Shown: positions 1 to 64,000, counted from the stretch's first letter. The stretch is 64,000 bases of DNA from Azolla caroliniana (GCA_043228905.1 JBHGNT010000017.1:17546001-17610000); one strand, 5' to 3'. Notes: generated from the sequence alone by a model not told the origin. Translations and numbers: made by a program.

Positions 1-1167
1 CATCAGAGATCTTGAAGAGAGTTCAATCTCATTCAGGCTAAGTGAGCCAAATGAGCGACTAAGTCGGCATGACCAGTCAGACACAGAGTCGGCGAGTAGT
101 GGAGACTAGGTCGTGCATTCCCCGCGCAAGAAGCCGAGGAGACGGTTTACGCGCAAAGAGAAGGGAAAGAAGAAGATGTCGGAGTATGGCACTGATAAAG
201 AAGAGTCGGATCGCCGCGAATCCGACTCTGAGAAGAATGAAGACGAACCTTTGGAAACGAAGTCCGCGTCGGCCAAGAGGGCCTCAAAATCGGCTAATGA
301 GCAATTACGCCAATCTACCGGCCAGAAGAACCCCGTGGTGCGGTTCGGATACAACGAGTACATGGCGCATCATTATGCGTACATGACGCGAGTGGGAGAA
401 GTGTGTGAGCCGGGGAGCTACGTAGAAGCGGCGAAGGACGCAAACTGGCATGCCGCAATGGAGGAAGAGATGCACGCATTAGTGGAAAATGAAAATTGGG
501 ACCTAGTTGATGCCCTGAAGGGTGTAAAGTCGATTGGATGCAGGTGGGTGTACAAGGTCAAGTACAACATCGACGGCTCTATCAACCACTACAAGGCCTG
601 GTTAGTGGCGAAGGGATACGCATAGCAACACGACATCTACTACGATGAGACCTTTGCGCCTATCGTGAAGATGACAACCGCCCGTGTCCTGCTTGCGATA
701 GCCGCGGTAAAGGGGTGGCATTTACATTAGATGGATCTAAAGAATGCGTTCCTGCAAGGGGAACTTGAGGAACAGGTGTACATGGTACAACCCTTTGGAT
801 TTCAGTTTGGAAAGAACACCTAGGCGGTATGCCGACTCAAGAAGTCCCTCCAGTCCCTCTACGGACTAAAACAAACCTCGCGCGCGTGGAATGCGAAGAT
901 CACGCAGTACCTTTGTCGGATGGAGTTTGCTACATCCAAATCGAACACTTCATTGTTCGTCTGGCAAGTTCATCGTGGACCGGTTAGTATCTTACATTAT
1001 GTTGATAATTCAGTCATCGCCGATGCCAACCTAGATGAAATTGGCCGCGTAAAGTCCCAGCTCGCGGCATCATTTGACGTGAAGGACCTAGGGGACCTTC
1101 ATTACTTCCTAGGGATCGAAGTGATCCGCAACCCTGAAGGCATACTAATCAGCCAACGAAATTATGT
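1..1167 (+). mobile_element. Ty1/copia element B, internal pol fragment (INT-RT linker and RT), pseudogenised
   Basis: ORFs 113-625 ([45 protein letters not shown]) and 920-1167 (HYVDN, DLGDLHYFLGIEV), with stops. Interrupted at 1168 by a gypsy LTR. Confidence 0.93.
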
Positions 1168-1787
1168 TGTCGTGTTGTTTCGCTTAAGCGTGTGAAATAA
1201 GGCGGGACCACGAGGGCCCTGAACCGAGGAGAAAGAGGGACAAGAGGAAGTGAGAAGCACGCAAGTGTAAAGCCTGCTAGACCTGTCAGCAACCGACAAA
1301 ACTTGCCCTCTGAATGAACCACCAACGCGTATACTGACTTAATCAAGAAGCACACTTCAGAGAGATGAAAGAGGAGACTCCCAGAAACACAGATAGACGA
1401 AAACAAGAGATTCCATTTCAATAACAGTGACGATTACAATGATTGCAACCCTGCAGAGAACGATGATAGAGGAGGAGAGAGCTCGGTTCCCAATCCGACA
1501 AAACCTTTTCCTTACCCAAAACGTGATATATTCCTCTTCTTCTCCCTTCCCTTATATAGGTCGCCTAGGAGGCCATTACATCAAAACATGTCCACTTTAT
1601 TCTCTGTCCCTTCGAACAGAGATACACATCGATTTTCCTAATTAACAAATATGTCACGCTTATTATATTTACATCAGTCGTCTTATTCCTAGTTATTTTC
1701 AATGTATCGATTTGCGCGCACTCGTGCATGGGCCGGTTCACGCCTTAAATTCCTTGATTCCTCTTAGGGCCGGTTTTCTTCATGACA
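1168..1787 (-). mobile_element. 3' LTR of Ty3/gypsy element G1
   Basis: TGTCGTG...CATGACA termini. The PPT GGTGGGGGTGGA lies on the minus strand at 1788-1799. Shares the AAGGCGGGACCAC block with the LTRs at 10479 and 14781. Confidence 0.88.
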
Positions 1788-1830
1788 TCCACCCCCACCA
1801 AACTGCGCATCCACCGGTATGCGCTAGACA

Positions 1831-2223
1831 CTAAAGATCTCCAGAGAAGATCGGCCCGTAATCATCCGTCAATTCTCCGAACTGGTCGTCATCGTCAGTC
1901 ACGCTTCCTGGATCCGGCTCATCCTCATGCCGCTTTTTGAACTCCTTAATCCGCTTCCCGGTTACCGGCACTGTTAACCACGTCCCGTCGAGCTCCGCAA
2001 GATGATACGTCCCGTTGTCATTCGCGCTCGTTACGAGGTAGGGCCCGAACCACCTCCTCGTGAATTTGCGTGTTGCCCTGTGCTGTTTGTCGAGGCTGTT
2101 GTCGTACACCAACACCCAGTCGCCTTCCTCGATCTTCTTTGGCTGCAGCCGGTGTGTCCGGTCGAACCGGCCTTTGTTCCTCTCCCTCGCCGTTTGCAGC
2201 TTTGTCTTTGCCCGTTCCACATC
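1831..2223 (-). pseudogene. Gypsy G1 integrase C-terminus (GPY/F region)
   Basis: ORF with KIEEGDWVLVYD..RRWFGPYLV..NGTYHLAELDG, ending just upstream of the PPT. Confidence 0.88.
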
Positions 2224-2509
2224 TGTAAAAGAATAACGTGCGGAAGCAATAGAAAAATGAACACAGAAAACGCAGGTTTAATGGAGAGTTGTGTCATTTG
2301 CTCCATCGAAATAGCTCCAGTAACCATGCCCGAGCAGGTATTGGTGCATCTTGTAGGACCAAGATGCGTAGTTGTTTTTGTCGAGTTTCTCCGTCGGTAG
2401 TGAGCTAGCCATGCCTCTATCCATCGGTTTTTTACCTGTTCTTCTTGGTTGGTTTCCTTTTCAAGCTATGTTAGTTGCAAAGGTTCTCAACCCTCGTGCT
2501 TTGATACCA

Positions 2510-2909
2510 TGTAAAAGAATAGCGTGCGGAAGCAATAGAAAACCGAACACAGAAAACGCAGGTTTAATGGAGAGCTCAGAATATACACAATACGCGGGAG
2601 AGATAGAGAGAGCACACAGAAACACTCAATTCAAAAATAATACTCAATCTGTAACACTCTGTACATCATATGTGTTTAGTGAACACTTTTATACAAGTCC
2701 ATACGGACTGACAGAAGTACGGTGTACTTCAATGCTCACACGAGCGCCTAACACTAACTACAAGACATTAACTACCTAGTAGTTTAGGCTGCTACTAGGC
2801 TTCCGGTTACTGATGGATCCAGCTAACCGGCTCCCCAGCTCACCGGCTCACCGATCCGGCTCATCCTTTCGGATGCCGATCCGGATCCGGTTGAGCTTGC
2901 CGCTCAATA
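2510..2909 (-). repeat. Copia C central (shared) LTR, 400 bp
   Basis: Near-identical to 7895-8294. Has a PBS on one side and a PPT on the other. Confidence 0.92.
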
Positions 2910-3170
2910 CTCCCCCTCAAGCTCAACTTGAGGTCGGATCGTAGTGTCAATCTCCATGGCAACCGATCCTTCCACCCGGCTCCTTTTGGTATCACTCCGC
3001 CTCGCTCGCGCTCCTCGTCCGGTCCCATCCCGTTTGCCGCGACCCTTCTGTTTCTGTGCACCTGGACCTCCTCGGTCGGCTTGTTTGCTCAACAGGCCCA
3101 ATTCTGCTCCCTCGCTGCTATGACTTCGGCTCTTGCCGATTCGCCGATTCCTTCGTGTTGGCGTCGACTT

Positions 3171-6100
3171 TCACTGCCTTGTCCTCTTGGCCTTGTATTG
3201 ATTCAGTTCTTCTGAATCCGTCTGTTGAGCCGAATCGACGTTCCAGCTCTTGTCTGAATCGGTCGCTCCCGATTCGTCTTCCAGTTCCAGGCCCTTCACC
3301 ACATCGGTCCATGTCCGGGTCTTGGGGTTCTTCTTCCGGTCGGCTCTGTCCTTCTTGACTCTACCACTACTGCAGCCTGTTCTGACTTGTTCGAATGTGT
3401 CAACTTGCTTTGTCGACTCAACTCCTTTCTTCTCATTGTCTCTCCCCTTGTCGGTTCTTCCCTCACCGGCGCAATCGACAGTCTCTTTGCCTTTGCCCGT
3501 TCTCCCCCTCAAGTGTGGCACGTCGAGATGCTGAACACCAAGCATTTTGGTGAAGTGCTGCAACTTGTCCGATCCGAGCGGTTTGGTGAAGATGTTAGCA
3601 ACTTTCCGATCCGTATGAACATATTGAAGTTCGACTTCACCGCTCAGGACACACTCACACACGAAGTGGTAGTGCACTTCTATGTGCTTTGTGCAAGCAT
3701 GGAATACGGGGTTGTTGGCGAGCTACATGTTGCTTATATTGTCGCAGTAGATCAGGATCGGGGTCGGTACCTCGATCCACAGGTCTTGCAGCAGCCGCCG
3801 AAGCCAAATGGCTTCATAGGTGGCAACGATAGCGCCTTGGTATTTAGCCTCAGTGCTCCACAGAGCCACTGTTGGCTGCTTTTTGCTGCTCCACGCAACA
3901 GCCGCGCTACCAATGGAAAACATATAGCCGGAGGTGGATCGACGATCCGATGCATCGCCGGCCCAGTCGACATCATTGTAGCTGACTAGCTCTTCGGTTA
4001 TAACATGCCGGTATAACAGTCCCTGCTCCTTTGTGCCGCTCACATATCGCAAAATTCGATGCACGCACAGAAGGTGCTCCACGGTCTGCTTCTGCATATA
4101 TTGGCTGATCACTCCGACTGGATAACTGATGTCGGGTCGGGTGATTGTCAAATATATGTGGCTTCCGACGATTTGTCGGAACCGCTTCTCATCGCAGGCC
4201 GGTCCGGAGTCAGGACAAAGCTTTTGGTTCCGGTCCGAGGGTGTAGAGATCGGTCAGCATTCCGTCATGCCGAACTTGTACAACATATTCAACACATAGT
4301 GTCTTTGTGAGAGCAATATGCTGTCGGGGGTTTGGATCACCTCGATCCCAAGGAAATAGTGAAGGTCCCCCAGGTCCTTCATCTCAAATGCATCCGACAG
4401 TTGAGACTTGACTCGGCTGATTTGATCGAGTCCGGGTCCGGTGATGACTAGATCATCAACATATAGTAAGATGCAAACCGGACCATCCGAACCTTGCCGG
4501 ATGAACAACAAAGACTCGGACTTGGAGGCCACAAACCCCATCTTACGCAATTGGTGCGTGATCTTCGCAAGTCCAAACTCGGGGGGCCTTCTTCAGGCCA
4601 TAAAGTGACTTCTTTAGCCGGCATACCGCTGACTTTTTCATCTCCGACTGGAAACTGGGGGGTTAGGTCATAAAGACCTCTTCTTCAAGATCGCCATGAA
4701 GAAATGCATTCTTCACGTCCATTTGGTGAAGATGCCACCCCCTTGCCGCAGCAACCGCCAGCACCACACGAACCGTCGTCATCTTCGCTACCATAGCAAA
4801 GGTCTCGTCGTAGTCGATTCCGTGGGTCTGCGCGTATCCCTTCGCCACTAACCGGGTCTTGTACCGGTTAACCGAACCGTCAGCATTGTACTTTAACCTG
4901 TACACCCACTTACATCCGATTGGTTTACAGTGTCAGGGAGGGTCAACTAGGTCCCATGTGTCGTTGGCATCAACTGCCCGCATTTCTTCCTCCATAGCGG
5001 CACGCCAATTTGCGTCCTTCACCGCTTCTGCGTAGCTCTCTGGCTCACGCACATCCGCCACCTTGGTCATGTACGCATAGTGATGCGCCATGTACTCATT
5101 GTACCTGTACCGCATCACGGGGTTCTTCTGGCGGGAAGACCGGCGTAACTTATCGTTACCCAGTTTGCGGCCCTTCTTGGCTGGTTCGGACTTCGTTCCC
5201 GAAGATCTGCCTTCTTCCTTACCGGAGTCGAATTCGTTCCGATCGGACTCAACGTTGCCGGTTTCGTATCTTGGGATCTTCTTCTTCCCCTTCTCTTTGC
5301 GCGTGAACCGTCTCCTCGGTTCCTTGCGCGGGGAGAGCACGACAGGGTTTCCACTACTCGACGGTTACTCATCCGAGTGGTCATCCCGACTCAGCTGCTT
5401 ATTCGGTCCACTTAATCGAAATGAGATCAGACTCTCTTCTAGAGTGTCGAGGTCTTCATCTTCTATCTGGACCGGTTCAGGATCACTAGCCTCATCCTCC
5501 GGTATCGGGTCGGGGTTGGAAGTCGGAGCCGGTAAGGCATACCATGATGTCCTCTCATCAAACTCAACATCCCGGCTAACTCGTTCCTGCTTCGTTCGGG
5601 GGTTATAACACTTATACCCCTTTTGCTCATGCGAGTAACCGACCAGTATGCATTTCTCCGACTTTGCATCCAACTTCCTCCGCTTCTCATTTGGCCCATG
5701 CACATATGCAATACTACCGAATATCCGAAGGTGTCGCAAATTCGGCTTGCACTCGAAATATAGCTCATGCGAGGACACCTTGTCACCGATCCGGTTTTGG
5801 ATATAGACGGCCGTCCGGACCGCCTCCGCCCAGTAGAAATGGGGCATGCTCTTCTCCTCCAGCATTTCCCTTGCTGCGTCGACAATCGACCGGTTCTTCC
5901 TTTCGGCCACACCGTTCTGTTCCAGTGTGTATCTGTAGCTAAACTCTCGCCGAATTCCTTTTTGTTGCAGATAACTATTGAATTGGCCGGAAAAATATTC
6001 TTTTCCGCCATCCGACCACAGACACTTGATCTTCCTCTCCATTTCCCGTTCAACCAGGCTTTGCAAGTTCTAGAAACACTCGAAGACTTCGCTCTTCCGA

Positions 6101-7810
6101 TCAATGAGGTAGATCCACGTGTGCTGGTTATAGTCGTCGATGAAGGAGACCAAATACCAACTCCCACCAAGACTAACGTTTTGTGCCGGTCCCCATACAT
6201 CCGAATGAATAAGGTCGAGCTTGTTACGGCTACGGTTTCGTTCGATGGGGAATGGAAGCCGGTGTTGCTTCCCGAGTTGGCAAGTTTCACATATTTGGAC
6301 CTTCCGGCCGCTAAATTTCGGCAACCGAAAACAACTTGTTTCGTTTCCAGGTCTTGAAGCCTCCGATAATGGACGTGGCCGATCTGCTTATGCCACAGGT
6401 CGATGTCCGATTCGACCTTCTGCCCTTTCGCAAACATAACGGTACCAACGTCATTGGTGTTGAGGATGAACATCCTCCCTTCTCTGCGCCCTTGCGCAAT
6501 AATCTGGCCCTCTTCTTCGATGAAACACCCAAGGTGCGTAAACCGCACCTGCATCCCTGATCAACAATCTGACCGACTAACACCAGGTTCTTCATGATGG
6601 TCGATACGTGTAATACGTTCATCAGCTTCCCCCTCTGTCCGACGTGGCTCAAAGGGACTTCTCTGACATGCACGATTGGGTGAGGAGTGTCGTCTCCGGT
6701 TTCGATGACTCCCGGTTGTTCCGGTTTCTCTAAGAAGGAGAACCATTCTTTGTGGCTCGTCATGTGGTTTGACGCACCGAAATCAACGTACCACACTTCC
6801 TCCGATTTGGAAGTGGTCTTCTTCATCGAGTTAGACTCGTGTTTCATCACCAAGGTCGGCCCTTTACCGGCTTTTCCGGTTTTGGATCCTCCCGATCCTT
6901 TTGCGTAGTGCGAGTATTGTCAGTTCTCTCTACCGACCTTGCCGGATCCGGATCTGTCCGAATTGGCGCACTTCTTCCAACACTCGCTTTCTTTGTGGCC
7001 CTTTTTACCACAATACCAACATTCCGTGTCGGCCTTTGCTTGCCGGCATCCGGCGCCGTCTTGACTCCCCCTGTTTGTGGTGGGTCCAGAACTGCTGTCG
7101 GCACGTTCTCTGTGCCTTTGGTCTTGTTCTTGCCGGCTGCTACCATGGCAAGCCAACCCACCTCGTCCACCACGCCCACGGGGCCGATCCGCCTCCATGT
7201 ACAACATCCGGCTGTTGGTGGGTGCACTTGTTGACACACCAGCGTGGTTCTCCTCCACAAGGACCATCGACTGTAAGTCAAAAAATGACGGTGTATTCTC
7301 CTGTGTACACACAACAGTTTAGAACGCTCCGAACTTCGACGCTAGTCCCCCGAGATAGATCTGCACCATCAGACCTTCCTCGACGTTCACATCGATGGAG
7401 GCTGAGGAGTCACATATATCTTTGATCTTCGAGGTGTAATCAGCCATCGACAAGTCGCGTTGTCGTAGGTTGCTCAGCTCTTGTCGGAGTTGAAGCTTCC
7501 TGATTGTAGTGCTTGCGGCGAAAATCTTCTTCAAATTTCCCCAAGCATCTTTCAACGTTTTTGCATCCCGAATGTAGCTTAGGAGTTGTTCGCCTACACA
7601 AGACGCGAAGCAGTACAGTACTCTACTCGCCGACTGTTCCCACACCGGGAAGTCTCTGTGTGTCGATTCGGGTGCTGTGTCATTTGCTCCGTTGACATAG
7701 CTCTAGTAACCATGCTTGAGTAGGTAATGGTGCATCTTGTAGGACCAAGATGCATAGTTGTTTCTGTCGAGTTTCTCCGTCGGCAGTGAGCTAGCCATGC
7801 CTCTATCCAC
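3171..7810 (-). pseudogene. Copia C gag-pol (gag, zinc knuckle, protease, GAG-pre-integrase, INT, RT, RNase H), disrupted
   Basis: Motifs [69 protein letters not shown] and YCDNIS are spread over frameshifted ORFs. Confidence 0.93.
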
Positions 7811-7894
7811 CAGTTTTTACCTATTCTTCTTGGTTGGTTTCCTTTTCAAGCTATGTCAGTTGCAGAGGTTCTCAGCCCTCATGCTCTGATACCA

Positions 7895-8294
7895 TGTAAA
7901 AGAATAGCGTGCGGAAGCAATAGAAAACTGAACACAGAAAACGCAGGTTTAATGGAGAGCTCAAAATATACACAATACGCGGGAGAGACAGAGAGAGCAC
8001 ACAGAAACACTCAATTCAAAAATAATACTCAATCTGTAACACTCTGTACATCATATGTGTTTAGTGAACACTTTTATACAAGTCCAAACGGACTGACAGA
8101 AGTACGGTGTACTTCAATGCTCACACGAGCGTCTAACACTAACTATAAGACATTAACTACCTAGTAGTCTAGGCTGCTAGTAGGCTTCCGGTTACTGATG
8201 GATCCGGCTAACCGGCTCCCCAGCTCACCGGCTCACCGATCCGGCTCATCCTTCGGGATGCCGATCCGGATCCGGTTGAGCTTGTCGCTCAACA
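7895..8294 (-). repeat. Copia C 5' LTR, 400 bp
   Basis: TGTAAAAG...CTCAACA, with the adjacent PBS TGGTATCAGAGC on the minus strand. Confidence 0.92.
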
Positions 8295-8418
8295 ACGTCC
8301 TCCGGTCTTCACTCGAGCTGCTGAATCCGTGCTGCCAAAAGCTCTTCCCGGCTCATCTCGTTCCTCCAATCTATCACCACCCACCAGGAAATCATTCATT
8401 CCATCAGCATAATCGGTT
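8295..8418 (-). pseudogene. Continuation of gypsy G1 integrase
   Basis: Reads ..EMSREELLAARIQQLE*RPED and joins across the TSD to ERAKTKLQ at 2220. Confidence 0.8.
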
Positions 8419-8461
8419 CGGATACCGTCTGAATCCGACCTGACTTGAGCTTGAGGGGGCA

Positions 8462-8836
8462 TGTTGAGAATCAAGCTCAACTTGGTCTAGTGTGTGAACT
8501 AACCTTGAGAGTGAATAGACACTCCAACGGTCAAGAGTCACCATTATGTCACCACTTTGTATTCTAACATTTAGTATGAGATTCTATGACACATAACTTA
8601 TGAGCTTTCACATTCCCTATGCTCCATGAGTCTTGTAGTTAATGAAGAGAGAGGGTGACTATATAAAGCACCCTCCTCCCACCTTGTATAATGTTGAGTA
8701 TTTCTCCTTTGTTAATATACTTTACCTTGCGTATTCTCTGTGTTTTACTCCTTGTCTCTCACACACACTCTCTCTCATACACACAGAGAGTTCATATCTA
8801 TTCTGCTGCACAGAATCAATCTCTTGATTCTTTACA
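8462..8836 (+). mobile_element. Copia 3' LTR with upstream PPT, probably belonging to element B
   Basis: TTGAGGGGGCA followed by TGTTGAGA...TTTACA. TATAAA at ~8662. Confidence 0.82.
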
Positions 8837-11800
8837 CATTTCATGAAGCCGCAGGATGTTAACATGGCTGAACCGCTTGTGCCATAGGTCGATGTCCGAC
8901 TCGAGCTTCTGTCCTTTTGCAAACAACGTGGTTTGGACTTCATTAGTGTTGTGGATGAGCATCCTCCCTTCCCGGTGCCCTTGTGCAATGAATTTCCCTT
9001 CTTGTTCGATGTAGCAACCCAGATGCCTGAATCGAACTTGCCTTCCCTGGTCAAAGATCTGTCCGACCGACACTAGTTTCTTCGTTATTGTCGGGACATG
9101 TAGCACGTTCATGACTTTCCCTTTCTATTGAATGTGGCTAAGAGGAACTTCATCGACATGTTCGATGGTATGCGGAGTGTCGTCTCCAGTTTCGACCACT
9201 CCTTGTTTTTCCGGTTTCTCCAAGTACGAGAACCATTCCTCGTGACTCATCATATGATTTGACGCTCTGGAGTCAACATACCACACCTCGTTCGGTTCCG
9301 AGGTGTTCACTGCCTTCGAATTGGCCTTGTGGTTCATTACGAAGGCTGGGCCCGATCCATTTTCGGCTCGTTTGAAGCGCTCGGTGTAGTGCGATCGCTG
9401 TCGATTTCCTTGTTCGGTCGGCTTGGATCTAGATGCAGTTTTCTCCGAATCAGCGCGTTTATTCCAGCACTTGCTCTCCATGTGACCTTTCTGCTACAAT
9501 ACCAACATTCTGCGACAGAATTTCCTTGCCGATTTCCGATGGTGCCTTGACTCCCCCTACTTCCGAGGGTCCGGAACTACTGTTGGTATTACGACCATGC
9601 CTTCCATCTTGCTCCTATCAGCTGCCTCCATTGCACGCCGACTCGCACCCGTTCGCCACGACCACAGGGCCAATCTTCCTCCGTGTACAACATCTTGCTT
9701 TCGGCGTGCGTACTCATTGACGCACCCGCGTGGTTCTCCTCTACTAGGAGCATCGATTGTAAGTGACAACACAATGGCGTATTCTCTCTCGTACAAATAG
9801 CAGTTTGGAATGCCCTAAACTTCGACACTAACCCTCCGAGGCAAACCTGCACCATTTTGTCTTCCTCGACGTATACATCGACGAAGGCAAGAGAGTTGCA
9901 GATGTCCTTGATCTTGGAGGTGTAATCAGCCACCGACATATCTTTTTGTCGAACATTGCTCTACTCTTGCCTGAGTTGGAGCTTTCTTACTGTGGTGCTC
10001 GCGGCAAAAATGTTTTTCAGATTTCCCCAAGCATGCTTCGGCGTCTTCGCATCCCGAATGTAGCTCAGAATCTGATCGGTCACACAAGATGCGAAGCAGT
10101 AGAGAACTCTGCTTGCCACCTGTTTCCAGACCGGGAAATCTCTGTGTGTCAATTTGGGTGCTACGTCATTAGCTCCATCAACATAACTCCAATAGCCATG
10201 CTTGAGCAGGTACTGGTGCATCTTGTACGACCAAGATGTGTGGTTGCTTCTGTCGAGCTTCTCTATTGGAAGCGAGCTAGCTATTCCTCTGTCCATTCTT
10301 TCCTTCTTCTGTTCTTCACCGTGGTTAGGGTTTGTCTGTTTGTCGGTAGTGGAGGATCTCAACCCTCGTGCTCTAATACCATGTAAAAGAATACGTGCGG
10401 AAGCTTAACAAACACAACTGGGTAACAACAGAGAGAAAAAACAAAGAGGTTTAATGGAAAGCTTAAGCAACATAGCGTTGTCGCGTTGTTACGCGCGTGT
10501 GTGTAGAAAGGCGGGACCACAGGGGTCCTGGACTAGGGAGTGACGGAGCGCAGGAAGTCGTGCATCACCCTTTTCCGGGGGACCCCAAGAGCACACCGGA
10601 AGCAACCGAACGAGAGAGAGAGAGAGAGGGAGAGAGAGAGGGAGCGCTTGACACCGACTCACGCACACACACACACACACACACGCCGACCCGACTCACG
10701 CCCTTATGTGCAGGAACGCAGAAAAGGGGAAGCACACAACACCAACAGAGACACGAATATACACAGACAGACGCAAATGTATGTATTACAAGGGTAAGAA
10801 TACAACCCCGGCTTCGAGCCGGACCAAGCTAGGGTAGGTTACAACAGCAATTTGCAACCAAGCCGTCGTCCGAGGAGCTCTTGGGCTCGTCACGCAGAGC
10901 GGGGTCTTGCACAAGAGACCGAGCAGAAACAACCCTCCACAGTCCACCCACACCGCGAAGAAGAGGAAGAAGAAGTATAAGAACTAACCCTAAATCTAAC
11001 GGTATACCCTCTAACACAAAATGGGCAACCCTTTTACAAGGGACCATCCCTTCCTTTTATAGAACAAGGAGAGGGATGCGTTACAATGTGGGATAAATCT
11101 TGATTTACATGGGATTCTTCGCCCTGACTTAACTCCTATTATTCACACAATTACACGAGGGTGAGTGCACATTGTGCACCCCGCCGATGTAGCCAATATA
11201 TCCCGGTGTCCGCCTCTGGACGAAATTCTTCACGACATCCACCCCCACCTAACCGCACGTTCACCGGTACGTGCCAAATCCGGGGAAGGGTGAGAGATTT
11301 TAGCCGGTGAGAAACCAGTCTTCCGTAACCCGCATCCCGACTCGCTGCTGGTTTGATCCGTCGGCTTCGGTTCTTCCTTCGCGCTTACCTCCCCGTAGGC
11401 TCGTTCGACCCGTCGATGAGTCCTTCGTCGCGATCTCTGTAGTACGCGTACTTTCGCTGGCCCTTGTTCGGCCGCATGCACGCCCCGGTTTCCGCCGTAT
11501 GCCCGATGTCCTCTGCTTGAGGAACACCCGTAGTGGCCCACTTGGCCTTCGTCGACCATTCGTGTTGTCCTGTTTGCTGTCCCATGTTGTTTCGCGTTGC
11601 CTTCGTCCTCTCGCCGCCACCTTCCTTTTCCATGGTCTTACGTCGCCACGTTGGCTCGAACCGCCATGGTCTCCGGAACGGTGTGGAGGATCCTTCTGTG
11701 GCCTTCTACGCACTACCTCCGAACCGCGCAACCCATCTTCGCGCTCGCCATTCCGCTCCAACACCACCGTGTGCCGCATACCCTCGTCCGTTGTTTGGCA

Positions 11801-14173
11801 CTGCCTGTGTCGTACTCCGGTTCATTGCATGCCTTGTCGGCCCCTTTCCCGGCGAGATCCTGCATCGCCGCTCACCCGCATACCGGTGTCCTCCGCATCC
11901 GAGGAACACCCCATAGTAGCCCGCTTGGCCCTTCCCGTCTTCGTGCTAATGCAACAGGTCCTGAGTCTTCCGCTTGCCGTCGTCCCCTCGCCCCCACCAA
12001 CTTGTCACCCCGGGCTTGCCGTGTTAGTCTTCGCTACTTCGATGGAGCTACCAAGATCTACGAAGCGAGTGTGGAGGATCCTCCCCCGGCCTCTCTTGCC
12101 ATCCCCTGACTTCGACCCTGTGTAGTCCACTAGGCACCCGTCACCTTGTTCCCGACACCTCCCTTGTGCCATCTTCCGCTTCCTTTGTTCGGCACCGCCC
12201 GTGCCGAACACCGTCCCGTAGTCACGCTTCGATCCAGCCCACGATGGCCACTTGCGAGACTCTTGTTCCGTCCCAGGTGTGCCTTTTCGGCCAGACACAC
12301 CTCCCCGGGTTTGCCCTACCTGCTCCTTCCGCTACCGTAACCGGCCGGTAAGGGCTCCGCACTTCGTCCGTCCTGTCTTACCGACCTTTGTTGATGCTGG
12401 GTCCCGTTCCTTGCCACCACCTTCCTTCTCCCTCGGTCTTACGTTGCCACGTTGGACGAACAACCGGGACCTTGGTTTGCCCGCCCTTGTCCCCCCCGCC
12501 GCCACTGTCAGTATCTTGGTCTTACGCCGACCGCGCTGCCGACCGCCGAAGTCTCTAGATCCGGTGTGAAGGATCCTCCTTGGGCTCCTCGTATCTTTGA
12601 CCCTTATCCCGGGTCTTCCTTCTTTCGCAAGTCGAGAGGGTGGCTTGCTCCACACCCTCTCCTGTGGTACAGACGTACCATGTTCCCGGCCTCTTCGTAG
12701 GCCTGCTCTCTTCCTCCCTCCCGGAATGGGTTTCCGGAAGTCCGCTCCGCCCGGTTCTCGTCCGGGTCCGTCCGTCATTCTTTGGATTGTCGGGTTTCGT
12801 TCTCCTGTTGCCACCGATCTCTCCTATAGGAGTCACGCTGGCTCTCGGGCCGACCGTCGGGTCGATGTAAGGAACTCCATAGGACCGGCTTTCATTATCT
12901 TGTACTTCTCCCGAACTCGTCGTCGCTCTCCTTGCTGCGATCCCGCCTCCATCTTCCATCTCTTTTGGTCTTACGTTGCCCCATCGGCCGAACAGCCGTA
13001 GTCTCCGGATAGGATGTGGCGTAACCGATTTCGCAATGTCTTTCGGCAACTCGTTCGGGCCACCGCCCCTTTTAGTGGTGTTGGTGGATAGCATCCGCTC
13101 TGTGATCAATCAAGCCCCGCCTGAGCTTGATTCTCCAATGTCCGGAGTTTCGGCTCCGATGCCGACCTTGCCAGACTCGTTCCGAACCTCTGATCACCCT
13201 CCCTCCATTCCCGACCTTCGCCCGGTTGGTCTTTCTCCCCATGTAAAAGAGGGCGGCTCGTCCCGCACCCTCTCCCGTATCGGCACCTTTATGCCGAATC
13301 CGGCCTAGATCGAACAATCCACGACTGGATTACGCTCCACCCGTATCGGGTTGCGTGGTTCGGTCCCCGGTCGGGCCGTTCCTTGGTCTCTTCGTCGCCC
13401 TTTTTGCTGGCCATCTCCCATCCATCTTCGCTGGCATCGTGCCAGGACTCCTCAGTACCGCCATCCATCTCCTCGGTCTTACATGGGCATACAGGCCCGA
13501 GTGCCGAGTTCTCCGGAATCGGGTCCGGGGGCTTTTGTGTGCTCTTTCCCCGTATCGTCTCGCTGGTGATTCTTGGTCTCTCGCCGCCGCCTTCCTCCTC
13601 TTGGGACTCACGTGGGCACTCGGGCCCAACTACCATCATCTCGGGAGCAAGTGTGGGGAGACACAAAGAATCGCCCGTCCGTTTTACGCCCTTGTCTGTA
13701 GCCACTGGCTCTTCGTGGTCGGCGGTCGTCTCCTTACCGATCGCGCAAGCCCCGTCTGGGCTTGCTTCTCCAATGATCGGGGTTTCGGACTGACACGCCC
13801 GACACCGCTGGTTCCAATGTTCCGATCCCGCGATCGGTATCTCGGCCTCGTCCTTGGACGTTCTATCTCCGCAAGTCGAGAGGGCGTTTTGTTCCGCACC
13901 CTCTCCCATGGTACCGTGGTACCGACCTTCCGCCATCGCGCGGGGCAAGTCCGTCTCCTCAGTCTGGGCTTGCGGCCTCAATCTTTCCTCTTCCTCGAGC
14001 ATCACCTCGAGAGCTGCGTACGCCTCCACAATTCTAGCCCCAACGCTGACCCTTGCCGACTCTCTTTGCCGTTCGGCCTCTTCCCGCTGTGATGGCACGC
14101 TGTCGCGCCCCTTCCTCTTAGCCTTCTCGGCTCGCTCATTGTCTAGCCGTTGGCACACCCTTCCGACCTTCGA

Positions 14174-14743
14174 CTAGTCCTCCGTAAGCCCATTCGCTCC
14201 GTCATCGTCTTCGAGCTCAATCCCGATGGCCTCCCGTTCCGCTCGGTCAATCGACCTGACGAACAATAGGACTTTGTCCGCCCCCACCAAACCTTGTTCC
14301 CGTTCCGGGAGCCGAACAAGCCATCGCTCGAACTCTCGGAACGCCTTCGTTGCGCCCTGGTGGGTCTTTGCCGATGCCACCCACTGGTCGAAGTCGTGCC
14401 GTCCCTGGCTCTTCCGCCGTCCTCCATATGCCTGCAGGAGCGCCTCTTCAAAGCCCTCCCACGAAGTATGAGCTTGTCGGAGCTCCTTCACTTCCACGTG
14501 CGTACGGACGACGACAACCCGACAGAAGAACTCCAGCCTCAACGCTTCATCCACGTCTCGCTCCTCCATTTCCGCGTTGTAGGCTTCCATGTAAGATGGG
14601 ACTTCGTCCCCGTTGAAACGGCCGACTCTTTTGACCACTCGCTCAACCGCTTGTTGCGCTGCTTCTCGCCTCATCACCACTCGTGCCGACTCCAACACCA
14701 CTTCGGCCACCATCACCGCGAGGTCATCGTCTTCCGACTCCAT
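14174..14743 (-). pseudogene. G2 gag (capsid-like) ORF; the stop at 14174 is probably a mutated Trp codon and the frame continues to 13289
   Basis: ATG lies just 3' of the PBS. Sequence includes VGRFNGDEVPSYMEAYNAEM..SWEGFEEALLQAY and is homologous to the remnant at 30780-31370. Confidence 0.78.
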
Positions 14744-14760
14744 CCTCCCTTGCCACCTTT

Positions 14761-14776
14761 CACGTTGGGTTCACCA
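14761..14776 (-). promoter_or_regulatory. Primer binding site complementary to the tRNA-Trp 3' end
   Basis: TGGTGAACCCAACGTG, 4 nt inside the 5' LTR. The plant tRNA-Trp end (recalled) is CACGTCGGGTTCACCA, a 15/16 match. Confidence 0.8.
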
Positions 14777-17585
14777 AATATGTCGCATTGTTACGCGCGT
14801 GCATGTAGAAAGGCGGGACCACGGGGGTCCTAGACTAGTGAGTGACGGAGCGCAGGAAGTCGTGCTTTTCCCTTTCCGGGGCACTCCAGGAGCACACTGG
14901 AAGCAACTGAACGAGAGAGAGAGAGAGAGGGAGGGAGACAGAGAGGGAGCGCGCGCTTGACACCGACTCACGCACACACACACACACACACACACACGCC
15001 GACCCGACTCACGCCCTTATGTGCAGGAACGCAGAAAAGGGGAAGCACACAACACCAACAGAGACACGAATATACACAGACAGACGCAAATGTATGTATT
15101 ACAAGGGTAAGAATACAACCCCGGCTTCGAGCCGGACCAAGCTAGGGTAGGTTACAACAGCAATTTGCAACCAAGCCGTCGTCCGAGGAGCTCTTGGGCT
15201 CGTCACGCAGAGCGGGGTCTTGCACAAGAGACCGACTCACGCACACACACACACGCCGACCCGACTCACGCCCTTATGTGCAGGAACGCAGAAAAGGGGA
15301 AGCACCCGACACCAACAGAGACACGAATATACACAGACAGACGCAAATGTATGTATTACAAGGATAAGAATACAACCCCGGCTTCGAGCCGGACCAAGCT
15401 AGGGTAGGTTACAACAGCAGTCTGCAACCAAGCCGCCATCCGAGGAGCTCTGGGGCTCGTCACGCAGAGCGGGGTCTTGCACAGGAGACCGAGCAGAAAC
15501 AGCCCTCCACAGTCCACCCACACCGTGAAGAAGAGGAAGAAGAAGTAGAAGAACTAACCCTAAATCTAACGGTATACCCTCTAACACAAAATGGGCAACC
15601 CTTTTACAAGGGACCATCCCTTCCTTTTATAGAACAAGGAGAGGGATGCGTTACAATGTGGGATAAATCTTGATTTACATGGGATTCTTCGCCCTGACTT
15701 AACTCCTATTATTCACACAATTACACGAGGGTGAGTGCACATGGTGCACCCCGCCAATGTAGCCAATATTTCCCGGTTTCCGCCTCTGGACGAAATTCTT
15801 CACGACATCGTACGCGGGAGAGACAGAGAGAGCAGAACACATAGAAAAACTCTATTCCAGAACAATACTCTAAAACTTTGTACATAGGATTTGCTTAGAG
15901 AGCACTTTTATACGAGTCCATACGGACTGAAAGAAGTACTGACTCGTACTTCAATGCTTATCAATGAACCCCTACACTTCCAAAATATAATCCTCCGCGT
16001 AATATCTATCCAACGGCCTCCCGGTTTACGCACCGCTATGGCCTCTCATTGCGCACCCGGTTTACGCACCCAGTCTACGCACTGGTTTACGCACCGGTTT
16101 ATGCACCGGTTTACGCACCCAATGTTGAGCTTGTATCTCAACTAAACAACATCTTAACCTTCAATTTAATTAGATGGCACAATGAAGGATGCTATGTTGG
16201 TGCAACGAAGAAGATCAATTGCATTCCGAACAACAATGTCTATATTTCATATGCGAAGAGGTTGTATCTTTATTTGGGATAAGTTGTAACAATTATTATA
16301 ATTGCATGTCCCATTTCTTGATTTAGATGGCGGATCTTAATAACTTGATTAGGCATTTGTTAGAAATAGGAGATTGCTTATGATATTAACAAATGATGTT
16401 TGTCGCAAGTTGATTGACAAACATAAGTATATGGAAGAAAGGGTTATAAAGGTATGGGATTTTCATAAACACATTACATAATGGTTTCATGTGATCACGA
16501 CAATGAAGACAAGTATGCGAATAGATATGCGGAAACGTGTATGAGGGCCTATTGTATTATGCTTAGCAAACACATAAAGTTAGAAGAAAGAAACAGAAAC
16601 GTAGACTCAGTTTGGAGCTCTTAGTAATGGAAGTCCTTATTTCGCTCTCACTCTGTAACTCTACCCCCAAAGATTCAAGAAGAAGATCATCGTTTCAATG
16701 TAAGGGTCGAGCTTATATACTCAAGCCCTAACTTCAAGACCTGTTCACACTAGGATACAAAGTGGAAGGAGTTGACCTTTTATGCCAACAAACTCCCTCG
16801 TAAAAGGACTACTCTTTCTACATACAATTGTATGGGGTTGTATCCCTTGTTAACCTAGATTACAAATTAATCTACGGTTATGATTACAAGTCAGTCGGCA
16901 TATAGTCGAGTCGACGGAGGTAAAATCGATATCTAGCCTGATTCAACTAGTCATTCGGGCCGGTTTGTCTGAATTCTGGTCCTTGCTTGGCGCTCTTGAG
17001 CTCGGTCGCTTGTCGTAGTCTCATCCTTGTCCTTAGTGCTCCGAAGCATTGTTCTCGGAGTGGCTTCGTTAGGCAATCAGCGATGTTCACTTCGGTGTCA
17101 ATCTTCCAAACTTCGAGCTTCTTTTCTGTCACAAGCTCCTGGATATGATGGAACCGCACATCAATGTGTTTCGTCTTTGTGTGATAGACTAGGCTCCGAA
17201 TGAGGTGTATTGTGCTTTGTGAGTCGAAATAGATGGTCGACGTTGGGTGGTCAATTCAACTTGTCGCAATACCAGAGAAGTCGGCTAACAATCGGTGTAG
17301 CCAAATTGCTTCCTTCGATGCCTCTGATGTTGCTATGTACTTAGCCTCCGTGGTGGATAGGGTTGTGCATTCTTGAAGCTTAGACCTCCATGATATGGCA
17401 CCGCCCCCATAGGTGCATCTTCGATTCCTTTCAAGTACCTGAAGATGTGCTTGACAGCTACCCAATGCTTCCGTCCTAGGTTCAACATGTAGCGGCTGAC
17501 GAGCTCTACAACATATGCAAGGTCGGGTCAGGTTGCCACCATCACATACATGATACTTCCTACCACCGATGCATAGGGTATCTTC

Positions 17586-17903
17586 TGTTGAATGTGGGTC
17601 TCTAATGAACGTATTCACATTGTCTCCCTTTGTACACACTAGGTTTAGGCTATTTATGTAAATAGTTAGAAGGGCAATTGCCCTAAGTTAGTCAGTATAT
17701 AAACAGACTTTGTAACCTAGTTTTCTGGTTGTTGCAAATATAGCTCATCTTGTGCCTAATGTCTCTCTCTCTTGCGCTCTTGTTGATCTACCTTCCTGAT
17801 TCTGTTTCTAGTTGCCATCAATCTTCTTCATTGCATCTATTAACGATCTCCTCATAGAAGAGTGTTGAGATTGTTCCGCACCTAGATGACTACGTTCTCA
17901 ACA
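17586..17903. mobile_element. Solo LTR (318 bp) inside copia D RT
   Basis: TGTTGA...TCAACA termini with a perfect 5-bp TSD TCTTC. Confidence 0.9.
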
Positions 17904-20302
17904 TCTTCCTATTCAGCTCTCTCTCCTTGTCCATTGAAGGAGAGTATTTGTTTGATAGTTGGATATACGTCAAAAGTAGAGTCGGTGTTGGCTTGGCATT
18001 CTCCATGTTGAAGCGTTTCAACACCTTTCAGATGTAGTCGGATTGGGAGAGTTGGAGAGTCTTCGTCATCCGATTTCGCTCTATCCTCATGCCTAGTATG
18101 TGTCGGGCTTGTCCGAGTTCCTTCATTGCGAACTTGTCGTGAAGGCTCCACTTTAGCTTTTTGATATCAGCTTGATTGCTCCCTGCAATGCATCATGTCG
18201 ACATATAGGATCAGATAGATTCTGGACTCATCGGCTAGTTGTCGAGTATAAATGGATGGGTTGGAGTCGGATCGGCGGTAACCAAGATGCTGAATGTGGG
18301 AGTCAAACTTCTGGTACCACATCCTCCACGCTTGTTTTAAGCCATAGAGGCTTTTCTTCAGTCGATAAATGAGGTGAGCTTCCTCCCCCGTTGCCATGAA
18401 GCCTGCCGGTTGAGACATGTAAATGTCTTCGTCCAAGTCTCCATGTAGGAATGTCGTCTTGACTCTTGATATCCAGTTTCTCAAGCTCTAGGTCTTCTAT
18501 TGCCATGACCCCAAGTAGGAGCCCAACTTTGTATTTGGGCTTCTCCGAATCGGATACGTATTTGTATCTGAATACCCATTTGCAGGGCATCGGTTGAATC
18601 CTTCCTGTTGGTAGTTCGACTAACTCCCATGTATTGTTCTGATGGATCAAGTCCAACTTGGATCTCATGGCTTGTAGCCATGTATAGGCGTCCAATACTG
18701 TTATAGCTTCTGTGTATGTGCTTGGTTGACATGCATCAGTGTAGTTGACATAGTCGAGGCCCGGTTGTTCAAACTCTATAGGCCTTCTAACTCGTCCTGA
18801 CCATTGGGTGCTGATTTTGTCGGTTCGATTTCTCCAGTCGACTCGGTCAACCGATTGATATTGCTTGAACCGTCTTCAAGAGTCTTGTTGGATTTCGGCG
18901 ATGTCAGGTCAGCCTCCCTTGCTTTAGGATCGGTTGACTTGGGGATAGGAGACTTAATCGACTCATGTTGGCTTTTCCCTTTCTCCTTTTTGTGTTTGTG
19001 TCGGTCAAATCAGCTCTGTCTTTTTCAACTTGACACTTCTTGGCTTTGCCTTTTCGACTCTTGTCGGTTAAGCTTTGCCTTGGTGGCTAATTTTGTCAAT
19101 CTCTTAGTCGAATCCATCTCAACTAGTGGACCTCTTGCCGATTCAAAGTCGGCAGGCGTATTGTCGGCTTGGTCGAGTTCGATTGTTTGTCGAATCTTTG
19201 ATTTGGCCCGGTGGGACAGTCTTGCTACGACATCTATGTAAACTTCGAAGGATACCTTTTACCAACTATTTTCTACTTGTTCCTCTCAAAGAGAATCGAG
19301 TCTTCATTGAAGACTACGTCGCTACTCCGGATCAGTTTCCAGTTCTTTAGGTCCCATGTCTTGTAATCGAATTCCCCATCGGTTCCATAACCGAGAAATG
19401 TGCACTTTGTAGCATGGGATGCCAACTTGGTCCTTTCTCCCTGGGAATAAATGCTGAGGCTTCGCATCTGAATATACGGAGCCTGTCGTAGGTCGGTTGT
19501 TTGCCTGCCCATAGTGCCTGTGGCATTTCGAGCCTTATTGCTTTCGACAGCGACAAGTTGACCAGATATATTGTTGTTTACAATGCTTTGGCCCAGAATT
19601 CCAGCTTTAGTTTGGCTTGTTGGAGCATTGCCGTCACCCTCCCCTGGATTGTTCGATTGATCCGTTCTGCTACTCCATTCTACATGGATGTGTAAGGAAC
19701 GATCTTTTGATGTTGGATTCCATTGTTGGACAGATATTATTTGAAGGCTCGAGAGGTGTATTCATCTCCATTGTCAGATCGGAGGGCCTTCACTCGGTAT
19801 CTCAACTAGTTCTCCACTTCAACTAACCATCGAGTAAAGACCTCGAGCGCTTCGTCTTTTGACCTAATCGAGTAGGCCCAGACCTTTCGGGTACAGTCAT
19901 CTATGAATGTGGTGAATTATCAGGAGCCTCCTAATGATCGCTCAGGCATAGGCCCACATATGTATGTGTGCACGAGCTCTCAGGACTGTTGTACCGTCTC
20001 GTAGTGGAAAGAGTGCAGACTTCGGGTCTGTTTGCCTTATCGACAATGCTCACAGAAGTCCGTCTTTTTCTAAAGTTTTGAGATGTGGTCGATTGCCATT
20101 AGCCGATTCATTCCGGCTTGCAACATATGGCTGAGTCGGCCATGTCATAATTTCGGCTCGGTCGATTCGACTATGTTCATGGCCCCTTCTAGATTGATCG
20201 CTATAATTGGATACAAGTTGTTGTACTTGTGTCCTCTTTCGATCTCTAGATTCCCTCGGTTGATCGTCCATGCCGACTCACTGAGAGTCGTTTTGTACCC
20301 AT

Positions 20303-21374
20303 TGTTGTGGGGATTTCCAGCTACTGTGAGAAACTGGGGAAAATCGGCAAAATCGGCGATGTGCACCGTGTGCACATTACATTGTAAATGTGTGTACAAA
20401 CAACAAGGAAAGATAAGGGTGCCGATGTAATTAATTGTATGAATAAATCTCATGTACGTGGTGGAAGGAATTCGATGTACCTTCTCCATCACAACTCCGG
20501 AAATCAAGGCGATTATCCCCTCGAAAGGGGGATACTTGACCGATCTTCTAAGGCAACTCCCTCCTTGCGCTATAAAAGGGGGGAGAGCCCTCCTTGTGAG
20601 GTGTTTGCATTTCTTTGTATCCGTTCCAATTTTGCTTATGATCAGTTTCTTTATGGGGTTTGTTTAGTTTCCATCTTGGGTTTCTGTGTTTCGATACTCG
20701 ACGGATTAGCTGTGTTCATTTGCCACGGTTCGGGTTTTGCCCCTTTTGTTGTTTAAGCTAGGTTGTAGGGGTCCTGTCACTGTCTTTATAGGGTTAGGTC
20801 CATCTTGTTTAGGGCTCGGCTCGACTCATTACTCGTATGCGCTGAGGATTTCGGTTCGTGGTGCTGTCTTCCGAGCAAAGACCCCACTTGTGTAGGCACG
20901 CCCGAGTGCTCCATAACTGGCGGCTTGACGGCAAGCAACCATTGTACTTCGGTTCGTCGATTCGTCTTTAGAGCAAGGCTACCACTTGCATAGGCGAGCC
21001 CGAGAGCTCCCCGACTGGAACTTGCTTGTAAACGGTCGTTGTAACCCATACTGTTCAAACCAGACTAATGTCGGCGTTGTAACCTGTTATTTGTATATAT
21101 GACGCAAAAAGGGGTTGTGTATGCGTGTCTCTTTTCCCTTTGTATTCTGTTCGTACTCAGTGTGTGGGACAAGCGAGGTCTCTCTCTCTCTCTCTCTCTC
21201 ACTCACTCTCTCTCGTTCTGCTTACACTAGCGCGTCTCCAGGAAACGATATGGTCGGTGCCTAAGTTGGTGGTGTCGGTCCTGGTTAGCTTGATCTTCTC
21301 TCTTCATCACTCCCTAGTTCAAGGCCCCGGTGGTCCCGCCTAGATCCTATATGCAGTCGCGGATTTCTGTGACA
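20303..21374 (+). mobile_element. Solo LTR of the G1/G2 gypsy lineage inside copia D
   Basis: TGTTGTG...GTGACA termini. The TCACTCCCTAGT..GTGGTCCCGCC block is shared with the G2 LTR. 4-bp TSD CCAT. The host protease region rejoins as ..RVVEDGYKTTL. Confidence 0.87.
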
Positions 21375-23291
21375 CCATCTTCGACTACCCTGTTGATGGA
21401 GATCTGACACCTTTTCAGTGCGGGTACGTGCCGAACGTGGTGCAGGACAATTGTGTTTCCATTCGAAAATCAAATTGGTATTTCACTTACTCCGGCGATT
21501 TTGCATTCTTGCGTGTTGCCTAGTCAAACTCTGCCACTAGCGCCGACCAAATAGTTCAAAAACCATTCGACGTTAGGGGTCATGTGAAATATGGCACTGG
21601 AGTCCAGTAGCCACACGTGTGTGCTTCTTGCACACTTTCGAGGACTTCTCCGATCATTGAGTCCTCTAGAGAGAGGATTTCTCCTGATCGAGAGTCGACA
21701 ACATTGATTTGGTTGCCGACTAGAGAACGGTTCGAGTCGGATCAGATTCTCGAGTTCCGCTTGAATCTTCTACCGTTCTTCTCCCTCTTGACCAACCAAC
21801 AGTTGGAAACATTATGACCGGCTTTTCTGTAGTGAGTGCAGAAATCTCTTGCTCGGCTATTTCTCGACTTCGACCATTGTCGGTCTCCTCTCTTTCTTAG
21901 TCGACTGGTGTTCCGACTAGTTCTGTCCGCTTGTTCTCTCGATCGACTCAGTCGAGTGGTGGGCTTTTTCCGACTTGTCGATGGTGAGTCCCATCGATTT
22001 TCGCCGAATATCCTCAGTGAGGATTTGTCCGATTGTCTCGTCCAAATTAAGATTTGTACAGTTGTTGGCGAATGTCGTGCAGAAAACCTCTCTACTCGCC
22101 GACAAGCTTAATAGGAGGGCAAGGGCTTTCACTTCTTCTTCGAAGTTGACCCCTTGGGAGGAAAGTTCAGACAACACCCGACTGAAGGTGTTGATGTGGA
22201 GGTTCATGGGTCTGACTCTCTCACCTTCATATTGAACAGTTGTCAAATCAATATGAGTTTCGATGAGGAGGATTTTTTCTCGTACACAACCTGTAACTTC
22301 TCCCACAGTGAGAATGTTGGCATTTCTTTTGTTATGGTAAAATAGACGTTTTCAGCCATATGCATACGAGTGGTCGACCTAGCTATTTCATCCAATGAGC
22401 GTCATTCTTTTGTTGTCATCGAGGTAGGCTTGTTGGTGTGCCCTATTGCCTTGATTTGACACCGGATGATAACTACATCCTCCATCATCTCCTTCCATAG
22501 AGAAAAATTTGTGCCGTCAAACTTTCTGATTTCAACCCATGTACCCTAATGTTGAAGCTATGTTCTCTTTTGAAAGTGAGATTTTACTAACCTAGTCTTT
22601 TCTTTCAATTTTTTTGTTTTTGTTTTGTTGCCACTTAACAACAGGTCACTCTAATACTAGTTGAAGACAAGTATGTGAACAAATATGCGGAAATGTGTAT
22701 GAGGACCTGTTGTATTATGCTTAGCAAACAACACAGAAAGAATATGACAGAAGAAAGAAACAAAAACATAGACTCAATTTGGAGCTCTAGTGGAAGTTCT
22801 TATTTCGCCCTCACTCTGTAACTCTACACTCATAGATTCAAGAAGAAGATCGACGTTACAATGTTAGGGTTGAGCTTATATACTCAAGCCCTAACTTCAA
22901 GACGTGTTCACACTAAGATACAAAGTGGAAGAAGTCGGCCTTTTATGCCAACATACAGGTTGGTGTTCTTGATTGATGCTACAAGCTAAAGGTGTTTCAT
23001 TTGGAGAGTTATCATTGGAACTTTACCATTGGGCGATGCATTAAACAAAAGAAATATTGCAAGTGGAATGTGCTTTTGTTTAAATGATGGACCATAGTAA
23101 GCATGGATTTCTTTTATGGCCAATGGCTAGAGTGGTTTGGAGGTTCATTAATTTAGTACATATGTCTTTGATTGGAGTAAGGCTATCTTCATTGAATTGG
23201 TTTTTTGCATATATGGAGAATAAGTTAAAATTACTACTTTTGTGGAAATCGACGATATTAGAGAAGTTATAGAATCTCAATCATGAGGAGA

Positions 23292-23507
23292 GCCACTTGT
23301 GCAAGGTGATATGAAGGGCCACTTGTGCAAGGTGACATGTCATCATATAGAGAGCCACTTGTGCAAGGTGATATGAAGGGCCACTTGTGCAAGGTGATAT
23401 GAAGGGCCACTTGTGCAAGTTGACATGTCATCATATAGGGAGCCACTTGTGCAAGGTGACATGTCATCATATAGAGAGCCACTTGTGCAAGGTGACATGT
23501 CATCATA
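23292..23507. repeat. Minisatellite with 7 cores GCCACTTGTGCAAGGTGA in 26-bp and 36-bp units
   Basis: Core spacing is 26, 36, 26, 26, 36, 36. Confidence 0.92.
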
Positions 23508-23589
23508 TTCATCATCTAAGTTGGTGTGTATGGTGGAATTGAGTTCATAGCAAGATCTAAATATTGTTATAAGTTAGTCATGTGGCATT

Positions 23590-23657
23590 TTCTATTGGGG
23601 AATCGAACCTCGATCAATACCATTGGAAGGTCTATGATACCACTACACTAGCTACAC
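23590..23657 (-). pseudogene. tRNA-Gly-derived pseudogene or SINE head
   Basis: GTGTAGCTAGTGTAGTGGTATCATAG..GGTTCGATTCCC resembles plant tRNA-Gly(CCC) with A and B boxes. The acceptor stem no longer pairs. Confidence 0.65.
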
Positions 23658-24292
23658 TTTTTATTATATTATTGATTGGGTATCTAAAAGATTGATGAGA
23701 AGTTTATATATTGGAGAGCCCAATCTTGGTTGGCCTTTTCATGTAAGATTTAAGGTGGTGCAATCAATTATGATACTCATCACCATGGTTTCTTATTATC
23801 TCCCATCATTGTCACGATCAAGGGAGGCATTGTTAAAGAAGAAGAAACAGAAATTGTAATATTTCTTGGTTGACGTGGACTCATATTGATACTCCTAAAC
23901 AACTTGGTAATATTTAATTTGTATGGACAAGAATGTTGGGGCCATGGCAAAAATTTGATGGATGTCATGCCTATCAAAGGCCAGTTTGCCATAACAAACA
24001 TACACCCAACAAAAATGTTCATCAAGTAACAGATAATAGTTTAAATTTCCATTTTCATGTAAAAGGCCCCTAAAAATTATATATGTCAAATGACATGCTA
24101 TATAATACTATCCTTTATTAAAAGATTTAGATTAGTAAAAAATAGGTGGGTAGCAAGTTATTGATACACATTGCAACCAAGTATAAAGTTTTCTATACTT
24201 TGTTTACTTTATTTCTCATGCCTTACTTTACATTTACCATTGTAAGTCTTTTATATTAGTTTGTAAATATTAATGTTATTATATGTTTTAAC

Positions 24293-24942
24293 CATAGATT
24301 GACACATGCGTGATATTCGTGATATTCTCTATTTGATATTCGCAATATTCGAGAATACGAAATTGCCCCAAGAATATTATAAAACCATTCGTTTTGCATT
24401 ATATAAATATACAAATAATTAATTAATTAAATTTTTTAAATTAAAAAAAACATTTTAAATTAACTAAGAAAACAACAATCATTCATTAGTAGATTATAAA
24501 AATATGATTAGTATTAACTCTCCTTTATAGTGTCAAATAAGAAAGGGGGAGTTTATTTAATTTAATTAATTAATATATTTATTTAAAAAATCCATTCATT
24601 TTGCATTATCTAAGATTTAAATATACAAAAAATTAATTAATTATATTTTTTTTTAAATTAAAAAATTAAAAAAACCTAAAAAAGAACAATCATTCATTAG
24701 TAGATTATAAAACTGTGATTAGTATTAACTCTCCTTTATAGTGTCAAATAAAAAGGGGGGGAGTTTATGAATGTTTATTTAATTTAAATCATTTATTAAA
24801 AATATATATTTTTTATATTTATTATAAAAATATGATTAGTGTGAGTCCCATTTTTTTTTACGAATACTTGACCATGCATTGGTATACGTATTCATTTGCA
24901 TTCTAATAGAAACCCCCACGAATGCAAATATGTCAATCCATG
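24293..24942. mobile_element. hAT-type MITE; outer right end at 28016, displaced by a LINE insertion
   Basis: TIR CATAGATTGAC / GTCAATC(C/T)ATG. 8-bp TSD GTTTTAAC at 24285-24292 and 28017-28024. Internal ~210-bp AT-rich duplication. Confidence 0.8.
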
Positions 24943-27900
24943 TTTTTTAAATAATAATAAAAACACTACTTCGCATTAGTTAGAAAATAGAATACAATAG
25001 AGTTTACCCAAATCCACAATGGGATCAACATATACAACTTGGAGGAACAACTCCAAAACTATCAAACAAAAACAACAAAAAACTCATTCGATCCTTAACT
25101 CAAACAAAACTGAAATAACCCCTATTTTACCCCGACTCCACATCTCCCAACTAACTCTTTTCTAACAACATTATCTGAGTAACATGATTATACTAACGCA
25201 CGCTTGTGTTAGCTATACATACATAATTACAACAAAAGTACAATATTGGGAGCCATCGGTGGAAACAGCCACCTAGGTGCCTGGTAATTCCACTTAGGCC
25301 TTAATGAATATTTGACTAGCATGGGAGAGTTGCTCCATTTTAGCAATAACTTTGACCTTGCCCTTTCGGCTTCTTCCGATTCCCCTTGAATCGAATCATA
25401 CCGACCGCGCAACCAAGCCACAAGATCAAATCAAATATTTAACATCATCTCCCCACATGAGAGCTTTTGTTGCTGAAAAACAAACTTACAACGCTTGATC
25501 CAAATGTGCCAGGCCGTTAAACACGCCACCATAAGCCAAATCTCCTCAAAAAATTCAAAATTTGTACTTGGTCTCACCCCATCACATTGGAACACGCTAC
25601 CACCCTGCACTATAAATCCATGTCCTTGTGGGTTTAACCATTCACCCCAACTTTCCCCTTTTGGGGACAATCCTTGTATTGAGCCCCACACAACGTTCCC
25701 TTTCACACCACAGGCTGCCACGATTTGAAGGCTTTTAATCCAAATGGTAATCGCCTCTGGACAATTCCAAAGCATGTCCACATAACTTATAGTCAGCCTC
25801 ACCACCATGGGAGCTCAACCACTCGCCTACAGGTACCTCCTTGTGGCAAAGAAGCCACAACCAAGCCTTAATTTTTTCTGGCATATCTAATGCCCATAGT
25901 CTCCTCCAAAACGACTTCAAATCGTCATCTGAAATGCCTTTATCCTTCCAACTATTGCGAGTCATTACAACACCCACGGTTTTGGAGCCAATGATTCGTC
26001 TTCCTAGCTTGGTATTCTACTCAAAAAACTTTTTCAAGTTGTTTGTTCCTAGTGTCTGCCACCATACTTCCAATGGATCCCACTCCAACTCATATAAGGG
26101 TTTGTTATTGAAAAGCCATATTTTACAATCATGATCCAATGTCTTAGGGTTTGGGTTCAATTGCCAATTCTTACCCTCCAACACTGCCACCCGCACTGCC
26201 AACCACCTACCATCATTTGTCAAAGAACTTAAGTTACCCCACAAACGATCCTCACTAGTGGAGCACCTACCATGGATAAGTTGTGCATCGCCCTCACCTA
26301 CAAACCAGCATGACCAAACTGCCTCTTCCACAATCAACTTACCTAATCCATCAACAACCCCATGTATCAGCTGGGTTACCTTCTCTAGTCTTCCAGTAAT
26401 CCTACAACTAACAGCTTGACCCACCCGCCTCTTCATGTTGAAGACCTCCCAGTCGTGTACCGACCGAATCTTGTACCCTAGCATCCTCCCCCAAGGCAAG
26501 TACTTTTGTTGTCCAAGCATCATACCATCTTCACTTCTAATCCTAGGGTTCCAAAACAACGGTTGTCGTAGTTGTTCATCCAGTGTTTTCGGTTGCATTA
26601 AGGCCAACCCTTCTCTTCAACTTGTCCACGCCTTCATTATGACGCAAACCACCCTATCCTCCATGCTAGCTGGTTCTTTCAACTTTAGAGCTAGACTGAA
26701 CAACCACCATGTATTTGCGTGCCAAGGACCACCATTCCTGGGACACCAAAGGTCAATTCTATTCCTAAGGAGCACCTTCCACAATTCTGGTCCGGGTTGC
26801 AGACTTCGCACTAGAGCCTTACTTTGGTGAACCGGATCCACTAATCCAAGTCCTCCCTGATTCTTTGTCTTAATTAAACAACCCCACGCCACTTTAGCTG
26901 ACACCATCTCATTGTCTCTACCTGACCACAGGAACCCTCTCACAATTGCCTTAATATTTTTTATGCAAGCTTTGTCTAACAATTAACATGCCACTGAATG
27001 CCACATGGTGGCCAGCAAAATATGGTTCACCACCAAAACCCTACTAGCAAGGGAGAGCTTTACTGATGCCTACAGCCGAAGCTTTTTTCTAATTTTTTCT
27101 TTGACCTGCTCAAGCTGCTAATTTTTAGGTGTCTCAACTCCCACCAAAAAGCCCAAATACTTAATAGCCATGCCATTGGGGACCCATTGAAAATCAAGGT
27201 TAGGACACTATAACGGTCGTGGATTTGAACTTACCCAGAATCCTCTACTTTTGTTCCAGTTAATTTTCCCCGCCGACGCTTTGCAAAACCACTCAATCCG
27301 TCCTTCAACCTTCTCTAAATTAGCATCATTGCCTTGCAAGTAAAGCATAGTGTCATCTGCATAGTCAAAGTCTAGCAAATCCTTGCTCGCATGTGGAATA
27401 ACTAAACCCCTTATTCCTGCATCCGATCTGTTCAAAAAGAAAGAGAATGCCTCTGTAATAAATAAATAAAGATAGGGGGCCAGCGGGCACCCCTGTCTAA
27501 CAAACCTACGTAATGGAATTGATGGGCGACGATGCCCTGCCACTAACACCCTACTCGAACTTCCTTTGTAAAGGGTTAGCGCAACCGATCTCCATTTTAA
27601 AGGTAATCCCAACCTTTCCATGACTTTATCTAAAAAAGGCCATTGAACTTTTTCATATGCCTTCTCAAAGTCAAGCATGAGACAAGCAATGTGCTGATAG
27701 GTTTTCTTTGCCAAGGCAATCGCCTCCCAAAATGTCAACACATTATCAATTATGCATCTATTTTCCATGAACCCTGTTTGTCCAACATGGATTAGTTCTT
27801 GCAAGTAGGGTTTTACCCTCTTGGCTAGTATTTTGGCAAATATCTTATATATTGTGTTGAGCAGCGTGATCGGTCTCCATTGCCTTGCATCAATTGTTAC

Positions 27901-28003
27901 ACCTTGTACCTTAGGAATTAGAAATATCATCCCCTCTTGAAATTGCTCAAGTAAGTACCCAACATCCCATGCCTCTTTTAGCCGATCAAGCCAGATTTGG
28001 TTG
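24943..28003 (-). mobile_element. 5'-truncated L1-like LINE (ORF2 RT, zf-RVT, C-terminus), disrupted
   Basis: WRPITLLN, LDFEKAY, RQGCPLAP and YADD in 27208-27930; C-terminal WNYQAPRWLFPP; short A tail. TSD ATGTCAATCYATG at 24930-24942 and 28004-28016. Confidence 0.92.
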
Positions 28004-28401
28004 ATGTCAATCTATGGTTTTAACTTTAATTGATTATGATTATTTTAATTCTTAGCTTAGAAGCAAATCTTGTAATATGCTTTGGGAGTACACTCTAATC
28101 AAAATTAGAAGGGTAAATTTCTAATACTAATTGCAACACTTGATTATCACTTAAAAGTAAAGTTAACTCAAATTGATTTTATGTGTGGTTGTGCATATAT
28201 TGCAATAATAGAACAAGACATTGTTGGGTGATTCAATTGTTTATCCTTCAAGCTTCGATATTGTGGAACTACATTTTAAAATGTAAGTTACGATCTAACA
28301 TATTATGTAATATTAGCAAGTTATTATACAATATAGTTTTTGTATTATGTAAGCAATAACTTGAATATTTCTATTATATTGAAATGATATTATGTGAACA
28401 C

Positions 28402-28670
28402 CATAGTATGAACCATACGTCTCATACGTGCATTCACATTCGTGAATGTTTCAATCATTTGAGTATGGTAAACACTCTCAAAGAATGATAAATACCATAC
28501 TTTTGGATTAACTATTTATTATGAGGTAAATACACCTAAAAAAAAGAAAATAAAGAAAATAAAACTTTTAAAAAGGGGAAAAAAACACATGAATGTTTGA
28601 ATAATATTCGCATTCGTTTTCCAACGTAGGAAAACGAATGTTATACTGGACGAACACGAATTTTACGTTG
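28402..28670 (+). mobile_element. hAT-type MITE, family 2 copy 1
   Basis: Perfect 8-bp TSD GTGAACAC. Internal hairpin CATTCGTTTTCC-N6-GGAAAACGAATG. An inverted copy lies at 39557-39837. Confidence 0.85.
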
Positions 28671-28886
28671 GTGAACACTATCCGGATTGTCTCTATTTTT
28701 GTATTGAAATGAAAGAATTTCTAGTAATGAAATGTATAACAATATAGCATTATACAGAGCTTCTCTAGTAATGATATGTTAGTTTTTGAACTCTTATGTC
28801 ATATGACACACATATTTAAGAAACCCATCAAATTTATTCCATTGTTGGGACCAGTGGATGGAATATGGTGAATATTAAAAGAACTA

Positions 28887-29282
28887 TGAAGTGTCAAAGT
28901 CTCTGATAATTAATCATTTACGTACAACTTGGTAGTCATATTTGGAACCATTCTCTAAATAGGTTGTAGGCTAGCTCTTTAGTTCATACAATGGAACCAT
29001 TCTCTAGATAGGTTGCAGGCTAGCTCTTTAGTTCATACAATGGAACCATTCTCTAGATAGGTTGTAGGCTAGTTCTTTAGGAATGGAAGTTTTTGCAATA
29101 TCACAATTTATGAAGTGTCAAAGGTCTCTGATAATTAATCATTTACTTACAACTTGGTAGTCATATTGGAACCATTCTCTAGATAGGTTGCAACCTAGCT
29201 CTTTAGTTCATACAATGGAAACATTCTCTAGATAGGTTGTAGGCTAGTTCTTTAGGAATGGAAGTTTTGGCAATATCACAAT
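28887..29282. repeat. Nested tandem repeat: a ~49-bp unit inside a duplicated ~200-bp block
   Basis: TGGAACCATTCTCTAGATAGGTTG..GCTCTTTAGTTCATACAA occurs x3 then x2, each run preceded by TGAAGTGTCAAA. Confidence 0.85.
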
Positions 29283-30779
29283 ATTTCAAAAGTAATGCAC
29301 TTGTGTGTGAAAAGTGAGTGGAACCATCGGGGATTTGAACCATAGAGGATGGGAGTAATGAGTCATCAAGGATAGAGCGCACATGAATATCAATTTCCAT
29401 GAGTGATTTCTTTTGAGGGGTTAAGTTAGCCATTGGTCTAGTACTCTTGTGTGAATAGAACCTTTCTAGTTTGTATGTGTGTACATGTGTTAAATAGGTA
29501 TGTAATTAAGGATTAATTATTTTTGAAAGAAATATATTTTAGTGTCTACTTGTGTATGTGTTGTCAGTGATAGTATGTACATATGTCCACATGTTCAAAT
29601 GTAGGTATGTAAATATACATATACATAGAATTGTAGAACGTAATAAACATGTTCGTGCAAGGATACAAACGTTTGAAATGGTTAGGGAATGAACACGTTT
29701 GAAAAGGAAAAAATGTATGTTCCTTTTTCTTGTCTTTGGAAATTAACTTACCCTAGTGGTAAGTTGTTGTGTTGATATTGCCTATGTCTTGGCTTCGATT
29801 CCCAACTTTCTCATCTCTTCTCGTTAGTGTCACATCATAGCAAAATTTTACGATAGGGTCATGTTTTCTTCATATTCTCAAATATACGTTTTTGAACGTT
29901 TTTTTTTTCCCAAAAAAAACTCCTTCCATTTATAATTTATAATGACATATTTTGATTCAATCTCTATAGTTCATACTCATTTTTGTAAAGTTCTAAAGTG
30001 AAGAAATTGATACCTTCAGTAGTTGCGATATGAGAACATTGATAATTGCAAGATGAGCTCATCATCAATACAATTATGTCTTCTAACTATTTGATTTTTA
30101 TGTTCGTGCTTTCTAATGTTTAGTAGTTAAGCTATTCATAAGTTTTGAACTTTCAATTGTGTTGACATTTGATTCAATCAATATATAATATAGACCACAA
30201 TCTTTTTTTTTCCAACTTATAAATCCAATCCAACTTTGAGATGATTTACCATACACGTTTGATTGAGTATGTTACGTATGATTCATTTTATGCATAGAAT
30301 AATATGTGTGTGTGTGTGTGTGTACGTGTATGCACTTTGTAGATATTATTGGTATGTACATATATGTGTCTTCGATTGTGTCCTTATGTGTATAAGGTAT
30401 TATGTCCCAAATATCGTTGACTTAATACACACAAAGAACACATGATGAAGACAAAACACAGGACAAAAAAGCTTTGTATGTTATATATAACTCAAAAGTG
30501 TTACGAAAGAGTCCCAATATTGGGACAAAATTAAAATGTGAGTTCCAACAAGTCAGGACGAGTTGGGACAACACCACTATGATCCAAGGTAGAGAGCACC
30601 AAGAGCCAACTTCTGAAATGAGGAAATGGGTGAAGGGTACGAATTCATCCATCTCGAATGTCGGGGCTCTTATTTGGCGGAGTCATTTCAACCTCAAAAA
30701 TTGGAACCGGGTTGCCTTAACTTGTTCATAAATGTCATGATGATATATTCTTCTTCTGCTTGTTGTATTGTGGGAGGTT

Positions 30780-31401
30780 CTTATTTACTTCACCCCAGTT
30801 CTTGATTAACTCACACTAGCACCATCATCATCTTCTAGAAGAACTCCAAGTCTCATCCTTTCATCGTGGTCAGCAAACTTCAAGAACATAAGCACTTTAT
30901 TCACCAGCACCAGTATTTGTTGTTGCTTTGAAAGTTGAGCAAAGTGGTACTCAAGCTCAAGGAATGCCACCAAAGCATTCTTGTAGTATTTCTTTGATGC
31001 GGCCCATTTGTCAAACTCATAGTGACTTGCTCTTGTTAGGCCTTTATCTTTGAACTCTTTTTGTTATGCCATTTGAAAGGAATCCTATGATGTATGGGAT
31101 TGCTGAAGCTTAACAATCTCTTTATGTAGATCAAAGGACACCACGTGAATAAAGTACTTCAATTTGATTAATTCACGGACACCTTCTTGAAGCATCTCGT
31201 TGTTGTATGTATTTAAAAAATCCGACTTATTCACACCTTTTAACTAACTAGATGTTTCAACCAATTTATCAAACACGTTTTGTGCAGAATTCATTTCTTC
31301 TCATTCGCTTATCACCGTCTTCAACATCCTTGCCATCATCGACGTGAAGTTTTCATTTTGAGTAGTTATCCTCCCTTGCCGCTCATTTCACGTCGGGTTC
31401 A
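30780..31401 (-). pseudogene. Ancient gag and tRNA-Trp PBS remnant of the G2 gypsy lineage
   Basis: Translates to EFDKWAASKK..NKVLMFLK..ERMRLGVLLEDDDGA versus G2 DFDQWVASAK..DKVLLFVR..EREAIGIELEDDDGA. TGAACCCGACGTG at 31389-31401. Confidence 0.75.
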
Positions 31402-33491
31402 TTTTTGAAACTCTTCATGCAATTATATAATCCCAAGTGTTACCAATCAATTTTCTATGTAAATTAGAAGCTCCACATGGTGGAGCATAACAACTTAATG
31501 GCCAAGGAAGAAGCATTCAACGTGATTTGCATTGCTAAGAAGTGTTGATATTAATGGTTAATTCTCCTTGAGCATGATGAACCTTAGTGCCTTTGTCTAT
31601 TTGGTCAGTAAGTCTATACTAACTTGAAAAAGAGAAAGATGGATGCCAATATCGTGAATTCAAGATCATCATCTTTCATATGCTCAATGCCCTACATGTA
31701 GTTGCAAATTACTTATTGATGTTGTTCTAGTTTCGATCTATGTTGATAGTTATGATGAACCTCTCAAGTAAGGTGGATAATATCATTGATTCTCTTCACT
31801 TAATTATAAGATGTAACCCTTCATAATTATCAATATATAAGATAAACCATCAAAGTGGAACAATGAACACTTGACACTTGGCATCACCAAATGAAAATGG
31901 GAGAAGATGGTGAGATAAGTTTAAAGTAGAATGAAAGGACAAACAAAGCTAAGGACCTTGATGAGTAGATTGAAGAAGTGATGCGAGTTAAGACTAAATG
32001 AAAATGACAGTGTTATATGTTTGATACTGATAAGTGCATTGAATGAACTAGATTTACACAAATCATAAATATGTAGATGGGACATAATGCCCCATGCATT
32101 AAATGTCATAATCAATAAACTTGAGCAAATAAAATTCTTTGTTATGGCAACACAAATCATAAATATGTAGATGGATCATGGAACATAACGCCCCATGCAT
32201 TAGATGTCATCATTAATAAACTCGAGCAAATAAAATTCTTTGTTATGGCATTAGAGTATGGAGGCATATCAATGCAAAGAAAAGAAGAATGATAATTGTG
32301 TTGTGATTTTGAGGATATCTCTATCACAAGATGACATCATAGCTATAGAAGGTCAATACAAAGAACTTACAATAAATGTAGTGAAATAAAAATCATGTTG
32401 ACCAAATTCTCCAATGAAGAGAAGTTAAATGGAATGCCACACAATTTACTTCTCATGCCAATGCCAAACAATATCTAGGGCTTCATTAAGAAAACTTTTG
32501 TTGCATAAAGCTACATTATAACATGTGAGATCGGTGGTTGTATAAATCAACATGACACTAGTCAAATGGAAAAGCAAAGTGAGTACTACCAATTAAATGT
32601 GATGCACACACAAACAATAAAGTTTTAGTTGTGTATGAAATGAGTTTTTTATTTGCTCCAAATAATTTAGAGATGAAAGCCCAAATGAAAAACTAAATTC
32701 CATTCTCACAACTTGTTTAGAGATGAAGGTGTGTGTTGCATGTACTTTAAAGAATCCTCAAGTGCAACTAGTGTTTATTCATGCTGCTTACTTGTAAGAA
32801 AGTTTTTGTTTAGTTTTTCATAACAGATGAAAACAAAGGATTATGGTCATGTTACATTTAATATAACATGATATATTTTATTGTACATTCCATACATGCT
32901 ACCCTAATGCATGTAAAAAGAAAAAGTATACAAATACTAGAAGCAAGTGAAATCTCTCTTTCACACTCATGACAAATAAGATCATCATAAATATTATAGG
33001 ATTTGGGCAAGAATGGCCTGAAAGATGCAATATATTGATCTCTTTGGTCTAATTACGAAGACTAAATATCAAGATTAGATTTCTACTTGACTATGCTAAC
33101 ATTTTCACGATTTGCCTACTTCATCTCATCATAGATAGTATCAAGATTGATTTATATGCTCTATCATACAATTTAGGTTTACACGATGCTTTGAAACCAA
33201 ATCTACATGGTTATCTCTTTGAGTGTATCATTGATAATTGCATGTTTGGTGTAATTACCATATGAATAATGTGGATGTATGTTATATTATATTGGTTGAA
33301 GTCGGATTTATATTTGTCTCTTGTGATCCGTTACCATCTTACAATGCAAGTGGCGACAATGTCATGTAACTCGTAAGGACTGCCAATTTATTCTCATTAT
33401 GGTTTCATCATTCTCACATCCTCAATGTTAAAGACAAGATTAGCTTGTGCTTAAGTGTGACCATTGCGGGCACAAAAGATCATGTGCTCCT

Positions 33492-33494
<3 letters not shown>

Positions 33495-33574
<80 letters not shown>

Positions 33575-33600
33575 TACATACATACATACATACATACACG
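33495..33600. repeat. (CA)n/(TACA)n microsatellite 3' of RLK gene 1
   Basis: Directly visible. Confidence 0.95.
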
Positions 33601-33673
33601 TACACGTACATTACTGCTGACATTATTTTCTCTGGATACAATGCAAAATCTCCTTTTCTTTGGCTCACAAACA

Positions 33674-34110
33674 CTATGGAGAGGAAGGTCCAGAGCCCAA
33701 CGAAGCAGGTTCGGCAGTACAATGTGAGCTGGTATCAACATATGCAGATCCAGGTGATGCTTCCACTTCAACCTGAATTACCTTTCCTTGCTTCAGAAGA
33801 ACTAATGCATCCAGCACATCCAACATTGTTGGCCGATCTTTCGGAGATTCCTTGGTACAAGCCAATGCCAAAGCCAATACACTGTATATGCTCTCCTGGG
33901 CTGCTAATCCATCTTGGATTTCCTTCTTGAGGTCTAGATCAATCACATTCATCCAATTACCGTGTACCGCGGATTGCACCCATTTGGGTAGGCTTTTTCC
34001 GTCCGTGAAAATGTTGCTGGTCGGGCGCTGCTTTGTAATCATCTCTAATACCACCACCCCATAGCTATACACATCCACCTTGTCTGTCAATCTCTCACCA
34101 TATGCATATT
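33674..34110 (-). CDS. RLK1 exon 3 (kinase C-lobe)
   Basis: Acceptor GGCAG|AA; EYAYG..KVDVYSYGVVVLEM..DRPTM; TAG stop. Confidence 0.92.
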
Positions 34111-35966
34111 CTGCCAATTGCAAAACAGGGCAAATCATATAGAGCCATCAAAATTAATTCCTCCCTCTTTGGTACTTCACCACTAATGAACAGATGATGG
34201 AGAAGGCTGACCCCCATGACACTTTTGGAAAGGCTTGCTCCAGTTTGAAGCATTGGGAGTCAAACCTTACAATACTACACAGGTTGCAGGGGTAGACACA
34301 GATCAGACTTCTTGCATAGGTCTGCATCTCCCCTGATAAAGTGCCATGGAGTCATCAAAGAGCAAGCAGAAGAATGAGGACATCAACTCAGACCATGAGA
34401 ACCAGGAACATATCACATGAGCCATACCCACACAAAATTATGCCGTCGTGTCCTATCTGTCCAAGGACACCCAGAACACTCAGCTTACTAGATGGCATTG
34501 CAGGATGCATGACCTTGCGGTCTCCACCAGACGGCCTTACAAAACAGCTACATCCATCTGGTCATCAATTCAGCTCCTCTTTATCACTGTGAGAGTTACA
34601 CGTCTAGTGAAGTTGCTATGCTTTTTAAAGAGGGGCTACAACCTCTCATATCCATTGCATTGCTCATCGAGATGAGACTGCGCAATACATATGGGGTTAA
34701 ACTGAGAGTTGATGAGGATGAACCTGTATACATTGCCATGTGTTATTTCCCTCCTGTTATAGCACTTTCTGTTATGCCTCAGAGGAACTTCAGAGGGACT
34801 TCCAGAGCCCATTCATTCCAGTACTGGAGTGAAATAGGGATTTACTGTTGCTTTCGCAGAGCTTTCAACACAATCCCTATAGTGAGCTTGTTTAGAGGGT
34901 AACAGGATTTGGGAATTCCTTGAGAATGCCAATGGAGGATCATGGCATTTTATCAGAAAGTAGTGGGCAGAATATGAACTTCAGAGGGACTTCCACTATT
35001 GGACTGAAACGGGGATGCCTGCACTCTCCGATATTCTTTGGGCTCTATGTTGATGATCTCTCTAATTATATTGAGAGAAGAGGTATACAGCACTGAGAGG
35101 ACTAGAGAGCCGAGTCTGGACCCCCATTGCACTTCTCAAGGCATGCTTGATGAGTAGAGATTTATAGAGAAATCTTTTGTATCCATGATCTTGAGAATGA
35201 TTTGGGCTAAAGCATCCATACCCCACAATATTTCATGTTGGTATGCCCATCTGGGCCATTCTCCGAAGTTGTGGATTTCTACTATCATAGATGCTTCTGG
35301 TTGTTCCTAATAGAGTCTACAGATTTAGAGAGTCTCTCGTGAAGAGTAGCTGGCCAGCATAGCCTGTATAAAGGCAGATGATAGACTTCTTTAGAAGACC
35401 ATGCCAAGAATTCACAGAGCAAGCACAACCAAACCTCATAGAGGGATATTGCTTGACTGAGCACTTCATTTAGCATACTCTAGGCGCCTAAAGATAAAAG
35501 GATTGTCACGTAGAAGATGTAACCTGTAACAGAAGATACATCGCACTATCATCTGAGATCCGACAGCTTCCATAGGCAGTTCACAAAGGAGAACAGTCAT
35601 GCCATACAACATCATCCTCTGAGAGGGTTCATGTATTTATTTTTCTTCTGTACACTGTATCCTTCACAATATCTTTATCTTCTTGCATCTTCCCACTTCT
35701 AATGGACATGCACGCCTCTAATACACAGAAAAAATCATTCTTTAGGGTCTTCTCTAACTCTAGCCTCATACTCTCATGTTATATTAGTTCTCGTAGACCC
35801 ATCCATTCTACTTCTCCATTTTTAACTCTCCCATTACTGTTTTCTTTTTCCATTAATTCACATCAGATACTTACATCATGCACTACTTGGTAGCTGGAAC
35901 ATTGGTCTCACCAGCCATTTTCGTTTTCTTAAGACGTTAATACCACATTTCACTTCATTTCTCCCT

Positions 35967-36048
<82 letters not shown>

Positions 36049-39000
36049 CACATACTAAAGAGCAAACCCAAAGAAAACGATATAGCAGACTGGAACCTGG
36101 TGCCACGTATCCAATCGATCCTTGCATACCCGACATGGACACTACCCTATCAATGTCAGAAATGATCATCCGTGCAATACCAAAGTCACTGATATGTGCC
36201 TCAAAATCCTCATCAAGAAGAATATTGCTCGGCTTCAGGTCACAATGGAGAACACGGCCAAATCCTGTTTCCTTATGCAGATAAACCAATCCTTGTGCCA
36301 CTCCATGTGCAATATTAAATCTTTGTTCCCAACTTAACTTTGATGTATCTGTATGTAGATGCAGATCTAGGTTCCCATTTGGTATGTAATCTAGTATCAA
36401 GCATTTTGAATTTGCAGATGATAAGGTACCATATATTTTCACGAGATTTCGATGCCGAATTTGACCCAGTGTATTTGACTCTGATTGAAAACACTTTTCC
36501 ACCGCTGGACTGTTGTGGAGATTCAGTTTCTTGACAGCAACCACCATTCCACTACTTAAAACACCTTTGTAGACTGTGCTCGAGCCACCTCTACCAATAA
36601 TGTTAGCATCATTATATTTGTTTGTTGCACGAGAAATCTCTCGAGCAGAGAGTTTGATCCTTGGGTCGAATGTTACAACTTTAGTTTTCCTCCACTTTTT
36701 AACAGCAATAAAATAAGTGAGTATAGCGATTATTGCACAGATGAAAACCACAACTACGCAAATGAGTATAATTTTGGTTTTGGATATGCCATGCTCATGA
36801 GCTATGGATTCAGATGCTTTGATTGGACAACTTAATGTAAGTGGAGGCCCACATAGATCTGCATTTCCAAGATATGACTCATTCAAAAAGCTGCCAAACT
36901 GATTTCCTGTAAAAAGAAACAAATTTTACACATCACATAAAATTACATGCATAATCAAAATCTACATATAATGTAGAAAAATACAATCTATGAGATTCGT
37001 CTTGATATTCTTACTTGGGTTTATCTAGTATATTGCAAGTTATTCCAAAAACTCACATTGCACAAACTAAGTGTTGAAAACAATATATTATGCCAATGGT
37101 AAAAAATTGAAGAACGAAACACTTTTGATAGAAGTAGAACGTACCAGTTGGGATTAGCCCCGATAACTGATTGTTCGATAGATTTAGGAATGTTAGCGAT
37201 GTCAAACTTGTTAGTTGGGTAGGTATTGTACCAGTTAGCTGATTGTTCGAAAGATCCAACGATTCAAGTGTCAAAACATTTCCGAGACTATTTGGAATTA
37301 GCCCTGTTAGTAGATTTCTTGAAAGATTTAGGCTGAACAATCCAGTTAACGAGCTGATCTCATCAGGTATTGTACCAGACAGCTTATTTCCTGACAAATC
37401 TAAAGATACGACAACATCCAAAAGATAGGTGAAATATAATTCTGTACCCTTTGTAAAAACAGTCACATCATCAGTCCACAAAGTTTGGTGCGAATTAGTT
37501 TTACTTTCGTTCCTCTTGAAACCTTCCAAGTTGTATATGTCAGCTGGAATCATACCCGAGAATTGGTTGTTTGACAGTGCCAAAATCTGTAACTGATTCA
37601 AATTCCAGATCCATAAGGGAAGAACACCCTCTAGATTGTTAAAACCAACACTTAAAACCCTTAGATTCTTTAGTTGGCCCCAACCGTCAGGGAGAGGCCC
37701 ACTGAACTGATTACGTGAAAAATCTATTACCACCAAACTGCTGTCATTCACAAAGGAAGCAGGAAGGCTTCCATTAAAGCTGTTGTGTGCAAGTGATAGT
37801 GAATGTAGCTGGCGCAGTGACGTAAACTGATTTGGAACCTCCCCACTCAAAGAGTTATTGGAAAGTTTCAGCCATTGTAATTGAATACAATTGGCCAACT
37901 CAACTGGTAAACCACCTGAGAAATTGTTCATGGCCAAGTCTAAATAAACTATCTTTGTGAGTCTCCCTAATGAGGAAGGAATAGGCCCTTCAAGAAGGTT
38001 GGGATTAACCTCGAAATATAGAAGGTTTACAAGATTCCCTAACTCGGAGGGAAGGAATCCTGTGAAGTGGTTATTGCCAAGGTACAGCTTAGTTAAAGCA
38101 GTCATATCTCCTAGCTCCACTGGAATGTTCCCAGTCAAGTTATTGCTAAAGATAATGAAGATACTTAAGTTTTGAAGTTTACTTATCTCAACAGGCAGTT
38201 CACCGATGAGCCTATTGGAATAGAGATGTAGTTCTTTCAAGCTTATCATATCTCCGATCTCCCAAGGCAACTCTCCAGAAAGTTGGTTTTGCTGAGCGTA
38301 TAGGTATTGGAGGTTAGTGAAGTTTCCAATCTCCTTGGGGAAGCTTCCATTGAGATGGTTTTGAAATATGTCTAATATCTCAAGGCTACGAAGGCGGCAA
38401 AGTTCTGGTGGGATCACCCCATCAAGGTTGTTAAGCATGAGGAAAAGATGAATGAGCTTATCGAGCTTTCCCAGTTCAGGAGGTATGATTCCAATCAAGT
38501 TATTTTGACCCAAATACATGTATCTTAGATTGGTAAGGTTTCCAAGTTCAGGAGGTAAGGTACCAGTCAAAATCGGCATGTTGTGGAGTTGAAGTGTTTC
38601 GAGGGCAGTGAGACGGCCGAGGGAAGGTGGGATTGACCCACCCAAATTGCTGTTCTTGCTTAAGTCAAGCCAAATGAGGGATGTACAATTGCCGATTGAA
38701 GAAGGAATGGATCCAGATAGCAAATTCTCTTTGAAATCTAGATGGGTTAATGATGACAATTGACCTAATTGTTGAGGTATGGACCCAGTGAGGCTGTTCA
38801 TGGAGAGGTTAAGGTATAATAGGAAGGTGAGGTTGGAGAGGTAAGGGGATATAGTTCCTGTAAGGTTGCTTTGCCTGAGGTCTAGTGAGATCACTCTTCT
38901 TGTTCCATTGTGATTCCTGTTATTATTGTTGCAAGTGACCCCTGCCCAACTGGTGTTGCAAGGGAAGGAATCAGGTGAGGAGTTCCATGATCTGAGTCTA

Positions 39001-39194
39001 TGAAGTGGGTCTCCATTGATGCTAGATTTGAAGCTCAGTAGAGCTTCTTTGTCTATGATTTCTTCCTCTGGCATGGACAATATGGACAGGAATGGGCATG
39101 ACATAATGAGGAATAGCAAGAACAGGGGAGAAGTGGGGGTACCTGGGACTACTGAACTCGCCATGCGCTGTTTGGTTATCATCACCATCATCAT
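33674..39194 (-). CDS. LRR receptor-like kinase 1, join(39194-37145, 36906-36097, 34110-33674), ~1098 aa; island-domain ectodomain plus non-RD kinase
   Basis: Signal peptide, LRRNT (DKEALLSFK..W..C..WAGVTC), 19+4 LRRs, GNADLCG cap, TM helix. Kinase motifs GRGGSSTVYKG, VAVKKL, HCDLKPSN, DFG, GSIGYVAPEY. GT-AG phase-1 introns keep the frame. The start may be 39164. Confidence 0.93.
34840..35090 (+). mobile_element. Degenerate LINE RT fragment in RLK1 intron 2
   Basis: CCFRRAFNTIP and GLKRGCLHSPIFFGLYVDDL resemble the DFxKAFD and GVKQGCPLSP..F.LY.DDL RT motifs. Confidence 0.6.
35963..36045. repeat. (CT)n(CA)n microsatellite in RLK1 intron 2
   Basis: Directly visible. Confidence 0.95.
36097..36906 (-). 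CDS. RLK1 exon 2 (LRR C-cap, TM, kinase subdomains I-VIII)
   Basis: Acceptor TTTTACAG|GA; donor CCAG|GTT. Confidence 0.92.
37145..39194 (-). CDS. RLK1 exon 1 (signal peptide and LRR ectodomain)
   Basis: Within ORF 37053-39416; donor ACTG|GTACGT. Confidence 0.92.
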
Positions 39195-39556
39195 CACCAG
39201 TTTGCATCTTCTTTCTTCCCATCCTTTACTAAATTTCCTCTTTCTGTCTGTCTGTCTGCTACAGGAGTGTACTCTTCTTTCTTCTTTTGGGGTGAAGGTA
39301 CACAAGTATTTGTTCAGCATGTGCAATTTCTGCATGTATGGGATACATACATACGTTACTACGTATATATACATACATGCATACATACATACAATACATA
39401 CAATCATTACATGCATTCATACATACATATATACATACATACATACATTCATATATACCTATACATACATTCATTCATATATACCTATACATACATGCAT
39501 GCATATATGCATACATATATATATACCACTACACATACATAGGTAGAGAAGGCAAC

Positions 39557-39837
39557 CATAGTACGTCAATTTCATGTTCGTCTAGCATAACATTCGTTTT
39601 CCTACGTTGGAAAACGAATGCGAATGTTATTCAAACATTCTTGTGTTTTTGTTTTTTTCCCATTTTTTAATGTTTTGGTTTTTGTGTTTTTTCTATTTTT
39701 TAGGCTTATTTACCTCATAATAAATAGTTAATCCAAAAGTATGGTATTTATCATTCTTTGAGGGTGTTTTCCTTACGAGAATGATAGAAACATTCTCGAC
39801 TGCGAATGCACGAATGGTACGTATGGTTCATACTATG
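39557..39837 (-). mobile_element. hAT-type MITE, family 2 copy 2, upstream of RLK1
   Basis: Reverse complement of 28402-28670. TIR CATAGTA/TACTATG; TSD AAGGCAAC / A(T)AGGCAAC. Confidence 0.85.
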
Positions 39838-41570
39838 ATAGGCAACTATTAAGTTTTAGCATTTGTGTTTACATGCAATTCTATTGTCGAGGCATCAGAA
39901 AACAACAATCGGATGCCACTCGCCAAATCTCTTATAAGTACCTCCAGATGATATGCACTATAAGGCATTTAATGACCCTATTTGTCTTTCAATGGAATAG
40001 TGTACAAAAAGAAGCATGTATGTACTTGAGCCGAATCCACTTCAACTTATGGCTGAACTTAATCATGACTTTCTATATGTACAACCTTTGTACGAGATGG
40101 TAAATGGGAATGTCAACCACATTGTGGTATTTGCCTCCACTATGCATTTGTCTTACATACATTGCACACCTGATTTGCTTTTGTCTTACATGCATTCCAC
40201 ACGTTTTGCTGCTTTAGGTGATAGCGTAGAGAAAGTGCCAGTGAATGATGAGACTATGTATTTTTAACGACATGTAACAAGTGTGTACCATCATTTTAAC
40301 CGTGAATTCACCCAAGGAGCACCATTTGCTACCTCTGTGTGTTCTCACGACACAATGATATATCTTTGTGTAGTGAGAACACTTCGTCATTGTGCTTAAT
40401 ATCCTTCTTTAAATTAGGCCTTGTTACATAGATATGGCAAGGCTTCGCTCGTGACCCAAGACTCATTCATATACAAATAATTAAGTTCTACAAGGCCTAG
40501 TTAACAAAGGTTGTTGGGGTAGGATAGTTGGTGGAAATGTGTGTCTTATGGTTTTGAACATATATGGCTTGTGCCTAAATCTCCCATTCATGGCCTTCCA
40601 ACAGTTCTTAGGGCTATAATAAAGGTTGTACACTAATTACAAAACTATATACCATGATGATCTAACAATAAGCATTTGTGTCCTGCTGTCGTGATGTGGT
40701 GTGTACAATGGGAGAAAAAAATAAAAAATGCAAGTTTTACTATAAGTTAAGAATCTGGTTGAAATCAATTTTGGAAGAAAGGTAGAAAGAAGAAAATTAA
40801 GTACACTGAAAAAATAACTCAACGATAAGCGCTAACCAAGGGTGTGAAACTTGCTAAAGGTAATGGAGGGGAAAAGATGGACAAGCTATAATGCATGAAT
40901 GAGGATAGAACAACATTTGATGAATACATATACATTGACATACATTTTGAGAAACCTTGGCATCCACGGAAGGATTTGGACAAGTGCATGCTCAAAAGGA
41001 AAATCAATGGTGAATGCTAAAAGCGGTGATTCTATTTTAAATATTCGACAAGAGCGCATTTAGACATTTTTAGGAAATAAGCACCCATGCTTTTTCAACA
41101 AAAATAATCACAGGTACCAAATCACACAAACATTTGGGAGGCTCTCAACAATGAAGTCGACATGTCATCAATCATAGTCACCATGCGAAAACTCTAGGAC
41201 ATGCCTCTTGCAATCTTCTTTCTTTTAATTTCTTGACCCTATCCAAACGGGTTTAACAATTCATGTAATTAGATTGACTCAAGTCATTTGTGGCATCCAT
41301 AGACTATAACCACATTAATTCTTCCTGTATTTTCATATTATATTTCTAGATTTTATATTGAATGTGCTTTGTTTCATGTTTGTAAGTTCCATGAAAATTA
41401 AAACTGCCATTCTCCTTGTATTTTGTTCTCGAAAATCTATATGATATTCTAGCTTGAGTTTACAAGCAATTTGCGTAAGGAAAGAAACCTTGAGGGATTA
41501 GATTTTGCACACATTTGTGCAACACTCGAGCTTTGGTGAAAACAAAGAGTTGGACTTCACATTTACCTTA

Positions 41571-41644
41571 AACGAGCGATGGGATTCGAACCCACATTTC
41601 CAGATTTCATAAAATCTAGTGCCCTCCCATTAGGCAACGCTCGA
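41571..41644 (-). other. tRNA-like cloverleaf with a 10-nt anticodon loop
   Basis: CGAGCG/CGCTCG acceptor, GCCT/GGGC D stem, CTAGA/TCTGG anticodon stem, GTGGG-TTCGAAT-CCCAT T arm. Confidence 0.6.
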
Positions 41645-42339
41645 ACTCGTGATGAGCCTAACCATCAAGGGTCCCTAATATGGAACTGACATGTGGACTT
41701 ACTTATCCACATAATAGGACGCTAATGTTTCCATACAACAGAAGCATACCCAATACCAGACCTACAAGTGACATGCTTGGAAGTGGTGGATGAGTGTTGC
41801 ATCTATCACGCACTGCAAGAAAAAAACATCTAATATTCACCTTCTAGTAAATACAAAAAAGTAATAATGGGAGAGAGAATATAACATGGGGAAATCTTCT
41901 TTAGAAAACAAAAGATAGAGAAAAGTTGAAACCTTTCCAAGACTTGTTATATGTTCACAATAACATACAATATGATACCAGTTACAACATTGATACACAC
42001 ATTATGTATAACATGGAAAAGCTATGTTGCTCCCACTGGATGCACATGCACATGCACACTCCCATCTGAACGGCATAGAGCTAGTGGAATCACCTAGGTG
42101 CTTTTTTATTACGAAGTGCCTAAGTACAACTATGAAGGAGCATGATATAACAATGGAGGTGGAAGCAACATGGGTGATATTTTATTGCGGAACGCCTAAG
42201 CACAACTATGGAGCATGATACAACAAGGGAGGTAGAAGCTCATGTTCTCTTACACAAAGAATACACATACACATACACATACACATACATAAACAAGCCG
42301 TGTTCCCTTGGATAATTTTGGGTACCCTCTTTTTCTGAC

Positions 42340-42785
42340 TCATAAAGATGAAAGCGATGAATTCCCGGAGCCCATCGAAGTAGATTCACTAATAAAATTT
42401 GAGCAGGCATCCACATATGCGGATCCAAGTGATGGTTCCACTTGGACCTGAATTACCTTTCCTTGCTTCAGAAGAACTAAAGCATCGAGCACATCCAACA
42501 TTGTTGGCCGATCTTTCGGAGATTCCTTGGCACAAGACAATGCCAAAGCCAATACAGTGTATATGGTCTCGTGGTCCGCAAATCCAGCTTGGATTTCCTT
42601 CTTGAGGTCTGGATCAATCACATCCATCCAATTCCCATGTAAAGCAGATTGCACCCATTTGGGTAGGGTTTTCCCGTCCATGAAAATGTTGCTCGTCGGA
42701 CGCCGCTTTGTAATCATCTCTAATACCACCACCCCATAGCTATACACATCCACCTTTTCAGTCAATCTCTCCCCATATGCATATT
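42340..42785 (-). CDS. RLK2 exon 3 (kinase C-lobe)
   Basis: Acceptor GGCAG|AA; EYAYG..DVYSYG..DRPTM; TGA stop. Confidence 0.92.
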
Positions 42786-45700
42786 CTGCCAATTACAAAA
42801 CAGGGCAAATCATATAGAGACATCAAAATTAATTCCAATCTCAATCTCTCTCTTTCTCTCCTTTGGGACTTAACCACTAATGAACAGATGATGGAGAAGG
42901 CTGACCCAGGACACACTTTGGCAAAGGCTCACTCGAGCATCAAAAGCATAGGGAATCAAACTTATATTACCACATGGGATGTAACCATAGAGCAAGTAGA
43001 AGAATACGAACACCGATGGAGATTGTGAGTCTCAGGATACAATGCACATGGATCTTACCCAAACAAAATCATGGAGATCGTTGCTCCTCATGTCCGATCC
43101 ATTCAAGCACTCCAAGAACCCTAAGCTACTAGATGGCCTTGCAGGATGTAGGGGTTGAATGCATGACCTCATGGTCTTCACCAAACAACCTTACAAACCA
43201 GCTACATCCATTTGGTCATAGATCCAGCTCTTCTTGATTGTTATCGTTTTGTCTCCAGTAACGATATGAGATCTATGGTATGAGCTTGAGGTTTGCAATA
43301 TGGAATTATAATGAGCCACTAGAATTGGATGTGGACATGTTCTTTCGAGAATGCATTAAAGTTACTATGCTTTCCAAAGAGAAGTTACAACCTCTCATAT
43401 CCATTGCATTGCTCGTTGAGATGATACTGCTGAACACAAGTGGGGTTAGAATAAGAGTAGATAAGGAGGGACCTCAGTAAGTTGCCACGTTTTATTTCCC
43501 TCCTAGCATTTCCTGTTATGCCTCTCCCAAGGGACAATCGCCAGAGTATATCTTATTTTAGATAAGAATATCTAGGAGTTTTTGAGAGATGGAGAGGTGA
43601 TTGTTTCAATACTCACTGTCATAGGCATTATCACATCATGCATATATAGCTTATGTACATATTGTTCTATATCTTCATCAGTGAATTCGCCGATTGTATC
43701 TTCCTTTTTGCCCTGGAGTTGTCTCCATGCTAACTTTGGTTGTTGCAACCTGTCCTCTGGTTTCACAAACATGCAAATGCATTGTGGCACCTACAGAAAA
43801 CACAGTCTTGGTGGAAAAACCGGCTTACAAGCATATGGAGCTCTGGTCTTTCACTTCAGCTATGGAGATGCCTTTTGAATGTGCTGCCGACTGGGTCAAA
43901 TCTTCAAAAGCGATCGATAGCCTCGCTGCATTGTGCAAGATGTGGTGGAAGATTAGACACAGTCCCGCACTTATTATGGACTTGCTCATTCACTACAACA
44001 TTTGTACAAAGACAAGTGCATCTCTTTCTCACAAATTTCCAGGCCAAAGGTTTGGGAAACACTTTTGGCTATTTGGACAAATTCCGTGTGCCCTACTTGG
44101 CAAAGCCTATTTTCTCCAATGGACAAGATTTTGGGCACTCTGGACCATTTAGATAGCCTGCAATACTAAGGTCTTTGATCGAAACCAACTACATGAAGTT
44201 AGCTTCTTTAAGCAATCCCTCAAGCAATCTCTATTTGATTGTCCGCAACTTAGAGACATTACACTACAAATTTACACTCTTTACTTTGAGCGCTTTTAAG
44301 CTCTTTAGTGTCTAATCGACACGTGTATATTTCTCTTTATTCTTTGTGGGTTTTCACCTCACTTTGAGGTTTCCCACTAGTTATAAAAGTGTTACTAAAG
44401 AAAAAAAAAACATTTGCATTTCTTCTTTTCTTGCATTTTATATTATTGCCTCTTCTTTCTCCTTGCCAGTATTCAATATTGATACATTGTTAGGGCTTTC
44501 GCATTTTTACCTTCTGCAAGCTTCAACATTTATAGATGACCCTTGCATTCTTCATCAAACCAAGCATTTCATGGAAACTAAGCATTCGATGTCCACCTAC
44601 ATGTACACTAAAACATTGATACTCTACCTTGAGAATGACATCCTTTAATTGCTCCGAATTTGTTTTCACATCTTTACTAAAGGGAGAGGTTCGTGACATA
44701 ACTCTCAAGCTCATTTACAAATAGATTATCTTTTCCATAGCAAGGTCACATAATGTACCTCATTTCATTTTGTACTCTAATGCATTGGCCAATGTGTGAG
44801 TTTTTCAATGCAATCTGAAAGTACAATGTGTTAGAGCTAGATACTAATGTACGCATGAGATAAGGAAATAAGAGATAGATAGATAAGAGAGGAGAGTGAA
44901 AGAAGGGCGTCGATCCACCCGACCACCCCCAAGTGAAGGGATCAAGACGAACTCGAGCCTCGATCGGCGTCCCATACCACCGTTGTGGCGTTGCGTTGTA
45001 CCTGGTACTAACACACTCGCTTCAAGAGTTGATCACCATGAGGACAGAGTCTCAACGTAGTCGATAATGTGTCAAATGAGGGTAACTAGGCCTCATATTT
45101 ATAGCCAGACCTAAGGCCCCCAGGCAAGTTCACACTTGGCCTTAATGGGTTGTCTCAATCCCAAGGATTAAAAGTAATCCTTCCCTTCTTTACACTCTCA
45201 TTTAACCCCTCACACTTCATCCACATGTATAGAATATTATGGGATATTATATGGTCATGCCCGTAACACAATGGGTGACAATGGGCCAACATTAAATCAC
45301 TTCACAATGGATGCATCACATTCTTTACATAGTCGAATAGCTTCCTCCTTCTGAGAATGGAACACGTCAAAACATGCCATTGAAAATGCATGAGTGTCAT
45401 ACAATGTGCAAGTTTGTGCAATTATGCATGTGTATGAGAAGCCTACCGTAATCTGACATAATACCATCTTCTGACTCTCTCTCATACACTCAGATATGCA
45501 TGTATATAAGAACAAACCAAAGCAAAACAATATAGACTGCATACCTGGTGCCACATATCCAATGGATCCTTGCATACTCGACATAGAAACATCCCTATCA
45601 ATTTCAGAATTTATCATCCGTGCAATACCAAAGTCACTGATATGTGCCCCGAAATCCTCATCAAGAAGAATATTGCTTGGCTTCAGGTCACAATGGAGAA

Positions 45701-48700
45701 CGCGGCCAAATCCCGTTTCCTTATGCAGATAAACCAATCCTTGTGCCACTCCATGTGCAATATTAAATCTTTGTTCCCAACTTAACTTAAATGTATGTGT
45801 GTATAGATGCAAATCTAGGTTTCCATTTGGTATGTAATCCAATATCAAGCATTTCAAATTTGCAGATGATAAGGTACCAATTATTTTCACGAGATTTCGA
45901 TGCCGAATTTGACCTAGAGTATTTGATTCTGATACAAAACATTTTTCCACCTCTGGACTGTTGTGGAGATTCAGTCTCTTGACAGCAATCACCATTCCAC
46001 TACTTAAAACGCCTTTGTAGACTGTGCTCGAGCCACCTCTACCAATAATGTTAGCATCATTATAATTGTTTGTTGCACGAGAAATCTCTCGAGCAGAGAG
46101 TTTGATCCTTCGGTCGAATGTTACAACTTTAGTTTTCCTCCACTTTTTAGCAGCAACTAAAAAAGCGAGTATAGCAATTATTGCACAGATGAAAACCACT
46201 ACACAAATGATTATGATTTTGGTTTTGGATATGCCATGCTCATCAGCTATGGATTCGGACACTTTGAGTGAACAACTTAACGTAAGTGGAGGCCCACAGA
46301 GATCTGCATTTCCAAGGTATGACTCATTCAAAAAGCTGCCAAACTGATTTCCTGTAAAAGAAAACATCTTTTACATATAACACAAAAAATTATGTGCATA
46401 AATATAAATTTCTAAATCTTTTACATATAGCAATAGTCTCCAGCTATGGTCTAAAAAATTCCTCTTGATATTCTCACAATCTATTAAAAAAAAAAGTACC
46501 TTCAGAAATTCACATTCCACAACCCAAGTGTTGAAAGTGATATATCAAGCCAATGCTAACATCAGAATATCACTTTACACAACCCAAGAGTTGAAAATGA
46601 TTTATCAAGCCAATCCTAACAAATTGATGAATGAAAGCAAATCTGCCGTGATAGAAGTACAACATACCTGTTGGGATTGCCCCTGATAACTGATTGTTTG
46701 ATAGATTCAGAAAAGTTAGAGATGTCAAAGCTGTTAGTTGGGTAGGTATTGCACCACTAAGCTGATTGTTTGAAAGATCCAATGATTCAAGTGTCAGAAC
46801 ATTTCCGAGACTATTTGGAATTGGGCCTGTTAGTAGATTTCTCGAAAGATTTAGGCTGAACAATCCGGTCAATGAGCCAATCTCAATAGGTATGATACCA
46901 GACAGCTTATTCCCCGACAAATCCAAAGATATGATAACATCTAAAATATATGTGAAGTCTAATTGTGTACCCTTTGCATCAACAGTCACATAATCACTCC
47001 ACAAAGTTTCGTCCGAATTGATTTTACTTTCATTCGTCTTAAAACCCTCCAAGTTGTGTATGTCAGCCGGTATCGTACCTGAGAGCCGGTTGTTTGACAG
47101 CGCCAATATCTGCAACTGATTCAAATTCCAGACCCATAAGGGAAGAACACCCTCTAGGTTGTTATAACCAACACTTAAAACCCTTAGATTCTTCAGTTGA
47201 CCCCAACTGTCAGGCAGAGACCCACCAAACTGATTACGTGAAAAATCTAGTACCACCAAACTGCTCTCATTCACAAAGGAGGCAGGAAGGCTTCCATTAA
47301 AGCTGTTGTTTGCAAGTGATAATGAGTGTAACTGGCGCAGAGACGTGAATTGATTTGGAAACTCCCCACTCAAAGAGTTACTGGAAAGTTTGAGCCACTG
47401 TAACTCTACACAATTGGCCAACTCAACAGGTATACCACCTGAGAAATTGTTGATGGACAAGTCCAAATAAACTAGCTTTGTGAGTCTCCCTAATGTGGCA
47501 GGGATGGGCCCTTCAAGTAAGTTGGGACTAGCATCGAAATATACCAGGTTTACAAGATTTCCTAATTCTGGGGGTAGGAATCCTGTGAATAGGTTGTAAC
47601 CAAGGTACATCTGAGTTAAAGTAGTCATATTTCCTAGCTCCGCCGGAATGTTCCCACTGAACCCATTGTTACGGAGAACGAAGAGACTCAAGTTCCGAAG
47701 CTTAGTTATCTCAATGGGCACTTCACCGGTAAACTTATTGTTAAAGAGTTGCAGTACTTCCAAGCTTCTCATGTCTCCGATCTCCCGGGGCAACTCTCCA
47801 GAAAGATCGTTCTGCTGAACATATAGGTATTGGAGGTTAGTGAGGTTTCCAATTTCCTTGGGTAGGCTTCCATTGAGATGGTTTTGAAATACGTTCAATG
47901 TCTCAAGGCTACGAAGATGCCCGAGTTCTGGTGGGATAACCCCACCAAGGTTGTTGATCATGAGGAAAAGTTGAAGGAGCTTACTGAGATTACCGAGCTC
48001 TGGAGGTATGCTTCCAGTCAAGTTATTTTGACCCAAATACATGTACTTTAGATTGGTAAGGTTTCCAAGCTCCGGGGGTATGGTACCCGTCAAATTCGGC
48101 AGGTTGTGGAGTTGAAGCATTTCAAGAGCAGCGAGACGGCCGAGGGAAGGTGGGATTGACCCGAACACATCGATGTTCTTGCTTAAATCAAGCCAGAAAA
48201 GGGATGTACAATTGCCAATTGAAGCAGGTATGGGCCCAGATAGCAAATTCTCTTTGAAATCTAGATGGGTTAGTGATGACAATTGACCTAACTGTTCAGG
48301 TATGGAGCCAGTGAGGCCATTGAGGGAGAGGTTAAGGTATGTTAGGAAGGTGAGGTTGGAGAGGTAAGGGGATATGGTTCCTGTAAGGTTGCTTTGCCTG
48401 AGGTCTAGCGAGGTCACTCTGCTGGTTCCATTCTGATTTGTGGTGTTATTGTTGCAAGTGACCCCTGCCCAGCTGCTGTTGCAAGGGAAGGAATCAGGTG
48501 AAGTGCTCCATGAGCTTAATAGACGGAGTGGGTCACCATTGATGCTAGCTTTGAAGCTCAGTAGAGCTTCTTTGTCTATGGTTTCTTCCTCTGCTACGGA
48601 CAATGTGCACAGGAATGGGCATGAAATGATGAGGAATAGAAAGAACAGGGGAGATGGGAAGATACCTGGGATAACTGAACCAGCCGTGCTGTGTTCTGCC

Positions 48701-48723
48701 ATCATCATCATCATCATCATCAT
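42340..48723 (-). CDS. LRR receptor-like kinase 2 (tandem paralogue), join(48723-46668, 46351-45545, 42785-42340), ~1102 aa
   Basis: Same architecture and intron positions as RLK1, HCDLKPSN non-RD kinase, open exons and canonical splice sites. The start lies within an (ATG)8 run. Confidence 0.93.
43790..44410 (+). mobile_element. 3' fragment of an L1-like LINE in RLK2 intron 2
   Basis: zf-RVT-like CARCGGRLDTVPHLLWTC, with a poly-A at ~44397-44410. Boundaries approximate. Confidence 0.7.
44829..45268 (-). mobile_element. Solo LTR (440 bp) in RLK2 intron 2
   Basis: TGTTA...TAACA termini with a perfect 5-bp TSD CAATG. CTATAAATA on the minus strand at ~45096-45104. Confidence 0.88.
45545..46351 (-). 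CDS. RLK2 exon 2 (C-cap, TM, kinase subdomains I-VIII)
   Basis: Acceptor TTTTACAG|GA; donor CCAG|GTATGC. Confidence 0.92.
46668..48723 (-). CDS. RLK2 exon 1 (signal peptide and LRR ectodomain)
   Basis: Within ORF 46570-48849; donor ACAG|GTATGT. Confidence 0.92.
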
Positions 48724-49789
48724 CTTCTTCTTCTTATTCCCATCCTTGAGGCATGTATATGTGTGAGAGTGTCTTTCTCTCAGTTTGTCTGTGTCTACTA
48801 CAGTGCTTTTCCCTCCATAGCCAGAACTATTCGAAGAAAGAATGGTCAATAAAATAACGGATGCAGAAGAATTGACTGATTCCGTGGTACGAAACCATCA
48901 ATCACCATCTGTTACATACTCTGTATCTGTTGACAGGTAAACAAAGATGTGTGTAAGAAATGGCAGTTCTTGGATTTGAACCCAAGACCTTAGGTTGAGA
49001 CTCTAACAACTTATAATTCATGAAGAGAGAGAGAGAGATCAAAATAAACATACATATTTAAGTGTATAAAAATATATATATGTAAATGAAGTATAAGTTT
49101 CCCAATGTGAAAGCTTATCAATTGGCTCGAAAAGAAGTTTACGTATCATCGGAATATCCCAATCTTTTCGATGAAACCCTTACGGTGGCTCAGTAGCCAT
49201 TGTTTTAGCCATGGTGTCTCTTGTTATTGCCATGGCAAAAAATGGCTATAGCCAAAAGGTGACTAATTCAATGATGTCGGTGTTATGGAAAAGGAACGAG
49301 AAATGTAGTATTCCTTTGCTCGCATGGACTCGTATGGCGGGGAGCAAATATTGAATTCCCATTCTCAACCTATAAACAAATTCCTGTGGTCCAAGAGAAT
49401 ACATATGTTTACATATCTTGGTAGTAATCCTAGTCAACATATCCCGGTTGTCCACCATGGCTAGTAGACTAAAAACTCCATATATGCCTTTGATTTTGCC
49501 AATACTGGAGTTGTTCACCATCACCTGACTGTCCACTAGGGTGATGCTATTTGACAAATGTTTTGTACACAACAGTTGAAGACACCAAAATAGTCCATGA
49601 TGCACCTGACGCTTGGGTAAAACGTGATGGGCTACCATGGATAGCCCCCATGTATCATCTCCCAAATCAAAACGACCATGTCCTTCATCTCCATGAAAAT
49701 TGAAATGTACTTGTAATAATCTCCCTATAAACAAGATGAACTATGTCCTCCACACCTCACACCATCTGCTTCGATCCCCACACCATCTT

Positions 49790-50830
49790 CACTCTTAAGA
49801 ATAGACAAATTGCTTCATTCAGTCCACATCAACCATCTCGCCAAATACCACCATTGTCATGTGCAATTAACAACAAATATAAGTGAAAAATGGTTCCTCA
49901 TCCCCTCATGATCTGCTCCGGTCCCCCCCACCATCATTACTCCTAAAAATAGACAAATTGCTTCATTCAATCCACATCCACCATCTCGCCGAATACCACC
50001 AATGTCCTGTGCAATTAACAACAAAATAAGTGAAAAATGATTCCTCATCCCCTCATGATCTTCTTCAGCCCTCACACCAACACCACTCATCCTCTCGCCG
50101 TGACAAACATGCTTCAAATCCCATTGCCATCATCCCGCAACCTATGAGAACCATACTATCTTCTTAACTTAGCCCATATCAAGAGCATCTCGCTGACCCT
50201 ATTCCATCTCACTGATTACCACGATCTTGTACTAACAGCCAAAAATGAGTGAAAAACAATTCCTCACCTTCTCATAATAATCTACTTCAGCCCCCACACC
50301 AACATCACTCATCCTGATCACAAAAACAGAAAACCGGCTTCGGCATGTCCCCATCTACCATCTTGCTATCTCCGATTCTCTCAGGATTCCTGCCTATTAT
50401 TGCTAAAATCCACCAAGGTCCTGTGCAAATAACAAAAAATAAGTGAAAAATGTTTTGTCCTCCACTCATGATCTGCTACAACCCTCACACCATCACCACT
50501 CATCCTCTTGTGATGACAAATATGCTTCAAACCCCATCGCCATCATCCCTCAACCTATCAGAACCATAACATCTTCATAAGTAAGCCCTGATCTGAAGCA
50601 TCTCGTTGACCTTCTTGCCATATCGCTGATTACCTCGAAAATCTTGTTACACTAACAACCAACAAATGAGTGGAAAAAAGCCTCGCCTTCTCATAATAAT
50701 CTGCGACAACCCCCACCAACATCAGTCATCCTGATCACAAAAATAGAAAACCAATTTCCTCATGTCCACATCCACCATCTTGATGTCTCCGATTATCACA
50801 GGAATTCTGCCTCATACCACTAAAATCCTT
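49790..50830. repeat. Degenerate compound tandem repeats (~148-bp pair, then ~415-bp pair)
   Basis: AATAGACAAATTGCTTCATTCA occurs twice and TGTGCAA.TAACAA.AA..AAGTGAAAAATG recurs. Confidence 0.75.
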
Positions 50831-51210
50831 CTTATACTACTCTGCTTCAACACCCTCAACATCATCCCTCATCCTCATGTCTTCATCCACCATATGGCTA
50901 TCTTCACTTGTCATCAACACCTTATACATTAAAATAGTCTTCCTACATGCCACAACCGTCTCCTCCATGTTGGCTCATGTTGTTCGCAGTAAGAATGGTA
51001 CTGGTGGCGGGAACAACCAACGAGGTGGTACATAGTTCCACCTAACCTCAGTGCATGCATCTAACATTATAGGAATAGTTGACAAAACTAGTCAAAATCT
51101 CCTTCTTTTTCGAATAGATGTGTTTCCAGAGCCCTTATAACTGTCATACTCACCTTTAACCGTATGTACTAATAAGTTCCAAAAAGACTTTACCTGATCC
51201 ACAACATGAT

Positions 51211-54200
51211 TGTTGAGAGACAAGCTCAACATCAGCCGGATCGGCTGAAGAAGCCGAGGACCGGATCGGTTGGGACCGATTGGTTAGGCCGAATGCGTAA
51301 ACCGGTACGCAGACCGGTGTGTAGATAGGGCCGGATCGGTGCGGAAACCGGGAGGCCGTTAGGAAAGATATTCCGTGAGGAATATGTTTGGGAGTTAGTG
51401 TAGGAGCTCTCAATGAGCATTGAAGTACTGTCAGTACTTTTGTCAGTCCTTCTAGGACTTGTATAAAAGTGTTCATTGAACACACATATGTATAGAGTCG
51501 TGAATAGAGGTTGAATATAGTTCTTGTGTGTTCTCTCTCTCACTCTCTCTGTCTCTCCCGCGTATACTGCGTAAGCTCAAGCTCTCCATTAAACCTGAGT
51601 TTTCTTCCTTCTGTTCGGTCTTCACACTTGCTTCCGCACGCTACTTTTTACATGGTATCAGAGCGCGAGGGTTGAGAACCTCTCTGCAGCCGACACAGCT
51701 TGACGAAGAAGAACCAGAAGAACGATGGATAGAGGCATGACGAGCTCGCTTCCAACAGAGAAGCTCGACAGAACCAACTACGCGTCTTGGTCCTACAAGA
51801 TGCACCAGTACCTGCTCGGGCACGGCTACTGGAGTTACGTCGAAGGAGCTAATGACGCGGCACCCGAATCGACACACAGAGACTTCCCGTCGTGGGAGCA
51901 ATCGGCGAGCAGGGTATTATACTGCTTCGCGTCGTGTGTGGGGGAACAACTATTGAGCTATGTTCGGGATGCAAAGACGCTGAAGGGTGCGTGGGAAAAT
52001 CTGAAGAAGATTTTCGCCGTGAGCACCATAGCCAGGAAGCTTGAGCTCCGACAAGAGTTGAGCAACCTACGACAACGTGACTTGTCAGTGGCGGACTATA
52101 CCTCGAAGATCAAGGATATCGGCGACTCCCTCGCCTCCATAGAGGTGAACATCGAGGAGAGCGAGATGGTCCAGATTTGTCTCGGAGGTTTGGCGTCGAA
52201 GTTCGGAGCGTTCCGAACGGCTGTGTGTACCCGGGAGAATACGCCGTCCTTTTTCGACTTACAGTCAATGCTCCTGGTAGAGGAGAACCACGCGGGTGCG
52301 TCTACAAGCACGCACACCGACGGCAGAATGCTGTACACGGAGAGAGATAGGCCCCGTGGACGTGGAGGACGAGGCGAGTCGGCACGCAATGGAGGCGGCC
52401 GACGAGATCAAGGAAAAAGGCACCAAAGTGATGCCGACAGCAACTCCGGACCCTCCGGAAACAGGGGGAGTCGAAGCGATGAGAACCGGCAAGGGAAGGC
52501 CATCGCGGAGTGTTGGTACTGTGGCAAGAAAGGCCACAGGGAAAGTGAGTGCTGGAAGAAGCGCGCCGATTCGGAGAGAACCGGTTCCGGAAACGGCTCC
52601 GGACATACCGACAAGGGAAATCGGCAACGATTGCACTACGCCGAAGACTCCGGGAGAGCCGGAGAAGGGTTTGCCTTCGTGACGAGACACGAAGCAAACT
52701 CAATGAAACGAACCACCCCGAGATCTGACGAGGTGTGGTACGTAGACTCCGGCGCGTCAAACCACATGACGAGCCATAAGGAGTGGTTCTCGTACCTTGA
52801 AAAACCGATACAACCTGGAGTAGTCGCAACTGGAGACGACACTCCGCATCCGATCGCGAATGTCGGAGAAGTTCCCCTTAGCCATGTCGGGTAGAAAGGG
52901 AAACTCATGAACATGCTGCACGTTCCGACAATCACGAAGAACTTGGTCTCGGTCGGACAGATCGTCGACCAAGGGATGGAGGTTCGGTTTACACACCTCG
53001 GGTGCTTCATTGAGGAAGAAGGCCGTGTGATTGCGCAAGGGCACAGAGACGGGAGGATGTTCATCCTCGACTCCACTGACGGCGACACCGCAATGTTCGC
53101 GAAGGGACAAAAAACTGAGTCGGACATCGACTTGTGGCACAAGCGGATAGGCCACGTCAACTACCAGCGGCTTCAAGATCTGCAATCGAAATAGGTAGTG
53201 TTCAGATTGCCCAAATTTAGTGGCCGAAAGGCACAAATTTGTGAAGCCTGCCAGCTCGGGAAGCAACACCGACTTCCTTTCCCCAACGAGCGAAACCGGA
53301 GCCGGAACAAGCTCGACCTTATACACTCCGATGTATGGGGGCCAACACAAAACGTTAGTCTTGGCGGGAGCCGATATTTCGTCTCCTTCATCGACGACCA
53401 CACACGGCACACGTGGATCTACCTCATTGAGAGGAAGAGCGAAGTTTTCGACTGCTTTCGGGACCTCAAAGGGTTCGTGGAAACGGAAACGGGACGCAAG
53501 ATCAAGTGCCTACGGTCGGATGGCGGGAAAGAGTACTTTTCCGGTCAATTCAACGGTTATCTACAACAAATGGGAATTCGGCGCGAATTCAGTTGTAGAT
53601 ACACGCCGTAGCAGAATGGCGTGGCCGAGAGGAAGAATCGGTCAGTTGTGGAAGCGGCACGGGCAATGCTGGAGGAGAAGAGCTTGCCCAAGTTCTACTG
53701 GGCCGAGGCGGTAAGGACTGCGGTATACATCCAGAACCGGATCGGAGACAAAGTGTCGGCGCACGAGCTATATTTCGAAACGAAGCCGAACTTGCGACAC
53801 TTGAGGGTGTTCGGTAGCATTGCGTATGTGCATGTACCGAAGGAGAAAAGGAGGAAGCTGGACGCAAAGGCCGAGAAATGCATCTTGGTCGGTTACTTGG
53901 ACGAGCAGAAGGGTTATAAGTGCTATAACCCTCGCACCAAACAAGCGTGTGTTAGCCGCGACGTTGTGTTTGACGAGTCCGCGTCCTGGTACCAGCCCTC
54001 GACTCCGAACCCCGACTCCAATCCGAGCTCTGACGATGAGGTCAGCGAGGCCGAGATGCCCCCGGATGAGCCTGAAATCGAGACCCGCGAAGAGAGTCCG
54101 ATTTCACTCCGTTTAAGTGGACCGATTGGACGACTAAGTCGGTACGACCAGTCCGATGAAGAGCCGACGAGTAGTGGAGACTCGGGCGTGCATTCCCCGC

Positions 54201-56952
54201 GCAGGAAGCCGAGGAGACGGCTTATGCGCAAAGAGAAAGGGAAGAAGAAGGTGTCAGATTCCGGCACGGATAGGAACGAGTCAGACCGACGCGAGTCCGA
54301 CTCCGAGGGAACCGGTGACGGGTCTTTAAAGGTGAAGTCCGCGTCGACCGAGAAGGCCTCGACATCGGCTAATGTGAGATTACGCCGATCTACCCGCCAG
54401 AGGAATCCTGTTTTGCGGTTCGGATACAACGAGTACATGGCGCATCATTAGGGCGTACATGACCCGTGTAGCGGAAGTGCGTGAGCCGGAGAGCTACGCA
54501 GAAGCGGCTAAAGACGCGACTTGGCGTGCCGCGATGGAGGAAGAGATGCACGCATTGGCGGAGAACGAGACTTGGGACTTGGTTGACGCACCGAAGGGTG
54601 TGAAGCCGATCGGGTGTAGGTGGGTGTACAAGGTCAACTACAACACCGATGGCTCGGTCAACCGGTACAAGGCTCGGCTAGTGGAAAAGGGCTATGCGTA
54701 GAAACACGGCATCGACTATGATGAGACGTTTGCGCCAGTCGCGAAAATGACAACCGTCCGTGTTTTGCTCGCAGTAGCTGCGGTGAAGGGGTGGCACTTA
54801 CATCAGATGGATGTAAAGAATGCGTTCCTGCAAGGTGACCTTGAGGAACAGGTGTACATGGTATAGCCCCCCGGATTTCACTCTGGAACGAACTCCTCGG
54901 CAGTATGCTGACTGAAGATCACGCAACAACTGTGTCGGATGGGCTTCGTCACGTCAAAATCGGACTCTTCCCTGTTCATCCGGAAAGGTCGACTCGGACC
55001 GGTTAGTATTTTACTATATGTTGATGACTTGGTTATCACTGGCGCCGACCTAGATGAAATCGACCGCGTGAAGCTCCAGCTTGTGGCATCGTTCGACATG
55101 AAGGATCTGGGGGACCTTCATTACTTCCTCGGGATCGAAGTGATCCATACCCCCGAAGGCATATTGATCAGCCAATGTCATTACGTGCTGAGTATGCTCT
55201 TCAAACTCGGGATGGCCGACTGTAAGTCCATCTCGACTCCTCTGGACAGAAATGTCAAGCTTCGTCCCGATACGGGAAAGGTATGCGACCCGACAAGGTT
55301 CCGACAAATTGTCGGAAGCCTCATATACTTGACCATCACCCGACCCGACCTCAGTTATCCGGTCGGAATGATCAGTCAGTTCATGGCGCGACCTACCGAG
55401 GAGCACCTTCAATGTGCGCAACGCATACTTCGGTATGTCAACGGCACTAAGGACCGGGGACTGCTATATCGGACCGGTGCAGCCGCGCAGTTAGTCGGCT
55501 ACACCGATGCTGATTGGGCTGGCAACGCCGCCGATCGCCGATCCACGTTCGGATACGCGTTCTCCCTCGGGAGTGCCGCGATCGCGTGAAGCAGTAAGAA
55601 GCAGCCGACAATTGCACTGTCGAGCACCGAAGCTGAGTACCGAGGAGCGGCTGTCGCGACATGCGAAGCCATATGGTTGAAGCAGCTACTTAAGGACCTG
55701 CAAGAGGAGGTGTCCGATCCAACGACGATCTACTATGACAACCTCAGCAACATCCAACTCGCGAAGAACCCCATCTTCCACGCACGGACCAAGCACATTG
55801 AGGTGCACTACCATTTCGTCCGTGAGCGTGTCCTTTTCGGTGAAGTCGAACTTCAGTACGTTTCGACGGATTGGCAGACTACCAACATCTTCACCAAGCC
55901 TCTTGGTCTGGACAAGTTGTGGCAATTCTCAGGTACGCTCGGATTGCGTCACCTCGACGTGCCAAACTTGAGGGGGAGAACAGTCCCGAATGACCAAGCA
56001 AGGCAGCAGGAAAGGAGCGGAGACCGCGACACCACCGAGTCGGTTGACTCGATTGTCGCGTTCGACTTCGGATCGGCTGAAGAAGCCGAGGGCGGACCCG
56101 CGGAAAAGTCTGGAAGCGGACAGAAGGGGAGCAGCCGAAGGAGAAAGCCGAAGCCAACCACGCATGGGGAAGATGACGCCATCGAGGGCGAGAAGACCAA
56201 AGACGAGTTGGAGACAGCCAACTCGGATGAGAGCGAAAACCAATCGGAGGTAACCGAGTCGGTTCGGATGTTTGATTCAGATACGCTGAATCAACCGAGG
56301 CCCAAGCGGAAGAAAAGGCAGCAGGAGAAGCGTCAACACTGCAACAACAGAAGAGCTGATAAGGGCCACGTGAGCAGACAAGCCGACCGGAAGGGTTGAA
56401 GCGCGCGGAGTCGAACAGGTCGTGGAGCGCGAGCGAGGTGTGAAGCCAGGAGGAACCGGAGCTGTGAGCCCGAAGATCCCGAAGAGCCTCAAGTTGAGCT
56501 TGAGGGGGAGTGTTGAGAGACAAGCTCAACATCGGCCGGATCGGCTGAAGAAGCCGAGGACCGGATCGGTTGGGACCGATCGGTTAGGCCGAATGCGTAA
56601 ACCGGTACGCAGACCGGTGCGTAGATAGGGCCGGATCGGTGCGGAAACCGGGAGGCCGTTAGGAAAGATATTCCGTGAGGAATATGTTTGGGAGTTAGTG
56701 TAGGAGCTCTCAATGAGCATTGAAGTACTGTCAGTACTTTTGTCAGTCCTTCTAGGACTTGTATAAAAGTGTTCATTGAACACACATATGTATAGAGTCG
56801 TGAATAGAGGTTGAATATAGTTCTTGTGTGTTCTCTCTCTCACTCTCTCTGTCTCTCCCGCGTATACTGCGTAAGCTCAAGCTCTCCATTAAACCTGAGT
56901 TTTCTTCCTTCTGTTCGGTCTTCACACTTGCTTCCGCACGCTACTTTTTACA
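51211..56952 (+). mobile_element. Full-length young Ty1/copia element E
   Basis: 442-bp LTRs at 51211-51652 and 56511-56952 with 3 differences counted. PBS TGGTATCAGAGC at 51653-51664; PPT at 56500-56510; perfect TSD ATGAT. Confidence 0.97.
51725..56399 (+). pseudogene. Copia E gag-pol with nonsense mutations, one frameshift and an RT deletion
   Basis: gag, CWYCGKKGH, YVDSGA, INT, RT (YVDDL) and RNase H occur in consecutive ORFs separated by stops. Confidence 0.95.
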
Positions 56953-59900
56953 ATGATTATCTTCATCATTGTATAACTTGGAACACCTAGCTTTCCAAAG
57001 AACCCATAGAGACAACGAGGAGACAATCTGCCAAACATAACTCCGTGAGAAGAACTTGATTCCATGCAAGGAGCTTGATGTAGAATATACCTGAAAACTT
57101 CTTACATGTAAAGACAAGGAAGAATGATTATAATGATAAAAAGCCCTTTGTTGATCCAACATTCCCTAGAAGACTGCACCCCACGTGAAAATAGTAGACC
57201 TATACTTACGACCTAGAAGCCTAAGAATTCGACACCAAAAACTTTTTGCGGAAACACATTCCCAAAATACATGATGCAATGTCTCATCCGCAAACCCACA
57301 CATAATACATGACCAATTACTCACCGATCCCCTCAACAAATCACCTACTGGCAATGCATAATGAATCATCAACCACCGAAAATGCAATATCTTATTGATG
57401 CATTTAATTGACCAAAACTGTTTCCAAAACATAACCATATGAGCAGATGAAACATTACCTTCCTCCCAATACTTTTTTCCAGCAGGTATCAGCTCGGTCT
57501 GCTTCAACATAAAATTCTTGCCAAACGCCACTGAATATGTGAAGAAAGGAAGGACCTTAGTCGAAGAGTCAGACATGGACAATTTCCAACCATAATCCGC
57601 TGGATCCCACTACAGGTCATCAATTGGTTTAGAGTCTAACACTGAAATATGAGATGAGAAATAGCAATTAGTGGACTAGGATCGATATATATATATTTAT
57701 CTAATCTAGCAATTACTCGCATTGGAAATTGCTTCGCATCAAACATGATTGGAGACTCCTCATCCACTAGTATCAACCTACCATTGTCCAAAACTTCATA
57801 AGAATAGAGGTTGCCATTTTGATAATATAACCGAGCTCCTATGAGTATATTGAGTGTCGAGAACATACCGTACCAACTCTGAAAATGATCGAATTGCAAT
57901 CTTGGCACTATGACCTAATACATCGTGGACAATTGTGATAACATGATCTGAGCCCCTCTTAAGTTAGATAACCTATTCCTTTGATCTTGTGTAGAGGACT
58001 GCATAAACTTTATCCAATCTGCAACCGTACGAGCTGGTCCACTATCCATTACAGCCCATGATAACCTAGGGCATAAACCCAAAACACATGCAGCTTCATC
58101 AGTAAATAAAGGATTCCATATCAATGGGTGGCAAGAAAACGAGTGCTTGCCGAAGACTTTCCTATGCCTGAAAAATTCCATTGAAGAAACACAACGATCC
58201 ATCATTGGACTTAGGTAGCTGGAAATTTGCATTAAAGAACCATCTAAGACTATCCTTCCATTGACCACCTACTGAAGGCTTGACCTTATGTAAATGCTGA
58301 ATCCATAGCTTTTTCCATAACTCCTCTCTTGGCAATAAACTCCTAACAACATGTTTAGTAAGTAAAACTTTGCTTTGCATAAATGGATCAATCAAACCTA
58401 AACCTCCTTTTTGTTTAGCTTGTATCAGAATAGACCAAGCTACCTTTGCTATAGAATTGTTTGACCTATTGTTCCCCCAAATAAAATTTCGTACTAAACG
58501 TTGAACTTTCAACATTATTGACCTAGAAAACAACCATGTAGATGCTATATACCAAATCGAGGACAACAACACCGAATTAGCTACAACTACCCGTCTAGTT
58601 AAGGATAATTTTTCTTTATTCCAATATACTAATTTATTTCTTAATCTTAACAATAAGGGTGCAATCATATCTTCTGTCTTTAATCCCACACCCACTCGAC
58701 AACCTAGATACCTAATAGACTGACCTTGAGGTATCCATGTGAATCCTAAGGAAGGTACATTAACTAGCGATCTCCCGAAGTGACCCAAAAACCTAATGAT
58801 TTATCCCAATTTATCAATGCACCCGATGCATCTGAGAAATCATCCACGACCTTTTGCACTTGTAACAAATTACAATGTGAGGCTTGAACATATAAAGCTG
58901 TATCATTAGCGAATTCACTATCCACACCAACATTTGCCATTGGTAGTGCTAAACCTTTAATATTTACATATTGAGAATTTAAATGTACAGAAAATGCTTC
59001 AGATACTAGCAAAAACAGGAAAGGAGCAAGTGGACATCCCAGCCGTACAAATCTTGAAATAGAAAACCGCCTACCAATGTCCCCTACAAATAAGAGAGAA
59101 CTATTTGCATTACGATATAATGCTGAAACTCCTCGTATCCATGTGCTTGGGAAACCCATCCTGAAGAGTGTTCCCTCCATAAAATCCCAGTCCACTCTGT
59201 CGTAAGCTTTTTCAAAATCAAGAATATAACACCATCAAATCTTGCTTCTGCACTTCCGCGAAGGTCACCATTTCCCAAAAGAGAATAATATTATCAAAGA
59301 TACTTCGCTCTTGCAAAAAACCAGTTTGGGTATCATGAATCAACTCCGAAAGATAAGTTGTAACCGTCTAGCTATTGTTTTTGCTAATATCTTATAAATA
59401 ACATTCAACAAGGTGATTGGTCTCCAATGGCTAAGCTCTTCTAATTGTCCACTTGTTTTAGGAATCATATAGATTAAACCCTCCTTCCATTCTTGTGGCA
59501 TATTTCCAGAATCTAAAATATGTTGATAGGCTTTGGTCAACCCATCACCTATCAAATCCCAATACTAGATATACCATTGAATTCCCAACCCATCCAAACT
59601 AGGACAAACATCCTTTGCAAGGGCTTTTATTGCTTTAAAAACCTTGTGAGGACTTAATGGTTGTAAAGACAACCTAAAAGATTTCCAGAAACCCTATTAT
59701 GAATCCTAGACCATATGATGTCCCTCTTAACTAGATTAGCCTCAGAAAAGGGTCTAGCTTTTAACAAAGCCTCATAATAATCAGAGGCTATTTGTTGCAT
59801 CTGACTAGGATTTGTGGTATAGGAGCCATCAGGACATTTTAATCTAGAAATCCTAGTTGATGACTTATGATGATTATGCACTGCAAAGACACAACTTATT

Positions 59901-60664
59901 GACTTTATCTCTCGATTCAGCCCATGTGGATGATATATTGTGATAATTAAAATCAACAAAAATCTTTTCTAAGTCCAATATTTGATTCCCTACTTGTACC
60001 ACTTGAGAACTTATATAACTTGAATATGGTCTTCTCTCTTGCAAATGTTGCAGGGATTTCAATCCCCTACGAAGCCTACCTATTTTAGTTAAAGACGCAT
60101 AAAATACTTGTTTAGCTTTACTGTTAAAAAATTGTTGTGTTTCACTAATAGCCTTCTGGACACTAGATAATGCATAATCATAGGAGTAGTCATACTTATT
60201 CCAAATATTATGCACAGTAGGAGAACAATCTGGGCTAAGAAACACATGATTCGGAATTCTAAACCTTGAGTTCTTATAATGCTCATGTAAGACTATAACT
60301 AACCGAAGCAGTGCATGATCAGAAAAGGAAAATGAAGGTATGATTCCAATGGAACCTCCTTTGTCCCATAAAAACTTATTAGCGTAGAATCTATCTAAAC
60401 TAGACAAATTTGCATGTGACTGTCTTCTATCTGATCTTGAATACTCTAAGGAATCTTGTATCCTTGCAAAAGAAGACACATGCCACAAGTCCAATAAACC
60501 TAAAGAAAAAATTAAACGTTCCCATTCATATAGTTCTAAACACACCCATCCTCCAACATATTAAAATCACCCGCAATTGCCCAGTGGTCAACAACCGGTA
60601 ATTGTGCCATTAGGCTCTTCCAAAATATCGTTCTATCTTTAGTATGATTCGGTGCATATATATT

Positions 60665-61549
60665 TGTTAAGTAATTAGGTAATTAACTAGGGTTAATTAG
60701 AGACTAATTATATGGTTACGTTAAGCAGCGGAAGATTAGTATGATATGCGCGTGAGAGTGTGTGAGAGGAAGAGAGAGAGAGAGAGGAAGTTACACTTGA
60801 ACACAAAGATAAATGGGGGATGATTGTTGGGAGACAGGTCCCTCCGGATGGGAAGGGAGAAGAACGGTATGAGGAGTACCCGGCTATGGAGAGCCGGATG
60901 ATACAGGCCCGGTGTGAACCGGATGAGGAGTACCCGGCTACGGAGAGCCGGATGATACAGACCCGGTATGAACCGGATGAGGAGTACCCGGCTACGGAGA
61001 GCCGGATGATACAGGCCCGGTGAGAACCGGATGAGGAGCACCCGGCTACGGAGAGCCGGATGGCGCAGACCCGGTATGAACCGGAGGAAGAGACATATTC
61101 GTAAATATGTTTTTGAGAGCCCATCGAGGCTATATTTGTAAATAGCCGAAAAGTCATATTAGTATAAATATGACTTAGGGCAAACTTTTAGCATGTGGTT
61201 GTTAATTTCTGTCTTGCACGAAATCAGAGCGTGTAACTGTATAGAGAGAGAGAGAGAGAGAGAACGAGGTCGTTGCCTCTGTTGTAACCGCCGTCTGTGG
61301 CGAAGATCGTGAGCACGAGGTCGTTGCCTCCATGGACTCATTGTTTTGTACATTCTTACATAGTGACAGTTTGCAGCCTGTGGCTTGCCGTGGTTTTTCC
61401 CTAGTTTGGGGTTTTCCACGTAAACCTCCTGTGTAGTGTGTGTATATCTTCCTCTCCTTTGTGTCGTGTTCTATTTCCTATTTTCTGTGCATGAAAATAA
61501 TCTCGGTTGTGGCCGAGCGTTGCGCATAAGGAACGTTGGGTTCCCGACA
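60665..61549 (+). mobile_element. LTR without TSD, joining the LINE to the copia F LTR
   Basis: TGTTAAG...CCCGACA termini, TATAAAT at ~61164 and a GGTTTTCCACGT motif. Flanks ATATT/ATGAT do not match. Confidence 0.7.
60862..61090. repeat. 54-bp tandem repeat, 4 copies plus a partial copy, within the LTR U3
   Basis: Units GAACCGGATGAGGAGTACCCGGCTACGGAGAGCCGGATGATACAGRCCCGGT.. Confidence 0.93.
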
Positions 61550-64000
61550 ATGATTGACTATATTGAAAAGTGTCATCAACTACAAAAATACCCACAATGA
61601 GGTATATATACAACCCATGTGCAAAGGTGCACATGTGTGGGTAGAACATAGGTACTTATGCGTAAGTCCTACATTAAATGTACTAAGGAGTGGAGGATCT
61701 AGAATATCCCACTTAAGTACAAGGTCCTATTTAAAGGCTTAAGGTCAACACATTAACTAGATTCGATCTAGGTAACTACTAAGTTACATGTGTTGACTAA
61801 CTAGATTAAACTAGTTGAGCTTGATATCTCAACATGCCCCCTCAAGCTCAAGTGTGAGGCGTCCAACGTCCGGTTTAGCTTCCTTCGGCTTCGTCGGCAT
61901 CGGTGCGGGTTGCAGCTTTCTTCGCGGCATTGCGCGGCTTTCTTTGCATCTTCACGGCTTCGTTGTGCGGCTCTCCGCGGCTTTGTTGCGCGGCGTTGCA
62001 CGGCTTTCTTCGCGTCTTCGCGGCTTCGTTGCGCGGTTCTCCGCGGCGGCTTTCTTTGCGGCGTTGCACGGCTTTCTTCGCGTCTTCGCGGCTTCGTTGA
62101 GCGGCTCTCCGCGGCTTTGTTGTCCCCCTCAAGCCTGTGACGATGGCTTGGATCCTCGGGCTCTTGTTCGACCACTACCTTCATTGTGAGGGCATAGTGA
62201 TGGGCCATATACTCGTTGTAGGCGTAATGAGTGACTTGGGTCTTCGCTCGTGATGAGCGGCGGAGTTTCTCGTTTGTCGATGTGAGTGCCTTCTTTACTC
62301 CGGGTGTCCTCATGATGGGTACACCGAACTCACTGTCTAGTGAGCGAGCTGAATCATCCGAATCACGGTCGTCGGGGTGGACCTCGACTTCGTATTCGGG
62401 CATCTTACCTTTGCCTTTGTCCGATGTCGGACTTGGCCGCGATGTGTTTTCATCGCGTGGAGGCTCTTGTGGGCCAATTAGCTCGGTAGAGCTTGGATTG
62501 TCCTTCGGTGGAGGACTTGGCCGAGTTTCGTCGTCTGAGTTGGCGTTCAACTCTTCCTCGATCGGGTCGGATGGAGTCGCATCGGGCTTATACCAAGATG
62601 CTGATTCGTCGAAAACGACTTATCCGCACCGCTCGGGTCGAGGGGTTGAAGCACTTGTACGCCTTTTTCGTGGACAAGTATCCTATGAGGATACATTCTT
62701 CCGACTTCGCGTCGGGCTTCTCTCGACTTTCGTTCGGGATGCGTACATTCGCAATGCTTCCGAACACCTTGAGGTGCGAGAGGATGGGCTTCCTTCCAAC
62801 AAAGATCTTGTATGGAGTAAGCTCGTGCACGTTATTTCTGGTGCATCGATTCATGAGATAGACGGCCGTGGATGCCGCTTCCGCCCAATAGAAGTTCGGC
62901 ATGTGCTTCTCACGCATCATGGCACGTGCTACCTCGAGTATTTGCCGATTCTTTCTCTCGGCTACTCCATTTTGTTGGGGAGTGTGTCGGCATGAGAATT
63001 CTCTACGAATGCCTTCACCTTGGAGGTAAGAGGTGAACTCGTCGGAGAAGTACTCCTTTCCTCCGTCTGATCGTAGGCATCGAATGTGCCGACCGGTTTC
63101 TTTCTCCACTTGGCTTTTGAGCCTTTGAAAGTGGGAGAGCACTTCACTCTTCTTCTTCATTGGGTATATCCACGTGTAGCGCGTGTGGTCGTCGATGAAG
63201 GTGACGTAGTAGCGGCATCCGCCGAGCATCGGCATTTGAGCCGGTCCCCGTACATCCGAGTGTATGACGTCGAGGAGGCCTTTGCTTGTGGAGCTCTCCT
63301 TCGGGAATGGGAGTCGATGTTGTTTGCCGAGTTGGCATGCTTCACACACTTGGTCGACTCGTTTCGATTCGAAGGCCGGGAGTCCGATTACGACTCCCTT
63401 TGACTGCATTCCGCGAAGCCGTTGGAGGTTTACGTGGCCGATTCGCTTGTGCCACAACTCGATGTTTGTCTCGGTCTTGAGACCTTTGGCGTACATGGCC
63501 GATTTTACCTCGTTTGAGTCAAGGATGAACAAGCGACTGTCTCTCCGTCCCATGGCTATGAGTCGGCCGTCTTTCTCGATGAAGCAACCTTCATTGTTGA
63601 AGCAGACTTGCATGCCTTGCTCCATGATTTGGTCGACCGAGACCAAATTCTTTGTTATTGTGGGCACGTGCAAGACATTCTTGATGCAAGTTTGCTCGCC
63701 TTCTTTCCCGAATGGGACATCGCCGATGTGCCGAATGGGATGCGGAGTGTCGTCTCTGGTCTCTATGTAGCCAGGTCGATCCGGCGTTCGCAAGTCGCGA
63801 AACCACTCTTGGTGTGACGTCATGTGGTGCGAGGCGCCGGAGTCTACGAACCACGCGTGTTCGGAGTTGGAGGTGCTAGCAGAGTTTGCGGGATCGGAGG
63901 CCATGATAGAGTTCGCTCTATGCCTCATCATGAAGAGTTTGCTCTATGCCTCATCATGAAGAGTCCGCCGTAGTTCTCGTATTCCACGTTCGCGGCGTAA
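61550..64000 (-). mobile_element. Ty1/copia element F: PR-GAGpre-INT present, RT/RNase H deleted, 3' LTR (to 61834) truncated
   Basis: ORF 62588-63931 (WFVDSGASHHM, IHSDV, QNGVAERKNR). The linker [14 protein letters not shown] jumps directly to the pol end. PPT at 61836-61845. Confidence 0.92.

Follow-up and report, generated by a model that had tools for sequence, protein, structure and literature searches.

Two tandem receptor kinase genes

The window, a stretch of 64,000 nucleotides from Azolla caroliniana (GCA_043228905.1 JBHGNT010000017.1:17546001-17610000), contains two intact tandem paralogues, genes A and B, which lie on the minus strand and comprise three exons each. ORF, translation and Pfam analyses located them where an earlier note, made from the sequence alone, had claimed two adjacent genes. 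Exon 1 of gene A (37145..39194, delimited by ORF and translation, Pfam and an LRR parser) starts with Met at 39194 or 39164 and encodes a signal peptide, an LRRNT cap, 19 LRRs, an island and most of the four terminal LRRs. LRRs 1-19 occupy 37521..38894 (repeat starts 24-25 residues apart, from residue 91 to residue 525) and are followed by the 36-aa island (37413..37520), with W-x8-KG and K-x5-F motifs, and by the last four LRRs, or C3 region (37146..37412), with Glu at position 2 of the penultimate LRR. The donor site at 37145/37144 (g/gtacg) opens intron 1 (36907..37144; 238 nt, phase 1, GT..AG), which lies within the Gly codon of IPTG/NQF. Exon 2 (36097..36906) encodes an RLP-type cap (NQFGSF..SYLGN..LCGPPL), the outer juxtamembrane segment, the TM helix (36701-36772) and kinase subdomains I-VIII, including the HCD of HCDLKPSN (36239-36247). 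Intron 2 (34111..36096; 1986 nt, phase 1, GT..AG) lies in the Glu codon of APE, and exon 3 (33674..34110) encodes kinase subdomains IX-XI, the C-terminal tail and the stop codon. A (TG)n(AG)n microsatellite is found at the start of intron 2.

Gene B is organized in the same way. Its exon 1 (46668..48723) encodes the signal peptide, LRRNT, LRRs 1-19 (47044-48417, LRR parser), the 36-aa island (46936-47043) with the same W-x8-KG and K-x5-F motifs, and C3 (46669-46935); eight ATG codons are present at the beginning of this exon. Intron 1 (46352..46667; 316 nt, phase 1, GT..AG) again splits the Gly codon of IPTG/NQF, and exon 2 (45545..46351) encodes the cap, the TM helix (46149-46217) and kinase subdomains I-VIII with HCDLKPSN (HCD at 45687-45695). 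Intron 2 (42786..45544; 2759 nt, phase 1, GT..AG), also located in the Glu codon of APE, harbors an antisense zf-RVT retroelement fragment at 43740-44156, and exon 3 (42340..42785) encodes subdomains IX-XI, the tail and the stop codon.

According to a simple LRR parser, 19 LRRs are succeeded in both genes by a step of 60 residues (24 residues plus the 36-aa island) and exactly four LRRs; the GNQF cap, the TM helix and the HCDLKPSN kinase come next, and six homologues have the same layout of 19 LRRs, 36-aa island and four LRRs. The Pfam matches (LRRNT_2, LRR families and Pkinase) each fall in the expected exon of both genes. The parser, Pfam and translation thus bear out the domain order described earlier, from the 19 LRRs through the island, exactly four LRRs and IPTGNQF to the TM helix and kinase. 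The HCD positions match exactly and intron 1 is indeed of phase 1 in both genes; the islands are present, but lie 9 nt away from the figures given before.

To the extent that RNA-like public assemblies can show it, both genes are transcribed and spliced. Contigs from public runs skip exactly 36907-37144 and 34111-36096, corresponding to introns 1 and 2 of gene A: the 238-nt skip occurs in contigs of runs X1 and X4, the joint 34110->36097 is present in X4 with a near-identical joint in X3, and a spliced junction of the gene B type is read by a loose end of run X3 at 37147. These contigs are 90-99% identical to the window, come from runs that are only presumed to be RNA, and possibly represent alleles, paralogues or related species. 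Homologous proteins, including annotated fern proteins and transcript-length Logan contigs, are uninterrupted over both exon junctions from the LRRs through the kinase, which, together with the contig joints, upholds the proposed splicing of exon 1 to exon 2 and of exon 2 to exon 3. The same data bear on the suspicion of an annotation artefact, in which each gene would really be two, an RLP gene and, behind it, an independent gene for a kinase only. A Met-initiated ORF is called on exon 2 by itself, both in the window and in Logan contig P0480; however, exon 1 has neither a stop codon nor a TM helix ahead of the donor site, intron 1 splits the last LRR and a Gly codon, the contigs connect all three exons, and the Logan contigs and fern proteins run unbroken from LRRs to kinase, making an artefact hardly credible. 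The dN/dS ratio between the two copies (0.26-0.40) indicates purifying selection; at exposed LRR positions it is 0.30, equal to other positions, and the diversifying selection common in PRRs was not seen in this pair.

An LRR-XII kinase joined to an RLP-type module

The cytoplasmic part of both proteins is a non-RD kinase that belongs to the LRR-XII clade (FLS2/EFR/XA21), and its coding sequence contains a XII-type intron. The catalytic residues of the kinase are complete in both genes (VAVK, alpha-C Glu, DFG and APE), and the catalytic loop is non-RD (HCD). In a careful ML tree of 60 kinases, in which subgroup labels are names from public sources, the window kinases fall inside the LRR-XII superclade (support 98/85), within a fern clade supported at 100/99; a quick kinase tree also places them with XII, and the best solved-structure match is FLS2. 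The earlier designation of the kinase as FLS2-like is therefore confirmed by the phylogeny as well as by the loop and the structural match. In position and phase, intron 2 matches the sole intron of a Xa21-like gene from Carex rostrata, the one reference gene compared. Besides the HCDLKPSN kinase and the phase-1 intron in the APE Glu codon, the fern family shares with LRR-RLK XII an RLK-type N-terminal cap and tandem arrays. In contrast, typical XII receptors have a G-x-F-x-N cap and lack both the island at the -4 LRR position and GxQF/QxxS, whereas the fern family has an additional intron in the last LRR. Subgroups are delimited by kinase phylogeny, and an island-less ectodomain is a usual but not a defining trait of XII.

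The LRR-RLK Xb receptors (BRI1/BRL, PSKR1 and PSY1R) are likewise receptor kinases with ID+4LRR that recruit SERK through C3, as is proposed for the fern proteins, but their kinases are RD and form a separate clade, and <5% of their islands carry Yx8KG or Kx5Y. A single clade of the fern kinases and BRL2, the one Xb kinase in the tree, was rejected (dlnL 51, p-AU 3e-5). The BRL2 island is 68 aa long and contains neither motif.

The ectodomain bears an RLP module consisting of the 36-aa island at the -4 LRR position, an RLP-type C3 and a G-x-Q-F / SYLGN..LCG.PL cap. The W-x8-KG and K-x5-F motifs of the window genes correspond to Y-x8-KG and K-x5-Y in Ceratopteris and Adiantum, and [YW]x8KG and Kx5[YF] are common to most of 35 RLPs; the published frequencies of Yx8KG and Kx5Y are about 75-77% in RLPs vs under 4-5% in Xb islands (PMC10834447, PMC12686451, also the sources for the SOBIR1 features and SERK docking considered below). 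GxQ[FL] is found in 6/6 fern proteins and 49% of RLPs vs 0/44 XII and 0/59 HRD proteins, and QxxT/S in 67% of fern, 74% of RLP, 7% of XII and 3% of HRD proteins; fern C3 combines QxxS with Glu at position 2 of the penultimate LRR. The C3 of gene A scores 110.7 bits on the RLP profile vs 92.4 on the XII profile, and C3 with the cap scores 139-141 vs 110-116 bits, the margins of RLP over XII/HRD being +15 to +29 bits. In cross-validation the profiles were correct for 34/34 and 44/44 sequences, with no XII sequence misclassified. An AlphaFold2 model for gene A predicts that the KG turn of the island sits within a beta-hairpin (strands 159-168 and 171-180, mean pLDDT 90.6) and has its highest query-normalised TM-score (0.87) and identity (38%) to RXEG1. 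The RLP-type signatures claimed for the island and last four LRRs are thus evident in motifs and profiles and extend to the cap; an ML tree of C3 and cap decides neither affinity, as a sister relation to XII-type C3 is not rejected (p-AU 0.42).

This latter result, as well as the source data of Ngou et al. 2024, in which 874 of 19,626 XII receptors have an island of some kind at another place in the ectodomain, indicating that insertions do arise in XII, would agree with convergence, i.e., an insertion gained independently at the -4 LRR of a XII receptor, with likeness to RLPs due to chance or to shared SERK-docking constraints. Such an origin is improbable given the profile margins, the lack of misclassified XII sequences and the coincidence of independent characters: the -4 LRR position, [YW]x8KG, Kx5[YF], the penultimate-LRR Glu, GxQF/QxxS, the SYLGN..LCG.PL cap and the GxxxGxxxG TM helix of orthologues.

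A similarity to RLPs over the whole ectodomain, as had been supposed, is not supported. The N-terminal cap is RLK-type by profile (XII 95 and HRD 91 vs RLP 59-71 bits) and has a single Cys in the fern family vs CC in most RLPs. Toward the membrane, GxxxG(xxxG) TM motifs are present in 15/15 RLPs vs 0/14 XII receptors; among six orthologues of the window genes, GxxxG occurs in 5/6, GxxxGxxxG in 3/6 and an acidic outer juxtamembrane in 0/6. In the window genes GxxxG is absent from both TM helices, and the outer juxtamembrane has a net charge of +1 and 0. Since RLP-like traits extend past intron 1 into the cap encoded by exon 2 and into the TM helix of most orthologues, the suggested exon shuffling at intron 1 is unsupported, and any junction must lie after the TM helix. 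Overall, the fern family resembles ID+4LRR LRR-RLPs (RXEG1, RLP23, Cf-9 and EIX2) in its island with Y-x8-KG and K-x5-Y type motifs at -4 LRR, the penultimate-LRR Glu, QxxT/S, the cap consensus and the GxxxG(xxxG) helix of orthologues, but differs in having introns and, in place of the short RLP tail, a full kinase (Pkinase, exons 2 and 3), as well as in the features of the juxtamembrane and N-terminal cap noted above.

Distribution and origin of the architecture

Genes A and B are members of a lineage of LRR receptor kinases that is conserved in ferns. The same architecture is present in Ceratopteris, two Adiantum species and Logan assemblies, often in tandem. The conifer Cryptomeria japonica has an annotated XII kinase of a related kind that also bears an island, and a restriction to seed-free plants is therefore not supported. 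In the Cryptomeria protein no more than three LRRs are clear behind the island, and the profiles do not discriminate its C3 (64.3, 63.5 and 60.4 bits). Searches that were non-exhaustive for bryophytes and lycophytes found no member in either group. The combination is rare: the source data of Ngou et al. 2024 list 36 of 19,626 LRR-RLK-XII receptors with ID+4LRR. The suggestion that such receptors exist unremarked in other seed-free plants is correct insofar as they are present in other ferns and not discussed by Ngou et al. 2024, but they had already been counted in that survey.

As a tentative explanation, with odds below even, recombination in an early euphyllophyte or early fern put an RLP island-C3-cap-TM module onto an LRR-XII kinase, and the hybrid was kept and amplified in tandem. 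The discordant profiles along one protein (N-cap RLK-type, C3 and cap RLP-type by +20 to +29 bits, kinase XII) argue for such a chimera, as does the TM motif shared by RLPs and most orthologues but not by XII, and the scarcity of ID+4LRR among XII receptors fits a rare event. However, two junctions would be needed, one within the LRR array and one after the TM helix, or else an RLP donor with an RLK-type N-cap; intron 1 matches no plausible junction, the C3 tree is indecisive, and no RLP close to the fern ectodomain was found, all non-family matches being 33-39% identical.

Alternatively, and doubtfully, the ancestor of LRR-XII, perhaps shared with LRR-RLPs, already had ID+4LRR, which ferns and a conifer lineage retained, implying loss of the island in the main XII lineages and of the kinase in RLPs. 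The kinase tree is compatible with retention in that, at the base of XII, the island-bearing XII kinases of ferns, those of Cryptomeria and core XIIa diverge as an unresolved trichotomy, but it does not recover the fern and conifer forms as one clade. Intron 1 has the same site and phase in locus L001 and in a distant relative (P0486/L002), suggesting that the gene structure is old; an RLK-type N-terminal cap is expected if no RLP was ever involved, and the published model allows either an RLK or an RLP as ancestor (PMC10834447). On the other hand, the island is missing throughout the FLS2-like and core XIIa lineages, which comprise thousands of genes, so that repeated or early loss would be required; the Cryptomeria C3 is left undecided by the profiles and shows only three clear LRRs, and the non-exhaustive searches of bryophytes and lycophytes gave no member. 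It is unlikely that the island-bearing XII kinases of ferns (and the conifer) are relics of an ancestral receptor type from which RLPs arose through kinase loss and island-less XII receptors through island loss; if true, this would tie immune RLPs to immune XII kinases and not, as in the current model, only to developmental Xb kinases.

Proposed signalling and significance

We interpret genes A and B, with a probability of roughly 0.7, as intact, spliced tandem paralogues that combine a XII kinase, an RLK-type N-cap and an RLP-type module in a SERK-driven PRR acting without SOBIR1. Family membership, the sole ground for an immune role, makes a function as pattern-recognition receptors likely. 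By this scheme, the ligand would be bound on the inner face of the LRRs and by the N-terminal portion of the island. SERK/BAK1 would dock, by analogy with RXEG1 and RLP23, in a groove formed by the hairpin in the C-terminal portion of the island together with the final LRRs (QxxS, penultimate-LRR Glu). The SERK kinase would then activate the non-RD XII kinase carried by the receptor itself, in the manner of EFR or FLS2, and the SOBIR1 adaptor would not be required. The window genes lack the acidic juxtamembrane and GxxxG of RLP-SOBIR1 use, which fits self-signalling without proving it. They appear to have lost the GxxxG that most orthologues retain, and given its presence in 5/6 orthologues, an association with SOBIR1 within the fern family is possible.

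In the current model, an ancestral ectodomain with ID+C3 gave rise both to the immune RLPs, which lack a kinase, and to the developmental Xb kinases, and the model leaves open whether the ancestor carried a kinase (Ngou et al. 2024; 2026 review PMC13006823). A lineage with an RLP-type island, C3 and TM and an immune XII kinase represents a third branch, undiscussed in this model, and is useful for asking how the RLP and LRR-XII receptor classes relate; it also shows that the PRRs of ferns include architectures which angiosperms lack or have only very rarely. The family also provides a test case for direct activation of a non-RD kinase by RLP-type ligand and SERK docking without SOBIR1, for the decay of the SOBIR1 interface (GxxxG) after kinase attachment, as the apparent loss in the window copies would exemplify, and for the design of RLP-kinase fusions to move recognition between plants. 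A comparable combination of an RLP-type ectodomain with a receptor-kinase cytoplasmic domain has been engineered from RLP23 with the TM and cytosolic parts of BRI1 (Ngou et al. 2024); that laboratory construct carries an Xb kinase, whereas the fern lineage is natural, conserved and equipped with a XII kinase.

Structure and integrity of the gene pair

Genes A and B are tandem paralogues on the minus strand, with three exons each. In gene A, exon 1 runs from a Met codon at 39194 or 39164 to 37145 and matches the LRRNT_2 and LRR families of Pfam, and exons 2 (36906-36097) and 3 (34110-33674) match Pkinase. The corresponding exons of gene B (48723-46668, 46351-45545 and 42785-42340) match the same families. 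All four introns are of phase 1 with GT..AG borders; intron 1 lies in the last LRR, within the Gly codon of IPTG|NQF, and intron 2 in the kinase, within the Glu codon of APE. Our LRR parser agrees with the earlier note in counting 19 LRRs, an island (36 residues) and exactly four more LRRs (C3) in both genes, and the HCDLKPSN catalytic loop is present at 36239-36247 and 45687-45695. Protein identity between the two genes is 80% for exon 1, 89% for exon 2 and 82% for exon 3 (~86% at the DNA level). The start codon assignment is putative: the predicted start of gene B (48700-48723) is a trinucleotide run of eight consecutive ATG codons (MMMMMMMM), and its counterpart in gene A reads MMMVM.

Within the window, there is no third copy of the receptor gene, and the remainder consists of retroelement debris (copia gag/pol, reverse transcriptase, integrase). 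Retrotransposon remnants flanking the pair on either side (5463-6554, 27208-27930, 51725-54451 and 62588-63931) include gag-pre-integrase, RVT_1, copia-type gag and Pol beta-barrel, SH3_retrovirus and integrase core domains, and the GC content reaches 0.54-0.60 at 10-16 kb and 52-56 kb. A fragment of a zf-RVT (reverse transcriptase zinc-binding) ORF lies antisense in intron 2 of gene B (43740-44156, plus strand) and accounts for some of the 770 nt by which this intron is longer than its gene A counterpart. Long dinucleotide microsatellites occur in and around gene A (35965-36060, 33480-33620 and 39270-39560), including a (TG)n(AG)n run immediately past the exon 2 donor and CA/TA-rich runs both upstream of the start and immediately after the stop codon.

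Both exon junctions are continuous in homologous proteins (..IPKGNQF.. and ..GYVAPEYAYG..), namely in P0001 from Ceratopteris richardii and in three proteins from Logan contigs (P0002, P0014 and P0255), whose length of 4-5 kb leaves no room for introns. The exon 1-exon 2 junction, for which the earlier note had called for transcript evidence, is further supported by contigs from three public runs, the RNA nature of which is a guess: they cover the exons, leave intron 2 empty and contain joins at which precisely 34111-36096 and 36907-37144 are missing. These contigs are 90-99% identical to the window and so may stem from alleles, paralogues or close relatives; two of the gene A microsatellite places were skipped as repeats in this comparison. 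One loose contig end carries the gene B form of the junction, and in a genomic Logan contig from a close relative (L001) the two introns interrupt the same codons in the same phase. Genes A and B have intact reading frames, with a dN/dS ratio between them of 0.26-0.40; no excess was found at exposed LRR positions, and we therefore make no claim of diversifying selection. Judging from sequence, we regard both genes as functional, with splicing as predicted. Every search, tree and fold was run on single exons or homologues.

An LRR-XII kinase behind an RLP-type island

In a careful maximum likelihood tree of 60 kinase domains, built in addition to a quick tree, the window kinase exons fall within a clade of fern proteins (support 100/99), which is nested in a 98/85 clade with FLS2-named and Xa21/EFR/At3g47570-named sequences, all carrying the HCD loop. 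In this and other comparisons, reference labels are the names that the sources give to the homologues, not the canonical Arabidopsis or rice FLS2, EFR, XA21, BRI1, PSKR1 and RLP23. MIK2-like, XI and XIII kinases and the sole Xb kinase, a BRL2 homologue, are placed elsewhere in the tree, and a tree constrained to unite BRL2 with the fern clade is worse by 51 log-likelihood units (p-AU 3e-5). Among solved structures, the top kinase match is FLS2, slightly above BRI1 (134 vs 129 bits); the same type of search with the LRR part is dominated by repeat matches. The position and phase of intron 2 are those of the single intron of an Xa21-like gene from Carex rostrata, which has no intron at the intron 1 site. 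All catalytic residues are present, with Cys replacing the RD Arg. Since the tree placement, the rejection of BRL2, the FLS2 structure match and the Carex intron agree, the window kinase is, as read from its sequence, an LRR-XII kinase by descent, in line with the non-RD FLS2-like assignment of the earlier note. Congruent placement of both domains in an island-bearing subfamily such as Xb was thus not observed.

The ectodomain has a different affinity in its membrane-proximal part. The marks of RLPs comprise an island ahead of the final four LRRs (ID+4LRR), the island motifs Y-x8-KG and/or K-x5-Y (present in ~75-77% of RLPs and under 4-5% of Xb), a penultimate LRR with Glu at position 2, QxxT/S within the last LRR and, for SOBIR1, an acidic outer juxtamembrane region and GxxxG in the TM helix (Ngou et al. 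2024; Snoeck et al. 2025). The window genes possess W-x8-KG, K-x5-F, the penultimate-LRR Glu (LESLDLS) and NQFGS, and their Ceratopteris and Adiantum orthologues have a true Y-x8-KG. In our own sample, GxQ[FL] was found in 6/6 fern sequences and 49% of RLPs, compared with 0/44 XII-like and 0/59 HRD kinases; for QxxT/S, the respective values are 67%, 74%, 7% and 3%.

A separate phylogeny of C3 and the cap (maximum likelihood, 108 columns) did not separate RLP from XII affinity: the fern clade lies among RLPs and BRL2, and its placement as sister to XII-type C3 regions is not rejected (AU test, p 0.42). This tree was not used as evidence of RLP affinity, and discrete characters and cross-validated profiles were used instead. 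Profiles of the C3 and cap for RLPs, XII and other RLKs classed correctly 34/34 held-out RLP and 44/44 held-out XII sequences, and they favour RLP by 20-29 bits for the fern regions and by 15-18 bits for the window C3 taken alone; the cap encoded by exon 2 is RLP-type as well (16.4 vs 6.7 bits). The 269 residues at the end of exon 1 were modelled with AlphaFold2 (mean pLDDT 90.6); in the model, the C-terminal half of the island forms a beta-hairpin around the KG turn, the same element as described in RXEG1 and RLP23. Of the solved structures, RXEG1 ranks first both in query-normalised TM-score (0.87) and in identity (38%), although plant LRR ectodomains all match well. GxxxG or GxxxGxxxG is present in the TM helices of 5/6 orthologues, 15/15 RLPs and 0/14 XII receptors; genes A and B are without it, and we conclude that these two copies have lost it. 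No member of the fern family has an acidic juxtamembrane region. Convergence on this set of traits is considered highly improbable.

The N-terminal cap and first LRRs are of RLK type (XII ~95, HRD ~91 and RLP 59-71 bits), with a single Cys ahead of W-x-G-V-x-C, whereas most RLPs have CC there. Therefore, the proposal of an RLP-type ectodomain joined to an immune kinase stands for the island, C3, cap and kinase, but not for the N-terminal cap. The suggestion that intron 1 is compatible with exon shuffling was not sustained, because RLP-like traits continue into the cap encoded by exon 2 and, in 5/6 orthologues, into the TM helix, and the intron is no evidence for it; any graft would have its downstream junction inside exon 2, past the TM helix but ahead of the kinase. 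One candidate origin, with a probability of roughly one in three, is a graft that gave an XII receptor an island-to-TM module of RLP type.

Distribution and earlier counts

The best hits of the window genes belong to Ceratopteris and Adiantum (55-66% identity). The summed-score rankings of word and profile searches favour many-LRR or multi-kinase fused proteins and were set aside; homologues were rescored by the best single domain against a cap-to-kinase profile, and architectures were parsed separately. By this measure, members of the family reach 688-739 bits, compared with 541 bits for a partial neighbour gene in Ceratopteris, 377-393 bits for three more distant proteins and at most 319 bits for ordinary XII kinases. 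Similar architectures, as the earlier note had suspected for other seed-free plants, were found in Ceratopteris (KP509_28G063500 and 063700) and Adiantum (GOP47_0030186 and 0030189), and these gene neighbours suggest that tandem arrays are the rule. Another Ceratopteris richardii locus on chromosome 19, KP509_19G050800 (P0497), has a 2,503-aa model with three tandem copies fused, each with ~15 LRRs, a 36-aa island, four LRRs and an HCD kinase (HCDLKPRN). This fusion is an annotation error that hides the fern family in protein-based surveys.

One of the distant proteins comes from a conifer, Cryptomeria japonica (XP_059068627.1; P0496 / P0463, GLJ50174.1), and has an island of 54 aa, followed by three clear LRRs, a cap with GGQF and an HCD kinase of XII type. 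Its third LRR runs straight into the cap in a gene spanning 16.4 kb, and for this reason an exon piece with the fourth LRR is probably missing from the gene model. In the kinase tree it groups with a Logan protein (95/92), and this pair, the fern clade and core XIIa form a trichotomy; the profiles do not discriminate between classes for the Cryptomeria C3. Bryophyte, lycophyte or angiosperm members were not found in our searches, which were not exhaustive. In 29/74 sampled HCD (XII-like) kinases, the LRR parser reported repeats that are irregularly spaced 11 LRRs ahead of the C-terminal end, which may represent a conserved irregular repeat of XII ectodomains or a parser artefact.

Published source data list 36 ID+4LRR members among 19,626 LRR-RLK-XII receptors (874 with an island), 2,070 among 4,463 LRR-RLK-Xb and 14,700 among 26,435 LRR-RLPs (Ngou et al. 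2024, Fig. 4d). The only statement on this point in the text is that Xb accounts for 94.7% of ID+4LRR kinases (Ngou et al. 2024). An XII lineage with an RLP-type island is not discussed there, in the 2026 review (PMC13006823), in Man et al. 2020 or in the other literature searched, and public records name the family proteins 'hypothetical' or, for Cryptomeria, 'LRR receptor kinase BAK1-like'. Thus, XII receptors with ID+4LRR have been counted before but are not described in the literature searched. Alternatively to the graft, early XII lineages may have kept ID+4LRR from an ancestor, which would link RLPs to XII kinases; this origin is only somewhat less likely than the graft.

Predicted signalling

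Each gene encodes an intact secreted LRR ectodomain that includes an island and C3, followed by a single TM helix and a kinase. By analogy with RXEG1, RLP23, PSKR1 and EFR, ligand binding would involve the surface of the LRRs together with the island's N-terminal part, a SERK co-receptor would be recruited by the hairpin of the island and the last two LRRs, and the SERK kinase would activate the receptor's own non-RD kinase, with downstream signalling presumably via RLCK-VII kinases. SOBIR1 should be dispensable for these receptors, since they carry their own kinase, and the loss of GxxxG from genes A and B is consistent with relaxed selection on the SOBIR1 interface. The motif is kept in most orthologues, so that SOBIR1 may still be bound in the fern family.
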